From NCBI GenBank assembly GCA_028277945.1, contig JANQFH010000068.1, positions 272,400 through 336,399 on the forward strand: a stretch of 64,000 nucleotides of DNA, in the 5' to 3' direction. Made by a program: the position numbers and the translations under genes. Every line of letters starts with the position of its first letter. Within the stretch, counting starts at the first letter, position 1. Below, piece after piece: positions 1 to 64,000 of the stretch. The notes beneath the pieces were generated by a model. It had not been told where the DNA came from, ran no database searches, and saw nothing but the letters and a program-made list of their open reading frames with translations. The DNA is from Oligoflexia bacterium (lineage in GTDB: Bacteria > Bdellovibrionota_G > JANQFH01).

Positions 1-68
1 GACTATCTAGAGTGTCTGTAGGTTGAGATAAAAGAAAATCACCCAATCTCTTTCCTGTCAAGCAACTA

Positions 69-90
69 TCCCTGAAAGTAAGGCCATACC
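69..90. repeat. half-site copy of the 16398-16470 palindromic repeat
   Basis: 21/22 identity to the right arm of the 16410-16459 palindrome. It lies 65 bp upstream of the first ORF. Confidence 0.6.
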
Positions 91-157
91 TTTTTATTTA
101 AGATGCCCTTGCTTTTCAGTTTTGACGGTGTAGCGTGCCAAGATCCAAAGAATCCCT

Positions 158-943
158 ATGATGTCACAACGCAAACTCCACAGAAAGCGTTGCTCGTTTA
201 GCGGTGCTCTTGGCAAACGCTTAGCGGCGATCCTTGATCTTCCCGCAGCCGAGCCCAAGGCTTACGGGCTCTTTGCCACCTGCTTCACCTGCACCAAGGA
301 CTATCGAGCGCCGGTGCGCATTGGCGAAGCACTGGCAAGGCAAGGCATCGCCCTGCTGCGGTTTGACTATACGGGGTTGGGAGGCAGCAGCGGCAGTTTT
401 TCTCATACCAACTTCAGAACCAACGTTGATGATCTCGTGCAAGCCGCTGCCTTTTTGCGCCGCCAGTTTGACTCTCCCAAGTTTTTGGTTGGTCTTAGTT
501 TGGGCGGAGCCGCAGCCATCGTTGCCGCCAAACGTCTGGCTGCGGTGCAAGCGGTGGTGACGATAAACACCCCGAGCCATACCGAACATCTGCTCGAGCA
601 TTTTAAGTCAGAGCTGCCGATGGTCGAGACAAATGGTGCAGCCAAGGTCTGTATCTACCATAGAGAATTTTTATTAACTCGGCAGCTGGTTGATGATCTC
701 AGGCGTTATGACCTGCAGCAAGAAGTAGCAGCCCTTCAACCAGCGCTACTGGTGATGCATGCGAGCAGAGACAGTACCATTACCATGGACCACGCCCACC
801 GGCTTTTTAGTGCCGCAACAGAACCCAAACAGCTAGTTTTGTTAGACCGAGGCGATCATCTTCTCTCTGCAAGAGAGGTCGGTGAACAAGCAGGCGAACA
901 GATCGCCCACTGGCTCTCGACTCTAATGAAAGGTGGGCGATGA
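158..943 (+). CDS. alpha/beta-fold serine hydrolase
   Basis: 261-aa ORF. Nucleophile-elbow motif 'GLSLGGAAA' (GxSxG). Family-level call only. The true start may be an internal Met. Confidence 0.6.
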   Translation: MMSQRKLHRKRCSFSGALGKRLAAILDLPAAEPKAYGLFATCFTCTKDYRAPVRIGEALARQGIALLRFDYTGLGGSSGSFSHTNFRTNVDDLVQAAAFLRRQFDSPKFLVGLSLGGAAAIVAAKRLAAVQAVVTINTPSHTEHLLEHFKSELPMVETNGAAKVCIYHREFLLTRQLVDDLRRYDLQQEVAALQPALLVMHASRDSTITMDHAHRLFSAATEPKQLVLLDRGDHLLSAREVGEQAGEQIAHWLSTLMKGGR

Positions 944-1669
944 GTTTTCGTCCTCTTCTTTCTTTTGATCTGGGCGGACAATACGTAAACGCCCGCGTCG
1001 ACGGCGATGACGCATGAACTTATGTAGATCTGGCAACTGCAGCCGTCCCGAATAGTAGAGAAACCACAGCAACCCAAACAGTAGTCCACCGAGATGGGCG
1101 ACATGGCTGATGTTATCTCGCTGCGAACCCACGGTAGCGAAAAATTCCAATAGGGCAATGACCAGAACGAGGTACTTTGCCTTCATGGGCAATACGAACA
1201 TGACCAAGATAATGCGATTTGGATAGGACATGGCAAAGGCGAGTAGCAGGGCCATGATGGCACCCGAAGCACCGATGGTGACGTTGTAGGAGGTCCATGA
1301 GGTGAGCACAACCAATAGACCCGCCGCAATTCCAGAAAGAAAGTAGTAACGCAAAAAGAGCTTGCCACCCCACGCTCGCTCAATGTCAGCCCCAAACCAC
1401 CAGAGCATCAACATGTTAAAGATGAGGTGGAAGGAGAGCCAAGAGGTTGAGTCGTGGAGAAACAGATAGGTGATGAGTTGCCAGAAGGTACGCTGCTGGG
1501 TCACCAGTGCCGGTCGCAGGCCTAAAATGTTATAGACTTCATTAGGATGAATAGCAGCAATCTTAATCAACAGAAAAATGGTGACGTTGATAATAATGAG
1601 CAGCCGTACAGTGGGAGTTAGCGGACCACCTAGGGAAAAGCGCACGTTCGCATGAAGCGGCTGAGTCAT
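923..1669 (-). CDS. rhomboid-family intramembrane serine protease
   Basis: 248 aa, polytopic. Catalytic 'GASGAIMALL' (GxSG) and downstream 'HLGGLLFG' His motif within predicted TM helices. Convergent 21-nt overlap with the previous gene. Confidence 0.75.
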   Translation of the reverse strand: MTQPLHANVRFSLGGPLTPTVRLLIIINVTIFLLIKIAAIHPNEVYNILGLRPALVTQQRTFWQLITYLFLHDSTSWLSFHLIFNMLMLWWFGADIERAWGGKLFLRYYFLSGIAAGLLVVLTSWTSYNVTIGASGAIMALLLAFAMSYPNRIILVMFVLPMKAKYLVLVIALLEFFATVGSQRDNISHVAHLGGLLFGLLWFLYYSGRLQLPDLHKFMRHRRRRGRLRIVRPDQKKEEDENSSPTFH

Positions 1670-1678
1670 AGGCAGACT

Positions 1679-2536
1679 TTACTTTTGTGCCTGGTTGCTG
1701 TCAATCGCGCTTGGCTGGTTTTCTTTTGCATATAAGGGGGTTATGTTTTGTCCCTGCAGTAGAGACCAGGCGCCGACCTCTCTAAGGTGCTGCTGTTTTG
1801 CCCAACCTTTATGTTCCTGCCTCGGCCCGGTGGCAATCTTCCACCAAGCTGGTTTTTTCTCCAAGATGGTAAAGCTTGCCCCTTGGCCCAGCTTGAGGAT
1901 GGGGATGAAGTCCACTCCCCTTCCAGAGCGTAACTCCACGGTTGGTGCAACTACGATGCCCTCTGGCTGCTTCAGCCGCCAGCTTGCAATCAACAGGGAA
2001 ATGCACAGTGGTAGGTAAACGGCGAGGCCGGTCGCAAAGATATTGAGCCAAGCTCTTCTGCCAATCCACGGTCTTAAAGCGATGATGAGAAAGAAAGCTA
2101 GATGCACTAGAAGGGTTACGAACAACAGAGTGCGTAAGGAGGTATGGTGAATCCAAAAGAAGATGTTCTCAAACCAAGGTCGCGATTCTTCAGTGGTAAG
2201 CTTTAGCTTGTCAGCAAGTGTCTCTATGTTGGCTTTGAGGTCTTGGTCATTTGGAATAAAGAGCTCTGCCCGTCTGTACTGCAACATGGCCATGCCATAC
2301 TCACCAAGACGAAAGTGGCAGTTACCAAGGTTATAGAGGAGATGGCCATTGCTCGAACCTTGCTTGGCCATCTCTGTTAAGGCCTGTTGGTAGTGCCTCT
2401 TGGCCATGGCAAACTCTCCTTTGGCATAGGCCGTCTCGGCCTCGCCAATCTGTAGTGCCACGGGAGTGGCCCACCCTAGTTGAGCGAATATGAGCGCAAG
2501 GTTGCAGCATATCAGTAGAGTAAGCCTTGGTTTCAT
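1679..2536 (-). CDS. TPR-repeat protein with N-terminal signal peptide and C-terminal TM region; last gene of the Bat-type operon (BatC/BatE-like)
   Basis: 285 aa. Signal-like N-terminus, TPR-like helical repeats ('AYAKGEFAMAKRHYQQAL...LYNLGNCHFRLGEYGMAMLQYRRA'). 4-nt overlap with the upstream gene (2533-2536). Confidence 0.5.
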   Translation of the reverse strand: MKPRLTLLICCNLALIFAQLGWATPVALQIGEAETAYAKGEFAMAKRHYQQALTEMAKQGSSNGHLLYNLGNCHFRLGEYGMAMLQYRRAELFIPNDQDLKANIETLADKLKLTTEESRPWFENIFFWIHHTSLRTLLFVTLLVHLAFFLIIALRPWIGRRAWLNIFATGLAVYLPLCISLLIASWRLKQPEGIVVAPTVELRSGRGVDFIPILKLGQGASFTILEKKPAWWKIATGPRQEHKGWAKQQHLREVGAWSLLQGQNITPLYAKENQPSAIDSNQAQK

Positions 2537-4404
2537 TTGGTTGCCTTATGGACAATATGAATAGATTTCTTTGTCCTTGCTATGAGTCCGTCAAGATGAT
2601 CCCCTGCACTTTTGTCGCTATGGAGTCCAAGGCGCGATACTTCAAGGTCGTGAAGCAGATCAGAAACCTGTTGCAGTTTTTCCTGTGTCAGAGAGTACTC
2701 TTGCAGAGCTCTCTGCAACTCCTCTTCGGTAACCAGGCCCGTAGGTAGCAACAGCCGCTCTTTCAGGTATTCACTGAAGGTGGTGTAGAGTTCTTCGTAG
2801 GTCGAGCGATCTTGTGCGGGTCGTTTTCTTGTTGTTCGCTGCAACACTTGCAGTCGCTGCCTCGCTCTTTTGGCAGCACTTTTTCTTAAACGGTCACGCA
2901 GGGTCGTGGGATCTTTACGACTCGCTGCACCTATAGCTAGAGAGCCGATGGCGATAAACAACGGCAGCAGCAAGAGGATGAGTACAAACGGTGAGGTTAG
3001 CCGCACACTTTGGCGGTCGCGTGTCTCGATTCCCGTGTGATTAGGCAGGATGTCTACAGCGAGCCGTTGCAGCTTACGGCTGGACAGCGGTGTCTGTACG
3101 GTGTCGCTAGCTGCGAACCCCCCGGAAGTTACGGTGTCTTCATCGGCAGCAGGAGTAACTCGGAAGTTTAACGAGTTGGTTGTCGCTCTTTTGTAGGTGG
3201 CGCTCTGTGGATCAAAGTAACTAAAGCTCAATGGCCCAATGGTGAGCTCGCCCTCTTCTAGAGGTACGATGGCACTCTTAAGACTACGGTATTGCAAGAG
3301 GCGATTGTTGCCAGCCTGTTTTGTCGCTTGAGTTGAGACCACAGGTTTGTCATCGTAGCGTTTAAAGCGGGTGGTTTCGCTCCACTCCGAAACAATGTCA
3401 CGTTTTAGGTTGATAGTTCCGCTTAACTCTGTGGTGACCGTTAGGGAGCTACCCTTAGCGATTTCGCGTATACCCTCAGGAGCGGAAAGCTGAGCACGCA
3501 AGCTGCCCACAAGCCCAGAGAAGTCTGATGGCTTGCCTGCCGTGGGTAAGGGTAGTACTTGGATGGTGTGTGGCTGGCTCGCTACGCTCACGGGTTCGCG
3601 AATGCCGACGTTAAAGAAAGGATCGCGGAAAAAACGGTTGAAAAAATCATCGCGACTGCCTTGTGCCCGGACAATATGAAAGTCGAAGTATGCTGGGCTG
3701 ATGGTCAACTTACCTGGCTTGGTGGGATAAAAGGCCTTTTGCAAGCTGATAACTCGATAGAGCTGGCCTTTTACATTCTCGGCACTGTTGGTTGCTTCAC
3801 CCATACTCTCGGCCCAAAAACCCTCGACCTCGGGTCCCGACAACTTTACGTCGTGGATCTGCGGTTGGTAGTAGAGGCGTAACGTATAGATAATCTGTTC
3901 GCCTACATAGGCGCGTGTTTTATCAACAGAGGAGCCGGTAAAATAGGCCGTCGTACTTGCGGCGTTATTTTGGGCGGTGGTGCGTTCCTGCACTGCAAAG
4001 GTTAGCGGTTGGCTGTGATAGGTCTTGCCCTGGTACTGCACACGAATGGGGTCTATGGTGAAGGTTCCCGGTCGCGACGGTATGAGCGTGTAGGCATACT
4101 GTTTGGCGATAGATTGGCGTCCGTTGACGATGGAAACGCTGGTGGAGGTAGAGGTCGATGTAAGACGGAAGTCCGCAAGCTCCGGAAGTTTAGGGTCGCT
4201 CGTTTCCTGGACGCCTTGCACCTCAACCACGAGCCGCATGACTTGGCCGACAACGGGGTTGGTCGGTTCGATACGCGGGTTGATCGTCACCGTCTGTGCC
4301 AGCAGCGCCGTCGGTGCCCACAAGCCTATGAGCAGATAGCACCCCATCTGCGGTTGCCATAACCCTCGCATTACCAATCCTCTGTTGGTGTACGCTTCTT
4401 CCAC
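2533..4404 (-). CDS. BatD-like large secreted/membrane-anchored protein (oxygen-tolerance operon component)
   Basis: 623 aa, signal peptide, C-proximal TM segment ('FVLILLLLPLFIAIGSLAIGAA') followed by a charged tail. Sits directly downstream of the VWA genes, as in Bat operons. Confidence 0.5.
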   Translation of the reverse strand: MEEAYTNRGLVMRGLWQPQMGCYLLIGLWAPTALLAQTVTINPRIEPTNPVVGQVMRLVVEVQGVQETSDPKLPELADFRLTSTSTSTSVSIVNGRQSIAKQYAYTLIPSRPGTFTIDPIRVQYQGKTYHSQPLTFAVQERTTAQNNAASTTAYFTGSSVDKTRAYVGEQIIYTLRLYYQPQIHDVKLSGPEVEGFWAESMGEATNSAENVKGQLYRVISLQKAFYPTKPGKLTISPAYFDFHIVRAQGSRDDFFNRFFRDPFFNVGIREPVSVASQPHTIQVLPLPTAGKPSDFSGLVGSLRAQLSAPEGIREIAKGSSLTVTTELSGTINLKRDIVSEWSETTRFKRYDDKPVVSTQATKQAGNNRLLQYRSLKSAIVPLEEGELTIGPLSFSYFDPQSATYKRATTNSLNFRVTPAADEDTVTSGGFAASDTVQTPLSSRKLQRLAVDILPNHTGIETRDRQSVRLTSPFVLILLLLPLFIAIGSLAIGAASRKDPTTLRDRLRKSAAKRARQRLQVLQRTTRKRPAQDRSTYEELYTTFSEYLKERLLLPTGLVTEEELQRALQEYSLTQEKLQQVSDLLHDLEVSRLGLHSDKSAGDHLDGLIARTKKSIHIVHKATK

Positions 4405-6095
4405 ATCTTGAGCTGTAATGCCTTTTTGAGTGCTTCGCGACCATCTTCTTCAACGGTAGCAAGCCACTGTTTGGCCTCTTCTGCAGCAAACTCCTTTTCT
4501 GTGTCCGGTTGCTTTTCTGCTGCGTCACGGCTTGACTCATCTGGGCGATCCCTTGTCTGTTGATCAAGACCTTGCTGTTGCTGCCGTTGCTCTGGGCTAT
4601 CCTCAGGTTTCGGTTGCTGCTGGGATGATGGCTCGGATTCCTCGTTTTGTTCTTGCTGGTTGTTTTGCGGTTGCTTTTGTTGCTGCTCAAGGAGCTTTTT
4701 TGCTAGCTCGAGGTTGTGCTTTGCCTCTCTGTCATCGGCGGCAAGTTTCAGTGCCTGTTCGTAACTATCGATAGCCTCTTGATAGCGCTGTTGGCGAAAA
4801 AGTGCATTGCCACGATTATAGAATGCCTCTTGCTTGAGAAAGGGGTCTTGGGTATTGCTCGCTCGGCTGAATGCTTCTGCCGCCTCAGAAAATTTTCCCA
4901 AACGGTAGTAGGCGTTGCCGCTGTTGAAGTGAATGGCGGCGTTGTCTGGATCATCTACCTGACCCCGGGCAAAATTTTGCAGCGCCTCGGCATACTGCTG
5001 GTTGTTGTATGCTTCGGTGCCCTGGCTCAGGGGTCCAGCAATCAGCGATTGCGGCGCAAGTAGAGGCGTTAACAGTAAGAGGGCCGCGAGCTGTTTCTTT
5101 GCCGGCGTTCTGGCAACCATGCCCTGCTGGAGTAGAAACAGCAGAATGGCACCAAGCAAGAAGATTTGATAGCGCTCATAGTACTGTTTACGCCGTTCCT
5201 GCCGCAAGTCGCTGTCACCAAAACGTCTACCAATGCCTTGTTCATACACTTGCTGTAGATCAAGGTCTCCAGCCACCGACCGGACATAGCCGCCGTCTGT
5301 CTGTGTGGCGATCTCTCTTAAGACGGTCTCGTTGAGCCTGGTGAGAATCACGTTACCCTGCTGGTCTTTACGAAAACCACTGCCATTTGCCGTAGGTATA
5401 GGAGCACCAGTAGGTGAGCCAATACCAACGACAAAAATCTTAACCTCTGCATCATTGGCTTTTTTTAGCGCACTCTGTAACTTTTGCTGATGGTCTTCAC
5501 CATCTGTGATCAGCAGGATACTCTTTTGGCGTGGACTCTGCGGTTCAAATCCCGCCACTGCTGTCTCAATGGCGCTGCCGAGATTTGTGCCCTGGACTGG
5601 AATGAGATCGGTATTCAGGTAGTCGAGAAATATGCTGAAGGACTCTAAATCGTGCGTCAGCGGACAGAGTATATGACTCTCACCAGCAAAGGCCACTAGG
5701 CCGATGCGCTCACCCTGCAATACTTTTAACAGATCGACAATTTCGCGTCGGGCCCGTTCTAATCGAGTTGGCTGGAAGTCGGTGGCCCGCATACTATCGG
5801 AAACATCTACCAATACAAAGAGATCGCTGCCCCTATCACGTACTTGCATCCACTGAAATCCCCACTGCGGTCGGAGAAAGGCGAAGAAGAGCAGGACCAT
5901 GGCAGAAAAACCAACGACTGCCTGCCACCTGCGCAGTTGCGGCCGAAACCGCGGCAGAATCTGCCGCAGGATTTCTGTCGTGGCAAGTTTCTGCAGAGCC
6001 TTCTGTTGTTGTAAGAGACTGTAAATCAGGATCATCCCCAGCACTAACAGTAGCCATGAGTAGATGAGGAATGTGCCATTAGCCAAACGCATCAA
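4371..6095 (-). CDS. VWA-domain + TPR protein (BatB-like) with Q/E-rich low-complexity C-terminal tail
   Basis: 574 aa. N-terminal TM segments. VWA MIDAS-like 'DVSDSM'. TPR-like repeats ('YNNQQYAEALQNF', 'FNSGNAYYRLGKFSEAAEAF', 'YNRGNALFRQQRYQEAIDSYEQAL'). C-terminus 'QQQKQPQNNQQEQNEESEPSSQQQPKPEDSPEQRQQQQ'. 4-nt overlap with the upstream gene. Confidence 0.7.
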   Translation of the reverse strand: MMRLANGTFLIYSWLLLVLGMILIYSLLQQQKALQKLATTEILRQILPRFRPQLRRWQAVVGFSAMVLLFFAFLRPQWGFQWMQVRDRGSDLFVLVDVSDSMRATDFQPTRLERARREIVDLLKVLQGERIGLVAFAGESHILCPLTHDLESFSIFLDYLNTDLIPVQGTNLGSAIETAVAGFEPQSPRQKSILLITDGEDHQQKLQSALKKANDAEVKIFVVGIGSPTGAPIPTANGSGFRKDQQGNVILTRLNETVLREIATQTDGGYVRSVAGDLDLQQVYEQGIGRRFGDSDLRQERRKQYYERYQIFLLGAILLFLLQQGMVARTPAKKQLAALLLLTPLLAPQSLIAGPLSQGTEAYNNQQYAEALQNFARGQVDDPDNAAIHFNSGNAYYRLGKFSEAAEAFSRASNTQDPFLKQEAFYNRGNALFRQQRYQEAIDSYEQALKLAADDREAKHNLELAKKLLEQQQKQPQNNQQEQNEESEPSSQQQPKPEDSPEQRQQQQGLDQQTRDRPDESSRDAAEKQPDTEKEFAAEEAKQWLATVEEDGREALKKALQLKMWKKRTPTEDW

Positions 6096-7093
6096 GGAAT
6101 CCTCCGCAGCGCCGTACTCTCTGTTACCATAACACAGGCCATGAGCAGCAGTGCTGGCATAAGCAGGGTGGCAAAGAGGTCCGTATACTGATGATGTTCT
6201 TTGAACTTGATCTCTGTTCTTTCAAGCGCATCGATCTGGGTGTAGATTTTCCGTAGGGACTCTGTGTCCGTGGCATGAAAATAAAGACCGCCGGTGGTGA
6301 AGGCGATCTCTTTGAGCAGTTCTTCATCAAGTTCTAAACGCCGATTCACCATACGCGTGCCAAAAAATCCCTCCACTGGAAAAGGCACGGGTTCATCCGA
6401 GCCGACGCCAATCGTATAGATCTTGATGCCCAAAGCCTTGGCCATCTCAGCTGCCCTCTGTGGTTCAATGTCACCAGCGGTGTTTTTGCCGTCGGTCAAC
6501 AAGATCATGACTTTGGACTGTGACGTAGAGGATTCCAGCCTCTTGCTAGCCACTGCAATGGCGGAACCCAGCGCGGTACCCCGACCTGCCATGCCAATGA
6601 AGATCCAATCCATAAACCGCTGCAGGATTCGGTGGTCTAGAGTTGGCGGACATTGCGTGAAGGCGCTTTCGCCAAAGACAACAATGCCTATCCGGTCTGC
6701 CTCTCTTCCCTTAATGAAGTCGGCAGCGACCTGTTTGACGATAGTAAGCCTATCTTGACGTTTGTCACCAGAGACAAAGTCCATTGCCTGCATACTTCCT
6801 GATGTATCCAGGGTTAAGACAATATCAACACCCTCTGTGAGTCGTTCGATTTCGGTAGTTCCAGATTGCGGCCGTGCAAGGGCGATGATCATCAAGCTTA
6901 AAGCAGCAAAACGCAGGCTTGTTAGCACAGCAGCGGTAATCCGTGGACGTTGCGAGGCGTGTGGTTTGAGCCACTGCAACGTCGGTAGGTAGAGTGCCGC
7001 CGGCCGATGCCTTCTTCGATAAAACAACATGAGTGGTAACAGCAAGAACAGTGCAAAAGCCCAGGGAGATGCAAAGTGTAAATTAGAAACCAT
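6092..7093 (-). CDS. VWA-domain membrane protein (BatA-like)
   Basis: 333 aa. N-terminal TM helices, then a VWA fold with 'DTSGSM' MIDAS motif and 'LLTDG' motif. Confidence 0.75.
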   Translation of the reverse strand: MVSNLHFASPWAFALFLLLPLMLFYRRRHRPAALYLPTLQWLKPHASQRPRITAAVLTSLRFAALSLMIIALARPQSGTTEIERLTEGVDIVLTLDTSGSMQAMDFVSGDKRQDRLTIVKQVAADFIKGREADRIGIVVFGESAFTQCPPTLDHRILQRFMDWIFIGMAGRGTALGSAIAVASKRLESSTSQSKVMILLTDGKNTAGDIEPQRAAEMAKALGIKIYTIGVGSDEPVPFPVEGFFGTRMVNRRLELDEELLKEIAFTTGGLYFHATDTESLRKIYTQIDALERTEIKFKEHHQYTDLFATLLMPALLLMACVMVTESTALRRIP

Positions 7094-7097
7094 GGCC

Positions 7098-7613
7098 TTA
7101 CTGCCTCTCCCCTATTGGCCGATGTCCTTCGGCAATCTCGTGCATGCTCTTTTCTACCCATTCCATATCATGGCTACTCGGTTGATTAGAGGCATACTTC
7201 ACAGGATCGATAACAGCGAAAAGACGACGGATTGTTGTCATCTCAGCATCGGAAAAATAGTAAGCGCGTTGCAATTGCTGCAGGACCTCTTCACTGGTGC
7301 GATCGGTGGCGGGGAAGCGGTAGCGGCGTTCGATATATTCACGGAAGAGAAAGCTGAGTTGATAACAGTGCTCTACTCGGCTCAAGTTTTTTGTCGTGAG
7401 CCCTTCCATGGCGGCGATGAACCAATGGTAAGGATCGATCTCTTTGGTCAAGATTGTGCTGGTCTGTTTATGATGCCGCCAGCGCCACCATAGAAATATG
7501 ATAAGGGTTATAACGATGACCAGGGTTATCACCAGCCAGAGCCATAGCAGACTACTATCCTCTAGTGGGATAATGGGTCGAATGTCATAGATATCCTGTG
7601 GCTCTTGGTTCAT
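7098..7613 (-). CDS. small membrane protein of the Bat/MoxR operon (DUF4381-like)
   Basis: 171 aa with one strongly hydrophobic TM helix ('LWLWLVITLVIVITLIIFLWW'). Lies between the DUF58 and VWA genes and is coupled by a 4-nt overlap. Confidence 0.45.
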   Translation of the reverse strand: MNQEPQDIYDIRPIIPLEDSSLLWLWLVITLVIVITLIIFLWWRWRHHKQTSTILTKEIDPYHWFIAAMEGLTTKNLSRVEHCYQLSFLFREYIERRYRFPATDRTSEEVLQQLQRAYYFSDAEMTTIRRLFAVIDPVKYASNQPSSHDMEWVEKSMHEIAEGHRPIGERQ

Positions 7614-8488
7614 CGTTTTTTTTCCCGCTGGTGAAAGAAAGCCGCCAATACCTTCATATAGTCTTGGGTGCTATCGACAAATAGGCAGTGACCTCCAGCA
7701 CGATGGAGCGTCTGCTTTAAGTTTTCATTTTTACGTCGCAGTTGCAGCTGTAGTTGCTTCTGCAAACCTCTATTGCGCGTGTCTATGAGTAGGGATTCCC
7801 CGCTTTCCGGATCTTCCAGTTGGACAAGCCCCACTGCCGGCAATCCTCCCTCCATAGGATCTCGAATCGTAATACCGATGAGATCGTGCTTTTTTGCAGC
7901 AATGGTAAGCGGTTGCTGAAAAGGTTTGGGGTCTATGAAGTCCGAGAGCACAAAGACCACGCCGCGTCTAAGCAGCAGCTGATTGAGAAAGCGTAGTGCC
8001 CTGGCAATGTCGGTTTTTTCACCGCGAGATTCAAACTGTAGGATTTCGCGAATGACTCGCCAGACGTGACCACGCCCCTTTTTTGGTAGGATGAAGCGCT
8101 CAACGTGATCGGTGAAGAGAATCAAGCCAACGTTGTCGTTGTTCTTGATCGCGGAAAAGGCGAGAATAGCGGCAAGTTCGGCAATGAGATTACGCTTGAG
8201 CGGACCCTTGGAACCAAAAATACCCGAAGAACTCATATCCGCGAGTAACATAACGGTAAGTTCGCGTTCTTCTCGGTAAATCTTAATGTAGGGCTCACCC
8301 AGTCTAGCGGTGACGTTCCAATCGATGTCGCGTACATCGTCGCCAGGAACATACTGGCGCACCTCTTGAAATTCCATACCCTTGCCACGAAAAGCCGATT
8401 GGTAGCTTCCCGCGACAGAGGCATTTACAAGGTGGTTGGTTTTGATGTGAATCTGTCGGACCTTACGTAGCAGCTCCGGGGACAGCAC
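7610..8488 (-). CDS. DUF58-domain protein (MoxR-associated)
   Basis: 292 aa. Canonical position immediately downstream of the MoxR ATPase. Conserved 'FRGKGMEF...REY..GDD.R.IDW' block typical of DUF58. Confidence 0.7.
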   Translation of the reverse strand: MLSPELLRKVRQIHIKTNHLVNASVAGSYQSAFRGKGMEFQEVRQYVPGDDVRDIDWNVTARLGEPYIKIYREERELTVMLLADMSSSGIFGSKGPLKRNLIAELAAILAFSAIKNNDNVGLILFTDHVERFILPKKGRGHVWRVIREILQFESRGEKTDIARALRFLNQLLLRRGVVFVLSDFIDPKPFQQPLTIAAKKHDLIGITIRDPMEGGLPAVGLVQLEDPESGESLLIDTRNRGLQKQLQLQLRRKNENLKQTLHRAGGHCLFVDSTQDYMKVLAAFFHQREKKR

Positions 8489-8513
8489 AGTTACTCCTCC
8501 AGACGCGCACGCC

Positions 8514-9575
8514 TCAAGGCACGTCGATACAATCGAGAATTTTTTGGATGATCTGGTCTGTGGTTAACTGCTCAGCCTCAGCCTCGTAAGTCAGGATGAT
8601 ACGGTGACGTACCACATCTGGAAAGATGTTTTTAACATCCTGAGGTGTGACAAAGCCACGACCGCGTAGCAACGCAAGCGCTCGGGCAGCACGGTTCAGG
8701 TTGATGCAAGCTCGTGGAGAGGCACCAAATTGGATATAGGCAGCTATATCAAGCTGAAACTTTTCTGGTTGCCGTGTTGCACTGACAAGGTCGAGAATGT
8801 AGTTTTTTACCTTTTCATCAATGTAGACACTGTCGAGGAGTTGCTGGCCGCGCATAATGTCGTTCTTATCGATGACCGTGTTTACTGTGGGTGTCTCCTT
8901 CATGCTCATGCGTTCCATAATGAGCCTCTCTTCATCTCGGCTTGGATAGTTGACGACCAACTTCATCATAAAGCGGTCTACCTGTGCCTCTGGAAGCGGA
9001 TACGTGCCCTCTTGTTCGATGGGGTTTTGCGTTGCCATGACAAAAAAAGGTGTTGGCAGAGAAAACGTTTCACTACCAATGGTAATCTGACGCTCCTGCA
9101 TGGCCTCCAGCAGAGCCGACTGTACCTTGGATGGGGCGCGGTTGATTTCATCGGCAAGAATGATGTTTGCAAACAGCGGTCCCTGTTTAACGCTAAAGTC
9201 TCCGGATTTAGGGTTAAAAATCTGTGTGCCCACAAGGTCCGATGGCAACAGATCGGGTGTAAATTGGATGCGTTGAAAATCGGTATCAATTGCTGTGGCT
9301 ATGGTCCGGACGACTGTCGTCTTGGCAAGTCCTGGTACGCCTTCAACGAGGATGTGTCCATCAGCAAAGATTCCCACAAGTAAACGTTCGATCAAATAGT
9401 TTTGCCCGACAACAACTCGTGAAATCTCTGCTGTCAACCGCTTAACAAACTCTATTTCGGCAGCGATCTCTTCGGGCTTTTTAATGTTGGTCGCACCCTG
9501 CTGTGTCTGCACGGTTCTCTTCCTCCTTACGATACCTTCCCACCTGTACTCTGGCCGCACGGATGAGTCGGCCAC
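8514..9575 (-). CDS. moxR: MoxR-family AAA+ ATPase
   Basis: 353 aa. Walker A 'GVPGLAKTT', Walker B 'ILADEINRA', and 'VVGQ' N-terminal motif. The annotated start overlaps grpE by about 95 nt, and an internal GTG (Val22) is an alternative start. Confidence 0.85.
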   Translation of the reverse strand: MADSSVRPEYRWEGIVRRKRTVQTQQGATNIKKPEEIAAEIEFVKRLTAEISRVVVGQNYLIERLLVGIFADGHILVEGVPGLAKTTVVRTIATAIDTDFQRIQFTPDLLPSDLVGTQIFNPKSGDFSVKQGPLFANIILADEINRAPSKVQSALLEAMQERQITIGSETFSLPTPFFVMATQNPIEQEGTYPLPEAQVDRFMMKLVVNYPSRDEERLIMERMSMKETPTVNTVIDKNDIMRGQQLLDSVYIDEKVKNYILDLVSATRQPEKFQLDIAAYIQFGASPRACINLNRAARALALLRGRGFVTPQDVKNIFPDVVRHRIILTYEAEAEQLTTDQIIQKILDCIDVP

Positions 9576-10182
9576 TGATTTCGTAGCCTCGGCTTAGCTC
9601 TTTGACAACGATGTTGTCGATACTAGGATCGGCCCTCTCTTCTACTGCGACGGCCTCACACTTTTGTGGATCAAAGGGTTTGTCAATAACGTCAAGCACC
9701 TCGACACCAGCATCGGCTAACGTCTTTAAGAACTGCTGATGTACCATAGCAATACCCTCGACAATCTCGGGTGCATCGGTACGGGTGTTTTGCTCTTGAA
9801 GGGACTTTAAACTACGTTCCAGATTATCAACGACTTCAAGCAAGGGTGCAAACAGCTCAACTTTTAGATTGAGTAGGTCAGAGTCGAGTTGGCGCTCGAG
9901 CCTTTGTCGCATCTGTTTCTGTTCCTCCCGCAACGCCCGGATAGCACTGCCTAGTTGGCTGATCTCGTTTTCCTTCTGCTGGAGTTTCTTTTCAAGCTTT
10001 TCGACATGGCTTGGCAGCCTGGTCGTGGTGGTATCTCTGTCTTCATCGTCTAGCCGTGCCCAAAAACGTCGATCGTGCACGGCAAAGCTCTGATCTTCAC
10101 CACGCTCTCTCTCTTTTGGTGCCTCTTTCACTGGCTGCTTGGAGGCAGGTCGCTTCTTTTTTATCTTGGTTTTACGCTTCAT
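9481..10182 (-). CDS. grpE: nucleotide exchange factor GrpE
   Basis: 233 aa. The C-terminal domain aligns with E. coli GrpE ('GVEVLDVIDKPFDPQKCEAVAVEE...VVKELSRGYEISGRLIRAARVQV'). Coiled-coil N-terminus. Its 3' end overlaps moxR. Confidence 0.8.
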   Translation of the reverse strand: MKRKTKIKKKRPASKQPVKEAPKERERGEDQSFAVHDRRFWARLDDEDRDTTTTRLPSHVEKLEKKLQQKENEISQLGSAIRALREEQKQMRQRLERQLDSDLLNLKVELFAPLLEVVDNLERSLKSLQEQNTRTDAPEIVEGIAMVHQQFLKTLADAGVEVLDVIDKPFDPQKCEAVAVEERADPSIDNIVVKELSRGYEISGRLIRAARVQVGRYRKEEENRADTAGCDQH

Positions 10183-10571
10183 GTGTGTGTCTCTTCCGTC
10201 TGTTGGACTTGCTTTACCATGGCGTCATTGCCCGCTTTCGTAAACGCCTGAGCGGCAAATTGTAGCTTGCCAGTGGCCAATGCTCTCTGTCCCAAGCGAT
10301 CGTAGAGCTCTGGAGTGGGTTGCCGGCCTAGCTGCCTATACACCTTATCAAACAGAAAGAGATCGCCCTCTTCAAGAGCCTGCTCAGCAATGGCCTCTAG
10401 GGCTTTGCTATCTTCCACGCGATGAAAGAATTCAGCGGCATCGTTTAGGGCCCCGGCTGCAAGTAGGTTTTTGGCGGTTTTGCGCACAAGCTCGGGTTGG
10501 ACTTTGTCACCATAGAGCAGCCGCTGCTTTTCACGGTAGTCTGGCAATTTTATGGATTTTTTGCCCGTCAC
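10179..10571 (-). CDS. hypothetical helical protein, translationally coupled to grpE
   Basis: 130 aa, no recognisable motif. 4-nt overlap with the grpE start. Confidence 0.4.
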   Translation of the reverse strand: MTGKKSIKLPDYREKQRLLYGDKVQPELVRKTAKNLLAAGALNDAAEFFHRVEDSKALEAIAEQALEEGDLFLFDKVYRQLGRQPTPELYDRLGQRALATGKLQFAAQAFTKAGNDAMVKQVQQTEETHT

Positions 10572-10684
10572 GTCTCTTCTTGTTGCTAGCCTAACCTGCT
10601 ATTAGCGCTGGAAAAGTAATCACCACACCTTGCTCTGTCAAGCCTTGGCGTTACTGCGTCATCAGGTTATGCTGAGGACCAGGG

Positions 10685-11515
10685 ATGACGGTGGTCGCGG
10701 ATCTGCATATGCATAGTACCTACTCCGATGGTGTGCTCAAGCCGGAGGAGCTCTGCCGTCAGGCAGCGCTCAAGGGTTTGACGCATATCTCGATTACCGA
10801 TCACGACAACGTCGAGTTCTATATAAAGGATAGGTTCACCTCTTTGACGCAGCAGTTTGCCATAGGCATCATTCCCGGTGTGGAGTTGAGCTGTCTGCAC
10901 AAGGACCGTCCCATGCATCTACTCGGCTATGGTTTTTCTCTTCAGGACAAATCGCTGGCGACAGTCTTGGGGCAGCAACAGCAGCACCGCCTGGAACGCG
11001 TTCGCCTCATTCTCGACAAACTCAACAGCTTGGGCGTGCCGCTTACACTCGAAGAGCTGGAAGACGCAGATGGCGCCACGACCTATGGAAGGCCTCATGT
11101 AGCCCGTGCGATGATGCGTGGGGGTTATGTGGGCTCCGTTGATGAGGCGTTTGCGCGTTATCTGGGCAGAGGCAAGCCAGCATACGTGCCAGCCGCGCAG
11201 CTCAAACTCATCGACGCTATTGAATTGGTTCGTAATGCCGGAGGGGTTGCCGCGCTCGCTCACCCTGGTCTCTACTACGGTGATGTGGAACAGGCCGCGG
11301 AGTTACTGGATCTGGGGCTGCAGGCCATAGAGGTCTCTCACCCTGCTCACAGTAGGACAGTGACACGACAGTGGCGGCAGTTTTGTCAGCAGCACGGTCT
11401 GGTGATGGCCGGCGGCTCTGATTTTCATGGCGATGACAAACCACCCCGTTCGATTGGTCAGCACGGGCTCAATGGCGTTGAACTGGAGAGCCTTAAGGCT
11501 CTTTTCAATGGCTAG
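10685..11515 (+). CDS. PHP-domain phosphoesterase (TrpH/YciV-like)
   Basis: 276 aa. N-terminal '[10 protein letters not shown]' and 'HISITDHD' PHP metal-binding His motifs. Confidence 0.75.
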
Positions 11516-11568
11516 ACTGGGTCCAGTCTGAGGTTGAGTTCCCTAACAAAAGCGGCTATCCATGCGGC

Positions 11569-12645
11569 ATGGGTAAGGAGATCACCTATAAGGAATCCGA
11601 TCTGGTGAAGCTAACCGCGTACGCCAGATCTGGCGGTTGAGCGGCTAAGTTAGGTCCGGAGGATCTACGTGAGATTATTCGCGGCGTCGATTTCCCAACG
11701 GTGCCGCAGCTCTTAGTAGGCGCCCAAAGTGGCGATGATGCAGCAGTGTATCGAATCGACGACCATCAGGCGTTGATCCTTACTGCCGACTTCATCACTC
11801 CGGTCTGTGACGACGCCTTCCTCTATGGACAGGTGGCGGCGAGCAATGCCATGAGTGATGTCTATGCTATGGGCGGCAAGGTTCTGCTTGGTATTAACAT
11901 CTGCGCCTTTCCCGCGAAGAAGTTGCCACGGACAACCTATCAGCAGATTCTTCAGGGGGCTGCGGACAAGATGCAGGAGGTCGGCGCCGTTGTAGCGGGC
12001 GGTCATACGGTTAAGGATGACGAGTTGAAGTACGGTCTTGCTGTGGTAGGCAGGGTCGATCCGCAGAAGCTTGTCACCAACGCGGCTGCCAGAGTTGGCG
12101 ACAGGCTTCTGCTTACAAAGCCGGTTGGTGCGGGTGCTGTTCTCGCACACGCAAACAAGCGCAAAAATGGCGAGAGACGGTTTGAAGCTGTATTCGAGAG
12201 TATGTGCCTTCTCAATGAGGCAGCAGTGACGATCATGCATGACGAGACCGTGCACGCATGTACGGATGTGACCGGTTTTGGCGTTGCCCTGCACGCGGCG
12301 CAGATGGCAGAGGCTTCGGGTGTCGGGCTGGAGATCTATGCTAGCAAGGTGCCACAATTCAATGGGGCGCTCGAGCTTATCGATGAGTTTGGTCTGCCAG
12401 CGGCTGGTACTAGTAACCGTAAAGCCATGAAGAGCAGGATTCAGGTGGATGAGCAGGTCTCCGAAGCACAGCAGGCGCTGTGTTTCGATCCACAGACTTC
12501 GGGCGGCCTACTTATGAGCGTAGCAGCCGAGGCTGCGGACAAAATCACGGCGCAGTTACGTCAAGCTGGCTATCTGCATGTAGCACAGATTGGCAAGGTC
12601 GTTGCCAAAAACGAGCAGATTTCGCTTTTGCAGCTGAAACCTTAG
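11569..12645 (+). CDS. selD: selenide, water dikinase (selenophosphate synthetase) SelD, a selenocysteine-containing form with an in-frame UGA at 11638-11640
   Basis: The ORF track only gives 11701..12645. Extending upstream in-frame gives ATG 11569 then 'MGKEITYKESDLVKLTAYARSGG-U-AAKLGPEDLREIIRGVDFP', matching the E. coli SelD N-terminus 'LTQYSHGAGCGCK' with Sec replacing the catalytic Cys. The rest matches SelD/AIR-synthase-related signatures ('DDAAVY', 'NAMSDVYAMGG'). Confidence 0.8.
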
Positions 12646-12656
12646 GAAATTCTTTG

Positions 12657-13970
12657 GTGCATGTTGATCTAAACAAAACAAAGTATGGCCTGCTCTTGGA
12701 GTATAATCGTGATGCAGCCTATGGACGTTTCTTGCAATTGGCTGCCAGCGTTCAAGCAAAGTGCCGTGCAAACTATATGGCAGTTGCCGACAAGGACTTT
12801 CCCTTTATGCAACGGATGCGCGCGCTCTTATCAACCCGTGGTTTGGATGGTAGTGAGTTTGACCGTGTTGTGCTTGTTGGCGGCAGTCACGGCAAGGGCA
12901 CACTGACCGCTAGGTTGCAAAGTCTGTTGAGCCGTCCATATAGGGTGGGTGCTTTTCTTTCGCCAGCGGTATTGAGTTGGTGCGAAACCATTCTCACCAA
13001 CGTGGCAACACCGATTACTCCAGCGGCCTTAACCAGACACTATGAGTCGTTGCTGACAAGGGTTGAAGTCGCACCTTGGCTTGAGGAGTTTGGTTATCCC
13101 TCGCACTTTGAGATGATGGTGGTGGTGGCCCTTGCCGCCTGTCTTGAAGCTCGATGTGATGTGATGTTGCTTGAGGTTGGCTGTGGTGGCCTCAATGATG
13201 CAACCAATGCCGTTAGACATGAGGGTGCTGTGATCACCGATGTCGGTCTTGAACATCAGCAGCTTCTTGGTTCCAGCCGTCTAGAAATTGCGCGGCAGAA
13301 GGCAGGCATCATCCCCAAGGAGGGTTGGCTGTTTACCGCTGCCAACGATCCAGAAGTGGTAGAGGTATTGAGAGAGACAGCCGATGCCAAGCAGAGTCAA
13401 TTTCGTGCTCTACCCACATCGTTGCCGACGCAGGATAACGGGTGCCAGCGTAACCAACAGCTCGCCAAACAGGTAGCAGAGTATTTACGGGGAAAAGAAT
13501 GCAATGCAGGACAACTTGAGGGCGACTCGCTACTCCCAGCTCGCTACGATCTGCTCATGGTAGGCACAGACAGCCGTCCACGGCTTATCGTTGACGGTGC
13601 TCATAGCCCTGATAAGTGTCGCGTGCTTGCCGCCCAACTCAGACGCGATGGCGTGGAAGCGTGCACTCTTTTATTGGCAGCAGGCGAGGACAAGGATGTT
13701 GCAGGGATGTTACACCATCTTGATCCTCTCACTCGTGAGTATGGCATTACCTCGGTGGGTGGGGCGATTACAGGCGAGACCATGAACGCAGAGAAGCTGG
13801 CTGCAAAGGTTAGGGATGCGGTAGACAAGCCCATCAAGATCGTCGCTGATGTGGCCAGTTGTCTAGATGAGTTTATTGCCACTGCTGAGCCCAAGCAAGC
13901 GCTGTTAGTCACGGGTAGTTTTATTATTGCTGCTGAGGCGCTGCGTTTCTGGTGTGCATTAGAGAGTTAG
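12657..13970 (+). CDS. folC: bifunctional folylpolyglutamate synthase / dihydrofolate synthase (Mur-ligase family)
   Basis: P-loop 'VGGSHGKGT' and 'DGAHSPDK' (FolC 'DGAHNP' motif). Start ambiguous among GTG 12657, TTG 12654 and ATG 12777. Confidence 0.7.
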   Translation: MHVDLNKTKYGLLLEYNRDAAYGRFLQLAASVQAKCRANYMAVADKDFPFMQRMRALLSTRGLDGSEFDRVVLVGGSHGKGTLTARLQSLLSRPYRVGAFLSPAVLSWCETILTNVATPITPAALTRHYESLLTRVEVAPWLEEFGYPSHFEMMVVVALAACLEARCDVMLLEVGCGGLNDATNAVRHEGAVITDVGLEHQQLLGSSRLEIARQKAGIIPKEGWLFTAANDPEVVEVLRETADAKQSQFRALPTSLPTQDNGCQRNQQLAKQVAEYLRGKECNAGQLEGDSLLPARYDLLMVGTDSRPRLIVDGAHSPDKCRVLAAQLRRDGVEACTLLLAAGEDKDVAGMLHHLDPLTREYGITSVGGAITGETMNAEKLAAKVRDAVDKPIKIVADVASCLDEFIATAEPKQALLVTGSFIIAAEALRFWCALES

Positions 13971-13971
13971 T

Positions 13972-14796
13972 ATGAAAAACCACCCACGCAAACCTAATCC
14001 ATCTGTGCAGATTATGGGGGTGCTGAACTGTACGCCCGATTCCTTCTACGATGGCGGTAGACACAACGAACGGCAGGCTGCCCTCTGTTACGCAGATGAG
14101 ATGGTAGCACAGGGTGTCGACATCATTGATATTGGTGGTGAGAGTTCTAGGCCAGGAGCGCAGCCGGTCACGGTTGCGGAAGAAACAGCGCGGGTCGTCC
14201 CTGTGGTCGATGAACTGCACCGACTAAATCCGCAACTGCCCATCTCTGTGGACACCTGCAAACCCGAGGTTGCTGCCGCGGCACTGCAGGCGGGGGCGGT
14301 CATGATCAACGACATTACCGGTTTTGCCCATCCAGAGATGATCCAACTACTGATCGATACGGGTTGTCAAGGTGTGATGATGCACATGTTAGGCACGCCA
14401 AGAACCATGCAGCAAAATCCTCAGTATAGAGAAGTGGTGCGCGACATCTACAGCTTTTTTGAAAAGCGTTTAACCACACTTGCTAACGCCGGCGTTGATC
14501 TGCAAAAGATCATTGTGGATCCTGGTATTGGTTTTGGTAAGAGCGTGCAACACAATCTCATCCTGCTACGCCGGCTACGTGAGTTTAAACGCCTTGGTCA
14601 GCGTCTGCTCGTTGGCGCCTCACGCAAATCCTTTATTGGTAAGATCTTGGATCTCCCTGAGGACGAACGTTTAGAGGGATCCTTAGCGGTGGCGATGGTC
14701 GGGTACCTCAACGGCGCGGATGTTCTCCGGGTGCACGATGTTGCAGCCACCAGACGGGCGCTCACGGTTGCGCAAGCCATTGTCGAGTCAATATGA
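13972..14796 (+). CDS. folP: dihydropteroate synthase
   Basis: 274 aa with pterin-binding motifs 'GVLNCTPDSFYDGG' and 'DIIDIGGESSRPG'. Starts 2 nt after the folC stop. Confidence 0.9.
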   Translation: MKNHPRKPNPSVQIMGVLNCTPDSFYDGGRHNERQAALCYADEMVAQGVDIIDIGGESSRPGAQPVTVAEETARVVPVVDELHRLNPQLPISVDTCKPEVAAAALQAGAVMINDITGFAHPEMIQLLIDTGCQGVMMHMLGTPRTMQQNPQYREVVRDIYSFFEKRLTTLANAGVDLQKIIVDPGIGFGKSVQHNLILLRRLREFKRLGQRLLVGASRKSFIGKILDLPEDERLEGSLAVAMVGYLNGADVLRVHDVAATRRALTVAQAIVESI

Positions 14797-15302
14797 ATCA
14801 GCAACAACCGGAGCAAGAGGTCTACATTGCCCTGGGTGCTAATCTCGGTGATCCACTCAGGCAACTTTCTGAGGCCACGGTACAGCTGGTCGATCATGTG
14901 ACGCTGCTACAACGCTCGCCGGTATATCGAAGCCGTGCGTTTGCGTGTGACCCCCAACCTCCATTCTACAACATGGCGATTCAGGGACGGACTACGCTAT
15001 CTGCGACGGAACTCTTGCACTGTATGTTGAAGGTTGAGGAGCGTATGGGTCGCAAGCGGGATGGTCACAACCAACCACGGCTGATCGATCTTGATCTCAT
15101 CTTTTATGGAACACAGATCTCTGATCGACCCGAGCTAACCCTGCCGCATCCCCGTGCGCACCAGCGTGACTTTGTTCTCAAACCTCTGCTCGATTTGCGC
15201 TGTTCTATTATCCATCCGCGTTTCAACAAAAGCGTTGCCCAGCTCTACAGCGAGTTAAGTGAAACAACGATTGTCGAACGTTTGCCGTCTTATGATGGCT
15301 AG
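14793..15302 (+). CDS. folK: 2-amino-4-hydroxy-6-hydroxymethyldihydropteridine pyrophosphokinase
   Basis: 169 aa. '[12 protein letters not shown]' HPPK N-terminal motif. 4-nt overlap with folP. Confidence 0.85.
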
Positions 15303-16351
15303 TAGCGCAGGAAGACTGAGCGGATGGAACGCAGGACGTTTTTAAATCCGCGGGTTGATTCAATCACTGCGGTAGGTTCATAACCACAGTGAACCATACA
15401 GTCAGCGCACTTTTTATGGTTGCCGGTACCGTAGTTTTCCCACGTTGTGGTCTCCATCAACTCCTTAAAGGTTTTGGCGTAGCCTTCGGAGAAGAGGTAG
15501 CAAGGCCGCTGCCAGCCAAAAGGTCCGTAGTTGGGGTTGCCCCACGGCGTGCACTGAAAGTCCATCTTGCCCTGAAGGAAGTCGAGATAGAGAGGTGAGT
15601 GGTTAAAGTCCCACGCTTTCTTTTGATGCCGTCCATTGCCATTTGGCTTTAAGATTTTTCGAAACAGCTCTTTGGTCTTTTCTCGCTTTAAGAAGTGTTC
15701 TTGATCGGGTGCCTTCTCATAGGCGTAGCCAGGTGAGATGGTGAGGCCATCAACACCGATTTCCATGAGTTGATCAAAGAGCTCATGCAGTTCATCCACA
15801 GATTCGCCGTCAAAGACCGTGGTGTTGGTGTTGACACGAAAGCCTCTTGCCTTGGCAGCTTTGATCGCACGAATCGCTTTTTTGAAGATGCCCTTACGGT
15901 CTACCAGACGATCGTGCGTCTCTTCCAAGCCATCGAGATGGACGTTGAAGGTGAGGTAAACTGAAGGCGTAAACTTGGGAAGCATCCGCTGCAACAAGAT
16001 GGCGTTGGTGCATAGGTAGACAAACTTTTTTCGTTGCACCAGTCCGGCGACAAGGGTGTCGATCTGCGGATGGATCAGTGGCTCACCACCGGCAATCGAA
16101 ACCATGGGTGCGCCACACTCCTCGGCTGCTTGCCACGCCTGTTCTGGAGGCATGTAGCGGTTCAAGATCTCCTCGGGGTGCTGGATTTTGCCACAGCCAA
16201 CACAGGCGAGGTTGCAGCGATAGAGTGGTTCCAGCATAAGCACCAGGGGATAGCGTGCGTTACCCTTGAACTTCTGTTGCATAATGTAGCTGCCAACTTT
16301 GACGGCTTGTCTCAGAGGTACACCCATAGTCCTGCTCTCTATCACATCCAC
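15299..16351 (-). CDS. radical SAM protein with C-terminal Cys-rich DUF3463-like domain (HpnH-like adenosylhopane-synthase family)
   Basis: 350 aa. CxxxCxxC 'CNLACVGC' preceded by '[15 protein letters not shown]'. C-terminal '[20 protein letters not shown]...[10 protein letters not shown]'. Convergent 4-nt overlap with folK. Confidence 0.6.
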
Positions 16352-16397
16352 CCCCCACCCAGCAAGCTAACTACCTGCGTTGCCTTGGTTTTTGTGA

Positions 16398-16470
16398 GAT
16401 CCCCGAGAAGGTACGGCCTTACTTTCAGGGAATCCATTCCCTGAAAGTAAGGCCGTACCTATCGGGGATT
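16398..16470. repeat. near-perfect 73-bp palindrome (perfect 50-bp core 16410-16459); half-copy at 69-90
   Basis: Core is GGTACGGCCTTACTTTCAGGGAAT-CC-ATTCCCTGAAAGTAAGGCCGTACC. The flanks GATCCCCGAGAA.../...TATCGGGGATT extend the symmetry. 'TCCCTGAAAGTAAGGCCaTACC' recurs at 69-90. Confidence 0.7.
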
Positions 16471-16748
16471 TAGGGTGGAAAAAAGTTTCAGCGTGCGGCC
16501 TTGTCGCCACAAAAACGTAACTAACTGGAAATATTTAATAAAATATATGTCGATGGCTGTGGGCGCAAAAGATTGCAGTTTCTCCTTGGCTGCTACTGTC
16601 ATTGCTTTGCCAGCCACTGCACCTCCGTCCCCCGAATCTAGAAAAAATTCATTTTATTTCAGTAGGTTGTGTATGGAAATGGCTAGCGGCCGAGTCTTCG
16701 CGTTTTGGCGCGGATGTTGCGTTTTTAGGCTACGGGAGAAGAGCTTTG

Positions 16749-17951
16749 ATGGTGCTAGAGCGTTCAGAGTTGTCCATAGGTCGACGCTATCTGTCTGTTG
16801 GTAGCGGCGCGCTGGTGGTGCGTGCCCTGTTGCTCTTTGGCTGTGTCTTTTTCTTCGGCTGTGCCTCAGAGTCGGATGGCACCATTGATCTGCCGCTGCT
16901 CAACATCTGCAATGGCAAAGCCGATAGCGATGGCGATGGTGTCTGTGACGATGTCGAGAACCAGTTTGGTTTAGATCCCTTCAACTCAGATAGCGATCTC
17001 GATGGGTTTTTGGATGGATCGGATGTCGCTCCATTGGGAGCTAGTGGCGGTAGTTTTGGCAGTAGTAGCAACGGCTTGCTGACCTTAGCCTCATTGGTCG
17101 CTTTTTCTCTGGTTGCCGATACGCTCGATAGCATGACTCTAGACAACGTCGTCGGTCTGTTTGACATCTTCGGTGGTGATGAGGAAGAAGAGGGCGACTC
17201 AACAGAGCAGCCAGCTTCATCCACCCCGGAGATCTGCCAACAGGGTTTAGACAATACAAGTAGTGATGCGGCAATCTACAGCTGCTACAGCAAAACCAAG
17301 CTGACCGTGGATGCCAATAGTAGTTACCTAAGGTTTGTAGAGATTAACAGCAACCGCTGGTACATGATCTTCTTTGTCAATGCGAGTTTTGACGCGCTTA
17401 CCTGGAAGGTGGCGTTCATCTCGCAGGTTACCTTTGACTTTACAACAGCCGGGGGCTCTTGGACACTGCCCTCAACAGGTGCCAAAGCGTTTACTCGCTA
17501 CGGATTTGACAGCGTTAATATAGATCGCCATAAAGCCCTGAATAGTTCGCAGGTCGAAGACCTGCTGGCTAAATTAGAGACCAACGCTGAAACTGTTGAC
17601 GTCTCTGGAACGGATGGCTTTTTTATCAAATTGGGTAATAAGGTAGCACGAGAGATCGACGATCTCTCACAAGGTTTTGAATCCTTGCCCACAAAACCTG
17701 AGACCCACTTTCTCGATTTCTCTAAGCAAGATTTACCCATTGAAGCGCAGGCAGCCCTCTTTTTTGAGCAAGTAGCTGCTGGCAGTGGTGTTACCGTGGT
17801 CAATCCGTTCGGCAGCATCCTTGGTTCTATCAACCCCAATCTGTTGATCATTGTCAGCAGCGGTTTCCAAAGCAACTGGAACAAGTCTACTCCGACCTCT
17901 ACAGGTGGCACCCTCCTAGCCCCATGGGTTGGCATGTGGCAGCGACAGTAG
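16749..17951 (+). CDS. lipoprotein with thrombospondin-type-3-like Ca-binding Asp-rich repeats
   Basis: Internal ATG 16749 gives 'MVLERSELSIGRRYLSVGSGALVVRALLLFGCVFFFGCASESDG' (signal + lipobox FFGC). It is followed by 'DSDGDGVCDDVENQFGLDPFNSDSDLDGFLDGSDVAP' DxDxDG repeats. The rest is a novel Ser/Thr-rich domain. Confidence 0.55.
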   Translation: MVLERSELSIGRRYLSVGSGALVVRALLLFGCVFFFGCASESDGTIDLPLLNICNGKADSDGDGVCDDVENQFGLDPFNSDSDLDGFLDGSDVAPLGASGGSFGSSSNGLLTLASLVAFSLVADTLDSMTLDNVVGLFDIFGGDEEEEGDSTEQPASSTPEICQQGLDNTSSDAAIYSCYSKTKLTVDANSSYLRFVEINSNRWYMIFFVNASFDALTWKVAFISQVTFDFTTAGGSWTLPSTGAKAFTRYGFDSVNIDRHKALNSSQVEDLLAKLETNAETVDVSGTDGFFIKLGNKVAREIDDLSQGFESLPTKPETHFLDFSKQDLPIEAQAALFFEQVAAGSGVTVVNPFGSILGSINPNLLIIVSSGFQSNWNKSTPTSTGGTLLAPWVGMWQRQ

Positions 17952-18040
17952 CTATCTAGAGACCCTCCCTGTTGTTCGCTTGATCTCGCAGATGGCTTGG
18001 GCTAGAGTCTGGGCGCCCAATTAGCACGAGGAGATCAGGC

Positions 18041-19588
18041 ATGGAACCTTTCAAAAACGAACCGCTTACGGACTTTTCAGCTGCTGCAAACAAACAAGCC
18101 TTCGAACAGGCGCTCAAGCAGGTGGCTGGCGAGATAGGCGGCGAGTATCCACTGATCATCGGCGGCGAAGAGGTGCGATCTGGCGAGTTTATTGAATCCA
18201 CCAACCCCTGTCGAACCACCGAGCTGCTGGGCAGGTTTCATGCCGCCACGGTTGAGTTAGCCAACAGAGCTGTAGAACAGGCAGAGCAGACATTTTCTAG
18301 CTGGAAGCAAACATCAGCCAAAGAACGCTCTGACTATCTGTTTAAGGCAGCCGCGCTCATGCGTCAGCGTAAACATGAGTTTTCTGCCACCATGGTCTAC
18401 GAAGTCGGCAAGAACTGGATCGAGGCCGACGCCGATACCGCCGAGGCCATAGACTTTATGGAGTTCTACGCACGTGAGAACCTGCGCTATGCGCAGGCGC
18501 AACCACTCACAGAGATTGCCGGGGAAGCAAACGAGATGCACTACATCCCGCTTGGGGTTACCGTCGTTATTCCACCGTGGAACTTCCCCTTGGCCATTCT
18601 CGTTGGCATGGCCACCGCCGCACTGGTGACCGGCAATACCGTAGTACTCAAACCGTCGAGTGACTCACCCTGGATCGCCTATAAGTTTTATCGTCTGCTT
18701 GAAGAGGTTGGGTTGCCTGCAGGGGTGGTGAACTTCTTGCCGGGCCGAGGCTCGAGTGTGGGTGACACCTTGGTCAATCATGCGCGCACGCGCATGATCG
18801 CCTTTACCGGCTCCAAAGAGGTGGGTCTGCGTATCAACGAACTCGCTGCTAAAACCAACCCCGGGCAGATTTGGATCAAGCGGATCATTGCTGAGATGGG
18901 CGGTAAGGACTCTATTATTGTTGATAGCGACGCTGATCTCGAGGCTGCAGTTGCCGGCGTCTGGAGCTCTGCCTTTGGCTATCAAGGACAGAAGTGTTCT
19001 GCCTGTTCGCGTGCCATTGTTGATGCAACCGTCTACGATGAGTTTGTAGATAAGTTAAAAACAAAGACCGAGACGATTCGGGTTGGCGTGACCGACAACC
19101 CTGAAAACTTCATGGGAGCGGTGATCAATGAGAAGGCCTACAACAGCATTCTTGATTACATCAACATTGGCAAGAGTGAGGGGCGTCTAATAACCGGTGG
19201 CAGCGCTGCAGGTGAGGGGGGTTACTTTATCCAACCGACGATCCTTATTGATGTCGATCCTAAAGCGCGTATTTCTCAGGAGGAGATCTTTGGACCAGTG
19301 CTCGCGGTGATCAAGGCGCGCAACTACGACCACGCTCTTGAGATTGCCAACAACACCGAATACGGTCTCACCGGCGCGGTCTATAGCAACAGTGAGGACA
19401 AGATCACGCGCGCCATGACGGAGTTTCATGTTGGCAACCTCTATTTCAACCGTAAGTGCACCGGAGCCTTGGTAGGAGTCCACCCCTTTGGCGGCTTCAA
19501 CATGTCGGGTACTAACTCCAAGGCTGGTGGCCGCGATTACCTGCTCTTATTCATGCAGGCAAAGCTCAGCTCCAAACAGCGGCGCTGA
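18041..19588 (+). CDS. L-glutamate gamma-semialdehyde (1-pyrroline-5-carboxylate) dehydrogenase, ALDH superfamily
   Basis: 515 aa. RocA/PruA-type N-terminus 'MEPFKNEPLTDFS'. ALDH catalytic Cys region 'QGQKCSACSR' and Glu motif 'AEMGGKDS'. Confidence 0.8.
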   Translation: MEPFKNEPLTDFSAAANKQAFEQALKQVAGEIGGEYPLIIGGEEVRSGEFIESTNPCRTTELLGRFHAATVELANRAVEQAEQTFSSWKQTSAKERSDYLFKAAALMRQRKHEFSATMVYEVGKNWIEADADTAEAIDFMEFYARENLRYAQAQPLTEIAGEANEMHYIPLGVTVVIPPWNFPLAILVGMATAALVTGNTVVLKPSSDSPWIAYKFYRLLEEVGLPAGVVNFLPGRGSSVGDTLVNHARTRMIAFTGSKEVGLRINELAAKTNPGQIWIKRIIAEMGGKDSIIVDSDADLEAAVAGVWSSAFGYQGQKCSACSRAIVDATVYDEFVDKLKTKTETIRVGVTDNPENFMGAVINEKAYNSILDYINIGKSEGRLITGGSAAGEGGYFIQPTILIDVDPKARISQEEIFGPVLAVIKARNYDHALEIANNTEYGLTGAVYSNSEDKITRAMTEFHVGNLYFNRKCTGALVGVHPFGGFNMSGTNSKAGGRDYLLLFMQAKLSSKQRR

Positions 19589-19824
19589 CCGCACGCTAAA
19601 CCAAAGTCCCAAAAATTTCATATAGTTAAGCTCGTTGAACGAGGTGAGACAGAGGGGACGGAGGTCAAGCTGTGTATCAAAATGAGACAGCCCAAGTGTG
19701 GACAAAATTGCCCTCATCCTTTATGTAACGGGGGCCCAGGTGCTTAGCAAGCATTTGGAATTCAAGACGAATAGAGCAAACGTCAGAGGTTTAAGGAATG
19801 TCCGCGCCCCACTTGCCAACGCAA

Positions 19825-20997
19825 ATGAACGCCCTGGTCCTCGATACAGGGACGGAGGATTATCGCTCCGGGCGTGGCTTTGTGCGCAGACTGGTGCCCA
19901 CGCCCACCTTGAATGAGAGCAGCAGACCTGAGGACAAAGACCAGGTCATCGTCAAGATGCTCTACGGTGGCTTCTGTGGTTCGGACAAGGGGCTCTGGTT
20001 TCGCAACGCCTTTGGCGATCTTATCACCTCTGCCCTTAGCCGTGAGGGTAAGAATTGGCGTATCCCTGGACATGAGTTGCTTGGCCGTATTGTGGCTCTG
20101 GGTAGCAACGTCGAGAAGCACTATCCCTTTCGTTTAGGCGAGGTCGTCGCCGCAGAATCCCATCTCTTCTGTGGCCAATGTTACCAGTGCCGGCATGGGC
20201 AGCAGCACGTCTGTCAGAATGCCGAGATCATCGGTTTTACCTGCGATGGCTGTTTTGCCGAATACGTTAAGTTGCCTGCCAAGGTGCTGTGGCCGACCAA
20301 CGTGGATAAGATTCGTCCCGAAGTTGCCGCCCTGCAAGAGCCCTTTGGCAATGCCGTCCATGTGGCTTCATGCGTCGACCTTCGCGATAAGACCGTGTTG
20401 ATCTCTGGCTGCGGCAGTATTGGCCTCTTCTGTTTTCTCATTGCAAGGCAGCTTGGCGCAAAAAAGATCATTGGTGTTGACCCCATTGCCAAACAGTTAG
20501 AGCTCGCCACCAAGCTTGGTGCGGATGAGACGATTCTGTTAGACATCAAGCCACAAAAGGGTCTTTTCGCCGCCATGCCCGATGTTGTCGCTCAAGTCCA
20601 TGAGATGACCGACGGCCTTGGCGTTGATGTGGCTATGGAGATGGCGGGGTTTAATACTTCGCTGAACAATACTATTCAAGCGACCCGGCGTGGCGGTGAT
20701 ATCATTCTCTTTGGCATCAAGTCAGGCGATTTTGTGCTGCAGGACTACGCGGAACTTGTTCTGAGCGGTAAGCGCCTGCACTGCGTGATTGGTCGCCGCA
20801 TCTTTGATACTTGGAAGCAGGCACGCATGCTACTAGAGGCGAAAGACCGTAAGCTCCAGGGAAAAATCTATGAAGTCATCATGAATGGCGGCAAGGAGAC
20901 GATTCTCTCACTTGCTGACTTTACTGCGGCAGGTTTAGAAAAGGCCATGGATGAGCACATCAAAGTACTCATCCGTTTTGGAGAAGATCGTGTTTGA
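19825..20997 (+). CDS. tdh: L-threonine 3-dehydrogenase (Zn-dependent MDR family)
   Basis: Aligns to E. coli Tdh ('MNALVLD' ~ 'MKALSKL'; '[16 protein letters not shown]' structural-Zn Cys cluster; '[11 protein letters not shown]' ~ 'FDPFGNAVHTA'). The ORF-track start 19798 is probably too long. About 30-aa insertion near the N-terminus. Confidence 0.8.
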
Positions 20998-22177
20998 TCA
21001 GGCAAAACAGCTCATCGAGACTCAGCTCAAAGAGATCCACGCGGCTGGCTTGTATAAGGCTGAGCGTGTTATCCAAACACCTCAGGATGCTATCATTCGC
21101 ACCTCTGCGGGTGAGGTGATCAACTTCTGTGCCAACAACTACCTTGGTCTGGCAAACAACCCTGAGGTTGCCAAGGCGGCGATTGCCTGGTTGCAAGAGG
21201 GTGGTTATGGCATGAGTTCTGTGCGCTTTATCTGCGGCACACACGCTGTTCATAAACAGCTTGAGCACAAGGTGAGTGAGTTTCTCGGCACGGAAGATAC
21301 CATTCTCTATACCTCTTGCTTTGATGCCAATGGCGGGCTGTTTGAAGTGTTGCTCACCGATCAAGATGCGGTAATCTCAGATGAGCTCAACCACGCCTCC
21401 ATCATTGATGGTATCCGTCTCTGTAAGGCCAAGCGCTTTCGTTACAAAAATAGCGATATGAACGATCTTGAGGTCAAGCTGAAAGAGGCAAAGGATTGCC
21501 GTTTGCGTCTCATTGCTACGGATAGCGTCTTTAGCATGGATGGTTATATTGCCAAGCTCAAGGAGATCTGCGATTTGGCCGATAAGTACTCTGCCATGGT
21601 GATGGTTGATGATTCACATGCCACCGGCTTTATGGGCGAACATGGTAGAGGTGGACCGGAAGTGTGTGGCGTGGAGGGACGTATTGATATGCTCACCTCC
21701 ACCTTTGGCAAAGCGCTTGGGGGTGCCTCAGGAGGTTTTACCACCGGCCATCAGCAGATTGTCGATATCTTGCGGCAGCGCTCGCGGCCCTACCTGTTCT
21801 CCAATGCCTTAGCGCCGATGATCGCTGCAGCCACCATCAAGGTGATCGATATGTTACAGCAGACCGGTGAGCTGCGTAAAAAGCTTATGCACAACACCAC
21901 TACCTTTCGTAAGGACATGGTAGAGGCCGGTTTTGAAATCAAACCAGGCACCCATCCGATTGTACCGGTGATGTTGGGCGAGGCCAAGCTGGCGCAGCAG
22001 ATGGCGGATGATTTGCTTAACGAGGGTATCTATGTCATCGGTTTTAGTTATCCCGTGGTACCTAAAGGCCAGGCGAGGATTCGCGTGCAGCTCTCTGCCG
22101 TGCATGAACAAGAACATCTCGATCGTGCCATTGCTGCCTTTACCACAGTTGGCAAGCGACATGGGGTGGTGTCGTGA
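20951..22177 (+). CDS. kbl: glycine C-acetyltransferase (2-amino-3-ketobutyrate CoA ligase)
   Basis: Near-collinear with E. coli Kbl ('[18 protein letters not shown]', 'SVRFICGT', '[15 protein letters not shown]', PLP Lys in 'TFGKALGG'). An alternative GTG start at 20990 would give an 8-nt overlap with tdh. Confidence 0.85.
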
Positions 22178-23472
22178 GCTTATATGCTGAGCAGATTCTC
22201 AAGATCGACACAGAGAACGCCTTCAAGATCGGTCCCTGCATTGCCGAAGTTGAGAAACAGGGTCGGCCAGTTATAAAGTGTAACCTCGGTGAGCCTGACT
22301 TTGATCTCTTCGATTACATCCGCACTGCCATCAAAGCGCAGATCGATCAGGGCAATACCCACTACTGTGATCCGCAAGGTGTCATCAACCTACGTCAGGC
22401 TGTAGCCAAACAGATGCAGACCATGCGCGGTCTTGATGTGAGCGCCGATCATGTGGTCATCTTTCCTGGTGGCAAGCCGCCGATATGGATGACCCAGCAG
22501 GCTTATCTTAACCCAGGCGATGAAGTCATCTACCCGTCTCCTGCCTTTCCTATTTATGAGTCGGTGATTCCGGTCTGTGGCGGTGTGCCCGTGCCCTTGC
22601 ATCTTAAAGAGGAGCAGGGTTTTAGCTTCACCGGTGAAGAGCTGGCCGGGTTGATCACGCCTAAAACCAAAATGATCTTTCTCAACTTCCCTTCCAATCC
22701 TACCGGTGGTGTTGCCACCGAGACGCAACTGCAGAGCATCGCCGCAGTCATTCGCGATAAGTGTGATGAGAACGTGCGCGTTTTTTCTGATGAGATCTAT
22801 GAGTACATTGTCTTTGATGATAAAAAGCACCTGAGCATTGCCTCGCTGCCGGAGATGCAGCAACGTACGATTGTCGTGAGCGGTACCAGCAAGACCTTTT
22901 CCTGGACAGGGGGGCGCATGGGTTGGGCCGTCTTTCCTACGGTGGAAGAGGCGAGGTTTTTTAAAAACCTCAACATCAATTTATTCTCCTGTGTACCGCC
23001 TTATAATCAAGAAGCCGCCGCCGTTGCCTTGAGTGCTCCGCAGCGTGAGGCAGCGGTTGCCAAGATGGTGCAAACCTTTCAGCAACGTCGTGACGTGGTT
23101 GTTGCCGGCCTTAATGCCATCGATGGCATCCACTGTGTCAATCCCTCTGGCGCCTTTTACGTCTTTCCCAATATTAGTGGCGTATGTGAGCGTATCGGTG
23201 CCATAGAAGCCTTTGCAAAGCTACCTGCAGAGATTCAAGCAAAGAGCAGTCCGAGTACGCTCTTCCAGCTCTTTGTGCTCTTCAAGCATCAGCTGGCCGC
23301 TATGGATCGCAACTCTTTTGGTAGAATTGGCAGTGCAGGCCAACACTATCTAAGACTTTCCATTGCTACCGACCTTGACTCTCTTAAAGAAGGTTTAAAT
23401 CGTTTGGCAACTGCTGCAGAAGATCGGCAGGGGTTTGCTGCGTTTATGCAAGAGGGTAGACACTTTTGTTAA
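22174..23472 (+). CDS. PLP-dependent aminotransferase, class I/II fold
   Basis: 432 aa. '[16 protein letters not shown]' (PLP-Lys block). 4-nt overlap with kbl. Confidence 0.75.
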
Positions 23473-23489
23473 TTTCGTGAGGGAATGCC

Positions 23490-24539
23490 ATGAACATCGC
23501 GCAAATTGAAGAGGTGCTTGGCGACGACCGCAAGCTGCTGGAACACGAGTGCAAGACTATTGCGCGTGCGCAGCTGCAGCTTCCGGGAGAAGATTTTATC
23601 GATAGGGTTTGGTCAGACTCAGACCGTCCCATTGGTGTACTCAAGAACTTAAACTGGCTCTTTAACCATGGACGTCTGGCTGGAACTGGCTATCTCTCGA
23701 TACTGCCAGTGGATCAAGGCATTGAACACTCAGCTGGAGCCTCCTTTGCTCCCAACCCGATCTACTTTGATCCAGACAACATCGTTAAACTGGCGATCGA
23801 AGGCGGCTGCAATGCCGTTGCTTCGACCTTTGGCGTCTTGGGCACAGTAGCACGCAAATACGCCTACCGCATTCCCTTTATTCTAAAGCTGAATCACAAT
23901 GAGCTGCTTACTTATCCTAATAGCTATGATCAGGTTCTCTTTGGCAATGTCGACAAGGCGTTTGCCATGGGCGCTGCAGGCGTCGGCGCTACCATTTATT
24001 TTGGCTCAGAGCAGTCGCGGCGGCAGATTGTTGAGATCAGTGAGGCCTTCTCATATGCGCATGAGCTCGGCATGTTTACGGTGTTGTGGTGTTATCTGCG
24101 CAACCCAGCCTTTAAAAAAGATAAAGACTACCATGTGGCTGCCGATCTTACCGGTCAGGCCAACCACCTTGGGGTGACCATTGAGGCCGATATCATCAAA
24201 CAGAAGTTGCCACAGAACAACGGTGGCTTTAATGCCATTAAGTTTGGTAAGACCAGTGCCAAAGTCTATGAGGAGCTAAGCAGTGACCATCCCATTGACC
24301 TCACCCGCTACCAGGTAGCGAACTGCTACATGGGGCGCGTTGGTTTGATCAACTCTGGAGGTGCATCAGGCAAGAATGATCTACACGATGCCGTCAAAAC
24401 CGCAGTGATCAACAAACGTGCCGGTGGCTGCGGTCTGATCTCAGGTCGCAAGGCATTTCAAAAGCCCATGTCTGAGGGAGTGGCCCTATTCAACGCCATC
24501 CAGGATGTCTATCTTGCCAAAGAAATCACCATCGCCTAG
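23490..24539 (+). CDS. fbaB: class I fructose-bisphosphate aldolase (FbaB/DhnA type)
   Basis: 349 aa, strongly collinear with E. coli FbaB ('[53 protein letters not shown]'). Confidence 0.85.
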
Positions 24540-24580
24540 TCTAGCGTCTCATACATTTTTACCGAGTCTTTAGATTTGTT

Positions 24581-24764
24581 AGAGGCAACTGGATTATTTT
24601 GCGACGCTCCTACGCTCCACCAGCTCGATTTGTTTACGGTCGCTCCGTCGGGGGCCCCTCCGCTTAACCTCCCTGCGGTCGGTATCGCGGCCTCCCCTTG
24701 ACGTAGCTCCCGAACAAATCGGCTGGCTCCGCAATGTCGCTTGCAAAACAACCCAGTTGCCTCT
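24581..24764. ncRNA. candidate structured RNA: 184-nt element closed by a 35-bp imperfect terminal helix with a nested second helix (strand undetermined)
   Basis: 5' 'AGAGGCAACTGGATTATTTTGCGACGCTCC' pairs with 3' 'GCTCCGCAATGTCGCTTGCAAAACAACCCAGTTGCCTCT'. The inner helix 'CCAGCTCGATTTGTT' pairs with 'GAACAAATCGGCTGG'. It lies in a 470-bp gene-free region with no credible ORF. Confidence 0.3.
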
Positions 24765-24821
24765 CCCACTCAAAAGACTTCGGTAAAATAAGTGATTCGT
24801 TAGTCGAGCAACGTTCTGGAT

Positions 24822-24963
24822 ATGCTGTGTCAGGTTCTCTGACGAGGCGTCTCGGAGGCGGCGGCATCCATGCTGATAATAGACGCCGACGCCGAGAGCC
24901 GAGCAGCCCGAGGCGGCGAAACGCCGAGGGACTGCGTCCTCGGAAGAGAACCTGACACAGCAT
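24822..24963. ncRNA. candidate structured element: 142-nt hairpin with perfect 18-bp closing stem and GC-rich interior helices
   Basis: 'ATGCTGTGTCAGGTTCTC' (24822-39) is the exact reverse complement of 'GAGAACCTGACACAGCAT' (24946-63). The interior has 'GCGTCTCGGAGGCGGCGGC' with its partner 'GCCGACGCCGAGAGC', and 'CCGAGGGACTGCGTCCTCGG'. Confidence 0.3.
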
Positions 24964-25009
24964 CCACAAAACGTGGAAAGAATTTATAAAATGTCTTGCA
25001 GACGTGGCT

Positions 25010-25543
25010 CTAGAATAGATACTTGATCGTCACGACCTGCCAATCAAAGATGAAGTTCTCTGTGCCAATGTTGTTGCCAAAGTTAAACAGGAAGTTGGTT
25101 CCCAGTGCTACCCGTGAGTTAAAGAAGTAATCTGCACCTAAGCCAAAACCGGCAAGAAAGGTGGTGTCGGTATCACCGTTGTCCAAGACGGCAAAACCCA
25201 TCTGTGCTTGGCCGTAAGGTTTCACCTGGCGGAAGAAATCAGAGTTGGCATCAATATCCCAGGTGTACTTGCCGACGCCTTGTAGGGTCCACATAAAAAA
25301 ACTCTCGACGTTAAAATTCGTTAAGCCGCCAATGGAGAAATGCTGGTCAATAAAATAGTCTGCTTCAAAGGCAAAGAGAAACGGGACATCGCCGCCAAGA
25401 ATACCAAAACCCAGGCCAAAACTGCCCAGCGTATGGCCGCTGCGTTCAATTTCGGTGTAGTCAAAGAACTGTGCTGCTGCTGGTAGGGCTGCTGCAGCCC
25501 ACAGAAACATGCTAAGGACAAGTGTTCGCGCCGCTCGTTTCAT
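25010..25543 (-). CDS. small outer-membrane beta-barrel protein (OmpW/OmpA-like porin family)
   Basis: 177 aa. Signal peptide 'MKRAARTLVLSMFLWAAAALPAAAQ'. Alternating amphipathic beta-strands. C-terminal '...VTIKYLF' with terminal Phe, the OMP targeting signature. Confidence 0.6.
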   Translation of the reverse strand: MKRAARTLVLSMFLWAAAALPAAAQFFDYTEIERSGHTLGSFGLGFGILGGDVPFLFAFEADYFIDQHFSIGGLTNFNVESFFMWTLQGVGKYTWDIDANSDFFRQVKPYGQAQMGFAVLDNGDTDTTFLAGFGLGADYFFNSRVALGTNFLFNFGNNIGTENFIFDWQVVTIKYLF

Positions 25544-25627
25544 TTTGCTTACCCCTCTACTCAGATATGCTGGTCAGGGTAAACAAGAAAGCCTAGGATT
25601 GCAAGCTTGTGTTGCATAGAGTAAGTA

Positions 25628-26047
25628 TTGCGCATGGCTTGTGTTCACAAGAGCTTTGTCGTGCAAACCAACGCACATAACGAAGTGATTGATATCACCC
25701 CCACAGTAGAGGATCTGCTGGCTACCAGTGGAGTGAAACAGGGTCAGTGTACGGTGTACACGCCGCACGCTACTGCCGCCATTACCATCAACGAGAATGC
25801 CGATCCCAATATCGGTGTCGATCTCATAGCGGCTTTAAAGAAGTGCGTTGTTGAGCACGACAATTGGCTGCATGACCGCATTGATAACAACGCCGCAGCC
25901 CATATCAAGGCGGCGATCATTGGTCCCTCCGTTACCATACCGATCAACAAGGGCAAACTTACGCTGGGAACCTGGCAGAACCTCTTTCTCTGCGAATTTG
26001 ATGGCCCCCGCCAGAGACGCCAGGTGCTGGTGTCGATCCTTTCTTAA
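25628..26047 (+). CDS. yjbQ: YjbQ/UPF0047 family protein (secondary thiamine-phosphate synthase-like)
   Basis: 139 aa. 'IDITPTVEDLL...GQCTVYTPHATAAITINENADP...HIKAAIIGPS' matches the conserved YjbQ blocks. Confidence 0.75.
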   Translation: MRMACVHKSFVVQTNAHNEVIDITPTVEDLLATSGVKQGQCTVYTPHATAAITINENADPNIGVDLIAALKKCVVEHDNWLHDRIDNNAAAHIKAAIIGPSVTIPINKGKLTLGTWQNLFLCEFDGPRQRRQVLVSILS

Positions 26048-26136
26048 TGGCTAATACACTGTTACGAAAGAGCGTTTCTTTATACTTGACTCGACGCATT
26101 ATCTACGATAGTCTCTCTGGCAGTTTAGGGGGAATC

Positions 26137-27543
26137 ATGGCCGTGCCCCATAGATGCCGTCTGCCTGGTATCTTTCTGGTGCTGTTGTGTGCCAGCCTAA
26201 GCAGCCTCGTCCCAAATCCCGCCAAAGCCAACAATAATATTGCTCTTCTAAGGGGTCTAGAAATTGAAGCCAACCTCTTTAGAGAGGGGGATGATAGAGG
26301 CCTGTCCGTCGAAGTTTACCAGAATGGGTCAAACTGGCCCTTGGTAGAGCTGCGTCTCTTTAACCGCAAGCGACACAACCGGCCTTTTCAGGAAGACAGC
26401 TGGTACTGTGAACAACACCCTTCATTGGGTATGCAGTTTTTCCTTGGGACAAATGAGATCGTTAGTGCGCAGAAACAGTATGATCTAGATTACTTGATGG
26501 CGCTCCTTATTGAGCCCAACTATGATTTGCCGGACTCTGCTGAACTCAAGAAATCCGATGGCAAGCCAGCAGATCCTACGTTGTTGGCAGAACTGCGAGA
26601 CCATGTTCATGTGGAGAGGCCGGCGAAGGTGCGGCGTTATACACAAGCAAGCAAGAGCAGCCGGTACATGCGACTCTCTATTGCCGGGCAGCAGTTCATG
26701 GTAGGTTACCAGGTCACAAAAGAAAAGGATGTCTACAAGAAAGAACTGCGCTCGCTGCACATTGAAGATAAGCTCATCGATTTCACTGGTGAGGTTGGAG
26801 GTGATCCCATCGACGGCTGGGATGAGGGTGCTGTTGCCCATTATGTGGATCAGGTGCCAGAAGCACTGCAACTCAATACCTTGTTTGCAAGCCTTGATCA
26901 TCCCGATGCTCTCGATTGGTTGCCATGGTTTGGAATCATTAACAGCAGATACGGTAAAGATCATGAACGCTTCCAGATTCCAGCGTGGCTGCAGAGGGTG
27001 AACGAAGAGACCGCGCGACTCACAAAAACAGATGGTACAGAGGTTGAGTTGAGTCGTCCGTGCCCCCTTTGGCCAGAAGAGCGACATGCTTTTAAGGTGA
27101 AGAATGATACCCATACGTTGCTGGTGATCTCGGCAAATGGCTCAGCTGATCAGAAACATGAGATTGCCTACGAATACTGGCCTAATGGCGAGGTACATAA
27201 AAAACAGCAAGGTATGATCTCTATAGAGGGTGACCTTCCAACGGGTGTCATGACTGCATATAGTTTTGACAGCGAAATTGAAAGAAGGACAAGCAAACCC
27301 CGACAGCGGCTTGTGTTTGGTTTTGCTGGTTTTCATTTTGATGTCCTCTACGGCTTCGATCGTCAAAATCGACGTTTTCCCATTGCCATTAAGATTGATC
27401 CCCGTGATGATCAGGTGGCCGCGCGAGTTAACTTTAACGCCTGGACTGATGGTGATCCCGGGAAAAGAATTCAATCAATCGAATCGCTTCCGGCATCGCC
27501 AAGCGAAGTCGGAGACGAAACGTTGGCACTGTCCGCTCCATAA
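26137..27543 (+). CDS. secreted hypothetical protein
   Basis: Internal ATG 26137 has a good RBS (AGGGGGAA) and gives the signal peptide 'MAVPHRCRLPGIFLVLLCASLSSLVPNPAKA'. No recognisable domain. Convergent overlap with the next gene. Confidence 0.5.
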   Translation: MAVPHRCRLPGIFLVLLCASLSSLVPNPAKANNNIALLRGLEIEANLFREGDDRGLSVEVYQNGSNWPLVELRLFNRKRHNRPFQEDSWYCEQHPSLGMQFFLGTNEIVSAQKQYDLDYLMALLIEPNYDLPDSAELKKSDGKPADPTLLAELRDHVHVERPAKVRRYTQASKSSRYMRLSIAGQQFMVGYQVTKEKDVYKKELRSLHIEDKLIDFTGEVGGDPIDGWDEGAVAHYVDQVPEALQLNTLFASLDHPDALDWLPWFGIINSRYGKDHERFQIPAWLQRVNEETARLTKTDGTEVELSRPCPLWPEERHAFKVKNDTHTLLVISANGSADQKHEIAYEYWPNGEVHKKQQGMISIEGDLPTGVMTAYSFDSEIERRTSKPRQRLVFGFAGFHFDVLYGFDRQNRRFPIAIKIDPRDDQVAARVNFNAWTDGDPGKRIQSIESLPASPSEVGDETLALSAP

Positions 27544-28709
27544 GCAATACGCCCGTAAGAAATACGATAGACGACACCCGCATAATCATCCGAGACCAAC
27601 AACGCTCCATCGGGCATTACCAACAGATCCACGGGTCGTCCCCACACACCATCAGGCTGCAACCAGCCAGAGGCAAAGACGCTATAGTTGAGAGCGCGAT
27701 TCTGCTTTAGCGTTACCATAGTGACCCGGTAGCCGATGGGTCGAGAGCGATTCCACGAGCCGTGTTCGGCAATAAAGATCTGCTCGCGAAAGCGCTCCGG
27801 GAACATCTTGCCAGTGTAAAAGCGCATTCCCAAAGAAGCCACGTGCGGCCCGAGCTTCTGGGCGGGTGGGGTGAACTCTTTGCAGGCGCGTTTCTTGCCA
27901 AACTTGGGATCGGCAAAATCGCCGCCATGGCAGTAGGGAAAACCAAAGTGCATACCCTGTTTGGGCGCATGGTTGAGCTCATCGGGTGGCAGATCATCTC
28001 CCAACCAGTCACGGCCATTGTCGGTAAACCAAAGCTCCTTGGTGCGTGGGTGCCAGGCAAAACCAACGCTGTTGCGCACTCCGTGCGCAAAAATTTGCAG
28101 GCCGCTACCATTGTGCTGCATGCGTAGGATGCTGGCAAAACGCTTGTCCTTACGCTCACACACATTACAAGGCGCACCTACGGGAACATAAAGCAGGCCG
28201 TCTGGACCAAAGGCGATGAACTTCCAACCGTGATGGGCCTTTTTAGGTAGGCTGTCCAGGACGACTTTGGGTTTAGGGGGATTGGCAAGTCTTTGCTCAA
28301 TATTATCGTAGCGCAAAATGCGGTTAACTTCAGCCACGTAGAGTGCACCAGCGCGCAAGGCAACACCGTTGGGCAAGTTTAATCCGCGGGCAATCGTATA
28401 AACTTTGTCCGCACGTTGATCCTGGTTGCTGTCAACCACGGCGTAAACCTTGCCCTTTGCGCGTGTGCCAACAAAGAGCGTGCCGTTTTTGCCCCGCGCA
28501 AGCGAGCGTGCTCCTGGAAGATCCTTGGCAAAGTAATCAATATGAAATCCCTTGGGTAGCTTTATCTTGTCAAGACCAGCTGGATTGTTTGCCGCCAACA
28601 GCAGCGTACCGTTAAAGAGAGCCTCGGTGATGATGACTAGCAGCAGTAGCTTAGTGCCGTGCGATCGCATTATCAACTCCTGTTTAGATACGGTCACGCA
28701 TGTAACCAC
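27471..28709 (-). CDS. PQQ-dependent soluble sugar (glucose/sorbosone) dehydrogenase, beta-propeller
   Basis: 412 aa, signal peptide. 'HNGSGLQIFAHGVRNSVGFAWHPRTKELWFTDNGRDWLGDDLPPDELNH' matches YliI/GSDH family blocks. Confidence 0.8.
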   Translation of the reverse strand: MVTCVTVSKQELIMRSHGTKLLLLVIITEALFNGTLLLAANNPAGLDKIKLPKGFHIDYFAKDLPGARSLARGKNGTLFVGTRAKGKVYAVVDSNQDQRADKVYTIARGLNLPNGVALRAGALYVAEVNRILRYDNIEQRLANPPKPKVVLDSLPKKAHHGWKFIAFGPDGLLYVPVGAPCNVCERKDKRFASILRMQHNGSGLQIFAHGVRNSVGFAWHPRTKELWFTDNGRDWLGDDLPPDELNHAPKQGMHFGFPYCHGGDFADPKFGKKRACKEFTPPAQKLGPHVASLGMRFYTGKMFPERFREQIFIAEHGSWNRSRPIGYRVTMVTLKQNRALNYSVFASGWLQPDGVWGRPVDLLVMPDGALLVSDDYAGVVYRISYGRIAYGADSANVSSPTSLGDAGSDSID

Positions 28710-29409
28710 AACACATATTGGCAGGTACGGCCACGTCTATTTTTAATGGTTCTTCAAGGTTGAGCTGGTCCATTATAGTTATGAACTCTTGCTTGCTCTT
28801 GCCTTTGCCAAGACGTGGGTTGTAGCGCTTTTCTTCACCAATCGTTGAGATCGTATAGCCGTTGTAATCGTGGGCAGGGTAGACGAGCGTCGCATCCGGT
28901 AGAGTAAAGAGCTTTTGCGTCACGCTCTCATACAAGGTTGCGGCATCGCCCTCTTGGAAATCCGTCCTGCCGGTGCCGCGGATAAACAACGCATCCCCGG
29001 TAAATGCCATACCGTCGACATAGTAGCTCATGCAGCCGTTGGTGTGTCCCGGGGTGGCTAGCGCTTTAATCTTGTAGCTACCGAGTTCTATGGTGTCACC
29101 ATCATTGAGCAACAGATCAGCACAATCAACCTCCGTTGCCTTACCGGCGACAATCTTGGCAGCAAAGTGTTCTTTGAGTTTTGCCGCACCGGTAATGTGA
29201 TCGGCGTGGATGTGGGTTTCCATAATATAGTGCAGTTGGATGTTCAGCTCTTCAATGCAGCGCCTGTCGCGTTCATACTTCTCTACGACAGGATCGATGA
29301 TGGCAGCAGCACAGCTCTCAGCGTCAATAAGGAGATAGGTGTAGGTAAAGGACTCGTTATCAAAGAGCTGCCGCACTCTAAGCGTTGGTTGGTGAGAAGG
29401 AGCCATCAC
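28684..29409 (-). CDS. MBL-fold metallo-hydrolase, ETHE1-like (persulfide dioxygenase / glyoxalase II-like)
   Basis: 241 aa. 'THIHADHITG' HxHxDH motif. ETHE1-like N-terminus 'FTYTYLLID'. Confidence 0.7.
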   Translation of the reverse strand: MMAPSHQPTLRVRQLFDNESFTYTYLLIDAESCAAAIIDPVVEKYERDRRCIEELNIQLHYIMETHIHADHITGAAKLKEHFAAKIVAGKATEVDCADLLLNDGDTIELGSYKIKALATPGHTNGCMSYYVDGMAFTGDALFIRGTGRTDFQEGDAATLYESVTQKLFTLPDATLVYPAHDYNGYTISTIGEEKRYNPRLGKGKSKQEFITIMDQLNLEEPLKIDVAVPANMCCGYMRDRI

Positions 29410-29421
29410 CCTGTTCCCTTA

Positions 29422-30351
29422 TCAATAACCCCGCTTTCGATCAACTAGGTTTAGCAGTGGCTCACCACGCTGAGAGCGCTGGTAGTTTTCAAAAACCTGG
29501 GCAGCGATGGCCTCTTGATCGCTGCGGCCGGCAATGTGAGGTGTTATGGTGATCTTTGGCTGTTCCCAGAAGGGATGGTCTGTGGGTAGGGGCTCTTGTT
29601 GAAAGACATCCAAACAGGCACCGCACAGTTGTCCTTGATCAAGTGCCGTGAGTAAATCCGCTTCGACTAGGTGTTCACCACGGCCAGCGTGAACGAGATA
29701 AACTCCATGGGGGAGCTGCGCGAAAGTATCTCTATTGAGGATACCGCGGGTTTCCGGCGTAAGTGGCAGCAGGCAGATGAGGTAGTTTAATGGCTGCAAG
29801 AACTCTGGCAACTGCTCGTTGCCATGAAAGCAGCGCACTCCATCGATCTGCTTTGCATTACTGCTCCAGCCATAAGTCCTGAAGCCAGAGAGACTGCAGA
29901 GCTGTGCAGCTCTGGTGCCGATTTTGCCTAATCCCATGATGCCGACGACAGTTTCGTGGGCTTTCCTTGTTTTGAGATAACGCCACTCTTGTCGCTGTTG
30001 ATGCTCACGGTAGAGTGGCAGGCTGCGGTAGTGGCTGAGCAGCACCGCTAGCGTATAGTGTGCGGTTTCGGCGACAAGGCGTTCATCGACACAGCGTACG
30101 ATCGGGATGTCAGGCGCAAGATCGGGGTCATTGATAATGTGATCCACACCAGCACCGTAAGAACAGATGAGCTTCAGGTTTGCATAGCATTTGAGAATGC
30201 CAGTAGGGTGGTTCCAAGAGAGAACACACTGGATATCCGCAACCTCACCATCGTCTGGCCAAATGCGAACATCGAGATTGTCGTCTAGGCTCTGCAGAAC
30301 AGCGACGAGATTTCTTGGGTCAATCGCAGGCGCTGCAATGAGGATGGCCAT
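29422..30351 (-). CDS. D-isomer-specific 2-hydroxyacid dehydrogenase (GhrA-like, NAD(P)-binding)
   Basis: 309 aa. Rossmann 'GIMGLGKIGTRAA'. Catalytic 'ITPHIAGRS' His motif. Confidence 0.8.
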   Translation of the reverse strand: MAILIAAPAIDPRNLVAVLQSLDDNLDVRIWPDDGEVADIQCVLSWNHPTGILKCYANLKLICSYGAGVDHIINDPDLAPDIPIVRCVDERLVAETAHYTLAVLLSHYRSLPLYREHQQRQEWRYLKTRKAHETVVGIMGLGKIGTRAAQLCSLSGFRTYGWSSNAKQIDGVRCFHGNEQLPEFLQPLNYLICLLPLTPETRGILNRDTFAQLPHGVYLVHAGRGEHLVEADLLTALDQGQLCGACLDVFQQEPLPTDHPFWEQPKITITPHIAGRSDQEAIAAQVFENYQRSQRGEPLLNLVDRKRGY

Positions 30352-30356
30352 ACGGG

Positions 30357-32078
30357 CTATTGCAAATACCAGTCTTCTGCTGCTTGCGCTGAATCAAACT
30401 GGTGTCCGGTGATGCGAAATCCCTTGAGGTTCGCAGGGATCACCGCCAACTGTGCCCGGTAGTAAAGCGGTATCACTGGCAGGTTCTTGGTGTACTCTTG
30501 TTGTACGATCTTCATGAGCGCTTTGCGTTTGCTAGGGTCGAATTCCGTGCGCACCTTGTCGAATGCGGCATCTGTGGCACGGTTGCGATAGCCAGAGAAG
30601 TTTTGGCCAGAATAGCCGTTTTCTTTGGTGGGAATAGATTTCGAGTGCAGTATAGAATCGGGCAGATTGCCAGGGCTGGAGATGTTGGCGTACATGGCCA
30701 TGGCTGGGAATTTTCTCTTTGTTAGGGTCTCGCCAAGAAAGACTCGCGGAGGTTCATTTTTGAGCTTGATCTCAATGCCAACTTTTTTCCATTCATTTTG
30801 TAAAAAGACTTGCACCAGCTCACGCGTCTTGTTCTCAGCCGTGGTCATCAAGGTCAGCGATAGGGGCTGGCCAGCCTTTTCGCGCATCTTATTCTTCCCG
30901 AGTTTCCATCCGGCTGCATCCAGGAGCTGGGCCGCCTTTTTGGGATCGTAGGGGTACTTCATGACATCACTAGTATAGTAAGGGTCAAGGGGATGGGTGT
31001 TGTGCATAGCCACGGGTTGTTTGCCGGCAAAGAGAGCCTGGACTAGTTTTTCGCGGTCCACAGCGTAAACCAAGGCACGACGCACACGGATGTCCTTGAG
31101 AATGGGATTGTTTAGGTTCAAGTCTATGTGCTCATAGACCATGCCTTGGCGGTATTTAATTTGGAAACGGTTCTGCAGTTTGCGATCTTTCTCTATGCGC
31201 TTTTCAAGCGCCAAGGCTTGGTCGAATGTTATGCCTAGCTCGCCCACCATATCTATGGTTCCCGAGAGGAGGTTGGCCTCAAGTGCCTGGGTATTGCGGA
31301 TGATCCTGACGATAATCTTGTCAATCTTTGCAGGCTTGCCGTAGAAGTAGGGGTTGCGCTCAAGCACGACGTGGCTGCCGAGTTTGACCTCTTTTATTAC
31401 ATAGGGGCCGTGATAGAGACCTGGGTTGGTGGGGTTACTGCTGTAGGCCGTTTGTTTTTCATAGGCGCCCAAACTGTTTTTGGTCTTCTCCCAAATCGGT
31501 CGTTCAATGTGGTTGGGAAGCAGATAGAAGGTAGCAAATTCATAGTAATCATAGCGTGGTCGATCATAGACGATCGTAAACTTCTTCGGGTTTTTTGGAT
31601 CAATGATGAACGCTTCAACCTGCTCATACTGCTCCTTTTCACCGGTAACCACGTTGGCAGATTTACCAACCTCCCAAGCAAGCTGCATATCGTAGGCAGT
31701 TACCGGAGTGCCATCGCCCCAACGGGCGTCCTTGATAATTTCCCACTGGGCGACCAACTTTTTCTCTCCCTTTTTCTCAACAATCTTCACCAGGCCGTTG
31801 TCAAAGCTAGGCATGACCTTGCATAGATGGCAGTGCCACTGCCAATCGGCGTTGATTGATGTGAGAGTACGGCCTGCCAAGTCATAGATGTAGAGGGCAG
31901 CAGCTGTCTGTGCAATCGTTGCATTGAGCGTCTCAAACTCCGAAGAGATACCTATGGTCAGCTGTTTGTTAGTTGGCAGTGCCCAGCTCGTTTTGCTGCT
32001 CCAGCCAAGCATCAGGAAAGGCATTACAATCAATAGTGTAAAACGAGCGACCTGAAATTTTTCTCGAACAGTTCGCAT
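30357..32078 (-). CDS. ABC transporter substrate-binding protein, family 5 (peptide/nickel/opine type), paralog 1 of 7
   Basis: 573 aa with a signal peptide. Shares with the six paralogs the blocks 'LPTNKQLTIG', 'ADWQWxCxLC', 'WGDGTPVT', 'NPTNPGLY', 'NPHYYGKKPKI', 'IPNTQALEANLLSGTIDM' and 'ITGHQF'. Confidence 0.85.
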   Translation of the reverse strand: MRTVREKFQVARFTLLIVMPFLMLGWSSKTSWALPTNKQLTIGISSEFETLNATIAQTAAALYIYDLAGRTLTSINADWQWHCHLCKVMPSFDNGLVKIVEKKGEKKLVAQWEIIKDARWGDGTPVTAYDMQLAWEVGKSANVVTGEKEQYEQVEAFIIDPKNPKKFTIVYDRPRYDYYEFATFYLLPNHIERPIWEKTKNSLGAYEKQTAYSSNPTNPGLYHGPYVIKEVKLGSHVVLERNPYFYGKPAKIDKIIVRIIRNTQALEANLLSGTIDMVGELGITFDQALALEKRIEKDRKLQNRFQIKYRQGMVYEHIDLNLNNPILKDIRVRRALVYAVDREKLVQALFAGKQPVAMHNTHPLDPYYTSDVMKYPYDPKKAAQLLDAAGWKLGKNKMREKAGQPLSLTLMTTAENKTRELVQVFLQNEWKKVGIEIKLKNEPPRVFLGETLTKRKFPAMAMYANISSPGNLPDSILHSKSIPTKENGYSGQNFSGYRNRATDAAFDKVRTEFDPSKRKALMKIVQQEYTKNLPVIPLYYRAQLAVIPANLKGFRITGHQFDSAQAAEDWYLQ

Positions 32079-32090
32079 GATCCTATTACC

Positions 32091-33797
32091 TCACTTTAGA
32101 TACCAGTTTTCGCTAGAAAAGGGTGACATAAACTGATGTCCGGTAATGCGATAGCCACGCAGGTTTGTTGGCGCAACACCCACAGCCACTCTAAAGTATA
32201 GCGGGATGACCGGCACATTGTTGCTGTATTCCTGTTGGACGATTTTCATCAGTTCTTTACGCTTGTCAAAGTTAAACTCCGCAAGCACGCCATCGAGCGC
32301 AGCATCGCTTGCAGCGCTAACGTAGCCACCATAGTTTTGGCCTGAGTAGCCGTTTTCCTTAGTGGGAATCTCTGAAGAACGCAGCGTTGAGGTGGGAATG
32401 CTCTCTGGACTCATCATCCAGGCATACATGATCATGTGCGGAAAATTCGCCTTACGCACGGTTTCATTGAAAAAGACTCGTGCTGGTTCGTTCTTAATGC
32501 TGACATCAATACCCACCTTCTTCCACTCGTTTTGCAGAAAGACCTGGACGATTTCACGACTCTTGTGTCCTGCTGTGGTCATGATGGTTAGGGACAAGGG
32601 TTTGCCATCTTTTTCGCGAATGCCCTGCTTGCCCATCTTCCAGCCAGCCTCCTCGAGAAGTTGAGCGGCTTTTTTTGGATCATAAGGATAGGTGGTGACA
32701 TCGTCGGTATAGTTGGGATCCAGGGGATGAATCGTATGTAAAGCTTTGGCATGTTTACCGGCAAACAGCGCCTTGACCATCTTGTCACGATCCACCGCGT
32801 GCACCAATGCCCGGCGCATGCGGAGGTCTTTGAGTATGGGGTTGCGCAGGTTGAGATCGATGTGTTCATAGATCATGCCCTGGCGATATTGGACGACAAA
32901 GCGTTTTTTGAGTTTTGGATCTTTTTGAATCCGCTTTTCAATGGCTTGGCCAATATCAAAGCCAAGGCCAATTTCCGCGATCATATCAATGGTGCCAGAG
33001 AAGAGGTTGGCCTCTAAGGTTTGTGTGTTGGGAATGACTTTAAAGATGATCTTTTCAATCTTGGGCTTGTTGCCATAAAAATGGGGATTACGCTTAAGCA
33101 CAACATGGCTGCCGAACTTCACTTCAGTTAGGCGGTAGGGGCCGTGATAAAGTCCTGGGTTGGTTGGCTGAGTAGCGTAGGCGCTCTGCTTTTCGTAGGC
33201 TCCAGGGCTTTCTTTTGTCTTTTGCCAAATTGGCGCTTCAATATGGTGTGGCAGGAGGTAGAAGGTGCCTAGATGGTAGTAGTTAAACCGCGGCTCTTTG
33301 TAGATGGTGATAAACTTCTTGGGATTTTTTGGATCAATGATAACGCGTTCAATCTGCTCATAGATGTCCTTCTCCGGCACAACAACGTTGGGAGATTTAC
33401 CAATCTCCCAGGCGAGCTTAAAGTCGTGCCCCGTTACCGGCGTGCCATCACCCCACTTCGCCCCTGCCTTGATCTGCCATCTCACCTCCAGTTTTTTCTG
33501 CCCCTTTTCTTCAATAATCTTAACCAGACCGTTTTTAAAGGTGGGAAACTCGGTGCAGAGCCAACAGGCCCACTGCCAGTCGGCATTCATTGAGGTCAGG
33601 GTACGGCCGAGAAAGCCGTATATATAGTAGTAGACAGCAGACTGTGAGATGAGGATGTTGAGTGCGTCAAACTCTTGTATGATGCCTATGGTGAGCTGTT
33701 TGTTGGTCGGTTGGGCGGTACTTCTGTGCGGTAGTGCCGTAGCCATGAGAGAGAAGAGCACAACCACCAACAAAGATCTCTGAAACCATGAACGCAT
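32091..33797 (-). CDS. ABC transporter substrate-binding protein, family 5, paralog 2 of 7
   Basis: The ORF track extends to 33875. Met27 at 33797 ('MRSWFQRSLLVVVLFSLMATALPHRSTAQPTNKQ') gives a proper signal peptide and a 10-nt gap to the permease gene. Confidence 0.8.
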   Translation of the reverse strand: MRSWFQRSLLVVVLFSLMATALPHRSTAQPTNKQLTIGIIQEFDALNILISQSAVYYYIYGFLGRTLTSMNADWQWACWLCTEFPTFKNGLVKIIEEKGQKKLEVRWQIKAGAKWGDGTPVTGHDFKLAWEIGKSPNVVVPEKDIYEQIERVIIDPKNPKKFITIYKEPRFNYYHLGTFYLLPHHIEAPIWQKTKESPGAYEKQSAYATQPTNPGLYHGPYRLTEVKFGSHVVLKRNPHFYGNKPKIEKIIFKVIPNTQTLEANLFSGTIDMIAEIGLGFDIGQAIEKRIQKDPKLKKRFVVQYRQGMIYEHIDLNLRNPILKDLRMRRALVHAVDRDKMVKALFAGKHAKALHTIHPLDPNYTDDVTTYPYDPKKAAQLLEEAGWKMGKQGIREKDGKPLSLTIMTTAGHKSREIVQVFLQNEWKKVGIDVSIKNEPARVFFNETVRKANFPHMIMYAWMMSPESIPTSTLRSSEIPTKENGYSGQNYGGYVSAASDAALDGVLAEFNFDKRKELMKIVQQEYSNNVPVIPLYFRVAVGVAPTNLRGYRITGHQFMSPFSSENWYLK

Positions 33798-33807
33798 ACT
33801 TACACTC

Positions 33808-34761
33808 CTAACGTCGGATGGCTTTGGGGTCCAGGGCATCCTGCAAACCATCGCCAAGAAAGTTAAAGCTGACAACCACTAAGAAGATCAAAAAGCCAGG
33901 GATAATCACCTGTGATGGGGCGTTGTAGATCACCTCGAGGGCATTGTTGAGCATATTGCCCCAAGACGGTGTTGGCGGTTGGATACCTAGACCCAAAAAG
34001 CTCAGTGCCGCTTCAAAGAGAATGGCCTGGCCGACATTGAGGGTGACCGAGACGATTACCGGGGAGAGAACATTGGGTAACATCTCTCGTACGATAATAC
34101 CAAAAGAGCTCTCACCGCTGATCTTTGCCGAGAGAATGAACTCCTGCTCGCGGATGGCAAGCACCGCACTGCGCACCAGGCGTGCCTGCACCATCCAGGA
34201 GAAGACGATGAAAATGAGAATCATTTTGATGACACTAGAATCCTCGCCCTTAAGAAGCTCTGATAACAGGGGCAGTTTGCTAATATCGATGGCTGCCAAG
34301 ATAATCAGAATCGGCAGAATCGGCAGGGCTAGTAGGGAATCGGTTAGCCGCATGAGCGCATGGTCGATAAAGCCACCATAGTAACCAGCCACCGTACCGA
34401 CGACAATGCCAATCAACATCGAGGCTCCAGCGGAGACAAACGCCACCATCAATGAGATGCGGGTACCATAGACCAAGCGGATGAAGACATCGCGTCCAGC
34501 CTCGTCGATTCCTAGCCAGTTCTCCCGGCTCCAAGGACCGTAGCGGCTGAGGATGTCTTGAGCGCTGGGATCAAGTCCGGTCATCTGGGCGATGAGATCT
34601 GCTCCGATTGCAACTAGACAGAAAAATCCGATGATAAAGAGACCAACCAGTGCCAGGCGGTGTTCCATAAAGCGTCCCAGAACAATCTGAAACATGCTCT
34701 GGACGTGGCCACTGGGTTGTTCAAAATCGTCGTTCTCAAAGGTTTTTGTTGAGGTCGCCAT
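33808..34761 (-). CDS. ABC transporter permease (OppC/DppC type)
   Basis: 317 aa. N-terminal TM segment, then a polytopic body with the binding-protein-dependent permease motif region ('...LGLGIQPPTPSWGNML...'). Confidence 0.85.
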   Translation of the reverse strand: MATSTKTFENDDFEQPSGHVQSMFQIVLGRFMEHRLALVGLFIIGFFCLVAIGADLIAQMTGLDPSAQDILSRYGPWSRENWLGIDEAGRDVFIRLVYGTRISLMVAFVSAGASMLIGIVVGTVAGYYGGFIDHALMRLTDSLLALPILPILIILAAIDISKLPLLSELLKGEDSSVIKMILIFIVFSWMVQARLVRSAVLAIREQEFILSAKISGESSFGIIVREMLPNVLSPVIVSVTLNVGQAILFEAALSFLGLGIQPPTPSWGNMLNNALEVIYNAPSQVIIPGFLIFLVVVSFNFLGDGLQDALDPKAIRR

Positions 34762-34778
34762 TTTGTACTCTGCGATCG

Positions 34779-35753
34779 CTATTTAAAAGAAATCCGTGGG
34801 TCTAGATAAGCGTAACAGATGTCTGCCACCAGGTTCATTACTAACACCATGCATGCCGTGATGATGAAGCTACACATGGCGACGTTAAAGTCGTTGCCGA
34901 TGATCGAATCAAACATCAGCTTACCCACCCCTTGGTAAGAGAAGACCGTCTCAGTAATCACCGCACCCGAGGCAATGCGCGGAAACTCCAAGGCGACCAC
35001 GGTAACCACAGGCAGTAGGGCGTTACGCAGGCCGTGTCGGGTTACTACATGGTGCCACGCCAAACCCTTGGCACGCGCGGTACGGATAAAGTCGAGCCGC
35101 ATGGTCTCCAACATGGAGGCACGCGTGTAGCGTATCCAACCGGCAATGGTGAGCGAGGCCAATGTAGCTGTGGGTAGCACCAGGTACTTGGCACGGTCTA
35201 AGAGGTAGGCCCACGTGCCCTGGGTTGCCTCCACGCCAATGGTCTCCACTCCACCAGCAGGAAGCCACTTGAAGAAAACGCTAAAGACGATGATGAGCAT
35301 TAGCCCTAACCAAAAAGAGGGAGCTGAAATGCCTGAGAAGGCAAAGAAGTTGACGATGTAATCAAATTTAGAGTTGGCTTTTAGGCTGGTGAGCACGCCA
35401 ATGGGAATGGCGATAAGCAACGATACGAGGATAACCGTGGCACCGAGGATCATGGTGTTGAGAAGTCGCGGTAGCAGAATGGTCGTCACGGGCTGGCGGT
35501 AGGTGCGCGAGTAACCCAAGTCTCCCTGTACAAAGGCAAATATCCATTTGCCATAGCGCTCATAAATTGGCCTATCGAGTCCTAGCTGTTTTTTCATCAG
35601 ATCTAGATTCTCTGGGGTGCAACGCGGATTGGCGGCACAGGCAATATCGAGCGGATCACCAGGCATCAAGCCCATGAGGCCGTAAGTGATGAAAGAGAGC
35701 GCAAAGAGCACAATCACCGTTTGCAGGAGCCGTCTGATAATATAGGCAGTCAT
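34779..35753 (-). CDS. ABC transporter permease (OppB/DppB type)
   Basis: 324 aa. 'MTAYIIRRLLQTVIVLFALSFITYGLM' N-terminus and EAA-like loop 'YIRTARAKGL', typical of DppB/OppB. Confidence 0.85.
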   Translation of the reverse strand: MTAYIIRRLLQTVIVLFALSFITYGLMGLMPGDPLDIACAANPRCTPENLDLMKKQLGLDRPIYERYGKWIFAFVQGDLGYSRTYRQPVTTILLPRLLNTMILGATVILVSLLIAIPIGVLTSLKANSKFDYIVNFFAFSGISAPSFWLGLMLIIVFSVFFKWLPAGGVETIGVEATQGTWAYLLDRAKYLVLPTATLASLTIAGWIRYTRASMLETMRLDFIRTARAKGLAWHHVVTRHGLRNALLPVVTVVALEFPRIASGAVITETVFSYQGVGKLMFDSIIGNDFNVAMCSFIITACMVLVMNLVADICYAYLDPRISFK

Positions 35754-35754
35754 C

Positions 35755-37452
35755 TTATTTCAGTGCCCATTTATCTGCCGAGAGGGTGGAAAAAAACTGA
35801 TGCCCAGTGATGCGAAAACCCGTTAAGTTGACAGGTACTACCGCAATTTGTGCTCTAAAGTAGAGCGGGATGGTCGGCAGCTCCTTGGTGACCTCCTGCT
35901 GGACGATCTTCATCAGTTTTTTTCGTTTGTTGAAGTCGAGCTCTAAAACAATATCGTCAAAAGCCGCATCGACCTTCTTGTTGACAAAGCCCATGACGTT
36001 TTGACCTGAAAAGCCGTTTTCTTTTCTGGGGATGGAGATCGATTGCAGGATAGATTCAGGGACATTGCCGGGGCTAGAAATATGGGCATACATCGCCATG
36101 GCGGGGTATTTTGCCTTACGTATGGTTTCACCGAAGAAAGTGCGCGACGGCTGATTCTTGATGGCAATGTCCACCCCGACCTTCTGCCATTCATGCTGCA
36201 AGAAGACCTCGACCAACTCACGCGTCTTATCTCCAGCCGTGCTCATAAAACTGAGCAGCAGCGGTTTGCCATCTCTTTCGCGCACACCGTTCTTACCAAC
36301 TTTCCATCCGGCTGCGTCGAGGAGTTCAGCCGCCTTTCTCGGATCGTAAGGGTATTTCGTGACCTCATCCGTAAAGTAGGGATCCAGAGGATGGGTTCTG
36401 TGAGACGCTGCTTGCTGTTTGCCCTCAAAAAGGGCCTCTACGAGTTTGTTGCGGTCAATGCTATAGGTTAGCGCCCGACGGACTCTACGGTCTTGAAGAA
36501 CGGGGTTACGCAGATTAAAATCAATGTGTTCAAAGATTGTACCTTGGCGGTAACTAACACGAAAGCGCTTTTTCAATTCGGGGTCCTTTTCAATGCGCTT
36601 TTCTAGCGCGAGCGCCTGATCAAATTTAATGCCGATCTCACTGATCATATCAATGGTGCCAGCAAGCAAATTGGCTTCCAATGCCTGGGTATTGGGGATG
36701 ATTTTAAAAATCAACTTCTCAATCTTGGGCTTGCGACCATAGTAGTGTGGGTTGCGCACCAGGATGACATGGCTTCCTGCTTTGGCCTCCCTGACCATGT
36801 AGGGTCCCATGGAGAGTCCGGGGTTGGTGGGGTTTGTGCTGTAGGCGGTCTGTTTTTCATACGCCCCCAAGCTGTTCTTGCTCTTCTCCCAGATCGGCCC
36901 TTCAATGTGACTGGGCAATAGGTGGAAAGTGCCTATTTGATAATAGTCGTAACGAACCTTGTGGTATTTCGTTGTAAACCGCTTTGGGTTTTTTGGGTCT
37001 ATGGTAAAGCTCTCGATCTGCTCAAAAACATCTTTAAGACCGACTATGACGTTTTTCGACTTACCCACCTCCCAGGCGAGCTTCATGTCATAAGCGGTGA
37101 CCGGTGTGCCATCACCCCAAGTTGCTTTAGGGTGGATCTCCCACTGCACCAGCAGCTTTTTCTTGCCGTCTTCTTCGATGGCCTTGGCTAGACCATTGTC
37201 TATGGTTGGCAGCTTGGTGCAGAGCCAGCACTGCCATTGCCAGTCTGAATTAATTTCAGTGAGGCCATGCGTAAACAAATAGTAAATGTAGAAGCCACCG
37301 GAATTCTGCGAGATGAGGGGGTTGAGACTGTCGTACTCCTGGGTGATTCCGATAGTTAGCTGCTTGTTGGTTGGCAAGGCATGCGCTAACGGCACCTTCC
37401 ATGCCATACTCAGCAATAATATTAGACTGAAAACGCTTTTGAGTTGTTGCAT
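35755..37452 (-). CDS. ABC transporter substrate-binding protein, family 5, paralog 3 of 7
   Basis: 565 aa with a signal peptide and the same conserved blocks as paralogs 1-2. Separated by 2 nt from the permease gene. Confidence 0.85.
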   Translation of the reverse strand: MQQLKSVFSLILLLSMAWKVPLAHALPTNKQLTIGITQEYDSLNPLISQNSGGFYIYYLFTHGLTEINSDWQWQCWLCTKLPTIDNGLAKAIEEDGKKKLLVQWEIHPKATWGDGTPVTAYDMKLAWEVGKSKNVIVGLKDVFEQIESFTIDPKNPKRFTTKYHKVRYDYYQIGTFHLLPSHIEGPIWEKSKNSLGAYEKQTAYSTNPTNPGLSMGPYMVREAKAGSHVILVRNPHYYGRKPKIEKLIFKIIPNTQALEANLLAGTIDMISEIGIKFDQALALEKRIEKDPELKKRFRVSYRQGTIFEHIDFNLRNPVLQDRRVRRALTYSIDRNKLVEALFEGKQQAASHRTHPLDPYFTDEVTKYPYDPRKAAELLDAAGWKVGKNGVRERDGKPLLLSFMSTAGDKTRELVEVFLQHEWQKVGVDIAIKNQPSRTFFGETIRKAKYPAMAMYAHISSPGNVPESILQSISIPRKENGFSGQNVMGFVNKKVDAAFDDIVLELDFNKRKKLMKIVQQEVTKELPTIPLYFRAQIAVVPVNLTGFRITGHQFFSTLSADKWALK

Positions 37453-37461
37453 AGCAAACCT

Positions 37462-39168
37462 CTATTTCAAATGCCACGAATCTGCTGACATGGTCGAGTA
37501 ATACTGATGCCCAGTGATACGAAATCCCCGCAGGTTTGTGGGGATAACAGCGATCTCCGCACGATTATACAGCGGAATCACCGGCACCTCTTTGACATAC
37601 TCCTGCTGTATGATCTTCATAAGCTTCTTGCGTTGGTTAAAGTCAAATTCCACAAAGATTTGATCCAGAGCCTGGTCTGTTTTGGCGTTAGTGTAGCCGG
37701 TGAAATTAAGACCGCTAAAGCCATTTGCCTTGGTGGGAATTTGCGATGAATGCAAATTTTGCTTTGGCGGTTGGTCAGGGCTAGAGACCCAGGCAAACAT
37801 CGCCATAGCGGGAAAGTTACGCTTTCTTGCTGTTTCACTGAAAAAGACGCGAGCTGGTTCATTTTTGATCTTAATGTCAAAACCCACCTTGCGCCACTCG
37901 TTTTGCAAAAACACCTCAACCAGTTCACGGGTTTTATCACCAGCTGTAGTCATGATGGTCAGTGAGAGGGGTTTGCCCGCTTTCTCGCGCACGCCTTGCT
38001 TGTTTAGCTTCCAGCCGGCTGCCTCAAGCAGCTTGCCGGCCTTTTGCGGATTGTAGGGGTACTTCATAACATCCTCTGTATAGTAGGGATCAAGAGGATG
38101 CACCGAATGCAGCGCCTTTTGCTGCTTACCCTCAAAGAGCGCCTGTACCAACTTATCGCGATCTATGGCGTACATGAGCGCACGCCGTACTCGTATATCC
38201 TTGAGAATCGGATTGCTTAGATTGAGGTCAATGTGTTCGTAGAGCGTGGCACGTCGGTACTTTACGGCAAACCTCTCCTTGAGCTTGGGATCACCCATGA
38301 GCCGCTTTTCAAAGGAGAGTGCCTGATCCAAAGTCATGCCGAGCTCACACGCCATATCAATGGTTCCTGAGAGCAGGTTGGCTTCGAGAGCCTGGGTATT
38401 GTGGATGAGCTTAAAGACAATCTGTTGGATGGCGGGCTTCTTACCGTAGTAGTGTGGGTTGGGTGTCATGACGATGTGGCTGCCGACCTTGATCTCTTTA
38501 ATTAGGTAAGGACCAGAGTAGAGACCAGGATGCGTTGGGTTGGTGACATAGATAGTCTGCTTTTCATAGGCGCCCTGCTTGTCCTTGGTCTTTTCCCACA
38601 CCTTGGCTTCAAGATGGTGTGGGACCAAGCGAAAACGTCCTAGTTGGTAGTAGTCGTAGCGGTGTTGTTTGTATATGGTGGTGAACTGTTTGGGGTCTTT
38701 GTTGTTGACAGTAACCTTTTCAAAACGTTGGTAGTAGTCTTTCTCGGCGACCATGACATGCGGAGAGCGGCCAATCTCCCAGGCGAGTTTAAAATCATAA
38801 CCAGTCACCGGCTTACCATCACCCCATTTGGCATCTGGTTTGATTTTCCAGTCGACCTGTAGTTTTTTCTTGCCATCTATTTCTATAAACTTGGCCATGC
38901 CGTTTTCAAAGGTGGGCAGTTCGGTGCACAGCCAGCAGCCCCACTGCCAATCGGCGTCGATGGTCGTTAGTGGATGGTCGACCAGATTAGAGATGTAGGC
39001 GGTTGCGGCCATCTCATGGATAATGGGATTGAGGGTTTCAAACTCCTGGACAATGCCAATGACGAGCTCGCGGTTACTTGGGGCCGCAGCAAGTTGTTGC
39101 AACCACATCACTGCTGCAAGAAAGAGCAGTAATGCAGTAAAACCAGATTTATATAAGCGTTGTTTCAT
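37462..39168 (-). CDS. ABC transporter substrate-binding protein, family 5, paralog 4 of 7
   Basis: 568 aa with a signal peptide and the same conserved blocks ('APSNRELVIG', 'WQWGCWLCTELPTF'). Confidence 0.85.
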   Translation of the reverse strand: MKQRLYKSGFTALLLFLAAVMWLQQLAAAPSNRELVIGIVQEFETLNPIIHEMAATAYISNLVDHPLTTIDADWQWGCWLCTELPTFENGMAKFIEIDGKKKLQVDWKIKPDAKWGDGKPVTGYDFKLAWEIGRSPHVMVAEKDYYQRFEKVTVNNKDPKQFTTIYKQHRYDYYQLGRFRLVPHHLEAKVWEKTKDKQGAYEKQTIYVTNPTHPGLYSGPYLIKEIKVGSHIVMTPNPHYYGKKPAIQQIVFKLIHNTQALEANLLSGTIDMACELGMTLDQALSFEKRLMGDPKLKERFAVKYRRATLYEHIDLNLSNPILKDIRVRRALMYAIDRDKLVQALFEGKQQKALHSVHPLDPYYTEDVMKYPYNPQKAGKLLEAAGWKLNKQGVREKAGKPLSLTIMTTAGDKTRELVEVFLQNEWRKVGFDIKIKNEPARVFFSETARKRNFPAMAMFAWVSSPDQPPKQNLHSSQIPTKANGFSGLNFTGYTNAKTDQALDQIFVEFDFNQRKKLMKIIQQEYVKEVPVIPLYNRAEIAVIPTNLRGFRITGHQYYSTMSADSWHLK

Positions 39169-39219
39169 GATTTAGACCTCCCGTTACTCAAAATATCCCT
39201 TTTATTCCAAATACCCCCA

Positions 39220-40929
39220 TTACTCTAAATACCATTGATCTGCTGACTGGGTTGAATAAAACTGATGTCCGCTGATACGAAAGCCACGCAGGTTTGTTGG
39301 CACCACGACCACTTCAGAGCGGTTGTATAAAGGTATGACCGGCACCTCCTTGGCATACTCCTGCTGGACGATCTTCATCAACTGCTTGCGCTTTTGAAAA
39401 TCAAACTCTCTTAGGACCTTATCTAGAGCAGTGTCGTTTCTAACATTGGCAAAACCGGTGTAGTTTTGTCCGGAATAACCGTTGTCGACTGTTGGTATCT
39501 CTTTAGAGTGGGTTGTCGATATAGGCGGTACATCCGGACTAGCGATCCAGGCAAACAGTACCATGGCTGGGAACTTTCGTTGTGGCAGGGTGACACCAAA
39601 TAAGACCCGCGCCGGCTCGTTTTTAATGGTAATGTCAACTGCCACTCGCTTCCATTCGTTTTGCAGAAAAACCTGCACCAGCTCGCGGGTCTTATTGCCG
39701 GCTGTGGTCATAAGGTTTAGGGAGAGCTTTTTACCGTCCTTTTGCCGTATGCCATCCTCGCCCATCTTCCAGCCTGCTTGATCAAGGAGCTTGGCTGCTC
39801 TTTTAGGGTCAAAACGGTACTGCCTGACATCATCCGTATAATAGGGATCCAGAGGGTGGATGTTGTGGAGCGCCTTCTTCTGCATGCCCTGAAAAAGCGC
39901 TTGTACGAGTTTATCGCGATCGATAGCGTGTACCAGAGCTCGGCGCACACGGATGTCTTTTAGAATTGGATTGTTCATGTTGAGATCAATGTGCTCGTAG
40001 ATGGTTCCCTGCCGGTAGAGCACTTTATAGCGCTTTTTTAGCTTTGGATCTTGGGCAAGCCGTTTTTCAAAGGCCAAGCCTTGATCAAACTGCAGGCCGT
40101 TTTCATTGATCATATCCACCGTGCCAGAGAGCAAGTTGGCCTCAAGTGTTTGCGTGTTGGGAATGATTTTAACAATGATCTTTTCGATTTTTGCTGTGTT
40201 GCCATAGTAATGCGGGTTGCGTTCGAGAATAATATGGCTGCCAGCCTTGACTCCTTTAGCGACATAGGGTCCACAGTAGAGCCCAGGGTTGGTTGGGTTG
40301 GTGTTGTAGTGGGTCTGTTTCTCGTAAGCTCCCTGGCTTGCTTTTGTTTTTTCCCAAATCGGTCCCTCTAGGTGGTGTGGTGTTAGATAAAAGGTTCCTA
40401 ACTGGTAGTAGCTGTAACGCGGCTCCTTATAGATTGTCCTGAATTTCTTAGGATTTTTTGCATCAATATGAAAGCTCTCGATCTGCTCATACTGGTCTTT
40501 CTCTCCCGCTAGAACATTGGGAGACCTGCCGATTTCCCAGGCGAGTTTCATATCGTAGCCGGTCACAGGCTTGCCGTCTCCCCAGCTGGCTTTGGCTTTG
40601 ATCTGCCAGTCGACCTGCAATTTCTTTTTGCCATCTTGCTCAATGATCTTGACTAAGCCATTTTCAAAGGTGGGCAGCTCCTTACAGAGCCAGCAGGCCC
40701 ACTGCCAATCAGCGTTAATGGCAGTAAGGGTGTGCGTGAGCAGTCCATCCAGATAAGCGCGTGCCGAAGAATTGGAGATGTTAGGGTTTAATGTATCAAA
40801 CTCTTGGGCTGTGGCGATGGTCAACTGCTTGTTGCTGGGCAGTGCAATTGCTGGCCTTGTCATCGGCACGGATGTAACAAGTACTACACCCAGTAGGAGA
40901 ATCTGCTTTACGAAACCAGCCTTTGTCAT
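39220..40929 (-). CDS. ABC transporter substrate-binding protein, family 5, paralog 5 of 7
   Basis: The ORF track start is 40941. Met5 (40929) gives a 4-nt overlap with the upstream paralog. Signal peptide and conserved blocks are present. Confidence 0.8.
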   Translation of the reverse strand: MTKAGFVKQILLLGVVLVTSVPMTRPAIALPSNKQLTIATAQEFDTLNPNISNSSARAYLDGLLTHTLTAINADWQWACWLCKELPTFENGLVKIIEQDGKKKLQVDWQIKAKASWGDGKPVTGYDMKLAWEIGRSPNVLAGEKDQYEQIESFHIDAKNPKKFRTIYKEPRYSYYQLGTFYLTPHHLEGPIWEKTKASQGAYEKQTHYNTNPTNPGLYCGPYVAKGVKAGSHIILERNPHYYGNTAKIEKIIVKIIPNTQTLEANLLSGTVDMINENGLQFDQGLAFEKRLAQDPKLKKRYKVLYRQGTIYEHIDLNMNNPILKDIRVRRALVHAIDRDKLVQALFQGMQKKALHNIHPLDPYYTDDVRQYRFDPKRAAKLLDQAGWKMGEDGIRQKDGKKLSLNLMTTAGNKTRELVQVFLQNEWKRVAVDITIKNEPARVLFGVTLPQRKFPAMVLFAWIASPDVPPISTTHSKEIPTVDNGYSGQNYTGFANVRNDTALDKVLREFDFQKRKQLMKIVQQEYAKEVPVIPLYNRSEVVVVPTNLRGFRISGHQFYSTQSADQWYLE

Positions 40930-42656
40930 TGTAAGTGCCATTGCTCTACAGTATTCACCGCATAGAATTGATGTCCAGTTAAGCGAAAGCCGCGTAGATT
41001 CATAGGAATCACAGCTATCTGTGTACGGTAGTATAGCGGTATCACCGGCACCTCCTTGGCGTACTGCTGTTGGACAATCTTCATCAGTTTCCTGCGTTCC
41101 GCAAAGCTGAACTCCTCCGTGATCTTCTCCAGTGCAGCGTCGGTTTCAGGATCTTTAAACCCCGGAAAGTTTTGCCCAGAGTAACCGTTTTTCGCCGTTG
41201 GGATTTCACTGGAGTGGAGCATGTACCATGGAACAAAATCCGGTGCGGCAGCCCAGGCGTACATCGCCATAGCAGGGAACTTCAGTCTGCGTAATGTCTC
41301 GGAAAAGAAGATGCGCGGGGGTGTGTTCTTCAGCTTGATTTCTATGCCAACTTTTTTCCACTCGTTTTGCAAAAAAACCTGTACTAACTCGCGCGTTTTG
41401 TTCTCCGCAGTGGTCATAAAGATAAATGACAGCTTCTTACCGTTCTTTTGTCGAATGCCAGCTGGCCCCATGGTCCACCCAGCAGCGTCCAATAAGCTTG
41501 CCGCCCGTTTCGCGTCATAGGGGTAGCGCATGACATCGTCTGTATAGTAGGGATCCAGCGGGTGTACGGGGTGGAGGGCGACCTGTTGTCGGCCTGCAAA
41601 GAGCGCCTTTACCAAAGCGTGGCGATCTATAGCGTACACTAGTGCTCGCCGTACGCGGATGTCCTGGAGAATGGGGTTGCGCAGGTTCAGGTCAATATGT
41701 TCGTATAAAGGACCCTCACGGTACTTGACTTCAAAACGTCTCTTGAGTGCCGCATCTCCGCTTAGCCTTTTGTCCAGGGACAGAGCTTGGTCCAGGTTCA
41801 AAGAACCTTCAACAATCATATCGACTGTGCCGGAGAGCAGGTTGGCCTCGAGAGCCTGCGAGTTTGGAATGATTTTAAAGACGAGTCTTTCAATTTTTGG
41901 TTTTTTTCCATGGAAGTGCGGATTGCGCTTGACAACTACATGGCTGCCCGGCTTGATCTCTTTGACTAGATAGGGGCCGCAGTAGAGTCCAGAGTTGGTC
42001 GGATTGGTATTATAGGTGGTCTGTTTTTCATAAGCGCCCACGCTATTTTTGGTTCGCTCCCACACTGGCCCTTCAATATGATGGGGTAGCACGTAAAAGT
42101 TTGGCATTTGATAATAATCGTAACGTGGCTTGTCGTACTTTGTCGTAAACTTCTTGGGGTTTTTAGGATCAATCGTGAACGCCTCGATCTGCGTGTACTG
42201 TTCTTTTCCTCCGCTAGCTACATTTGGGGATTTTCCCACCTTCCAGGCGAGCTGAATGTCGTAGCCCGTAACCGGTGTACCATCGCCCCATTTGGCATTG
42301 GCTTTAAACTCCCAGTCGACCAACAGTTTCTTTTTGCCCTTCTCTTCGATTATCCTTACCATGCCATTTTCCAAAGTTGGCATCTTCGTACAGAGCCAGC
42401 ATCGCCACTGCCAATCAGCATCGATTGCATTAATGCGATAACCGACAGTCGAGTAGATATACTGGCTACCCAATTGTTGCGAGAGCAAGGGGTTGAGAGA
42501 GTAAAACTCATGGGTCATGCCCAGGGTGAGTTGTTTGTTGTTTGGCTGAGCAGCGATGAGTTCTGTGGCAGCGCAGAGGTTAAGAAGCAGAGTAGCCAAT
42601 ACAGAGAGTTTTTGCAGGTTGTTCTTCATGTTTTTATTACCTATTGCAGATTCCAT
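40926..42656 (-). CDS. ABC transporter substrate-binding protein, family 5, paralog 6 of 7
   Basis: 576 aa. 'AQPNNKQLTLG' and 'WQWRCWLCTKMPTL'. An alternative start is Met10 (42629). Confidence 0.8.
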   Translation of the reverse strand: MESAIGNKNMKNNLQKLSVLATLLLNLCAATELIAAQPNNKQLTLGMTHEFYSLNPLLSQQLGSQYIYSTVGYRINAIDADWQWRCWLCTKMPTLENGMVRIIEEKGKKKLLVDWEFKANAKWGDGTPVTGYDIQLAWKVGKSPNVASGGKEQYTQIEAFTIDPKNPKKFTTKYDKPRYDYYQMPNFYVLPHHIEGPVWERTKNSVGAYEKQTTYNTNPTNSGLYCGPYLVKEIKPGSHVVVKRNPHFHGKKPKIERLVFKIIPNSQALEANLLSGTVDMIVEGSLNLDQALSLDKRLSGDAALKRRFEVKYREGPLYEHIDLNLRNPILQDIRVRRALVYAIDRHALVKALFAGRQQVALHPVHPLDPYYTDDVMRYPYDAKRAASLLDAAGWTMGPAGIRQKNGKKLSFIFMTTAENKTRELVQVFLQNEWKKVGIEIKLKNTPPRIFFSETLRRLKFPAMAMYAWAAAPDFVPWYMLHSSEIPTAKNGYSGQNFPGFKDPETDAALEKITEEFSFAERRKLMKIVQQQYAKEVPVIPLYYRTQIAVIPMNLRGFRLTGHQFYAVNTVEQWHLQ

Positions 42657-44341
42657 TGGTCTATAGAAAGCACCGAATAAAACTGGTGTCCGGTTAAGCG
42701 AAACCCCTTGAGGTTTTTTGGTATCACGGCAATTTGAGCCCTGTAGTACAGGGGAATGACTGGCAGCTCTTTGGCATACTCTTGCTGGACAGTCTTCATG
42801 AGTTCCTTGCGTTTACCAAAATCGAATTCCGTCTGGATTTGATCGAGCGCTCTGTCGTTTGCCACGCTCTTATACCCTGGATAGTTCTGCCCTGAAAAGC
42901 CATTTTCGGCTGTTGGAATCTCAAGCGAATGTGTAGTGGTTCGCGGTGGATTGTCAGGGGAGGATATCCACGCATACATCGCCATGGCTGAGAACTTGCG
43001 TTTGCGCAAGGTTTCACTGAAAAATACCCGCGGCGGCAGATTTTTTAAGCGCACCTTAATACCGATCTTTTTCCATTCGTTTTGTAAAAAGACCTGTACC
43101 AGCTCGCGGGTCTTGTTTTCAGCAGTGGTTATGAAGACGAATGACAGCTTCTTGCCGTCCTTCGCACGCATACCATCTTGGCCTAGCTTCCAGCCCGCCT
43201 TGTCAAGTAACCTTGCCGCCCTTTTTGGATCGTAAGGGTACTGCATCACGGCGTCGGTGAAATAGGGATCGAGTGGGTTGATGTTATGTAGCGCCACTTG
43301 CTGCTTGCCTTTGAAAAGCGCGTCGACAAGAGCCTGGCGATTGATGGCATGCACCAATGCTTGGCGTACGCGGATGTCCTGGAGGACCGGGTTGCTCAGG
43401 TTCAAATCAATGTGCTCATACATCGTGCCCTGGCGAAACTTCACCATGTAACGTTGCTGTAGTGCTGTATCGCTTGCAAGCCGTTTGTTAAAGGCTAAGG
43501 CTTGGTCAAACTCTAAGCCGGACTCGGAGATCATGTCGATGGTGCCGGAGAGCAGATTAGCTTCCATTGCCTGGGTATTAGGGATTATTTTTAAGACAAT
43601 CTTGTCAATCTTTGGCTTTTTTCCATAGTAGTGTGGGTTGCGCGCTATCATCACATGGCTACCCACCTTGACCTCTTCCACTCTATAAGGCCCACAGTAA
43701 AGCCCTGGATGCGTCGGCTGGGTGGTATAGGCGCTCTGTTTTTCATAAGCGCCAAGGCTGTGCTGGGTCTTTTCCCAAATAGCTCCCTCAATGTGATGCG
43801 GCAATAAATTGACTGTCCCAAGGTGATAGTAGTCGTAACGTGGTTTGTCGTAGGTAATGGTAAACTTCTTGGGATTTTTGCGGTCAACCTCTATGGATTC
43901 GAACTGTTCGTAGAGATCCTTGCTACCAACCGCAACATTAGGGGATTTGCCTACCTTCCAGGCGAGCTGCAAGTCATACCCTGTTACCGGTATGCCATCA
44001 CCCCATTTGGCATTGGCTTTGATCTGCCAATCTACCACCAACCTTTTCTTGCCTTTTTTTGTAATGAGTCTGGCCATGCCATTTTCAAAGGTCGGAACCT
44101 CGGTGCACAGTAGGCATTGCCACTGCCAATCGGCGTTAATCGTAATTAGAGAATGGACGACACTTCTACCAATGTATCGTCCGCCGATGGTTTGCGAAAT
44201 CAAGCTGTTGAGAGTGTCAAACTCATGAACCATGCCAATGGTAAGCTGCTTGTTCGACGGTGCTGCGCTTGTCTGGCTCGCGATACTGATTGTCAGAAGC
44301 ACTATAGATGCGAGTCGCATTGTAAGTTGGAAGCATTTCAT
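42641..44341 (-). CDS. ABC transporter substrate-binding protein, family 5, paralog 7 of 7
   Basis: 566 aa with a signal peptide. 'WQWQCLLCTEVPTF'. 4-nt overlap with the upstream ATPase gene. Confidence 0.85.
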   Translation of the reverse strand: MKCFQLTMRLASIVLLTISIASQTSAAPSNKQLTIGMVHEFDTLNSLISQTIGGRYIGRSVVHSLITINADWQWQCLLCTEVPTFENGMARLITKKGKKRLVVDWQIKANAKWGDGIPVTGYDLQLAWKVGKSPNVAVGSKDLYEQFESIEVDRKNPKKFTITYDKPRYDYYHLGTVNLLPHHIEGAIWEKTQHSLGAYEKQSAYTTQPTHPGLYCGPYRVEEVKVGSHVMIARNPHYYGKKPKIDKIVLKIIPNTQAMEANLLSGTIDMISESGLEFDQALAFNKRLASDTALQQRYMVKFRQGTMYEHIDLNLSNPVLQDIRVRQALVHAINRQALVDALFKGKQQVALHNINPLDPYFTDAVMQYPYDPKRAARLLDKAGWKLGQDGMRAKDGKKLSFVFITTAENKTRELVQVFLQNEWKKIGIKVRLKNLPPRVFFSETLRKRKFSAMAMYAWISSPDNPPRTTTHSLEIPTAENGFSGQNYPGYKSVANDRALDQIQTEFDFGKRKELMKTVQQEYAKELPVIPLYYRAQIAVIPKNLKGFRLTGHQFYSVLSIDQWNLQ

Positions 44342-45339
44342 ACGGTTGCTCCGCTTAGTTTTTCAGCAAAGTGACAGGAGACCAGATGCGGCCGCAGCTC
44401 AGCGCCAAGATTACGTAGTTGCGGCAGTTCTTGTTGGCATTGCGGTTGTGCGTGGGGACAGCGTGGATGAAAGTGACAGCCCGAGGGAGGTGAGAGTGGG
44501 CTTGGCACATCGCCACCGAGCGCCTGCCGCTTTTTTCTCTGCCCGTGTCCTGGGGTTGGGTTAGCCTTGATCAACGCTTGCGTATAAGGGTGGCGAGGAT
44601 TGTCAAAGAGTGCGTCGCGCCCTGCCATTTCAACCACCTTACCGAGATACATCACGGCAATACGGTGCGAGATGTGTTTGACCAAGGCAAGATCGTGGGC
44701 AATGAAGAGATAGGCCATACCCAGATCATCCTGCAGGTCTTTGAAGAGGTTGAGTATCTGTGCCTGTACGGAGACGTCGAGTGCCGATACCGGTTCGTCG
44801 GCCACCACCAACTGTGGCCGCAGGGAAATGGCACGGGCAATGGCAATACGTTGGCGCTGTCCTCCGGAGAACTCATGCGGATAGCGTGCCTGTGCCCAGT
44901 CGCCAAGGCCAACGCGATTGAGTAGCTCGCGGACTTTTTGGCGTCGTTCTTTTGCTGTGCCCAGTTTGTGCACCCGCAGCGGCGTCTCTAGGATTTTGGC
45001 GATGGTCATGCGCGGATTGAGGGAGCTGAAGGGATCTTGAAACACCATGGTGACATTGCGACGAAACTCAAGCAGGGCACTGCCTTTCAACCCAGTGACC
45101 GACTGTCCGTTAAAACAGATATCTCCAGCCGTGGGTTCGTAGATACGCACTACAGTACGCGCTGCTGTGGATTTGCCGCAACCACTCTCGCCCACCAGTC
45201 CCAAGGTCTCGCCCTTGGCCAAATCAAAGCTAACGCCATCCACTGCGTAAACACTGCCGGTTTGCCGCAACAACAGTCCCGAGTGTACGGGGAAGTGCTT
45301 TTTAAGCTGTTTTACTTCTAGCAGCGTTTCAGAGGACAA
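44338..45339 (-). CDS. ABC transporter ATP-binding protein (OppF/DppF type)
   Basis: 333 aa. Walker A 'GESGCGKST', signature 'FSGGQRQR', Walker B 'LVVADEP'. C-terminal oligopeptide-ABC Cys/His tail ('CHFHPRCPHAQPQC'). Confidence 0.9.
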   Translation of the reverse strand: MSSETLLEVKQLKKHFPVHSGLLLRQTGSVYAVDGVSFDLAKGETLGLVGESGCGKSTAARTVVRIYEPTAGDICFNGQSVTGLKGSALLEFRRNVTMVFQDPFSSLNPRMTIAKILETPLRVHKLGTAKERRQKVRELLNRVGLGDWAQARYPHEFSGGQRQRIAIARAISLRPQLVVADEPVSALDVSVQAQILNLFKDLQDDLGMAYLFIAHDLALVKHISHRIAVMYLGKVVEMAGRDALFDNPRHPYTQALIKANPTPGHGQRKKRQALGGDVPSPLSPPSGCHFHPRCPHAQPQCQQELPQLRNLGAELRPHLVSCHFAEKLSGATV

Positions 45340-45356
45340 AATTCAAGGCTCCTCAC

Positions 45357-46433
45357 TCAACATGGGTTAAAACAGGCAACCTCATGGCCCTGTCGGTGTT
45401 TTTGTAATATAGGGTCTTGGTGCCTACAGACGCTGGTGACATTGGGACAGCGGTTCTGGTAACGACAGCCAGGCGGTAGGTTCAAGAGTGGCGGCACCGA
45501 ACCTTTAATCGTGCTAAGCCGCGGGACGTTTTTGTCGATGCGTGGAATCGACTCAAACAGTCCGACTGTGTAGGGATGTTTTGGGTTGTTAAAGATCGTC
45601 TCACAGTCAGCCTTTTCAACGATTTTGCCGGCGTACATAACGAGAACGCGATCAGCAATTTCAGAGATGACGCCAAGATCGTGGGTGATGAACTGAATCG
45701 CCATTCCGAGCTTTTCTTGCAACTCCTGCAATAGGTCCAAGATCTGTGCCTGTATGGTTACATCGAGAGCCGTGGTCGGTTCATCGGCGATCAACAGCTC
45801 GGGCTTGCAGCTAAGCGCCATGGCGATCATGGCTCGTTGTCGCATACCGCCAGAGAGCTGGTGCGGGTAATCGTCGATGCGTTTTTCTGGCGCCGGTATG
45901 CCGACAAGCTGAAACAGCTCGATGGCGCGTTGGCGCGCCTCCTGTTTGCTCACTTTGGTTTCGTGCGTTTGAATCTGCTCGACAATCTGTCGGCCGATGC
46001 GCATCACCGGATTGAGTGCGGTCATAGGTTCCTGAAAGATCATGGCAATGCGACCGCCGCGGATCTGCTGCATCTGTTGCTCGGAAAGGGCAGTCAGCTC
46101 AATCTCCTTGAGCCATACCTTGCCTGCGGTCACTCTGCCGGGATCGGCAATCAGACCCATGATGGAAAAGCTGGTGACGGTTTTGCCGCAGCCACTCTCG
46201 CCAACAATGCCGACGGTTTCACCGGCACTGACTTTATAAGAGACACCATCCACAGCTTTGATGACGCCAGCCTTGGTGAAAAAGGAGGTCTCTAAATTAT
46301 CTACAACGAGCAGCTCGTGCATCACTACATCAATAAAGGTGCAATCCTGTTGCCAATCTGTAAGGGCGGCGAATGCTCCTGAATAGCCAATAATCTTAAA
46401 TAGATCAAGGTATTTAGCCACCGCGTCGATCAT
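45357..46433 (-). CDS. ABC transporter ATP-binding protein (OppD/DppD type)
   Basis: Walker A 'GESGCGKTV', 'LSGGMRQR', 'LLIADEP'. C-terminal 'CRYQNRCPNVTSVCRH'. The likely true start is an internal Met ('MHELLVVDN', about 46322), so the N-terminal 37 aa of the ORF are doubtful. Confidence 0.85.
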   Translation of the reverse strand: MIDAVAKYLDLFKIIGYSGAFAALTDWQQDCTFIDVVMHELLVVDNLETSFFTKAGVIKAVDGVSYKVSAGETVGIVGESGCGKTVTSFSIMGLIADPGRVTAGKVWLKEIELTALSEQQMQQIRGGRIAMIFQEPMTALNPVMRIGRQIVEQIQTHETKVSKQEARQRAIELFQLVGIPAPEKRIDDYPHQLSGGMRQRAMIAMALSCKPELLIADEPTTALDVTIQAQILDLLQELQEKLGMAIQFITHDLGVISEIADRVLVMYAGKIVEKADCETIFNNPKHPYTVGLFESIPRIDKNVPRLSTIKGSVPPLLNLPPGCRYQNRCPNVTSVCRHQDPILQKHRQGHEVACFNPC

Positions 46434-46508
46434 CTGGCCGATTTTTGGGCTGTTACGTAACTTGCCTAATTTGTACCTAATTTGAGCCAGTTATGGTTAT
46501 AAGTAAGC

Positions 46509-47234
46509 ATGAAGCATGAGCGGTCCGTCTTTGACGCGTTGATTCTGATTGCCCGCCCGGCGGCAGGCAAATCCGAGGTGATTGACTTTCTCAAGCAGAC
46601 GCCGCTTAAGGAACGGCAGCAGCGTTTTCATATTGGCGCGTTTACAGAGTTTGATGACTTTCCCTTTATCTGGCAGATGTTTGAGGAAGATGAACTCCTT
46701 ACCAAACTTGGTCAGCCAAGAGTGTGGACAACACCCGATTGCTACTTCAAGGACCACTACATCTGGAATTTTTTGATTGAAAAACTCAACTTGGCGGTGC
46801 AGCGGCGACAGCAGGAAAACCCTCAATTGATGCAGGGTGAGACTGCGATCATCGAATTCTCTCGCGGTGGTGATCAAGCTTTTGCCGAGGCCTTTCATCA
46901 CTTAGACAGTGAGATCTTGAAGCATGCTGCCGTGCTCTACATCAACGTCTCTTACGCAGAGTCCGTGCGTAAGAACCGACGTCGGGCACGAACCGGAAAA
47001 GAACACAGCATCCTCTACCACTCACTGCCCGATGATAAGATGGAGCACTACTACAAGAGCAACGACTGGCAGCAGCTCAGCAGCCACAGTCCAACACACT
47101 TGGACCTCAAGGGAGTACAGGTGCCCTACGTCGTCTTAGAAAACGAACCCGAAGTCACCGACGATCCGCAGCTGCTTGGTCCAGCCCTGGAGCAGGTATT
47201 GGGCCGTCTCTGGAGCCTGCGTAAGACCTCATAA
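46509..47234 (+). CDS. hypothetical P-loop protein (kinase-like)
   Basis: 241 aa. Walker-A-like 'ILIARPAAGKSEV' near the N-terminus. No further family assignment is possible. Confidence 0.45.
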   Translation: MKHERSVFDALILIARPAAGKSEVIDFLKQTPLKERQQRFHIGAFTEFDDFPFIWQMFEEDELLTKLGQPRVWTTPDCYFKDHYIWNFLIEKLNLAVQRRQQENPQLMQGETAIIEFSRGGDQAFAEAFHHLDSEILKHAAVLYINVSYAESVRKNRRRARTGKEHSILYHSLPDDKMEHYYKSNDWQQLSSHSPTHLDLKGVQVPYVVLENEPEVTDDPQLLGPALEQVLGRLWSLRKTS

Positions 47235-48386
47235 CAGGTCTGCTAAGTTCTTATAGTTGACGACCTGCAAATCTCCGATGGCCTGCTGATGTTTTCCGGC
47301 GTAAACTAGATAACCGGTGGACATGCGATCTCCAACCCAGCTCTTAAATCGGTGCAGACTTCTCATAAAGTCGGGATTAAAGGTCATGGAAGACTTTATC
47401 TCAATCGGTATGAGCGCATTAGCACTTTTGTATATAACATCGATTTCGTTTCTGTTGTGCTCACGAAAAAAATAGAGATTAGGATCAAGCCCTCTATTTA
47501 GTCTAGACTTCATAAGTTCAATCACGACTAGGTTTTCAAATAGGTTACCGCGAAGAGGATCACGACTAAGCTGTTTTAGGTCTTCAATGCCCAAAAGATA
47601 TGTGGCAAGACCTATCTCAGTAAAATATATTTTTGGTGATTTGATGATACGTTTATTGAAGTTTTCAAAATAGGGAAACAGCCGCGTCAGAATGAACGAA
47701 GCTTCAAGCACAGAGATCCACTTTTCTATCGTATGGTAGGAGACACCAACTTCACTGGCAAGACTGCTAGCATTAAATAACTGGCCAATGCGACCAGCAC
47801 AGAGCTTTAAGAAGGACTCAAATGTTGATAGGTCTTTAACCTGTATAATTTGTCGTAAATCTCGTTCGACATAAGTCTGAAAATAGTTACGATAGGCTTT
47901 CACAGGATCCTGGTTGTTGGCATGAATGCGTGGCAGAAATCCATGGAACAGGTATTCGTCTGTTTCGAAAGAGGTACCGAACGACTTTAGTTCAGCAATG
48001 CTTAATGGATAGAGCGTTAATAAGGCCGTTCGGCCAGCAAGCGACTGAACAATCGCAGCTTGAAGTTCAAACTGATGGCTACCGGTCAGGACGAAAAGGC
48101 CATTACGACCCAAACGATCGACCATAACTTGAATGTAGGAGAGTAACTGCGGCAGTCGTTGGATTTCATCGAGGATTGCCCCTTGAGGTAATTGGGCTAA
48201 AAATCCCTGGGGGTCACGGCTAGCAAATTCTCGCTCATCCGGGGCTTCTAAATTAACATAAGTCATGTTTGGAAAAGCCATCTTTGCTAAGGTTGTTTTG
48301 CCGGCTTGCCTCGGACCGGTGATGGTAACCACGGGATAGTGACGCATGAGGCTTTGCACCTCTTGTTGAATAGTGCGGACGATCAT
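47229..48386 (-). CDS. AAA+ superfamily ATPase with DUF4143 C-terminal domain (COG1373-like)
   Basis: 385 aa. Walker A 'ITGPRQAGKTTL' and Walker B-like 'LDEIQ'. The architecture is typical of the 'ATP-binding protein' DUF4143 family. Confidence 0.75.
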   Translation of the reverse strand: MIVRTIQQEVQSLMRHYPVVTITGPRQAGKTTLAKMAFPNMTYVNLEAPDEREFASRDPQGFLAQLPQGAILDEIQRLPQLLSYIQVMVDRLGRNGLFVLTGSHQFELQAAIVQSLAGRTALLTLYPLSIAELKSFGTSFETDEYLFHGFLPRIHANNQDPVKAYRNYFQTYVERDLRQIIQVKDLSTFESFLKLCAGRIGQLFNASSLASEVGVSYHTIEKWISVLEASFILTRLFPYFENFNKRIIKSPKIYFTEIGLATYLLGIEDLKQLSRDPLRGNLFENLVVIELMKSRLNRGLDPNLYFFREHNRNEIDVIYKSANALIPIEIKSSMTFNPDFMRSLHRFKSWVGDRMSTGYLVYAGKHQQAIGDLQVVNYKNLADLL

Positions 48387-48544
48387 TGGATAGAGGTTAA
48401 TATAGACAAATTAGATTTACAAGTTCTATTTTGACTAAAATATATAACCCATCTATATCATTAAAAATTATTTTGGAAGGCCCATAGAGAGGCCCTTAGA
48501 GAGCAAGCGAAGGTGCGATTCATTCGCACCTGAGCGCGGGGTTT

Positions 48545-48613
48545 GGGGGCATAGTCAAGCTTGCAGAGATACGATAGATGCGAGTAGCCTCTCCACAAGC
48601 TTGACTGGCCCCC
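48545..48613 (-). terminator. large GC-clamped hairpin 5 nt downstream of the phnE stop, followed by a second small hairpin (48510-48530)
   Basis: GGGGGCATAGTCAAGCTTG...CAAGCTTGACTGGCCCCC (about 18-bp stem), then GGTGCGATTCATTCGCACC. It sits between phnE and the AAA-ATPase gene on the same strand. The U-tract is weak. Confidence 0.45.
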
Positions 48614-48617
48614 AACT

Positions 48618-49694
48618 CTAATAGATTGCTTCGCGGATGCGGGCGCTCAAGTAATCCATGATCCAAACAACGATGGCAATCACAATGATGATGGTGCCTA
48701 CCTCATGCCATCTCGCCAAACCCTGGTACTGCATGAGCAGCGTGCCAATGCCACCGCCACCAACCAAGCCAATGATCGTTGCCATGCGGATGTTGATATC
48801 CCAGCGATAGATGGTGAACGACAGATAGGGCAGGATGATCTGCGGTACCACAGCGTACCAGACCACCTGGATGCGGTTGGCTCCAGTTGCCTCAATCGCC
48901 TCGAGTGGACCTCGGTCAATGTTCTCAATCTGCTCGGAGTAGAGTTTGGTGAGTGCAGCAAAGGAGTGCAACATCAGCGCCAACATGCCGGCAAAGGGAC
49001 CAATGCCAACCCACACTGAAAAAATAATCGCCCAGATCAGCGGTTCTACCGAACGGGTAAAGTTGGCGATAAAGCGCAGGCTATTGTAGATAAACAGCGC
49101 CGAGCGGCTGAACTTCATGAGGTTGCGTGCCATGAAGAAGCTGGCGACAAAGGCGATGGGAATGGCGAGGATGGTTGCCATCAACGCAATAAAGATGGTA
49201 ACCACCATCGCCTCCAAAACCATCTCGAGAATGCCCAGCTCTGGCTTGATCAACGATGTAAAGATGCGGCGCGCACCTCCCAAACCTTGAACGCTAAAGA
49301 GCGCCCGCATATCCATCTCAGTGAGGATCCAACCCAGACAGAGGGTTAAGATGAGTAGTAGCAGCGAGAAGATACCCGAGGCTGAGCGTAGCCATTTCTG
49401 CAGCGACGGCTGCTTTTGCAAACCCTTTAAAACAGGATTCGTACGCTCAACCATCCAACGACCTGCCGATGCTGGCGAGCGGCTCCACAGATAGCCAACG
49501 ACAATGCAGAGTAACAGGTAGAGTCCAAGCAGTTTGGAGTGCGCGGTAATGCCGTCCTCTAGAGCTAAGAAGTGGAAAACTAGGTAAGAGAGAGCAAAGC
49601 AGAAGTAGTAGAGCAGTAAAAAGTTGATAAACCAAGCACGCCGAAAAGCTTGGCGCTGTTCGCGAGCCACTCGTTTTTGAAATACTTCACTCAT
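48618..49694 (-). CDS. phnE: phosphonate/phosphite ABC transporter permease with N-terminal extension
   Basis: 358 aa. The C-terminal 260 aa match PhnE-type permease topology. About 90 extra N-terminal aa with additional TM helices. Confidence 0.75.
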   Translation of the reverse strand: MSEVFQKRVAREQRQAFRRAWFINFLLLYYFCFALSYLVFHFLALEDGITAHSKLLGLYLLLCIVVGYLWSRSPASAGRWMVERTNPVLKGLQKQPSLQKWLRSASGIFSLLLLILTLCLGWILTEMDMRALFSVQGLGGARRIFTSLIKPELGILEMVLEAMVVTIFIALMATILAIPIAFVASFFMARNLMKFSRSALFIYNSLRFIANFTRSVEPLIWAIIFSVWVGIGPFAGMLALMLHSFAALTKLYSEQIENIDRGPLEAIEATGANRIQVVWYAVVPQIILPYLSFTIYRWDINIRMATIIGLVGGGGIGTLLMQYQGLARWHEVGTIIIVIAIVVWIMDYLSARIREAIY

Positions 49695-49706
49695 ACGGTT
49701 AACAGC

Positions 49707-50474
49707 CTAACGAATCTCCACCTCTTTGGCATCCTCGCCGTAGATTCTCTTAAACCACGCGGCATCGATCTCAGTGGCAGCGCCGGTATAGACAATCTCT
49801 CCTGCCTTCAGGGCAATGACTCGGGTTGCATACTGCCTGACGATGCTTAGAAAGTGCAGGTTGCAAACAATCGTTTTGCCATACTCTTGGTTTGCTTTTT
49901 TTAAATAGTCCATCACCGAGTGCGAGGTTGCAGGATCAAGGCTAGCCACAGGCTCGTCTGCCAACAACAGCTCAGGATCCTGCATAAGCGCACGGGCAAT
50001 GGCAACACGCTGTTGCTGGCCGCCACTGAGCTCATCAGCACGCGTCTGCGCCTTGTCCACAAGGCCAACAGCTTGCAGTTTTTCTAAGGCTCGCTCCCTG
50101 GCTTCATCCTCAAACAGAGCGCAGACACTTCTGAGGGTTGAGGTACTGCCGAGACTTCCTGTCAATACATTGGTGAGCACAGATTTGCGTCTGATGAGGT
50201 TGAAGTGTTGAAAGATCATGCCGATCTGCCGGCGTTTCTGACGCATCTCTTTGAAGGGTAGTTGGGTGAGATTGATCTGGTCGAGTAAAACTTCTCCACT
50301 GGTCGGTTCGACCAGACGATTGATACATCGAAGCAGGGTGGACTTTCCAGACCCACTCAGACCGATAATGCCGAGGAACTCACCTTTATTAACTGAGATA
50401 GAGATGTTCTTGATGGCGTGTACGCCGTTGTCATAGATTTTGTTGAGCGAGCGAACTTCTAAGAGCGGCGTCAT
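49707..50474 (-). CDS. phnC: phosphonate ABC transporter ATP-binding protein
   Basis: 255 aa. Walker A '[11 protein letters not shown]', signature '[15 protein letters not shown]', Walker B 'LLLADEP'. Confidence 0.85.
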
Positions 50475-50513
50475 TGGCTAGCAATCCGTGGCAACTCGAA
50501 ACGGCCTTGGTTC

Positions 50514-51554
50514 TTACTTTGCCTTCTTGGCTTTTTTTCTTACAATCGTTTCCACGTCAATATCAGCATCTGCAAGGAGCCTGCGAACTTCATTGTAGTG
50601 GCTGTCTTCAATGGGGATTAATCCAATGACATTATGGCCTTGCATGAGTTGCTCCTTACCCTCTTTGGTTTGCGCATAGGCGTGCAGGGCATCCACAACA
50701 GCTTGTTTCACCTTCTGATTTTTAGCCGGATCTGTGTAGAGGTTGGTGCGAATCGCCCACGGGGCATTGGGTAGGTCCATGGTATAGTCGACAACTTTGA
50801 CCTTTTCTTCAACATCGGGAAATTGGGTTTTGACCATAGCGCGGGCGTCCTGGATGATCTCCTTGACCTTGCCATTTTCAACGACCCGCCTGGGCTGGGT
50901 GTAATAGGTAGCACCGGCATCGACCTGTTTTTGATAGACCATGGCGACAACGTTGTCGTGCCGGTTGGCAAAGACCACCTCACCTAACTGAACACCATGG
51001 TCTCTTAGGTGTATGGAGGGTGCAATATAGCCTGCAGTGGAAGCAGGGTCGGTATAGGCAAACTTCTTACCGCTCAGATCTTTAAGCGAGTGGATACCGC
51101 TATCTGCATGCGCGATAAACTGCCCCTTATAGGAGAGGTGTCCCTCACTACGAATGAGCATCAACACCGCTTCGAGCTCATACCCTTTGATGTCCTTGGC
51201 CAGGATATAACTAAAGGTGGTGATGCCACCAAAGTCTGCTTTGCCACTACCCATTGCCTCGATGACGGCAATGTAGCTTGTTGGCACCGCCTGCTTCACA
51301 TAAAACCCCGTCTCTTTGTTGTAGAGTCTCTTTGAGACAAAGCGCTCGACAAATGTGGCCATATGTTCGGAGGTGGTGGTGATCCCCTGCGAATCAATAT
51401 GGGGTACAAAGTACATGCTGAAAGGGCGCTGCTTCGAGCCCACCTCAGCTTCTTCACAGCCGAGGTTGAGCAGCAGCCACGGTAGTGTCGCCAAGCAGAT
51501 AAAACGTTTTAATAACAAAGAGTTGGTTCTTTTAAGCAGCAGTTGCTTGCTCAT
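50514..51554 (-). CDS. phnD: phosphonate/phosphite ABC transporter substrate-binding protein
   Basis: 346 aa with a signal peptide and PhnD-family blocks ('GKADFGGITTFSYILA', 'YYTQP'). Confidence 0.75.
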   Translation of the reverse strand: MSKQLLLKRTNSLLLKRFICLATLPWLLLNLGCEEAEVGSKQRPFSMYFVPHIDSQGITTTSEHMATFVERFVSKRLYNKETGFYVKQAVPTSYIAVIEAMGSGKADFGGITTFSYILAKDIKGYELEAVLMLIRSEGHLSYKGQFIAHADSGIHSLKDLSGKKFAYTDPASTAGYIAPSIHLRDHGVQLGEVVFANRHDNVVAMVYQKQVDAGATYYTQPRRVVENGKVKEIIQDARAMVKTQFPDVEEKVKVVDYTMDLPNAPWAIRTNLYTDPAKNQKVKQAVVDALHAYAQTKEGKEQLMQGHNVIGLIPIEDSHYNEVRRLLADADIDVETIVRKKAKKAK

Positions 51555-51967
51555 CGCGCTTCTTTGTAGCGGCTATTTACCCAATGCGCAATGAAAAGCT
51601 ACAGCGATTCAGTGGCTCAGCACAGAGCAGACGACGAATGGGCAGTGTGGCTATGGCTTGGGATAGGACCATGCTAAATAACAGGCTAATACCAAGAGTC
51701 TCATGCGTATTGCCACGAAACTGGATTTTATTACCACACACCATAAGGATTTCCACCAAGCCATTCGTAAGAAAGTTCAATCTCAGCAGCTGAATCGGGG
51801 TGCCATTAGAGTCATCCGTTCCAGTACATTTAGCATTGGCATGCCGGCAAACTTTGACTAGGATCCCTGTCAGCTTTCTAAATGACCCTAATGGCCAACG
51901 ATTTTCTTACCTTAGGTGCGGACGGAGGACATTTGACTCATAGCGCCATCCATGCTAGGAGAGACCC

Positions 51968-53254
51968 ATGAAGAGTGAGAAGGCCAACTCTCAGCTACGA
52001 GCTTTACTCTGGTGTAAGGCCCTCCTGATCCTGGCATTGAGTGAGCCAGCGCTGTCTCGAGACGACTCTCTTAGCTTAGCGGACTATTTTGCCGACAATC
52101 CTAATACACCGATTGAAGCCCACCTTATTCACGATGCTGGCTATATTGGCATTGAGGTGACAGTTGGTGGTGTACCAGGACTTTTGTTTGTGGATCATAC
52201 AATAGGTTTGAACGTCTGGTATCCAGATGCCCTGAGAGATAAAAGTCCTAGCGAGACTGATGCGTGGAGAAGAGATGAGCAGACAGGAGAGACCACTATC
52301 CCGCTTTCTCTTGGTAAAATGTCACTAAGCATTCCTTTTGCACGCGTAGATGCGAGGTCGGTTTTAGTGACAAAGTACAAGAGACTTTGTAGAGCAGTGA
52401 ACTGCTTCGGCGTTTTAGGATATGGCTTTCTCAAACAGACGTCGGTAGAGCTCAGTGCGGACCCTGATACCATTCGTTTCCACAATCCAAATTCCGTCTT
52501 AATACCGCAAGAGTTGCAAAACAGTGACCAGCGTGTGTTTCTGCCTTACACACCATTAAAAACTGCTAAAAAAATCGACAGGCCATTAATCTTCATTGCA
52601 ACCACACTTCATACAGAATCAGATGGCATCACCGACGAGGCTAGAGCAACAAAGGAGAAGGGTGGCATTGAAGCTGTTGTAAAGGACCTTGGATACCGGT
52701 GCCTAGTTGGTATGTTTCGTATTCATCTCCTCAAGCAGTTTCACGTCGATCGTATCCGTGAAGTCATTGGTCGCCATATTGATCTCGGCAGCCTTGAAGG
52801 TGAGGATATGTTCGAAAAAGGAAAGGCTTTTGGCGCTAGGATCAAGGCAACAGCAACAGAAGGAGAACAGGTGATCAGCAACGAAACAGTTCAAAGGATT
52901 TACAACGACATGGTCGCAACAGATTTTGCTGATGTTTACAACCTAGTAGAATCGACCGAGCAGGACAAGGTGCGTGGTCGTATGCAACTCCAGTTAGCTG
53001 GAGATGGCGCTAGCTTAGATCAGACTCTGGTGTATGTAACCGGTCTCGACATCAACACCTCTAAGACCATCTCGTTTGCTGACAATCTTGAAGTGTCGAT
53101 CCCGGCCCCTTGGACAATGCGACGCATCCGTGAACACAGTCCCGACGTTGCTGAGCTGTTGGGTGAAATCAGCGCCCTCGCTCTCGCCAAACAGGGCCAC
53201 ATCGTCACCATTCACTTTCAAAGAAAAATCGTTGAGATTAAAAAAACAGGCTAA
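51968..53254 (+). CDS. secreted hypothetical protein (possible degenerate retropepsin-like N-terminal domain)
   Basis: 428 aa. Signal peptide 'ALLWCKALLILALSEPALS'. 'IGIEVTVGGVPGLLFVDHTIGLNV' resembles the retropepsin 'V.INGQ...LLDTGAS' strand-turn, but with D-H-T instead of D-T/S-G. Confidence 0.45.
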   Translation: MKSEKANSQLRALLWCKALLILALSEPALSRDDSLSLADYFADNPNTPIEAHLIHDAGYIGIEVTVGGVPGLLFVDHTIGLNVWYPDALRDKSPSETDAWRRDEQTGETTIPLSLGKMSLSIPFARVDARSVLVTKYKRLCRAVNCFGVLGYGFLKQTSVELSADPDTIRFHNPNSVLIPQELQNSDQRVFLPYTPLKTAKKIDRPLIFIATTLHTESDGITDEARATKEKGGIEAVVKDLGYRCLVGMFRIHLLKQFHVDRIREVIGRHIDLGSLEGEDMFEKGKAFGARIKATATEGEQVISNETVQRIYNDMVATDFADVYNLVESTEQDKVRGRMQLQLAGDGASLDQTLVYVTGLDINTSKTISFADNLEVSIPAPWTMRRIREHSPDVAELLGEISALALAKQGHIVTIHFQRKIVEIKKTG

Positions 53255-53335
53255 TCAAAATCTACAGTCTGACAAAACCCCTAATTCGTTAACAATCTCA
53301 ATCAGATTAGTTCATCATATTAATCCAGGTTTTTC

Positions 53336-53372
53336 TTGACAGATCATGCTTGATCATGATAGCCTAAAAGGC
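53336..53372 (+). promoter_or_regulatory. sigma70-like promoter (TTGACA -35) with ATCATG direct repeats / ATCATGAT palindrome overlapping the -10 region; probable antitoxin autoregulation operator
   Basis: TTGACA at 53336-53341. 'GATCATGCTTGATCATGAT' follows immediately. The RBS GGAG at 53379-82 precedes ATG 53388/53391. Confidence 0.4.
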
Positions 53373-53387
53373 CAAGATGGAGACTTA

Positions 53388-53600
53388 ATGATGGCAAAAG
53401 ATACTGAAATTGTTAATTTTTCTACCACTTTAACCAAACCGACGAAAGATCTCTTGGAACGATTCTGTAGCAAGCGTGGTCTTCGTATGAACCATCTAGT
53501 CGAGCGCGCTATACTCGAACTCCTCGAAGATGAAATGGACAAGGAGATCATCGAAGACAGAGAACTAGAAGAAACCGTTGAATGGAAGAAGCTTGCCTGA
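53388..53600 (+). CDS. type II antitoxin (RHH/Phd-like) partnered with the downstream RelE/ParE toxin
   Basis: About 70 aa, acidic C-terminus ('LLEDEMDKEIIEDRELEETVEWKKLA'). 23-nt overlap with the toxin gene. The ORF-track start 53346 would lie upstream of the predicted promoter, so 53388 is preferred. Confidence 0.55.
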   Translation: MMAKDTEIVNFSTTLTKPTKDLLERFCSKRGLRMNHLVERAILELLEDEMDKEIIEDRELEETVEWKKLA

Positions 53601-53871
53601 CCAATATTGGAAAGTTGTCTTTCAGAAATCTGCTTTCAAAGAATACCAAGCTCTTCCAAAAAAGATGAGGATTCGGGTTGACCAAGTCCTTGAAGTTCTA
53701 AGCATCAATCCTTTGTCAGAAATCCTTCGATTCAAAAAGATTCGAGGAAAAGAAAACCATTATCGAGTACGCATTGGTGACTATCGGCTTATCTACTCTC
53801 CTCAAGCTGAAGTCCTTATCGTCCGTGTGATCAAGATTGCACATCGAAAAGAAGTTTATCGCTATTTTTAA
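53578..53871 (+). CDS. type II toxin, RelE/ParE superfamily
   Basis: 97 aa. 'YWKVVF...A.KEYQALPKK...RI...L..L..NP....' and C-terminal 'YRVRIGDYRLIYSPQAEVLIVRVIKIAHRKEVY' are the RelE/ParE hallmarks. Confidence 0.75.
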   Translation: MNGRSLPDQYWKVVFQKSAFKEYQALPKKMRIRVDQVLEVLSINPLSEILRFKKIRGKENHYRVRIGDYRLIYSPQAEVLIVRVIKIAHRKEVYRYF

Positions 53872-53983
53872 TTTGGCGTCCCCAAGGAGCGGGAGCAGCC
53901 ATCTTCAGAGCAATATCAAGAAATCCTCGATATTCTAAAGTGAGAAAGCGTTTGCTTGCGCAGAGTCGAGGAGCTGTTTGAGA

Positions 53984-54898
53984 TCAACTGATTTCTGCTA
54001 ATCGTTCTTCGGTGCGTTTTCGAATCCACTCATTTCCTGTTTGGCTAATCAATCGCTCTAGGTCCTCAGCCGTACCAAATTGAATAACAACCAAGCTGGC
54101 ATGCCATTCAGTAACATGAGCTGTATCTAGGCTAAGAACAATAAAGGAAACATCTACGGCGAGACGTTTTTGATTTTCTGTAACTTCGTAGAACTGATTC
54201 GAGGCCGCCCCGGATAGAAACTGGTTGAAAAAGGCGAACCTCTCAAAATAGTCAGCGTTGTCGTAATCATGCAAATCTCTCTCAGCTGGATCGCCAAGCG
54301 CAAGCTTAACCATACCAACCAAATCGTCATTAACCTGCTGCCGAACACGCGCAGCCCATTCTAGAACTACAGGACTATCGGGCTCCCTCGTATTCAAGTG
54401 CTCAATAAATCTATTGATAGCGCGTTCACGATAACGCTTCGGCATATCCTTATCAAGGATCAGCTCCCAAACAAGACCCAAACCCGAAAGGGTAGCTGCC
54501 TCATTTCTGGTCAACGTAGCTCTATCAAAACGCGAAAAGATCGCCCCGAGCCCAGGTTCAACAATTTTTAACGCCCGGTCGACAACTACTTCATCGATGA
54601 TTAAAGCTTCGGGATCATCAATTACCATGGCTACGGCATAGTTCTGCAAAATATGAAACTTGGCGACCTCAAGCAAACCATACAGAGCCTGGCTGTCCTC
54701 AAGTGCTAAGAGCTGAATGACCGCTTGCTCTCGATCGTCAAATTCTTTACCCCGCTTAGCAATTTCTACAAGCTCGGCAATTTCATCCGTTGAAGCCGTC
54801 ACTGTGTTGGAAGCGAAGAAAAAAGAAAAAAGACTCAATAAAATGACTAGGCTATAGGAATAAAGTGAAAACATGCAGGAAACCTCCCAAGTTGACAA
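53984..54898 (-). CDS. secreted helical hypothetical protein
   Basis: 304 aa. Signal peptide 'MFSLYSYSLVILLSLFSFFFASNTVTAS' (alternative start 54874). No domain recognised. Confidence 0.45.
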   Translation of the reverse strand: MSTWEVSCMFSLYSYSLVILLSLFSFFFASNTVTASTDEIAELVEIAKRGKEFDDREQAVIQLLALEDSQALYGLLEVAKFHILQNYAVAMVIDDPEALIIDEVVVDRALKIVEPGLGAIFSRFDRATLTRNEAATLSGLGLVWELILDKDMPKRYRERAINRFIEHLNTREPDSPVVLEWAARVRQQVNDDLVGMVKLALGDPAERDLHDYDNADYFERFAFFNQFLSGAASNQFYEVTENQKRLAVDVSFIVLSLDTAHVTEWHASLVVIQFGTAEDLERLISQTGNEWIRKRTEERLAEIS

Positions 54899-55264
54899 AT
54901 CACATACCGTCTACCCCCCATTAGCAGAGGACATACCAGGAGTCAATCGGGGCGCGGAATAGCACTGCAATGTTTGCCTCATAAAAGAGAATGATATCAT
55001 ACCAACCGAGAAGCTCGGTTAAATCCAGTTACAGACCACCATTTACGATCGTTTCGATGTCCGTTGATTTCGCTTCATGTAGTACTTAACTGGTACTCAA
55101 AATGGCGCAACATGATATTGCAGCGAGCTCGGTTGGTGACGGAAAGATTTCCTTCAGCTTATTGCTTATGATTGATTTGGTTGAAGATTCGATCAAAAGT
55201 GGAATATACTGTATTTAATAATGTCATATAGTTATAAAAATTTTGTTGTATACAGGTCACATTT

Positions 55265-55609
55265 ATGGTACTCATAGTAGAAGAGCTTGAAGTTGAATTC
55301 TATGAAGATACTTCAGGCAAATGCCCGTTTCTTGAATGGCAGGAATCGCTTAGAGATAGAAGGGTTGAGGCCAAAATCGATAAGCGGATTCAACGTATAC
55401 GAACAGGTAATCTTGGTGACTGTAAGCGCCTAAAGGAAGCAGACGGTATTTGGGAATTAAGAATGGATTTCGGGCCTGGCTATCGCCTTTATTATGGGAG
55501 GGACGGAAACAAATTGATCGTCTTGCTTTGTGGCGGAATTAAGAGAACCCAAGATGCCGATATTGAAAGAGCTGAGAAGTATTGGCGTGATTATCAGGAG
55601 AGAAAGTAA
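55265..55609 (+). CDS. type II toxin, 'addiction module killer' (HigB/RelE-like, TIGR02683-type)
   Basis: 114 aa. 'F..WL..L.D...A.I..RI.RI..GNLGD.K.L..GIWELR.DFGPGYRLYY...G..IVLLCGG.K..Q..DI..A' matches the family. The stop overlaps the antitoxin start (TAATG). Confidence 0.75.
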   Translation: MVLIVEELEVEFYEDTSGKCPFLEWQESLRDRRVEAKIDKRIQRIRTGNLGDCKRLKEADGIWELRMDFGPGYRLYYGRDGNKLIVLLCGGIKRTQDADIERAEKYWRDYQERK

Positions 55610-55920
55610 TGGCTCCTCAAACTAGAAAATTTAGAGACGTTTTGCATAGAAAGTTACAAGATCCAGAGTACGCTCTAGAGTTCTTGAATACCGCGCTTGA
55701 GGAATATCAAGAAGACCGTGATTTGCCGACTTTCCTGCTCTGCCTACGTGATTTGGCTGCAGCTCGTGGATTCCAGGAACTTGCGGAAAAAATGGATAAG
55801 GATAGGGGCAGTATATACCGGTCTTTCAGTAAAAAGGGCAACCCAGCATTCCACACCGTTTTTGATCTCTTAAACGCGCTAGGTTTTTACATACCCAAAG
55901 CTGAACTCAAGGCTTCTTAA
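55609..55920 (+). CDS. type II antitoxin, 'addiction module antidote' (HigA-like HTH, TIGR02684-type)
   Basis: 103 aa. 'EYALEFLNTALEEYQEDRDLPTFLLCLRDLAAARG...L....G..R..LY' with HTH. Confidence 0.75.
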   Translation: MAPQTRKFRDVLHRKLQDPEYALEFLNTALEEYQEDRDLPTFLLCLRDLAAARGFQELAEKMDKDRGSIYRSFSKKGNPAFHTVFDLLNALGFYIPKAELKAS

Positions 55921-55944
55921 CTGAAACATAACCGGTCGCTCCCC

Positions 55945-56712
55945 TTACTGATTAGCCGGTTGCATGAAGAGCAAGGCAAGAATCGTTCTTTGAGGCTCTT
56001 CAATATCTGGAATTGCGTTATAGATGATTCGGGCCGACCAGCATTTTTCGGCTTTCGATAGCTCCTGCTTATCTTTGCCCGCCTCGAAGTTTTTCCTTAA
56101 TCTTTGCCCTTTTTCTTCACCAATTACCCTAAAAAGTAATTTAATCGCGTCTTGGGTATCCTCAGCCGTAATCTGTCTAGCGGGTGCCTCATCCAATTCC
56201 AATTTCATCGCCATTACGGAAATATCCCACCACACTTTGAGCTGATCCCTCGGTAAACTGGTGACTAAATTTAGAAACGTGGCATGATCCATACCAGAAA
56301 ACATACCGCTACAAACGTCAAGATCCGAGCTTTCGGCCCAACTTTGGTAAAAGGCAAGGCGTTGCAACAGATGCTGACTATCGAGTCGTTTAAGACCAGC
56401 TGTTACTAGTTTTGCACCAATTAATTTGGCCTCTTCTTCTGGCAGCTCCTCCATCATTTTTTCCAGCCGCGGATGGTCTTTAATGGGCACTATGCCCTCT
56501 TTTATCAAACGGTGTAACGAGAAAGGAGGGAAAAGCCATACTTGAGACAGAGTTGACCCCAGTCCAAACCCAAGCACACCGAAAATACTCATAAGATAGA
56601 GAAAGAGTTTCGATTCCTTTTTGATTTTGAAAAATCGTGAAACCGGTATTATAAGAAGGACTCCAAAAAAACACCCCACCATGCCCACCAAGGTTGAAGT
56701 AAAATCAATCAT
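55945..56712 (-). CDS. hypothetical membrane protein (2 N-terminal TM helices + cytoplasmic helical domain)
   Basis: 255 aa. 'LVGMVGCFFGVLLIIPV' and 'LYLMSIFGVLGFGLGSTL' TM segments. No family recognised. Confidence 0.45.
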   Translation of the reverse strand: MIDFTSTLVGMVGCFFGVLLIIPVSRFFKIKKESKLFLYLMSIFGVLGFGLGSTLSQVWLFPPFSLHRLIKEGIVPIKDHPRLEKMMEELPEEEAKLIGAKLVTAGLKRLDSQHLLQRLAFYQSWAESSDLDVCSGMFSGMDHATFLNLVTSLPRDQLKVWWDISVMAMKLELDEAPARQITAEDTQDAIKLLFRVIGEEKGQRLRKNFEAGKDKQELSKAEKCWSARIIYNAIPDIEEPQRTILALLFMQPANQ

Positions 56713-56757
56713 ACGTATTGCCCTCTTCTAAAGGTTGCGCTCCTCATAAGGACAGCC

Positions 56758-57084
56758 TTACTCATTGGCAGCTTTGTTAAATTCGAGTTGGAGTTTGCCA
56801 AATTGGATACTAAGAGCGTCCATGACCTCAAGGACGGTGGAAAACAAGGGTTCACCATGCTCGGAGAAAGACTTGTAGAGGCTGGTGCGTGAGCGGCCGG
56901 TTTTGGTTGCCAGCTTGGACATGCCGTGGGCTTTGGCGACATCTTGAAGTGCCAATAGCAGAGGAGCGAACTCTTTGATTTGGTTGTAGTCCTCAAAGGC
57001 GGCGTTGAGATAGGCAACCGCCTCTTTGGGGTCTTTTAACTGTTCGTCCAGGAAATCTTCATATTTTCTTGTCTGTCTAGGCAC
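56758..57084 (-). CDS. orphan 'addiction module antidote' antitoxin paralog (HigA-like, TIGR02684-type) lacking a cognate toxin gene
   Basis: 108 aa. 'EAVAYLNAAFEDYNQIKEFAPLLLALQDVAKAHGMSKLATKTGRSRTSLYKSFSEHGEPLFSTVLEVMDAL' is paralogous to 55609..55920. Only 180 bp of non-coding DNA separate it from the tRNA. Confidence 0.65.
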   Translation of the reverse strand: MPRQTRKYEDFLDEQLKDPKEAVAYLNAAFEDYNQIKEFAPLLLALQDVAKAHGMSKLATKTGRSRTSLYKSFSEHGEPLFSTVLEVMDALSIQFGKLQLEFNKAANE

Positions 57085-57266
57085 CTTTCATGCTCCTGTA
57101 ACTACGCCAATACGCTTTTGTCTCCTATAGAAGACGTTATGTCAATGAGCTAATTCAGAAAGGTTGAATTTTGGAGACCTAGAATAAAAGGCAGTACGGA
57201 AATTGGACTTCTGAAATCGGATTCAAAACGATTTAGAAAACAGAAAACTAAACACGGTGTGGTAAT

Positions 57267-57362
57267 TGGCGGAAGTGCATGGGAATCGAACCCACCACCG
57301 AACGGTTAGGTTCGGTCGCTGGATTTGAAGTCCAGGGTCTCCACCAGGAGGCAGGCACTTCC
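57267..57362 (-). tRNA. selC: tRNA-Sec (selenocysteine tRNA, anticodon UCA)
   Basis: Minus strand: GGAAGTGCCTGCCTCCTGGTGGAGACCCTGGACTTCAAATCCAGCGACCGAACCTAACCGTTCGGTGGTGGGTTCGATTCCCATGCACTTCCGCCA. 8-bp acceptor stem GGAAGUGC/GCACUUCC, discriminator G, encoded CCA, anticodon loop CUUCAAA, long extra arm, T-arm GGTTCGATTCC. It is blockwise similar to E. coli selC. Confidence 0.9.
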
Positions 57363-57460
57363 AGAGGCTTGCCTCTATCAAAGCGTTGGCTGCATGTAAA
57401 CGGCAGTCATCGGCCTCGTTGAAGTTGTCTTTTTACCTAGGCGGGTTAGGGTAGAGGATT

Positions 57461-58213
57461 GTGGAATCGCTACAGGAAATCATCGGCGCGTTTACAACCT
57501 GGGAGCTGCTGCTCTTCTACTTTGCCGCCTTTCTTACCGCTATCCTTAATACCGTAGCTGGTTTTGCCGGGGGTATGGCGCTACTGGCGATCTTTTCCTT
57601 TTTTATGCATCCACAGATCTACATTCCCATGGTGGCGCTGGTGATGTTTGTGACCAATGTCGTGCGTTTGTGGATTTTGTGGCGAGAAATCCAGTGGCCA
57701 TTAGTACGCTCTTTTCTCATCGGCCTCTTACCCGGGGTTCTGCTTGGCGGCTATGGTTTTGCCGTACTACCCGCAAGGGTGTTGGAAGTGCTCTTGGGTG
57801 GTTTTCTGTTGCTCTATGTGGTGATCAGCGTGGTGCAGCGCCAATTGCTCTTTCGTGTGCGCTTGGGCCAGTTTTTGCCGGTTGGTTTTTTTGCCGGTGT
57901 CGTCTCGACAGTCATTGGCGCTGCTGGACCCTTTGTGGCACCCTTTGTCCTTGGTTTTGGCTTGAGCGGGCCGGTTTTTGTCGCCACAACCATTACGCTG
58001 CAAACCCTTACCCATTTTATCAAGCTATTTACCTATGCCTATGTAGGCGTGCTACCAGCGGGAGCTGCACTCTTTGCGCTGCTGTTGTCAGTTGCCCTCA
58101 TACCAGCCATCTTTGTGGGTAGGTGGGCGGGCATGCGGGTCAAACCACGAGCGTTTCGCACCTTAATCCTTGTGCTGCTGGCAATTGTCGGTTTGCGATT
58201 CCTCTTCTTTTGA
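57461..58213 (+). CDS. TauE/SafE (DUF81) family membrane transporter (sulfite/anion exporter-like)
   Basis: 250 aa, about 8 TM segments. N-terminal 'LLFYFAAFLTAILNTVAGFAGGMALLAIF' (the family's glycine-rich helix) repeated in the C-terminal half. Confidence 0.7.
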   Translation: MESLQEIIGAFTTWELLLFYFAAFLTAILNTVAGFAGGMALLAIFSFFMHPQIYIPMVALVMFVTNVVRLWILWREIQWPLVRSFLIGLLPGVLLGGYGFAVLPARVLEVLLGGFLLLYVVISVVQRQLLFRVRLGQFLPVGFFAGVVSTVIGAAGPFVAPFVLGFGLSGPVFVATTITLQTLTHFIKLFTYAYVGVLPAGAALFALLLSVALIPAIFVGRWAGMRVKPRAFRTLILVLLAIVGLRFLFF

Positions 58214-58250
58214 AAAATGGCCATACATTACATGACCTTAATCGAGAAAG

Positions 58251-58460
58251 TTATCCACAGCTGTGGATAAATTAGCGATCGTAAGAGTGGAAGTTGTGCA
58301 TCTGCCTAGAGGGGATGAAGAGTTCTATTAAACTGCTGAAACTAGAACTCGAATTCGAATTGCCTAAAAAGTAGTCAATTTGTTAAAGCCCTTGTCCTCA
58401 CAGCTTTTTTTGTCTTTTTGGGCGGTTTTTCCAAAAGTTATCCACAGAAAGTGTGGACAA
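58251..58460. promoter_or_regulatory. cluster of four DnaA boxes in two inverted pairs within a 210-bp AT-rich intergenic region
   Basis: TTATCCACAGCTGTGGATAA (58251-70) is two perfect consensus boxes in a palindrome. TTATCCACAGAAAGTGTGGACAA (58438-60) is one perfect box plus one TTGTCCACA box. A/T-rich stretches lie in between. Confidence 0.55.
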
Positions 58461-58519
58461 AGAGAGGAGTTTCAATTTAAAATTCAATGGGTTAGACTCT
58501 AAGCGAGACTGCAGCTCTT

Positions 58520-58822
58520 ATGCCCAAGGTAACCTTTCTCATGGATGGTGACGAGTCTTCTGGCGACTTTGAGTCTGGAACCAGACTATTGCATGCTGCG
58601 CAGAAACTCGAAGTGCCGATCATCTCCACCTGTGGTGGCCAGCCCAGTTGTACGGATTGCCGTGTTAAGGTGTTGCAGGGGATGGAGAACCTCTCCAAGC
58701 CAGAGTATGCCGAAGTCAGTCTGATCGGCTCCGTAAGCCACATTACCCAGGAGCGCCTCTCTTGTCAGGCTAAAGTGCGAGGTGATGTGTGCGTGCAGCC
58801 TCTACGTCTGCGGCGCCGCTGA
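58520..58822 (+). CDS. [2Fe-2S] ferredoxin (plant/adrenodoxin-type)
   Basis: 100 aa. Cys ligand pattern C-x5-C-x2-C...C ('STCGGQPSCTDCRVKV ... LSCQAKV'). Its 3' end convergently overlaps the radical SAM gene by about 50 nt. Confidence 0.65.
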   Translation: MPKVTFLMDGDESSGDFESGTRLLHAAQKLEVPIISTCGGQPSCTDCRVKVLQGMENLSKPEYAEVSLIGSVSHITQERLSCQAKVRGDVCVQPLRLRRR

Positions 58823-61376
58823 GTTTTGCTAAGGGTGCTACCGCGGCCATCGGTGGCTGCTTCTCAAGGGCAAAGATTGCCGACCAAATCTCTGGACACC
58901 CCAGCTCTTGGGTGAGGAATTGTCCAACACGGGGTGGAGCGCCTTGGCTGCTATTCCACTTTAGGGTGAACTCTACATCCAGTGGATTTTGATTGTAGAG
59001 GATAAAGTTTTCTAGAAGGCTAGCCGAGCAATCTCCCTGATCTTTGTGGCTGGCGAGCTGCGTTGCCCTCTTGCCTACCGAGTTGACCACCACGGCTTGT
59101 TCAACTGAGAGCTCATCGCCAATTTGTCTAAGGCGGAAACGACTCTGGCATGGTTTGCTAATGTTTTCTCCCACGGCTTTTTCATGGATTTCAATGGCAC
59201 TGAGTTCTTCAGGTAGAAAATCGTGCAGCTGAACTAAGAGCTTGTCTGCAATGAACTCTGGCAACTCTCCGAGCACATGGAATTGTACCTGCTCATAGCC
59301 ACTGGCAACACCAACGGGTAGTGCCGGAGAAAAACTGAGTTTGGCATGAGGTGAGTAGCCCTGGGAATACTTTAAGTACAGACCGTTTTGTTTCAGCGCC
59401 TGTTTGAGACCGCGTTCGATAAGATTGGCCATATCACGCTGTCCGAGCCAGCGCAGCTTACCCTGTTTGGTATAGGTGAGAACCAACGTTGTAAACGTGT
59501 TTGGGTCGATTGCATTGCCCGCTTGGTTTTCAAGTGGTTTGGTGTCAATGAGTTCGTCAAGGCGATCGACCTTGGGTGCCAATTTGATGTCCTTGTAGTT
59601 GCCGGGGATGCCGCAGTGGTGACAATCACCCCACTTGCAGTCACTGACACCAACGCCGGCATAGGCACGCTGACGTTCCTTAGCGAGATAGTTTTTTGCC
59701 AAGCCAATGTGGATAAAGTCCCACGGTAGCAATTTGTCCATAGGTTGCTCGCGAATAAAGGGCATGGGATCGACAGCCGATTCCTCAAAGGCGCGCATCC
59801 AACCGGCGAAATTGAAATGCTCGGAGAAGCTATCGAAGCAGTGGCCGTTCTTATAATAGTTGTAGATCGCTTTGGCCACGGAACGGTCACCCCGGCTAAG
59901 CACGCATTCGATAAAAGCCTCTTTGGGCTCATGCCATTTGAGCTTTGTCTGTCTGTGGATGAGGTTTTCTTGCAGGTAGCGCAAGTGATCTTCCAGCTCG
60001 GCCAACTCTCGAAAGGGTTCCCACTGAAAGGGGGTAAAGGGTTTGGGCACAAAGGTGCCAATGCTGACGTGCACTCGCTTGGGGCGACCACTCTTTGGCG
60101 CTATCCCGAGGATGTTTTCCGTTAGCGTGATGATGCTCTTAATGTCGGTACGGGTCTCTGTAGGTAGGTTGATCATGATATAGAGTTTGATGAGGTTCCA
60201 ACCTTTGCTAAAGGCAATACGAGCAGCCTCCAACATTTCAGCATCGGAGATGTTTTTGTTGATCACACGGCGTAGCCTCTCACTACCTGCTTCAGGTGCG
60301 AAGGTGAAACCACTGCGACGCACTTCACCCGCTTGATCGGCGAGTTTGACCGAGAGCGCGTCAGCACGCAACGACGGCAGTGAAATGGAAATCTTGTCCT
60401 GTTTGAACTGCTGGTTGATCGCCCGGGTGAGTGGTTCCACTTGCGAGTAGTCTGCTGTCGACAGGGAGAGCAGACCAAGCTCATCTACACCCGTGGCATC
60501 GATTCCCTTTTTAGCTAGTTTAAGAATGTCTTGGACTGCCATCTCACGTGCGGGACGATAGAAGTAGCCAGCTTGACAGTATCGACAGCCTTGGGTGCAA
60601 CCACGCATCACCTCGACGCTAACGCGGTCGTGTACGGTTTTGATCACAGGTACTAATGGGGTTTCCGGGTAGTTGGCGGGGTTGAGATCACTTACCCAGC
60701 GCCGTTTGATACGCTCGGCAAATGGAATCGATTCATTACGCTGAATTCTAGCTGCATGGTTGTGGATTTGTGGCACATAAAAACCCCGTAGCTGCGCCAG
60801 TGCCTCAAGTCGACGCTGTCGGCTAGGGATGTCACGAAAAATCTGCAACATCTCCTCTATCGCCTCTTCAGCATCGCCTATGAGAATAAAATCAAAAAAA
60901 TCAGCAACCGGTTCTGGATTGCACATGGTGGGTCCACCCGCAGCGATAATCGGGTCGTAATTACGGCGCTGGTCTGCAAAGAGAGGAATCTGCGCCAAAT
61001 CCAACAGGTAGGGTATGTTGCTGTAGTTGAGCTCGGTTTGCAGAGAGAAGCCAACGAGATCAAGCTTCTTTAAAGGAGTACGGCTCTCTAGCGTAAGCAG
61101 TGGTAGCTCGCGTTGTTTGAGCAGGCTTGCCATATCGTGCCACGGAGCAAAAACACGTTCGGCGTAACTATCATCGTGGCGATTGATGAGTTCATAGAGG
61201 ATACGGATGCCATTGTGCGACATGCCGATCTCATAGATGTCTGGAAAGACTATGCCGACATGTACTTTGATTTGATCGAGCGTCTTAGTGACTGCATGGG
61301 GCTCACCGCCGACGTAGCGTCCAGGTTTTTCTACATAAGGTAGTAGAGCTTCCCATTGGCGGGCAAGACGGTGCAT
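58770..61376 (-). CDS. large B12-binding radical SAM protein (TIGR03960-type) fused to a DUF2344-like C-terminal domain
   Basis: 868 aa. N-terminal B12-binding-like region 'VHVGIVFPDIYEIGMSHNGIRILY'. Radical SAM cluster 'MRGCTQGCRYCQAGYFYR'. Long C-terminal extension. Confidence 0.7.
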   Translation of the reverse strand: MHRLARQWEALLPYVEKPGRYVGGEPHAVTKTLDQIKVHVGIVFPDIYEIGMSHNGIRILYELINRHDDSYAERVFAPWHDMASLLKQRELPLLTLESRTPLKKLDLVGFSLQTELNYSNIPYLLDLAQIPLFADQRRNYDPIIAAGGPTMCNPEPVADFFDFILIGDAEEAIEEMLQIFRDIPSRQRRLEALAQLRGFYVPQIHNHAARIQRNESIPFAERIKRRWVSDLNPANYPETPLVPVIKTVHDRVSVEVMRGCTQGCRYCQAGYFYRPAREMAVQDILKLAKKGIDATGVDELGLLSLSTADYSQVEPLTRAINQQFKQDKISISLPSLRADALSVKLADQAGEVRRSGFTFAPEAGSERLRRVINKNISDAEMLEAARIAFSKGWNLIKLYIMINLPTETRTDIKSIITLTENILGIAPKSGRPKRVHVSIGTFVPKPFTPFQWEPFRELAELEDHLRYLQENLIHRQTKLKWHEPKEAFIECVLSRGDRSVAKAIYNYYKNGHCFDSFSEHFNFAGWMRAFEESAVDPMPFIREQPMDKLLPWDFIHIGLAKNYLAKERQRAYAGVGVSDCKWGDCHHCGIPGNYKDIKLAPKVDRLDELIDTKPLENQAGNAIDPNTFTTLVLTYTKQGKLRWLGQRDMANLIERGLKQALKQNGLYLKYSQGYSPHAKLSFSPALPVGVASGYEQVQFHVLGELPEFIADKLLVQLHDFLPEELSAIEIHEKAVGENISKPCQSRFRLRQIGDELSVEQAVVVNSVGKRATQLASHKDQGDCSASLLENFILYNQNPLDVEFTLKWNSSQGAPPRVGQFLTQELGCPEIWSAIFALEKQPPMAAVAPLAKLSGAADVEAARTHHLAL

Positions 61377-61409
61377 CTTTACTCTCTATAACCGAAAGTA
61401 AGCCGTGGT

Positions 61410-62363
61410 TCAACCAACCCTAGCTGCGGTGAGATTGTCTTGTACGGCGTCTAGATTGCGTTGCCATCCCTTATGACCACAGCGCTCAAGCGGACTATCA
61501 CCAATGAGGTCCCAGAAGGACGTTGCCGTGGGTGTTTGCAGTTTATTAAGATCCCCCTCAATCAGCAACGGGTTGATGCCGGCGTTGTAAAAGTCGCCAT
61601 CTACAGCATCACGGTTCCAAGGGCATACCTCTTGGCAGATGTCACAGCCGAACAGATGCTCAGCGACCATACTCTTCTCCTGTTGGGTGAAGTCGCCACG
61701 CTTTTCAATGGTGAGATAGGCGATGCACTTACGGCTGTCTAACGTATAGGGGGCAACTAGTGCACCGGTAGGACAGGCGTCAAGACAGGCTGTGCAGCTA
61801 CCACAGTGAGCCCTGCTTGGTTGACTGGGAGTGAGCTCAAGATCGGTGAGAATCTCGCCAAGAAAGAGATAGGATCCTAGCTTCCTATCCATGAGCATGG
61901 CGTTTTTACCAATCCAACCAATGCCTGCACGCGCTGCGTATTCGCGCTCCAGCACCGGTGCGGTATCGACACAGAAGCGTGCTCGTGCCTGCAGGCCAAA
62001 CTCAGCAGAGAAGAGCTGCCAGAATTGGCGCATTTTTGTCTTTAGCAGCTGGTGGTAATCACGACCCAGAGCATAACGGGCAACCTTCCCTTTGCGTTTG
62101 GTTTCTCCGCCTTGGCTTTGCTTCTTGCTGTTATAACTCCAGGCAAAACAGAGGATGCTACGCGCGCCTGGCAGCAGTTTTGTTGGATCGAGACGCAAGG
62201 AAGCATGTTTTTGCATGTAGTGCATCTCACCGTGCATACCAGCTGCAAGCCATTGCAGATATGCCTCTTGTTGGTCTGGGGGGGTTGTAGTAGCTACACC
62301 TACGGCATCGAGGCCAACCTCTCTGCACAGTTGGTTGAGCTTGGTTTGACTGACTTGTAACAT
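61410..62363 (-). CDS. queG: tRNA epoxyqueuosine(34) reductase
   Basis: 317 aa. Two 4Fe-4S ferredoxin motifs 'CGSCTACLDACP' and 'CDICQEVCPWN'. QueG N-terminal and HEAT-like C-terminal blocks. Confidence 0.85.
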   Translation of the reverse strand: MLQVSQTKLNQLCREVGLDAVGVATTTPPDQQEAYLQWLAAGMHGEMHYMQKHASLRLDPTKLLPGARSILCFAWSYNSKKQSQGGETKRKGKVARYALGRDYHQLLKTKMRQFWQLFSAEFGLQARARFCVDTAPVLEREYAARAGIGWIGKNAMLMDRKLGSYLFLGEILTDLELTPSQPSRAHCGSCTACLDACPTGALVAPYTLDSRKCIAYLTIEKRGDFTQQEKSMVAEHLFGCDICQEVCPWNRDAVDGDFYNAGINPLLIEGDLNKLQTPTATSFWDLIGDSPLERCGHKGWQRNLDAVQDNLTAARVG

Positions 62364-62382
62364 TTACCTGCCTGCAGCGCTG

Positions 62383-63507
62383 CTATGCTCGGAGATATTC
62401 AACCAAGTGGGTTGCAATGCGCTCTCCGGTCCGACCATCCCATTGCCATTTGCTGAAGTCCTGTGGCGTTTTGCTGTTTCCAGCAAGGATTTCGCGGCAG
62501 ACGGCCAAGACTTTGTCACTGTTGGTACCAACGAGATAGTTCGTGCCAAAATCAACGGTAAATGGCCGTTCGGTATTTTCTCTGAGCGTTACACATGGAA
62601 TATCGAGGACGCTTGTCTCCTCTTGTAGGCCGCCGGAATCGGTTAGAACCAGACGAGATTGCAACACTAGGCTGAGAAAGTTGAGATAGCTCTGCGGCTC
62701 AACCACCGAGATCTTTTGGTTGTTTTTCAACGTACCTAACAAACCAAATAGTTCGAGATTCTTTTTAGTACGTGGATGTACTGGAAAGACCAAGGGGAGC
62801 TCCTGACTCAGTTCTCCAAGCAAACCGACCATTTTTTTTAACTGTTCTGGAACATCAACGTTGGAGGGTCGATGTAGTGTGACGATGGCGTAGCCTTTGG
62901 CCGGCAGTGATAGAGCTTGCCACTGTTGCATGGCTTCCGCCTGCTTTTGATAACGCACAAGATAGTCGATCATAATGTTGCCGACCATGTGGATCTTTTT
63001 GCTGTCAACACCCTCCTTAGCGAGTTGTTCATCTGCCATTGGATGTGTGGTGAAGAGCAGCTCACATATGACATCCGTACAGATACGGTTGATCTCCTCG
63101 GGCATACGGCGGTCAAAGCTGCGCAGGCCAGCTTCTACGTGAGCAACAGGTATATGGTTTTGTACAGCAACCCAGGCGCTAGCAAAGGTGGAGTTGACAT
63201 CACCAACGACCACGACCAGATTAGGTTTTAATTGCAACAGTTCTTTCTCCAGGGCAACCATGATACGACCGGTCTGATCACCCAAAAGGCCGCCCGCTAT
63301 ACCTAAATAGATGTCAGGTTGACGTAGCTTAAGGTCGCGAAAGAAGACCTCTGACATATTGGTATCGAAATGTTGGCCGGTGTGCAGAATAACGTGTTCA
63401 ATACTTGAATGCTGTTTTAGCGATTCTTCAATCGGCCCTACCTTCATAAAGTTAGGACGCGTGCCAACAACAGAGAGGATGACGCGTTTTTGCTCAGAGG
63501 CGGACAT
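62383..63507 (-). CDS. wecB: UDP-N-acetylglucosamine 2-epimerase (non-hydrolysing)
   Basis: 374 aa. 'ILSVVGTRPNFMKVGPI' N-terminus and 'DSGGLQEE' catalytic block. Confidence 0.85.
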   Translation of the reverse strand: MSASEQKRVILSVVGTRPNFMKVGPIEESLKQHSSIEHVILHTGQHFDTNMSEVFFRDLKLRQPDIYLGIAGGLLGDQTGRIMVALEKELLQLKPNLVVVVGDVNSTFASAWVAVQNHIPVAHVEAGLRSFDRRMPEEINRICTDVICELLFTTHPMADEQLAKEGVDSKKIHMVGNIMIDYLVRYQKQAEAMQQWQALSLPAKGYAIVTLHRPSNVDVPEQLKKMVGLLGELSQELPLVFPVHPRTKKNLELFGLLGTLKNNQKISVVEPQSYLNFLSLVLQSRLVLTDSGGLQEETSVLDIPCVTLRENTERPFTVDFGTNYLVGTNSDKVLAVCREILAGNSKTPQDFSKWQWDGRTGERIATHLVEYLRA

Positions 63508-63605
63508 GCCGGCTTTTACTTACCTGCGCTGTACAGTGACAGATCGTATTTGCCGTGTCAATTGCTCACAGTCTCTATGCCCTTGGCTTTCTTGACTTTT
63601 ACAGG

Positions 63606-64000
63606 GTGAGCTGTGAGGATACCGCTGTGGAAAGCATTCCCATCGTCGTTGCCGATATAGACGACGACGATGCCGCAGCGACAATGGAAGTCTTGCGTCG
63701 TCGATGGCCCGGCCAAGGTCCAAAGGTCGAGGCCCTCGAGGAGGAGGGCGCGACGTTGACGAAACGTCAGCACGCAGTAGCGTGTCACTCTGGTACTGCG
63801 GCGTTGCACTTGACGCTCTTAAGCCTTGGTGTTGGCAGCAATGATCTGGTTATGACACCAGCCTTTAGCTTTGTTGCCTCTGCCAACGTTGTGGAATACT
63901 GTGGAGCCAAACCGCTCTTTGTCGATATCGATCTCGCCACCTATAATATTGACCCAGCTGCTTTGGCAGGCCATTGCAAGCAGCAGCAGGACAAGATCGC
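63606..64000 (+). CDS. DegT/DnrJ/EryC1/StrS-family sugar aminotransferase (5' partial, runs off window end)
   Basis: Frame 0 translation '...ESIPIVVADIDDDDAAATMEVLRRRWPGQGPKVEALEEEGATLTKRQHAVACHSGTAALHLTLLSLGVGSNDLVMTPAFSFVASANVVEYCGAKPLFVDIDLATYNID...' has no stop before 64000, which is why it is absent from the ORF track. Start is GTG 63606 or 63627. Divergent from wecB. Confidence 0.7.
   Translation, partial: MSCEDTAVESIPIVVADIDDDDAAATMEVLRRRWPGQGPKVEALEEEGATLTKRQHAVACHSGTAALHLTLLSLGVGSNDLVMTPAFSFVASANVVEYCGAKPLFVDIDLATYNIDPAALAGHCKQQQDKI

Follow-up and report, generated by a model that had tools for sequence, protein, structure and literature searches.

Background

Selenophosphate synthetase (SelD) ranks among the two most widespread selenoproteins of bacteria, and the activity of the Escherichia coli enzyme, which carries no selenocysteine (Sec), needs both Cys17 and Lys20. 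Sec is encoded by 19% of prokaryotic SelD genes, always at the position of the in-frame UGA considered here (PMC4561486), and SelD selenoproteins have been listed in Deltaproteobacteria, Clostridia and Chloroflexi (PMC1794560). Misannotation of selenoprotein genes has been described as usual (PMC4561486). The hairpin that directs bacterial Sec insertion (bSECIS) has been modelled as an upper stem of 4-16 bp capped by an apical loop of 3-9 nt whose first two positions contain a G (mostly as N1-G-[G|U]-N-N2), with a distance of 16-37 nt between UGA and loop and a minimum free energy (MFE) of -7.5 kcal/mol or lower (PMC13188914, Fig. 2A).

The locus described in this report lies in a 64-kb stretch of DNA, hereafter the window. 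A sequence-only reading had proposed that its selD gene encodes a selenoprotein in which an in-frame UGA replaces the catalytic Cys. Our analysis of the reading frame, of related loci, of the RNA downstream of the UGA and of the tRNA complement of the window leads us to regard this gene as a functional selD whose 24th codon, UGA, is probably recoded as Sec by the standard bacterial mechanism, a reading to which we assign a probability of roughly 0.9.

Identity of the selD gene

Direct reading of the sequence identifies the ATG at 11569 as the earliest start codon past an in-frame stop (TAA, 11494-11496). The frame that it opens runs to the TAG at 12643-12645 and comprises 358 codons plus the stop. 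The TGA is internal to this frame, which it shares both with the ATG and with the mechanical ORF at 11701-12645. When the UGA is read through, the translation around it is ...LVKLTAYARSGG-U-AAKLGPEDL..., and the N-terminus as a whole reads MGKEITYKESDLVKLTAYARSGG-U-AAKLGPEDLREII....

The 358-aa product, with Cys written at the UGA for the profile search, scored 352.6 bits against the NCBIfam equivalog model TIGR00476 (selD; cut-off 125) and 303.4 bits against NF002098 (cut-off 299). The TIGR00476 match is full-length, taking in the N-terminal Gly-rich loop as well as both the AIRS and the AIRS_C domain, and it places residues 14-322 on model positions 1-310. Because the first position of the model falls on residue 14, the sequence 5' of the UGA belongs to the family model, and the earlier proposal that read-through from the upstream ATG restores the SelD N-terminus agrees with both the translation and the profile match.

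A phmmer search against PDB sequences returned the SelD proteins of Aquifex aeolicus (2yye, 5e-60) and E. coli (3u0o, 4e-59). Residue 24 of the window protein aligns to the Cys of 'GAGCGCK' in the E. coli enzyme, which is Cys17, and falls within 'RSSGCAAKVGPGDL' of the A. aeolicus enzyme. Lys27 of the window protein lies on E. coli Lys20, three residues past Cys17. In a small alignment of relatives, D56, D57, D74, N93, D97 and D233 of the window SelD are invariant; these we take, from established knowledge of their catalytic roles, to be the Asp and Asn residues that SelD proteins conserve at the ATP/metal site. The invariant SelD motifs DDA, TxDF, NxxSDxYAMGG, GGH and TDxTGFG are likewise all kept. 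With a full-length match and the invariant residues present, the gene is therefore intact except for the UGA. Judged from these alignments, the UGA is at the codon where the SelD family alternates between Cys and Sec, and its proposed location at the catalytic Cys is confirmed by the frame, by TIGR00476 and by the phmmer alignments to both structurally characterized enzymes.

Table 1 Features of the Sec-type selD locus and of the selenocysteine tRNA gene in the window
Feature	Position	Strand	Evidence or description
selD CDS (selenide, water dikinase / selenophosphate synthetase), predicted Sec at codon 24	11569..12645	+	Frame; TIGR00476, NF002098; PDB SelD matches; invariant residues
In-frame UGA, predicted Sec (U24)	11638..11640	+	Alignment with E. 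coli Cys17; TGA in relatives
Hairpin 1, best SECIS candidate, UAGGUCC-GGA-GGAUCUA	11651..11667	+	7-bp stem, -6.8 kcal/mol
Hairpin 2, possible auxiliary or alternative SECIS, CGUGA-GAUUAU-UCGCG	11668..11683	+	5 bp, -5.4 kcal/mol
selC, tRNA-Sec, anticodon UCA	57267..57362	-	ARAGORN; Rfam RF01852

The UGA codon in related loci

When one genome per species was scanned, 80 related loci with 40-47% identity were recovered. At the homologous codon 61 of the 80 have TGA and the remaining 19 have TGT or TGC, so that the Sec/Cys pairing typical of selenoprotein families is found, with TGA in some loci and TGY in others. The TGA is widespread among these relatives, which include Chloroflexota, Desulfobacterota-like and other MAGs. 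Best identities between the window SelD and its retrieved relatives were about 44-56%, and the best matches in searches with SelD and with a radical-SAM protein of the window (45-56% identity) carried Acidobacteriota, Chloroflexota and Deltaproteobacteria names.

The two closest relatives obtained from the protein search represent both states of the codon. The closest syntenic relative, L083, shares with the window the gene order MoxR-GrpE-...-PHP-selD-folC-folP-folK; its SelD is 50% identical to that of the window and has TGA at the homologous codon, preceded by MSVHPTEEQSDLAKLKAYARSGG. The SelD of L081/L082 is 56% identical and is of the Cys type, with TGT at this codon. A search with the degenerate DNA pattern K-L-x-x-Y-A-R-S-G-G-[TGA/C/T]-x-A-K recovered two further metagenomic fragments, L084 and L085, and both carry TGA in the context KLTSYARSGG-U-AAKLSPVDL.

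Comparison of these sequences also demonstrated that the 23 codons 5' of the UGA are kept as protein (KLTAYARSGG, KLKAYARSGG or KLTSYARSGG) with differing DNA. A dead N-terminus would not behave in this manner. Considered across these homologs, the position of the UGA is far more than chance.

The public gene call for the window locus (P0001) is 314 aa long and starts at the GTG at 11701, the same start as that of the mechanical ORF. The gene call of L083 is likewise cut at the UGA and begins at the ATG directly after its TGA. The truncation by automatic annotators that had been anticipated from the sequence has therefore taken place in both loci. The correct product would be a 358-aa selenoprotein, of which the public 314-aa protein is a fragment.

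Candidate SECIS hairpins downstream of the UGA

Folding of the RNA downstream of the UGA, together with a scan guided by the bSECIS constraints, revealed two adjacent hairpins (Table 1). Hairpin 1 occupies 17 nt, with a stem that begins 10 nt and a loop that begins 17 nt after the UGA. The loop, GGA at 11658-11660, is closed as C-GGA-G and agrees with the preferred N1-G-[G|U]-N-N2 arrangement, and in loop, stem and spacing hairpin 1 conforms to three of the four constraints of the bSECIS model. The energetic constraint is less clear. Compared with the -7.5 kcal/mol of the model, hairpin 1 reaches -6.8 kcal/mol alone and -7.3 kcal/mol with flanking pairs; the two hairpins together reach -12.2 kcal/mol and a 63-nt stretch reaches -14.7 kcal/mol, and the outcome of this criterion varies with the stretch folded and with the parameters. 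The loop of hairpin 2, GAUUAU, begins 32 nt after the UGA.

Randomization did not set these structures apart from their background. Dinucleotide shuffles of the 32-63 nt after the UGA gave z values of -0.5 to +0.5 and so no exceptional stability; with z about 0, stability alone neither confirms nor refutes a SECIS. The whole-region MFE of the window compared with synonymous recodings gave z = +0.35, and 20% of the synonymous recodings produce a compliant hairpin as good as or better than that of the window, which indicates that the LGPEDL peptide already predisposes the RNA to fold. An Rfam search around the UGA at permissive thresholds returned no SECIS family and just chance 10-nt snoRNA fragments. 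Taken by itself, the window sequence is compatible with a SECIS and is no proof of one.

Comparison between Sec-type and Cys-type loci was more informative. A compliant hairpin of -6.8 kcal/mol or lower is present in 84% of 64 Sec-type selD sequences versus 15% of 20 Cys-type sequences, and the contrast between the two groups is significant when recoding p-values are compared (Mann-Whitney p = 1.4e-8). Whole-region folding of Sec-type versus Cys-type sequences produced a like contrast (p = 2e-5).

The four closest Sec-type sequences keep the register of hairpin 1, which L083, L084, L085 and L003 share among others, and several of its base pairs are exchanged in ways that maintain pairing. The pair at alignment columns 14-30, U-A in the window, is G-C in L083 and U-G in L084; the G-C pair at columns 16-28 is A-U in L084, L085 and L003; the G-U pair at columns 17-27 is G-C elsewhere; and the U-A pair at columns 18-26 is G-C in L053, L058 and L073, an exchange in which one partner is a synonymous change at the third position of a Gly codon and the other an Asp-to-Ala change at a second codon position. 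In L081, the closest relative of the Cys type (TGT), mismatches break the hairpin 1 helix.

Among the 21 Sec-type sequences with CCGG at columns 19-22, a subset picked post hoc, hairpin 1 is 83% paired and shows a covariation of 0.283 versus 0.172 in shuffles, with none of 500 shuffles reaching the observed pairing or covariation. Slid registers of hairpin 1 in the same post hoc subset gave covariation values of 0.02-0.13. The covariation of hairpin 1 is only weak when the full set of 65 Sec-type sequences is considered. In the broad set, which is mostly of the Anaerolineae type, strong covariation was detected instead at a GUN-loop hairpin formed by columns 30-36/40-46, which is 78% paired and shows 41 double changes (0 of 500 shuffles).

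Hairpin 2 of the window sits near columns 30-36/40-46, one register off. As a candidate for the main SECIS it was ranked second, given its shifted register, a loop that lacks the G-[G|U] start and its absence from L083. Because hairpin 2 is off-register and has no counterpart in L083, and hairpin 1 is kept, we consider that in the clade of the window SelB likely binds hairpin 1; hairpin 2 is possibly an auxiliary or alternative SECIS. The sequence-only reading had called for a hairpin with its apical loop about 11 nt after the UGA. A candidate does exist at the expected place and is accompanied by compensatory changes in relatives; the predicted spacing did not hold, as the loop lies 17 nt and not about 11 nt after the codon.

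Selenocysteine tRNA, genetic code and Sec machinery

The tRNA-Sec that had been read from the far end of the window was recovered both by ARAGORN and by Rfam RF01852, with a score of 75.3 bits compared with a gathering score of 47, and is encoded on the minus strand. Its acceptor stem has 8 bp, and its variable arm is long. An independent assembly also contains this gene: a Logan contig (L086), found via the radical-SAM protein, is 100% identical to window positions 57268-64000, has selC at its end and reaches 7.4 kb past the right end of the window. The additional 7.4 kb contains polysaccharide-synthesis genes. Within the window, selC adjoins a permease of the TauE/SafE family and a low-GC block whose ORFs defied annotation.

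Pfam and NCBIfam scans of essentially all ORFs of at least 120 aa detected no selA or selB in the 64-kb window, and neither gene was found in the 7.4 kb past its right end. A scan of the 64-kb window for a second gene with an in-frame TGA returned no convincing selenoprotein. TGA serves as the stop codon of 18 of the 44 family-supported window ORFs, folP (14794) among them. Since TGA is a regular stop in these genes, the organism uses the standard genetic code. The presence of a Sec-type selD together with selC would mark it as a selenium user.

Proposed mechanism and alternative explanations

The steps of the Sec pathway have been summarised previously (PMC13188914; PMC1794560), and the locus can be placed in it as follows. 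The SECIS hairpin 3' of the UGA, most likely the one at 11651-11667, would tether SelB-GTP together with Sec-tRNA-Sec, the latter derived from the product of selC. The SelB complex would deliver Sec at the UGA, outcompeting release factor 2, and translation would yield a selenophosphate synthetase of 358 aa. A flexible N-terminal Gly-rich loop (SGG-U-AAK) that handles selenium would then contain Sec24 and Lys27, and the enzyme would make selenophosphate from selenide and ATP. We infer that Sec is inserted at this codon, that SelB acts on hairpin 1 and not on hairpin 2 and that selA and selB are located elsewhere in the genome.

As SelA requires selenophosphate for Sec-tRNA-Sec, synthesis of this SelD would depend on SelD activity. 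The auto-dependence that the sequence-only reading had deduced is thus correct, and it is also a long-recognised property of Sec-containing SelD, already discussed in PMC1794560. The same paper suggested a self-sustaining loop in which the Sec machinery is maintained to make SelD. An extension of this suggestion to the window, in which the Sec-type SelD is the main or only selenoprotein of a poorly sampled lineage and the Sec machinery largely feeds itself, seems to us improbable. Two features would suit it: the SECIS candidate is unusually minimal, at 17 nt and with an energy weaker than the usual threshold, and selC is unlinked from selA and selB and has the permease and the low-GC block as its neighbors.

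Several other explanations of the in-frame TGA were weighed against Sec insertion. The gene could be a pseudogene with a nonsense mutation, or the TGA could be a miscalled TGC or TGT. In favor of such an error, the TGA base was read from a single assembly, the sole public gene call is truncated at 314 aa and the hairpin by itself lacks statistical significance. However, the stop would have hit, out of 358 codons, the single one at which homologs carry Sec and at which 61 of 80 related loci have TGA, the 23 codons upstream would have stayed open and conserved as protein, and every invariant SelD residue would have remained intact. The tRNA-Sec would otherwise be without use, and a miscalled TGY would still leave a functional SelD of the Cys type. 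These observations make a pseudogene or an error very unlikely. We give even less credence to the view that the UGA terminates translation and that the annotated protein of 314 aa is the functional SelD. Mechanical ORF finding and public annotation both yield this protein, but it is without TIGR00476 positions 1-44 and consequently without the Gly-rich loop that bears the catalytic Cys/Sec and Lys, and it leaves the conservation of the 23 upstream codons in relatives unexplained.

A further explanation accepts read-through of the UGA and dispenses with Sec: a near-cognate tRNA for Cys or Trp, or a reassigned code, would then produce a Cys-like SelD. The weakness of the hairpin would be in keeping with this, as would the lack of selA and selB from the window and the 7.4 kb beyond it. 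Against it stand the regular use of TGA as a stop in 18 of the 44 family-supported window genes, the encoded canonical tRNA-Sec with its UCA anticodon, 8-bp acceptor stem and long variable arm, and the report that SelA and/or ybbB is present in 93% of species with SelD (PMC4561486). Non-Sec read-through is accordingly held to be about as improbable as a pseudogene or sequencing error, and Sec insertion at codon 24 of a functional selD is the explanation that we favor.

Comparison with known selenoprotein systems

The nearest described counterparts of the window gene are the Sec-containing bacterial SelD proteins of Aquifex aeolicus (2yye/2zod) and Haemophilus influenzae, which belong to the same family and have the UGA at the same codon, followed by a hairpin within the coding sequence. 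The N-terminal loops of the window protein (YARSGG-U-AAKLGPEDL) and of the crystallised A. aeolicus chain (RSSG-C-AAKVGPGDL) are nearly identical; the Cys of the crystallised 2yye chain stands in for a native Sec. Within the Sec-type SelD family the SECIS candidate of the window falls at the weak end of the range, and in many Sec-type relatives the strongest covarying hairpin lies approximately 16 nt farther downstream than hairpin 1 of the window.

E. coli SelD (3u0o) shares the fold family and catalytic motif of the window protein, with an alignment over residues 11-346. The two enzymes diverge at the catalytic residue, which is Cys17 in E. coli and the predicted U24 in the window. As the E. 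coli enzyme uses Cys, its gene needs neither recoding nor a SECIS, whereas the window enzyme could itself be made only with the help of the Sec machinery.

The SECIS of E. coli fdhF, which serves as the bacterial reference element, resembles the window candidate in being a stem-loop situated just 3' of the UGA inside the ORF, with a small loop that opens with G-G/U. The window candidate differs in its loop, GGA and not GGUC, and in lacking both a bulged U and an obvious extended lower stem. Work attributed to Liu et al. in 1998 reportedly reduced the minimal E. coli SECIS to a 17-nt upper stem-loop located 11 nt after the UGA.

Eukaryotic SEPHS2 and archaeal SPS carry Sec at the homologous active-site position and have a like self-dependence (PMC4561486). 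Their SECIS elements are found in the 3'-UTR and operate with SBP2/EFSec or archaeal factors, while the window has a bacterial-type candidate hairpin inside the ORF.

The understanding of selenocysteine insertion is unchanged by the window SelD. Given that SelD is among the two most widespread bacterial selenoproteins, its in-frame UGA is real but ordinary, and the gene is a newly recognised, mis-annotated addition, from a poorly sampled lineage, to a well-known selenoprotein family.

Selenocysteine and cysteine forms of SelD in near relatives

The closest SelD within the small clade to which the window's protein belongs (loci L081/L082) is 56% identical, carries Cys (TGT) at the position of the in-frame UGA and has a degraded hairpin. 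The next relative (L083) is 50% identical and uses Sec like the window, and its locus is fully syntenic. The selD clade formed by the window, L083 and L081/L082 contains a Sec/Cys switch between near neighbours. The genes adjoining selD differ as well: in L081, selD is preceded by a gene for an Asp/Glu racemase and followed by one for a periplasmic binding protein, whereas the window and L083 have a PHP gene and folC in these respective positions. Further upstream, the window contains a complete Bat/MoxR-type cluster followed by grpE. This block is also found upstream of selD in both L081 and L083, and the selD neighbourhood is therefore conserved in the lineage.

The public protein record of the window's SelD (P0001; NCBI and Logan sources, 426,222-bp contig) is a 314-aa fragment covering 11701-12645. 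Because this record begins at the GTG at 11701, the catalytic N-terminus is missing from the database entry.

Coordinates of selD loci, hairpin and neighbouring gene clusters
Feature	Position	Strand	Remark
selD, L081/L082	5001-6047 / 1424-2470		compared with window 11569-12645
selD, L083	4929-5999		compared with window 11569-12645
GUN-loop hairpin	alignment A2 columns 30-46 = window 11667-11683		loci L004-L078
Bat/MoxR cluster	1679-9575	-	MoxR AAA+ ATPase, DUF58, BatA-like and BatB-like VWA proteins, BatD, TPR protein
Family-5 substrate-binding protein 1 (coordinate order)	30357-32078	-
Binding protein 2	32091-33875	-
Binding protein 3	35755-37452	-
Binding protein 4	37462-39168	-
Binding protein 5	39220-40941	-
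Binding protein 6	40926-42656	-
Binding protein 7	42641-44341	-
Two permease genes	33808-35753	-	flanked on both sides by binding-protein genes
Two ATPase genes	44338-46433	-	after binding-protein genes

Position of the putative SECIS element

Among Anaerolineae-like and other MAGs (L004-L078), selD genes of the Sec type carry a 7-bp hairpin, GGCGCAG-GUN-CUGCGCC, 26 nt 3' of the UGA, which encodes the peptide LAQVLR. Strong covariation was detected for this hairpin across Sec-type selD genes (78% pairing and 41 double changes; 0/500 shuffles). Other lineages, including that of the window, instead retain one located 10 nt past the UGA. SECIS location seems to differ among orthologous selD genes.

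Surroundings of selC

Neither selA nor selB adjoins selC (57267-57362). Its neighbour, at a distance of 99 nt and in divergent orientation, is a gene for a permease of the TauE/SafE (DUF81) family (57461-58213); gene calling on L086, an independently assembled Logan contig, places a small ferredoxin-like ORF just past this permease gene. On the other side of selC, G+C at 52-56 kb is 0.44-0.45, down from about 0.50, and the ORFs at 51968-53254, 53984-54898 and 55945-56712 matched no Pfam or NCBIfam family. The low-GC block terminates at the tRNA-Sec gene, and L086 breaks exactly there. This block (51900-57460) may represent a foreign element inserted beside selC.

A transporter operon with tandem binding proteins

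Elsewhere in the window, the minus strand of 30357-46433 holds a single Opp/Dpp-type ABC transporter operon with seven tandem paralogous family-5 substrate-binding proteins (565-594 aa), an unusually large number for one transporter.

Follow-up and report, generated by a model that had tools for sequence, protein, structure and literature searches.

Seven old, divergent substrate-binding protein paralogs in the operon of a probable Opp/Dpp-type ABC importer from an Oligoflexia bacterium

In Pseudomonas aeruginosa, the DppBCDF transporter is served by the substrate-binding proteins (SBPs) DppA1-A5, which have been shown by experiment to have overlapping but different specificities; four are encoded close to the transporter genes and the fifth at another site, and their identities are about 50-83% (PMC4206461). 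The Pseudomonas SBP genes lie upstream of BCDF and are transcribed separately, with genes for a porin, a peptidase and a regulator between them. Streptococcus pneumoniae uses AmiA, AliA and AliB (also AliC and AliD), SBP_bac_5 paralogs that are 52-60% identical and have a common permease, and structures of the AmiA/Ali proteins reveal differing pocket chemistry and hence differing peptide preference (PMC11192437). The proteins of this Gram-positive organism are lipoproteins about 650 aa in length, and the Ali genes are dispersed over its genome. In Borrelia burgdorferi, five OppA proteins (OppA1-5) work with one Opp transporter (PMC6719511). The Borrelia proteins are also lipoproteins, differentially regulated, with two of them plasmid-borne. 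Three of the OppA genes adjoin the permease genes as a tandem array.

The locus described here lies in a window of 64,000 nucleotides from contig JANQFH010000068.1 of an Oligoflexia bacterium (assembly GCA_028277945.1). ORF calls place 11 genes, all intact, on the minus strand at 46433-30357, in the order of two ATPases, five SBPs, two permeases and two SBPs. As with DppA1-A5, several family-5 SBP paralogs accompany one Dpp/Opp-type translocator; unlike the Pseudomonas genes, the seven SBP genes form one tight D-F-A5x-B-C-A2x operon and belong to another, uncharacterised SBP subfamily. Rather than lipoproteins encoded by scattered genes, as in the pneumococcus, the products here are soluble and periplasmic, about 540 aa long once mature, and their genes lie in tandem. 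In contrast to Borrelia, there are seven copies, two of which lie downstream of the permeases. The features of the locus, from its upstream end, are as follows.

46323..46508, no strand: probable regulatory region, between a divergent gene for a 241-aa protein (46509-47234, plus strand) and the likely start of D
45357..46433, minus strand: D, OppD/DppD-type ATPase; maximal ORF 358 aa; Pfam ABC_tran and oligo_HPY
44338..45339, minus strand: F, OppF/DppF-type ATPase; 333 aa, TTG start; Pfam ABC_tran and oligo_HPY
42641..44341, minus strand: A1, SBP paralog; 566 aa; SBP_bac_5 E 2e-66
40926..42656, minus strand: A2, SBP paralog; maximal ORF 576 aa, or 567 aa from the ATG at 42629
39220..40941, minus strand: A3, SBP paralog; maximal ORF 573 aa, or 569 aa from the ATG at 40929
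37462..39168, minus strand: A4, SBP paralog; 568 aa
35755..37452, minus strand: A5, SBP paralog; 565 aa
34779..35753, minus strand: B, OppB/DppB-type permease; 324 aa; Pfam BPD_transp_1 and BPD_transp_1_N
33808..34761, minus strand: C, OppC/DppC-type permease; 317 aa; Pfam BPD_transp_1 and OppC_N
32091..33797, minus strand: A6, SBP paralog; 568 aa from the ATG at 33797, equal to database entry P0007 (568 aa)
30357..32078, minus strand: A7, SBP paralog; 573 aa
30351-29422, minus strand: GhrA-like 2-hydroxyacid dehydrogenase, by Pfam/NCBIfam matches
29409-28684, minus strand: MBL-fold glyoxalase-II-like hydrolase, by Pfam/NCBIfam matches
28709/28670-27471, minus strand: secreted GSDH/PVC-type beta-propeller protein, by Pfam/NCBIfam matches

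The start of D is probably Met38 at 46322, giving a protein of 321 aa, because its NCBIfam match starts at residue 41 and the D proteins of relatives are 319-322 aa long. The 567-aa form of A2 agrees with database entry P0002, and use of the TTG start of the maximal A6 ORF (to 33875, overlapping permease C) is unlikely. Intergenic junctions across the operon range from -4 to 51 nt, rather than the 2-16 nt given in the original prediction. The start of A1 overlaps the stop of F by 4 nt, and the sole sizeable spacer, of 51 nt with a GGGAGG ribosome-binding site, precedes A4. Exactly seven SBP copies were found in the window by tblastn, and each of them, free of internal stops, matches Pfam SBP_bac_5 (E 1e-61 to 1e-66). 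This confirms the predicted seven full-length SBPs with five between the ATPases and permeases and two downstream. The locus has one each of B, C, D and F alongside these seven; the claim of a single permease and ATPase set stands for the window only, as other Opp-type translocators and SBP paralogs may lie elsewhere in the genome, with database entries P0089 and possibly P0013 as candidates. The sequence blocks that had been quoted as shared by the SBPs are truly conserved, but as consensus strings they occur exactly in only zero to four of the seven copies.

Downstream of A7 come three co-directional genes (27471..30351), separated from their respective preceding genes by 5, 12 and about 13 nt, which may be co-transcribed with the transporter operon; their linkage to the operon is absent in the relatives examined. 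The gene layout makes 46323..46508 a probable promoter or regulatory region. A consensus promoter/terminator scan showed no enrichment and nothing convincing in that region.

Pairwise protein identity among the seven SBPs is 58-65%, a divergence almost equal to that of the pneumococcal paralogs, and codon-aligned nucleotide identity is 61-66%. Synonymous differences are saturated (pS 0.74-0.85) with dN of 0.25-0.33, such that a quantitative dN/dS is not meaningful. No 60-codon window between paralogs exceeds 78% nucleotide identity, and no gene-conversion tracts were found among the seven. Given the saturated synonymous sites and the lack of any more similar window, the duplications are old and constrained, without recent homogenisation; an old expansion had been predicted. 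A recent duplication or an assembly artefact is ruled out by the protein identities, the synonymous saturation and the absence of conversion tracts. Column identity in the alignment of the seven averages 74%, and about 200 columns are invariant; together with the intact ORFs, the invariant columns rule out pseudogenes, and all seven copies are still under purifying selection. The original prediction had named identities above 90%, or frameshifts and stops in several copies, as evidence against an array of diversified receptors; every pair falls far below that identity, and no copy in the assembled sequence has a frameshift or a stop.

To locate the divergence, paralog variability was scored from entropy profiles against random seven-member sets of family orthologs, with A1 numbering. 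The paralogs are more variable than the ortholog sets at residues 39-57, 274-278, 435-443, 460-469 and 489-492. Mapping of these segments to the pocket was by homology rather than coordinates, and two of them, 39-57 and 460-469, plausibly line the ligand cleft. Conversely, a helix at 514-522 (LMKIVQQEY) is far more uniform among the paralogs than in the ortholog sets and is invariant in all seven; it is lineage-specific and may be a permease-docking surface. The pattern would fit diversification on the ligand side with a common docking constraint. Two copies also depart from the family at near-invariant positions: Trp458 is replaced by His in A5 and by Asn in A7, and Asp463 by Gly in both, at positions that are W in 110 of 120 homologs and D or E in 114 of 120, respectively.

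These data bear on whether the copies serve dosage or redundancy, raising the amount of receptor or acting as back-ups with essentially identical ligands. A translocator normally needs its SBPs in large excess, which would give extra copies a use, and the overall conservation of the seven is high. Amplifications kept for dosage, however, are usually recent and near-identical, rather than diverged to saturation at synonymous sites; the variability rises above that of the family in a small number of discrete segments, and two near-invariant residues are missing from A5 and A7. Dosage is therefore an improbable explanation, and diversification of the receptors is preferred.

In a neighbor-joining tree with 120 homologs, the seven SBPs of the window are monophyletic in 88 of 100 bootstraps. 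Since they form their own clade, the tree points to an old expansion within the lineage at its own locus. Within the clade, A3 tentatively pairs with A6 and A5 with A7, a pairing that would support a block duplication as the source of the two copies downstream of the permeases. The contig also carries an eighth paralog, which the tree places outside the seven-copy clade; it is an orphan, without any transporter nearby, and has partly lost helix 514-522. A segmental duplication joining the array and the orphan through their AAA_14/DUF4143 neighbours was considered and rejected, as the two neighbour proteins have an identity of only 28%.

The gene order had been described as atypical, but D-F-A-B-C is the normal order in relatives of this SBP family, a Bdellovibrio among them. 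The proposed comparison of copy number showed that relatives carry one, two or at least four SBPs. The one-SBP D-F-A-B-C operon is found in Bdellovibrio reynosensis (L006) and in most of the 87 loci examined, two-SBP operons occur at L088, L091/L092 and L093, and the operon at L007 carries at least four. The L007 copies are monophyletic in 100 of 100 bootstraps, so their expansion is independent of that of the window's seven. Inheritance of the array from an ancestor common to other multi-copy relatives is ruled out, since the window's seven and the four of L007 form separate clades. Receptor amplification is thus recurrent for this operon type, with independent arrays in other lineages. A literature search on the Bdellovibrio ortholog or on larger tandem SBP arrays found nothing specific. 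In the contig scan, the best match of an SBP was to an SBP from a Lentisphaeria MAG, at 48%. A housekeeping radical-SAM protein has full-length matches of at most about 46%, and the named ones are from Acidobacteriota.

The operon has the domain set of the Opp/Dpp type (PepT family), namely OppB and OppC permeases, two oligo_HPY ATPases and cluster-C SBPs. F passes the cutoff of NCBIfam PRK11308, "dipeptide ABC transporter ATP-binding protein" (425.6 bits against 408), and the best NCBIfam matches of B and C, Opp4B and Opp4C, are under their cutoffs. No SBP reaches the cutoff of a named equivalog (OppA, DppA, NikA, GsiB, SapA, CntA, Opp4A and others), with scores of 37-165 bits against curated cutoffs of 393-1098 bits. 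From sequence, the SBPs form an unnamed, uncharacterised subfamily of the family-5 SBPs. An AF2 model of A1 (pLDDT 93.4) has the three-domain fold, with TM of 0.70-0.91 to the cluster-C SBPs in the first ranks. The closest solved relatives by both sequence and fold, and the top fold matches, are 2D5W from Thermus thermophilus HB8 (sequence E 9e-75, Foldseek E 7e-50, 30% identity) and 1XOC, AppA of Bacillus subtilis (sequence E 2e-37, 23% identity), with a bound pentapeptide and nonapeptide, respectively. 2d5w lacks the DWQWxCxLC Cys-pair motif of the SBPs here, whose Cys76 and Cys79 may form a disulfide.

Family-5 SBPs bind peptides, metal chelates, opines and oligosaccharides. The original prediction held that these ligand classes could not be distinguished from sequence alone; the present data favour peptides over nickel, opines or sugars, because the closest proteins of solved structure bind peptides and because a SohB-like S49 peptidase gene is the commonest co-directional neighbour of the relatives' operons (8 of 83 neighbouring ORFs), often directly upstream in close relatives. 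The rival proposal, that the ligands are metal chelates (as for NikA, NikZ or CntA), opines or oligosaccharides, draws on that breadth of the family and on three further observations. NikA-type and Opp4A-type models score the SBPs about equally, both far under cutoff, and NikZ and NikA take the third and next places among the fold matches of the A1 model. In OppA and DppA in the strict sense, moreover, a conserved Asp in the motif G-W-x-x-D salt-bridges the ligand alpha-amino group (OppA Asp419, DppA Asp408), and this Asp is not present here: G-W-L-G-D of B. subtilis OppA aligns to A-W-I-S-S, with Ser461 at the Asp-equivalent position, which is Ser in 93 of 120 family members. Yet AppA and 2d5w, both peptide binders, likewise lack the Asp, so Ser461 is compatible with peptide ligands. 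The two best sequence and fold matches are peptide-bound, 2d5w being far ahead of the others, F belongs with the dipeptide-type ATPases by its cutoff, the peptidase gene is linked in relatives, and no metallophore, opine or glycoside-hydrolase genes were found adjoining the operon. Non-peptide ligands are accordingly considered unlikely, and peptides remain the favoured class.

A further proposal is that some paralogs act as sensors in chemotaxis or signalling, or as periplasmic chaperones, and that the transporter uses only a subset. The cluster-C SBPs DppA and AapF do have sensory roles, the fold matches include 7kz9, a structure of AapF with a signalling molecule, conserved positions have atypical residues in A5 and A7, and the orphan paralog lies away from any transporter. 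All seven, however, are within the transporter operon with translationally coupled junctions, helix 514-522 is kept in each of them though partly lost in the orphan, and no chemoreceptor or kinase gene was found adjoining the operon. A sensory or chaperone role is thus very improbable, well below either of the other two alternatives, and uptake by receptors that serve one transporter is the reading retained.

The locus is probably, then, a Gram-negative Opp/Dpp-type (PepT family) ABC importer whose receptor was amplified in place long ago to give seven constrained paralogs. By analogy with Pseudomonas DppA1-5, pneumococcal AmiA/Ali and Borrelia OppA1-5, it is best read as a multi-receptor peptide importer, and the core of the original prediction, a multi-receptor uptake system on one translocator, is supported. 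The 11 genes, possibly 14, would be transcribed as a single unit, starting upstream of D. Sec would export the seven SBPs, and signal peptidase I would cut them just before the conserved A-x-P-x-N-K-Q-L mature end. In the periplasm, each would take a partly different subset of ligands, most probably oligopeptides, into the cleft between its lobes. The loaded, closed SBP would then dock on the single B/C permease heterodimer, with translocation powered by the D/F ATPase heterodimer. In this way, multiplication and diversification of the receptor may widen the ligand range, the affinity range or both for one pump. A stronger version is possible but doubtful: that the SBPs are a sub-functionalised receptor battery, the largest in-operon array in the survey for an Opp/Dpp-type pump, from a family prone to repeated amplification (1, 2, at least 4 and 7 copies in lineages that include Bdellovibrio relatives), in which individual members, A5 and A7 above all, have shifted to another chemistry or class of ligand.

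What stands out is the copy number, whereas the concept of several receptors for one transporter is already known; the locus extends, without overturning, the principle from Pseudomonas, Streptococcus and Borrelia. If the paralogs have partitioned ligand space, they would provide seven matched receptors of about 60% identity with the same fold, host and docking partner, helping to map what determines specificity in cluster-C SBPs and to engineer it for uptake or biosensors. If A5 and A7 have indeed shifted, the battery would be a natural series for the rewiring of specificity with docking to one translocator preserved. The recurrent amplification points to strong selection for the scavenging of peptides or related compounds in these little-studied bacteria.

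The operon comprises eleven consecutive open reading frames on the minus strand, from 46433 to 30357, and encodes OppD/F-type ATPases (D and F), OppB/C-type permeases (B and C) and family-5 substrate-binding proteins (SBPs; A1 to A7).

Genes of the operon in order, with Pfam domains
45357-46433, minus strand: D, 358 aa as the maximal ORF, ABC_tran and oligo_HPY
44338-45339, minus strand: F, 333 aa, ABC_tran and oligo_HPY
A1 at 42641-44341, then A2 to A5, minus strand: SBPs of 566, 576/567, 573/569, 568 and 565 aa, SBP_bac_5
Minus strand: permease B, 324 aa, BPD_transp_1 and OppB N-terminal domain
Minus strand: permease C, 317 aa, BPD_transp_1 and OppC N-terminal domain
From the ATG at 33797, minus strand: SBP A6, 568 aa, SBP_bac_5
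Minus strand: SBP A7, 573 aa, SBP_bac_5

A tblastn search with A1 across the window finds exactly seven SBP copies and no fragments, and together with the ORF calls and Pfam matches it bears out the original prediction of seven SBPs beside one permease and ATPase set. D and F are separated by 17 nt, and the other junctions are -4, 11, -4, 51, 9, 1, 17, 10 and 12 nt; the genes are tightly packed, and the range is -4 to 51 nt rather than 2-16 nt. The true start of D is most likely Met38 (position 46322), given a family match that starts at residue 41 and the length of 319-322 aa of D proteins in relatives. Both ATPases carry a C-terminal C-x5-C-x6-C...C pattern within the oligo_HPY region, reminiscent of a motif that is reported to bind [4Fe-4S] in certain Opp/Dpp ATPases. 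The N-termini of A1 to A7, judged from sequence, have the signal peptide features anticipated for all seven: a charged beginning followed by a hydrophobic core, and Ala at -1 before a conserved A-x-P-x-N-K-Q-L, with no lipobox cysteine in any of the seven. This fits export by Sec, cleavage by signal peptidase I and a soluble periplasmic location.

The seven SBPs share 58-65% protein identity in all-against-all comparison and 61-66% nucleotide identity in codon alignment. For pairs among A1 to A7, Nei-Gojobori estimates give a proportion of synonymous differences of 0.74-0.85, which is fully saturated, such that a numerical dN/dS is not meaningful, and a dN of 0.25-0.33. Nucleotide identity stays at or below 78% in every 60-codon window of every pair. 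Together, the saturation, the dN values and the window maximum argue that the copies are ancient, have not been homogenised by recent gene conversion and are under purifying selection. Identity above 90%, frameshifts and stops, any of which would have spoken for a recent duplication or an artefact, are absent from the seven copies, and the proposed old expansion holds.

Searching 5.8 billion proteins for homologs recovered the seven copies and an eighth paralog, P0089, which is 53% identical and is an orphan gene distant from any transporter. For all eight, the contig has one and the same recorded length of 426,222 bp and is taken as a single NCBI/Logan contig. P0013 (Logan SRR20820740, contig L089), a further family member with 55% identity to A1, shares its sequencing run with P0089 but is recorded on a separate contig, for which NCBI gives 146 kb. 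It may represent a ninth paralog from this genome, or else a gene of a co-occurring organism. The nearest foreign SBPs are 50-58% identical, and the few that are named belong to Bdellovibrio, Bdellovibrionaceae or 'Deltaproteobacteria'. Neighbor-joining on the 120 best homologs groups the seven SBPs in one clade that excludes P0089 (88 of 100 bootstraps), with A1+A2 (95/100), A3+A6 (75/100) and A5+A7 (69/100) paired inside it. The pairs A3/A6 and A5/A7 lie in collinear order, and it is speculated, with modest support, that duplication of an [A3..A5-B-C] block followed by loss of surplus copies would have left two SBPs downstream of the permeases.

The gene order had been regarded as atypical, but a survey of 87 related loci reveals D-F-A-B-C as the family norm in closer relatives, with A-B-C(-D-F) in more distant ones. 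A single SBP is seen in 82 of the 87. Bdellovibrio reynosensis (L006) and a 322-kb metagenomic contig both have D-F-A-B-C with one SBP. Two SBPs occur as D-F-A-A-B-C in loci L088 and L091/L092, and as A-A-B-C only in L093, whose contig begins inside the array. In locus L007, D-F is followed by at least four SBPs, which are monophyletic in 100 of 100 bootstraps and so expanded independently of the array described here. The copy numbers sought in related genomes are thus 1, 2 and at least 4, with seven the highest among the loci surveyed, and receptor amplification at the SBP position is recurrent. The commonest family among 83 co-directional ORFs flanking the relatives' operons is Peptidase_S49 (SohB-like; 8 of 83). 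In B. reynosensis, the locus checked individually, D is directly preceded by this gene (L006, 6968-7987). The window's operon lacks it at that place and has a divergent 241-aa gene without family match there instead.

Sequence had been thought unable to distinguish peptides, opines, nickel and oligosaccharides as ligands, and this can now be narrowed. No SBP or permease of the operon approaches an NCBIfam equivalog cutoff (the best SBP models, Opp4A and NikA, score 127-165 bits against cutoffs of 393-650), and F is above the cutoff of a dipeptide-ATPase subfamily. The closest solved relative by far is pentapeptide-bound 2D5W from T. thermophilus (E 9e-75, or 1e-89 with a seven-paralog profile), followed by nonapeptide-bound AppA from B. 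subtilis (1xoc). Foldseek with an AlphaFold2 model of A1 (pLDDT 93.4, pTM 0.87) gives the same ranking, followed by NikZ/NikA and many OppA/DppA structures. The peptide-bound matches in sequence and predicted fold, the ATPase assignment and the S49 neighbors favor oligopeptides. In OppA/DppA, the ligand alpha-amino group is anchored by the Asp of G-W-x-x-D, and its alignment to Ser461 of A1 (A-W-I-S-S) is a caveat; 2D5W and AppA likewise lack Asp at this position.

As a background for variability among the paralogs, 200 sets of seven family orthologs were drawn at random. The paralogs exceed this background at A1 residues 39-57, 274-278, 435-443, 460-469 and 489-492. By homology to OppA-type structures, segment 39-57, directly after the first beta-strand, and segment 460-469, directly after Trp458 (the counterpart of the G-W-x-x-D Trp in the alignment), should line the ligand cleft. 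Variability is far below background in the mature N-terminus, in DWQWxCWLC (69-77) and in helix 514-522 (LMKIVQQEY), a candidate docking surface for the single B/C pair; P0089 has partly lost the helix motif. Trp458 is conserved in 110 of 120 homologs and is His or Asn only in A5 and A7; residue 463 is Asp or Glu in 114 and Gly in four, A5 and A7 among them. These changes make A5 and A7 the best candidates for altered specificity. Cys76 and Cys79 of the DWQWxCxLC motif, with equivalents in A2 to A7, are both present in 97 of 120 homologs, both absent in 23 and never single, which suggests a disulfide or joint metal site in the periplasmic SBP. Neither cysteine is present in B. reynosensis or Thermus 2D5W.

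Features around the operon
2533-7093, minus strand: BatD-like, VWA/TPR and adjoining genes, resembling a Bat (aerotolerance-type) operon
27471-30351, minus strand: three co-directional genes after A7 (gaps of 5, 12 and ~13 nt), as follows
First, minus strand: GhrA-like 2-hydroxyacid dehydrogenase
Second, minus strand: MBL-fold glyoxalase-II-like hydrolase
Third, minus strand: secreted GSDH-like propeller protein with PVC-type (Piru_Ver_Nterm) domain
47229-48386, minus strand: AAA_14/DUF4143 ATPase gene adjoining the array
48618-51554, minus strand: phosphonate-type ABC importer just upstream of the region (Phosphonate-bd SBP, ABC_tran ATPase, BPD_transp_1 permease)
57267-57362, minus strand: tRNA-Sec gene, anticodon TCA
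58770-61376, minus strand: TIGR03960-type radical SAM/DUF2344 housekeeping protein

The three genes after A7 may share the operon's transcript; their linkage to the transporter is absent from the relatives' loci. A second AAA_14/DUF4143 gene adjoins P0089 (L005, 948-2111), but the two ATPases are only 28% identical, which rules out a block duplication joining the array and P0089. The tRNA-Sec gene indicates that the organism probably uses selenocysteine. The radical SAM/DUF2344 protein has no full-length database match above ~46% identity besides itself, and the lineage of the organism appears to be poorly sampled. At 44-55% GC, the window has the look of ordinary chromosomal DNA.

Systems in which one translocator draws on several SBPs are well documented. 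In P. aeruginosa, DppBCDF is served by DppA1-A5, with four SBP genes clustered with the transporter, identities of ~50-83% and distinct utilisation profiles (PMC4206461). The pneumococcal AmiA/AliA/AliB/AliC/AliD proteins are 52-60% identical and differ in pocket chemistry (PMC11192437), and Borrelia has one Opp system with five OppA proteins (PMC6719511). By analogy, the locus would work like these systems, but it differs from them in having seven copies, in being one compact operon with SBPs flanking the permease genes on both sides, and in that its SBPs belong to an uncharacterised subfamily. Searches of the open-access literature gave no account of this subfamily, nor any of an in-operon array with more copies. 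The overall reading as a multi-receptor system on one translocator is supported, with corrections to gene order, junctions and ligand class. The locus is an unusually large case of a known arrangement, and the concept is not surprising; its moderate interest lies in offering a natural specificity series and evidence that receptor amplification recurs.

Follow-up and report, generated by a model that had tools for sequence, protein, structure and literature searches.

In Enterobacteriaceae, islands inserted at selC (GIselC17584/1, LEE and SHI-2 type) carry CP4/P4-type integrases, have a 24-bp direct selC repeat at their end and range from 3.4 to 57 kb (PMC6174562). Their foreign DNA lies directly 3' of tRNA-Sec, the tRNA 3' end serves as an att core of ~24-26 nt, and their mosaic cargo includes many hypothetical proteins and sometimes toxin-antitoxin genes. 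The additive flexible genomic islands of Alteromonas consist of small variable cassettes by tRNA or tmRNA genes, mostly hypothetical or toxin-antitoxin in content, with the tRNA repeat still visible in only some of them (PMC4898812). In IMG/VR, temperate phages and integrative elements (loci L165-L182) contain the 3' end of tRNA-Sec as their attP or attR; a tyrosine integrase accompanies it in the loci tested, and some have phage functions such as C4 antisense RNA as well. For single toxin-antitoxin modules, the described counterparts are RelBE (nearest structure M. jannaschii RelE3, PDB 3bpq) and the HI1419/HI1420 HigBA-like family (TIGR02683/TIGR02684; PF05973/PF21716).

The islet described here covers positions 51555-57266 (5.7 kb) of the window, which is the whole 64-kb stretch of DNA that was analysed, and is bordered by a phosphonate ABC-transporter operon on the left and by the tRNA-Sec 3' end on the right. 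It resembles the enterobacterial selC islands in its place directly 3' of the tRNA, its mosaic cargo and its att core, but has neither integrase nor repeat, measures just 5.7 kb and sits in an unrelated, uncultured host. It has the kind of content seen in the Alteromonas additive islands, a category that rests on strain comparison, whereas the islet is known from one genome. We read it, with a probability of about 0.6, as a small flexible-genome islet next to tRNA-Sec that was acquired horizontally and can no longer move. The features are as follows.

50514-51554, minus strand: phosphonate-binding protein gene (PF12974, E 2.5e-45), left neighbour of the islet.
51555-51967, no strand: left boundary, 413 bp of divergent intergenic DNA that separates the 428-aa ORF (plus) from the phosphonate-binding protein gene (minus).
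51968-53254, plus strand: 428-aa ORFan with a signal-peptide-like N-terminus and intermediate composition.
53346-53600, plus strand: RelB/RHH-type antitoxin candidate; the likely start, ATG at ~53391, gives 70 aa, and the frame overlaps the toxin start.
53578-53871, plus strand: RelE-family toxin with TTG starts only (53578 or 53593).
53984-54898, minus strand: 304-aa ORF with an N-terminal hydrophobic signal or anchor; 296 aa if read from the conserved ATG at 54874.
54899-55264, no strand: AT-rich promoter region (GC 0.399) from which the 304-aa gene and the HigB-like toxin gene diverge.
55265-55609, plus strand: HI1419/Gp49-type toxin of the RelE/ParE superfamily (HigB-like; TIGR02683, 113.5 bits, cut-off 62.85).
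55609-55920, plus strand: HI1420-type HTH antitoxin (HigA-like 1), overlapping the toxin stop codon by 1 nt.
55945-56712, minus strand: 255-aa protein with two N-terminal hydrophobic helices, 45 nt 3' of HigA-like 2 and co-oriented with it.
56758-57084, minus strand: orphan HI1420-type antitoxin (HigA-like 2) with a GTG start, the nearest gene to the tRNA.
57120-57135, no strand: palindrome GTCTCCTATAGAAGAC, 36-51 nt 5' of the HigA-like 2 GTG, a candidate operator.
57267-57362, minus strand: intact tRNA-Sec (ARAGORN), anticodon TCA, with encoded CCA end; right boundary.
57267-57292, minus strand: att core, the terminal 26 nt of tRNA-Sec, matched exactly in 18 IMG/VR viral contigs.

The host is an uncultured bacterium, not an enterobacterium, and is without close relatives in the collections. 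The best match of the flanking radical-SAM protein among 185,579 species representatives and the JGI metagenome contigs had no more than 46% identity, and every protein checked was a singleton at 90% identity. That the locus could be a chimera of metagenome assembly or binning, with the join at the conserved tRNA, was judged hardly credible. In line with a chimera, the separate Logan assembly of this run does break at the tRNA 3' end, and the 26-nt core is common to many sequences in nature. However, one Logan contig, 100% identical to the window, carries the islet together with ~10 kb of phosphonate and oligopeptide transporter genes of native composition; since the left junction falls inside this independently assembled contig, an artefact of assembly is excluded there. 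Composition and codon usage also agree between the two flanks of the tRNA, and a join at the tRNA would not yield an internal low-GC block.

GC content of 51555-57266 was 0.446, compared to 0.510 for the remaining window; outside windows of equal length had a mean of 0.510 (sd 0.012) and a minimum of 0.486, in agreement with the sequence-only reading, which had described an AT-richer segment between phnD and selC. The long A/T runs reported there are AT-rich intergenic spacers (GC 0.33, 0.40 and 0.37), not homopolymer runs. In a maximum-likelihood segmentation the strongest low-GC segment was 53211-57250 (GC 0.432, LLR 45; top LLR 18 in 20 block shuffles), which is the most deviant segment within the 64 kb. 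GC3, codon usage, dinucleotide and tetranucleotide signatures of the islet were 3-5 SD off the remaining window. Except for the orphan antitoxin, GC3 of the islet genes was 0.35-0.47 (z -2.4 to -4.3) versus 0.572 +/- 0.042 in 50 other ORFs, and codon-usage z ranged from -1.0 to -3.6. The islet correlated with the rest of the window in tetranucleotide usage at 0.38 (reference 0.62 +/- 0.06, minimum 0.50), and its dinucleotide delta* was 73.5 (reference 33.7 +/- 8, maximum 52). Composition is layered: the orphan antitoxin near the tRNA is native-like (GC3 0.569, z -0.1), the 428-aa gene is intermediate (GC3 0.469, z -2.4) and the middle genes are strongly AT-shifted, with GC3 as low as 0.347 in the RelE-family toxin gene. 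This layering suggests that the islet was built up in more than one event, or from parts of different age, and not by a single insertion. Another low-GC gene was seen at 47229-48386, remote from any tRNA, so the tRNA is not required for low-GC inserts.

AT-richness is typical also of fast-evolving, weakly expressed ORFans of whatever origin, which counts against acquisition. The patch could be native and lineage-specific, made up of genes that evolve fast and are weakly expressed and of toxin-antitoxin modules with a long residence, AT-biased by mutation under relaxed selection and beside the tRNA by coincidence. The native-like codon usage of the orphan antitoxin and, partly, of the 428-aa gene fits this account. 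It is nevertheless unlikely, given that the tetranucleotide and dinucleotide signatures of the islet deviate by 4-5 SD when normalised for base composition, and that all five strongly deviant genes form one contiguous block with native genes on both sides.

Gene content was as first described from the letters: ORFs of 428, 304 (likelier 296) and 255 aa, together with RelE/ParE and HigBA-like modules and an orphan antitoxin. By family matches and gene order, the type II toxin-antitoxin modules are predicted to be two, apparently intact, plus the one orphan. In the first module, the RelE-family toxin matched Pfam ParE_toxin at 35 bits (cut-off 23), a PHROG RelE-like toxin at 5e-18 and RelE3 (PDB 3bpq_B) at E 1.9e-10, with residues 12-97 aligned on 2-87. 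The putative antitoxin, 70 aa in the Logan gene call, gave weak family matches (DUF6290, 21.6 bits, cut-off 27; RelB_antitoxin, E 0.0015; Arc-like repressor PHROGs, E ~1e-3). The pair shares with RelBE the canonical antitoxin-first order, the overlapping frames and a full-length toxin-domain match, but differs in that its antitoxin stays under the curated NCBIfam cut-off and its toxin gene has TTG starts only. The toxin is presumably a ribosome-dependent mRNA endonuclease checked by the small antitoxin encoded upstream.

The HigB-like toxin also matched Pfam Gp49 (27.7 bits, cut-off 23.9) and a PHROG toxin (2.8e-28), and HI1419-type matches were found in 933 plasmid records at up to 48% identity. 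HigA-like 1 matched Pfam dnstrm_HI1420 at 46.1 bits (cut-off 27) and TIGR02684 at 47.5 bits, under the cut-off of 53.7. Toxin-first order, overlapping frames and a full-length toxin-domain match are as in the HI1419/HI1420 family; the locus departs from it in the NCBIfam score of HigA-like 1 and in a second HI1420-type antitoxin without toxin partner. We take the toxin to be neutralised, and repressed, by the HTH antitoxin encoded downstream. Just 5' of the toxin start lies an inverted repeat (55209-55221 / 55243-55255), and a putative promoter-like site is found at 55181-55210 in the divergent region. HigA-like 2 scored 70.2 bits in Pfam and 69.4 bits in TIGR02684 (cut-off 53.7) and is 41% identical to HigA-like 1; no toxin remnant was found in the 182 nt 5' of it. 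The orphan probably autoregulates through the palindrome at 57120-57135, whose operator function is suggested by its position, and may in addition promote expression of the membrane protein gene (255 aa) that follows after 45 nt.

The 428-, 304- and 255-aa genes are ORFans or nearly so, and their products, taken as exported or membrane proteins confined to this lineage, are unrelated to each other. For the 428-aa ORF, a word-indexed search of 5.8 G proteins returned only the self-match, phmmer run against all 1.84 G cluster representatives no other homologue, and comparison with Pfam, NCBIfam, PHROG, PADLOC and PDB no match, nor was there a tblastn match among plasmids or phages; its AF2 model (pLDDT 35.6) was too low for use. 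The left intergenic region (GC 0.479) contains a 14-bp inverted repeat (51802-51815 / 51882-51895) and a minus-strand fold (z -2.76); its six-frame translation gave just short fragments, the two largest ORF-lets of which matched no Pfam, NCBIfam or PADLOC family.

The 304-aa protein, without family match in Pfam, NCBIfam or PADLOC and without PDB match, has a single homologue (P0011), encoded on a 1.9-kb ENA contig, at 68% identity (67% over 298 aligned codons). DNA identity is 78% across 931 nt, including 72 nt 5' of the ATG, with dN/dS 0.42 and dS 0.50. The 304-aa gene is real, fast-evolving and restricted to this lineage. Both values suit a native patch, dN/dS as relaxed constraint and dS as possible vertical inheritance in a relative. 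The neighbours of P0011 differ from those in the islet (a small membrane ORF, a truncated ORF that by visual reading may be PIN-like, and a Phd antitoxin), and its place among different toxin-antitoxin genes in the sole other carrier genome was counted for acquisition.

No close homologue of the 255-aa protein was found. A remote one in Xanthomonas sacchari (WP_043095602.1; 27% identity over 237 aa, pairwise E 4e-20, tblastn E 3e-11) has, by visual reading, a lipoprotein-like N-terminus and is encoded among housekeeping genes, a setting that again suits native genes. The 255-aa protein belongs to an uncharacterised envelope-protein family; its AF2 model (pLDDT 47.3) was too low for use.

The hypothetical proteins had been proposed as defence cargo, for which PADLOC gave no support. 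Toxin-antitoxin modules are often found in defence islands, and in an islet of novel effectors the exported or membrane proteins would be paired with antitoxin-type regulators and act against phages or in abortive infection. Such a pair could be formed by the orphan HTH antitoxin and the 255-aa protein, whose genes run in the same direction and are separated by 45 nt without a predicted terminator, and the sole 304-aa homologue also lies beside toxin-antitoxin genes. PADLOC, however, detected no defence system, only a weak partial NsnC match on the HigB-like toxin, GC3 differs between the orphan antitoxin (0.57) and the 255-aa gene (0.441), the Xanthomonas homologue has no HTH partner, and the three exported or membrane proteins are not related. 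A defence role is therefore very unlikely.

The tRNA-Sec (Rfam RF01852, 75.3 bits, gathering score 47, model positions 1-91 of 91) is the sole tRNA gene of the window and points its 3' end towards the islet, so the segment does abut it as the sequence-only reading had stated. At the 18 viral core sites the tRNA is partial, with a full tRNA at 0/18, and each of the seven loci tested encodes a tyrosine integrase (PF00589) 5' of the core and on its strand, in six of them within ~100 nt. The shared core and these upstream integrases make the site a genuine att hotspot, and its coincidence with the islet speaks against a native patch. The proposed insertion hotspot is thus borne out; the parallel with enterobacterial selC is an analogy only, considering the distance of the flanking radical-SAM protein from any species representative. 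Apart from the core, islet and viral loci have no gene or DNA in common.

As had been noted by eye, no integrase is present: six-frame translation of the 64 kb gave no tyrosine-integrase-like segment (best E 1.2; the positive control worked), and Pfam, NCBIfam and PHROG profiles detected no excisionase, replication or mobilisation genes. A direct repeat of the tRNA 3' end, which might have marked the far border, was not found even in degenerate form (best 16/26, background level), including in 51555-51967, and there is no second att core within 57 kb downstream of the tRNA. The lack of integrase and repeat would also be expected of a native patch. These absences bear further on the idea of a still-mobilisable, satellite-like island moved in trans by a helper integrase using the same core. 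Many integrases target exactly these 26 nt, and two independent Logan contigs from the same sample break at the core and overlap exactly at 57268-57292, which fits a second core copy in the community. Excision, though, needs a second flanking att site; the absence of a distal repeat largely refutes this idea, and with mobility genes missing as well we hold it to be highly improbable.

Against acquisition stand the missing integrase or remnant, the missing second core, the core as the only sequence common to the viral loci and the low-GC gene at 47229-48386 far from any tRNA. The nearest gene to the tRNA is native in composition, and foreign DNA thus does not start at the att site, unlike in a fresh insertion. 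In favour are foreign composition by five measures, the att site itself and gene families of a mobile type, as PHROG toxin and antitoxin families match islet genes and plasmids and phages commonly carry these toxin families, an affiliation that a native patch would not explain. The horizontally acquired island proposed earlier is therefore upheld in its composition, gene families and site, and not in its integrase, its repeat or its tRNA-proximal gene.

For the acquired islet, the most likely route would begin with insertion at the tRNA-Sec att site, which many integrase-bearing viral elements use, of at least one integrative element or of cassettes that such elements brought in; the integrase and distal att repeat would later have been deleted, and the remaining cargo may have been kept because its toxin-antitoxin modules work against further deletion. 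As the islet occupies a genuine site of phage integration but encodes no mobility functions, we regard it as an ordinary genomic islet, decayed or piecemeal.

The islet occupies positions 51555-57266 of the window and adjoins, on the downstream side, the 3' end of the tRNA-Sec gene (selC). This end falls at 57267, includes an encoded CCA and points to lower coordinates, that is, to the islet side. A phosphonate-type ABC transporter operon (binding protein, phnD, ATPase and permease, all on the minus strand) stands on the far side of the islet, and past the tRNA-Sec follow a TauE-family exporter, a small ferredoxin-like ORF and an 868-aa radical-SAM protein. ORF calling between phnD and the tRNA returned eight ORFs, exactly those listed in an earlier reading made before any database search (the sequence-only reading): three hypothetical proteins of 428, 304 and 255 aa, a RelBE-like pair, an HI1419/HI1420 (HigBA-like) pair and an orphan HI1420-type antitoxin. 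The tRNA-Sec was complete (Rfam, 75.3 bits; gathering score 47). Besides it, an Rfam search of positions 50000-59000 with E up to 1 returned nothing but one noise match, and no tandem repeats of note were detected. The features to which the analysis refers are given below.

Annotated features at the islet and its borders (window coordinates)
50514-51554, minus strand: phosphonate-binding protein (PF12974, E 2.5e-45)
53578-53871: RelE-family toxin (PF05016, 35 bits, cut-off 23; PHROG RelE-like toxin, 5e-18)
55265-55609: HI1419/Gp49-type toxin of the RelE/ParE superfamily (TIGR02683, 113.5 bits, cut-off 62.85)
56758-57084: second (orphan) HI1420-type antitoxin (above the Pfam and NCBIfam cut-offs; 41% identical to the first)
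57267-57362, minus strand: tRNA-SeC, anticodon TCA (ARAGORN; the only tRNA in the 64 kb)

Two further observations were made at the borders. Upstream of the phosphonate-binding protein gene, the spacer contains a 14-bp inverted repeat that encloses a region of 66 nt (51802-51895), for which the minus-strand fold had a z-score of -2.76 (0 of 200 shuffles as good), the plus-strand fold a z-score of -1.37 and Rfam no match. An ORF-let at 51703-51861 was considered as a decayed HigB toxin and dropped, as no Pfam, NCBIfam or PADLOC family supported it. On the other side of the islet, the ferredoxin-like ORF (58520-58822, plus strand) and the 868-aa radical-SAM gene (58770-61376, minus strand) are convergent, and their 3' ends overlap by 53 nt.

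With the 64-kb window, and not the whole genome, as the reference for all composition measures, the islet differed from its host in base composition and codon usage, and the compositional anomaly described in the sequence-only reading was borne out by sliding-window GC, segmentation, GC3, codon usage and oligonucleotide signatures. GC was 0.446 over the 5,712 nt of the islet and 0.510 in the remaining window, where windows of the same length had a mean of 0.510, a standard deviation of 0.012 and a minimum of 0.486. By maximum likelihood, the one segment that deviates most was 53211-57250 (GC 0.432), with a log-likelihood ratio of 45; when 100-bp blocks were shuffled 20 times, the ratio reached at most 18. 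The islet genes had a GC3 of 0.35-0.47, compared to 0.572 ± 0.042 in 50 other ORFs (z -2.4 to -4.3), and the z-scores of their codon-usage log-likelihood ranged from -1.0 to -3.6. The tetranucleotide and dinucleotide signatures were normalised for base composition; the tetranucleotide z-score correlation between the islet and the rest was 0.38 (comparison 0.62 ± 0.06, minimum 0.50), and the dinucleotide delta* was 73.5 as opposed to 33.7 ± 8.0 (maximum 52). The long A/T runs that had been pointed out in the islet are indeed AT-rich (GC 0.33, 0.40 and 0.37), but in nature they are intergenic spacers.

The same measures bear on the main alternative explanation, in which the region is native and weakly constrained and its AT-richness results from mutation bias. 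We regard this as doubtful, since the oligonucleotide signatures deviate and the deviant genes are contiguous. The islet is nevertheless layered and not uniform, because the 428-aa gene was merely intermediate (GC3 0.469, codon z -1.0) and the orphan antitoxin gene adjoining the tRNA (56758-57084) native-like (GC3 0.569, z -0.1).

Elsewhere in the window, a second low-GC gene (47229-48386, minus strand; GC 0.437, GC3 z -3.2) was found between the oligopeptide and the phosphonate transporter operons, away from any tRNA. Its product is an AAA_14 + DUF4143 ATPase, and segmentation delimited a low-GC segment at 47341-48480 (log-likelihood ratio 20). Seven paralogous ORFs of about 565-594 aa, with a mutual identity of 58-65%, extend over 30357-44341 on the minus strand, and two other ORFs, at 33808-35753, split the series. 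SBP_bac_5 oligopeptide-type binding proteins account for at least two of the seven; the array is unusually large and adjoins a single set of ABC ATPases.

The contiguity of the islet with its flanks was assessed in a Logan assembly made independently from the same sequencing run (SRR20820740), where a contig of 100% identity contains the islet together with about 10 kb of native transporter genes. As this contig spans both the islet and the transporter genes, the left junction is real, and an assembly chimera, in which unrelated sequences would have been fused, is unlikely. At the right junction, the Logan contigs of the islet side and of the other side both ended inside the tRNA and overlapped by exactly 57268-57292, 25 nt that correspond to the att core (the terminal 26 nt of the tRNA-Sec) minus its last base. 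Contig ends overlapping exactly on the core fit a second core copy in the sample, which could be a phage attP or belong to another strain or another species.

The terminal 26 nt of the tRNA-Sec (GGTTCGATTCCCATGCACTTCCGCCA; 57267-57292, minus strand) were present without mismatch in 18 IMG/VR viral contigs belonging to about 11 distinct sequence families. According to ARAGORN and Rfam, none of the 18 viral core sites was a complete tRNA, and they represent partial-tRNA att sites. Two kinds were distinguished, one sharing just a core of 26-30 nt and one carrying about 60 nt, which is the 3' half of a tRNA-Sec beginning with the anticodon loop. All seven loci tested had a tyrosine integrase (PF00589, E 8e-9 to 2e-31) on the strand of the core and upstream of it, at a distance of 20-105 nt in six of them and of 1.3 kb in the seventh. 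Judged from these viral cores and integrases, that is, from sequence comparison, the 3' end of the window's tRNA-Sec is a genuine and heavily used att site. In one family of these tRNA-Sec-targeting viral contigs, a C4 antisense RNA (RF01695, the immunity RNA of P1/P7-type phages) was detected at L170 6105-6177, L176 3298-3370 and L181 7781-7853.

The viral att cores thus make hotspot evidence apply to the window sequence itself, where the sequence-only reading had argued by analogy with selC of enterobacteria; the islet itself carries neither integrase nor repeat. Unlike the viral elements that integrate at tRNA-Sec, the islet shows none of their features and has no gene in common with them. 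It was also considered as the remnant of such an element, and this was rejected, as there was no protein or DNA similarity past the core.

A distal direct repeat of the selC 3' end, proposed in that reading as a mark of integration, was not found. Patterns of the last 24 and 20 nt of the tRNA, matched over the whole window with up to three mismatches, occurred only in the tRNA itself, and the last 15 nt gave chance-level matches under the same setting. A mismatch scan of the relevant region with the 26-nt tRNA end reached at best 16/26, which is background, and a separate repeat search returned no direct repeat of the tRNA 3' end. The remark that no integrase is visible was upheld: an HMM built from the seven core-adjoining integrases was run on six frames of the 64 kb and gave a best E of 1.2, while as a control it recovered integrase fragments in four loci outside the building set. 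Pfam and NCBIfam identified no recombinase among all islet ORFs, and the islet DNA had no similarity to plasmids or phages. That the islet is a still-mobilisable element is unlikely, and the lack of integration scars counts in favour of a native region. An integron or CALIN array was rejected on account of the mixed gene orientations and of spacers without recurring attC-like inverted repeats, in a test that was coarse.

The RelE-family toxin aligned over its full length to RelE3 (PDB 3bpq, E 1.9e-10), scored under the cut-off of TIGR02385 (24.2, cut-off 27.9) and has only TTG start codons, at 53578 or 53593. Directly upstream, and overlapping the toxin gene, is a candidate RelB/RHH-type antitoxin with DUF6290, RelB and Arc-like RHH matches that are all under the curated cut-offs. 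The HI1419-type toxin is followed in toxin-first order, with an overlap of 1 nt, by the first HI1420-type HTH antitoxin (Pfam 46.1 bits, cut-off 27; NCBIfam 47.5, under the cut-off of 53.7), and the pair fits the arrangement of a TIGR02683/PF05973 toxin and then a TIGR02684/PF21716 HTH antitoxin. No toxin remnant was found in the 182 nt upstream of the orphan antitoxin. A 16-nt palindrome, GTCTCCTATAGAAGAC, is located 36-51 nt ahead of the start of this gene and may plausibly serve as its operator. Mobile DNA often carries the toxin families of the islet; the HI1419-type toxin matched 933 plasmid records with an identity of up to 48%. That its toxin-antitoxin families are mobile in nature speaks against a native region.

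The 428-aa, 304-aa and 255-aa proteins are mutually unrelated, and phmmer searches of the PDB returned nothing below E 0.2 for them. Tblastn of all three against plasmids and phages gave a sole match, in Xanthomonas, for the 255-aa protein, and scans of viral contigs for the 304-aa and 255-aa proteins gave no matches. The suggestion that these proteins could be defence cargo found no support in PADLOC, which matched none of them and reported no defence system, its sole match being a weak partial NsnC (E 7e-4) on the HigB-like toxin. A defence or effector islet, in which the hypothetical proteins would be the functional cargo, is unlikely. AlphaFold2, run on single sequences, modelled the 428-aa and 255-aa proteins with unusable confidence (pLDDT 35.6 and 47.3, respectively).

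For the 428-aa protein, only the protein itself was retrieved, both by a word search among 5.8 billion sequences and by exhaustive phmmer among 1.84 billion cluster representatives, and there was no family, PDB, plasmid or phage match. By these searches it is a true ORFan. A retropepsin-like N-terminal half (VDHT..., ...LGYGFL...) was considered and dropped, as Pfam gave nothing even at E 10, with the whole protein or with sub-domains.

Translation of the 304-aa ORF probably starts at a conserved ATG at 54874, which gives 296 aa. One homologue with about 67-68% amino-acid identity was found on a 1.9-kb ENA contig (ERZ5332883; L083 1-1893). DNA identity was 78% across 931 nt, of which 72 precede the ATG, and so exceeded the identity of the amino acids (67%). 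A dN/dS of 0.42 at a dS of 0.50 indicates that the gene is real but fast-evolving; this relaxed ratio speaks for a native, weakly constrained region. The neighbours of the homologue differ from those in the islet and consist of a 112-aa membrane ORF, a truncated ORF that reads as PIN-like and a Phd/YefM-type antitoxin, so the setting is again mosaic and rich in toxin-antitoxin genes.

The 255-aa protein has two N-terminal hydrophobic helices and is without a close homologue. A remote one was detected by tblastn in Xanthomonas sacchari (27% identity over 237 aa, pairwise E 4e-20), with two conserved cysteines, an N-terminus that reads as lipoprotein-like and housekeeping genes around it. On account of this homologue, the 255-aa protein is a divergent member of an uncharacterised envelope-protein family. 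The Xanthomonas locus (L164 4071-5477, NZ_CP010410.1) is in a record labelled as a plasmid, yet with housekeeping genes, and the homologue there divergently adjoins a protein of 148 aa whose match to Pim (pesticin immunity) is weak (E 0.0012, under the cut-off). It would be a long shot that the orphan HI1420-type antitoxin and the 255-aa two-helix membrane protein directly downstream form an undescribed two-gene module, in which a regulator of toxin-antitoxin type controls a membrane effector, or, more broadly, that each of the three lineage-specific exported proteins is a cargo cassette with a functional tie to its neighbouring toxin-antitoxin module. If true, the islet would consist of new units for abortive infection or envelope variation, brought in at the tRNA-Sec att hotspot.

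Ten proteins were checked for relatives at 90% identity, and all were singletons or absent. Scans of 185,579 species representatives and of JGI metagenomes with the flanking radical-SAM protein retrieved only homologues of 36-46% identity (best 43-46%), with no tRNA-Sec near them and no synteny; a single QueG was all that was shared in their neighbourhood. Singletons and such distant homologues indicate that the host is an uncultured bacterium and not an enterobacterium.

Taking the evidence together, we assign a probability of roughly 60% to the islet being a small mosaic of horizontally acquired DNA at a tRNA-Sec integration hotspot, now without mobility function. The island interpretation of the sequence-only reading is thereby supported in part, by the foreign composition and the genuine att site, and lacks the integrase and the tRNA repeat. 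The most economical route would be entry via the att site, with integrase and distal repeat lost afterwards, and the native-like antitoxin together with the intermediate 428-aa gene points to more than one event or to differing residence times. Flexible islands of the additive kind, associated with tRNA genes and containing toxin-antitoxin and hypothetical cassettes, have been well described, and in them the tRNA repeat is kept by some cassettes only (PMC4898812). Insertions at selC in E. coli keep integrases and a 24-bp repeat (PMC6174562), whereas the islet of the window has neither. Decayed or additive genomic islets that carry toxin-antitoxin modules at a tRNA hotspot are a known kind, of which the islet is a further case.

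Beyond annotation, where it marks two or three toxin-antitoxin loci and some 5 kb of probably foreign DNA in a poorly sampled lineage, the islet itself has little weight, and it illustrates that tRNA adjacency and atypical composition are insufficient for a bona fide integrative island. The most useful by-products of the analysis are the 428-aa ORFan and the tRNA-Sec 3' end as an att core for many integrase-bearing viral elements. In this lineage, that 3' end matches the att core of about ten or more distinct viral sequence families that carry integrases, and an att core common to these families places a tRNA-Sec integration hotspot well outside the enterobacteria.
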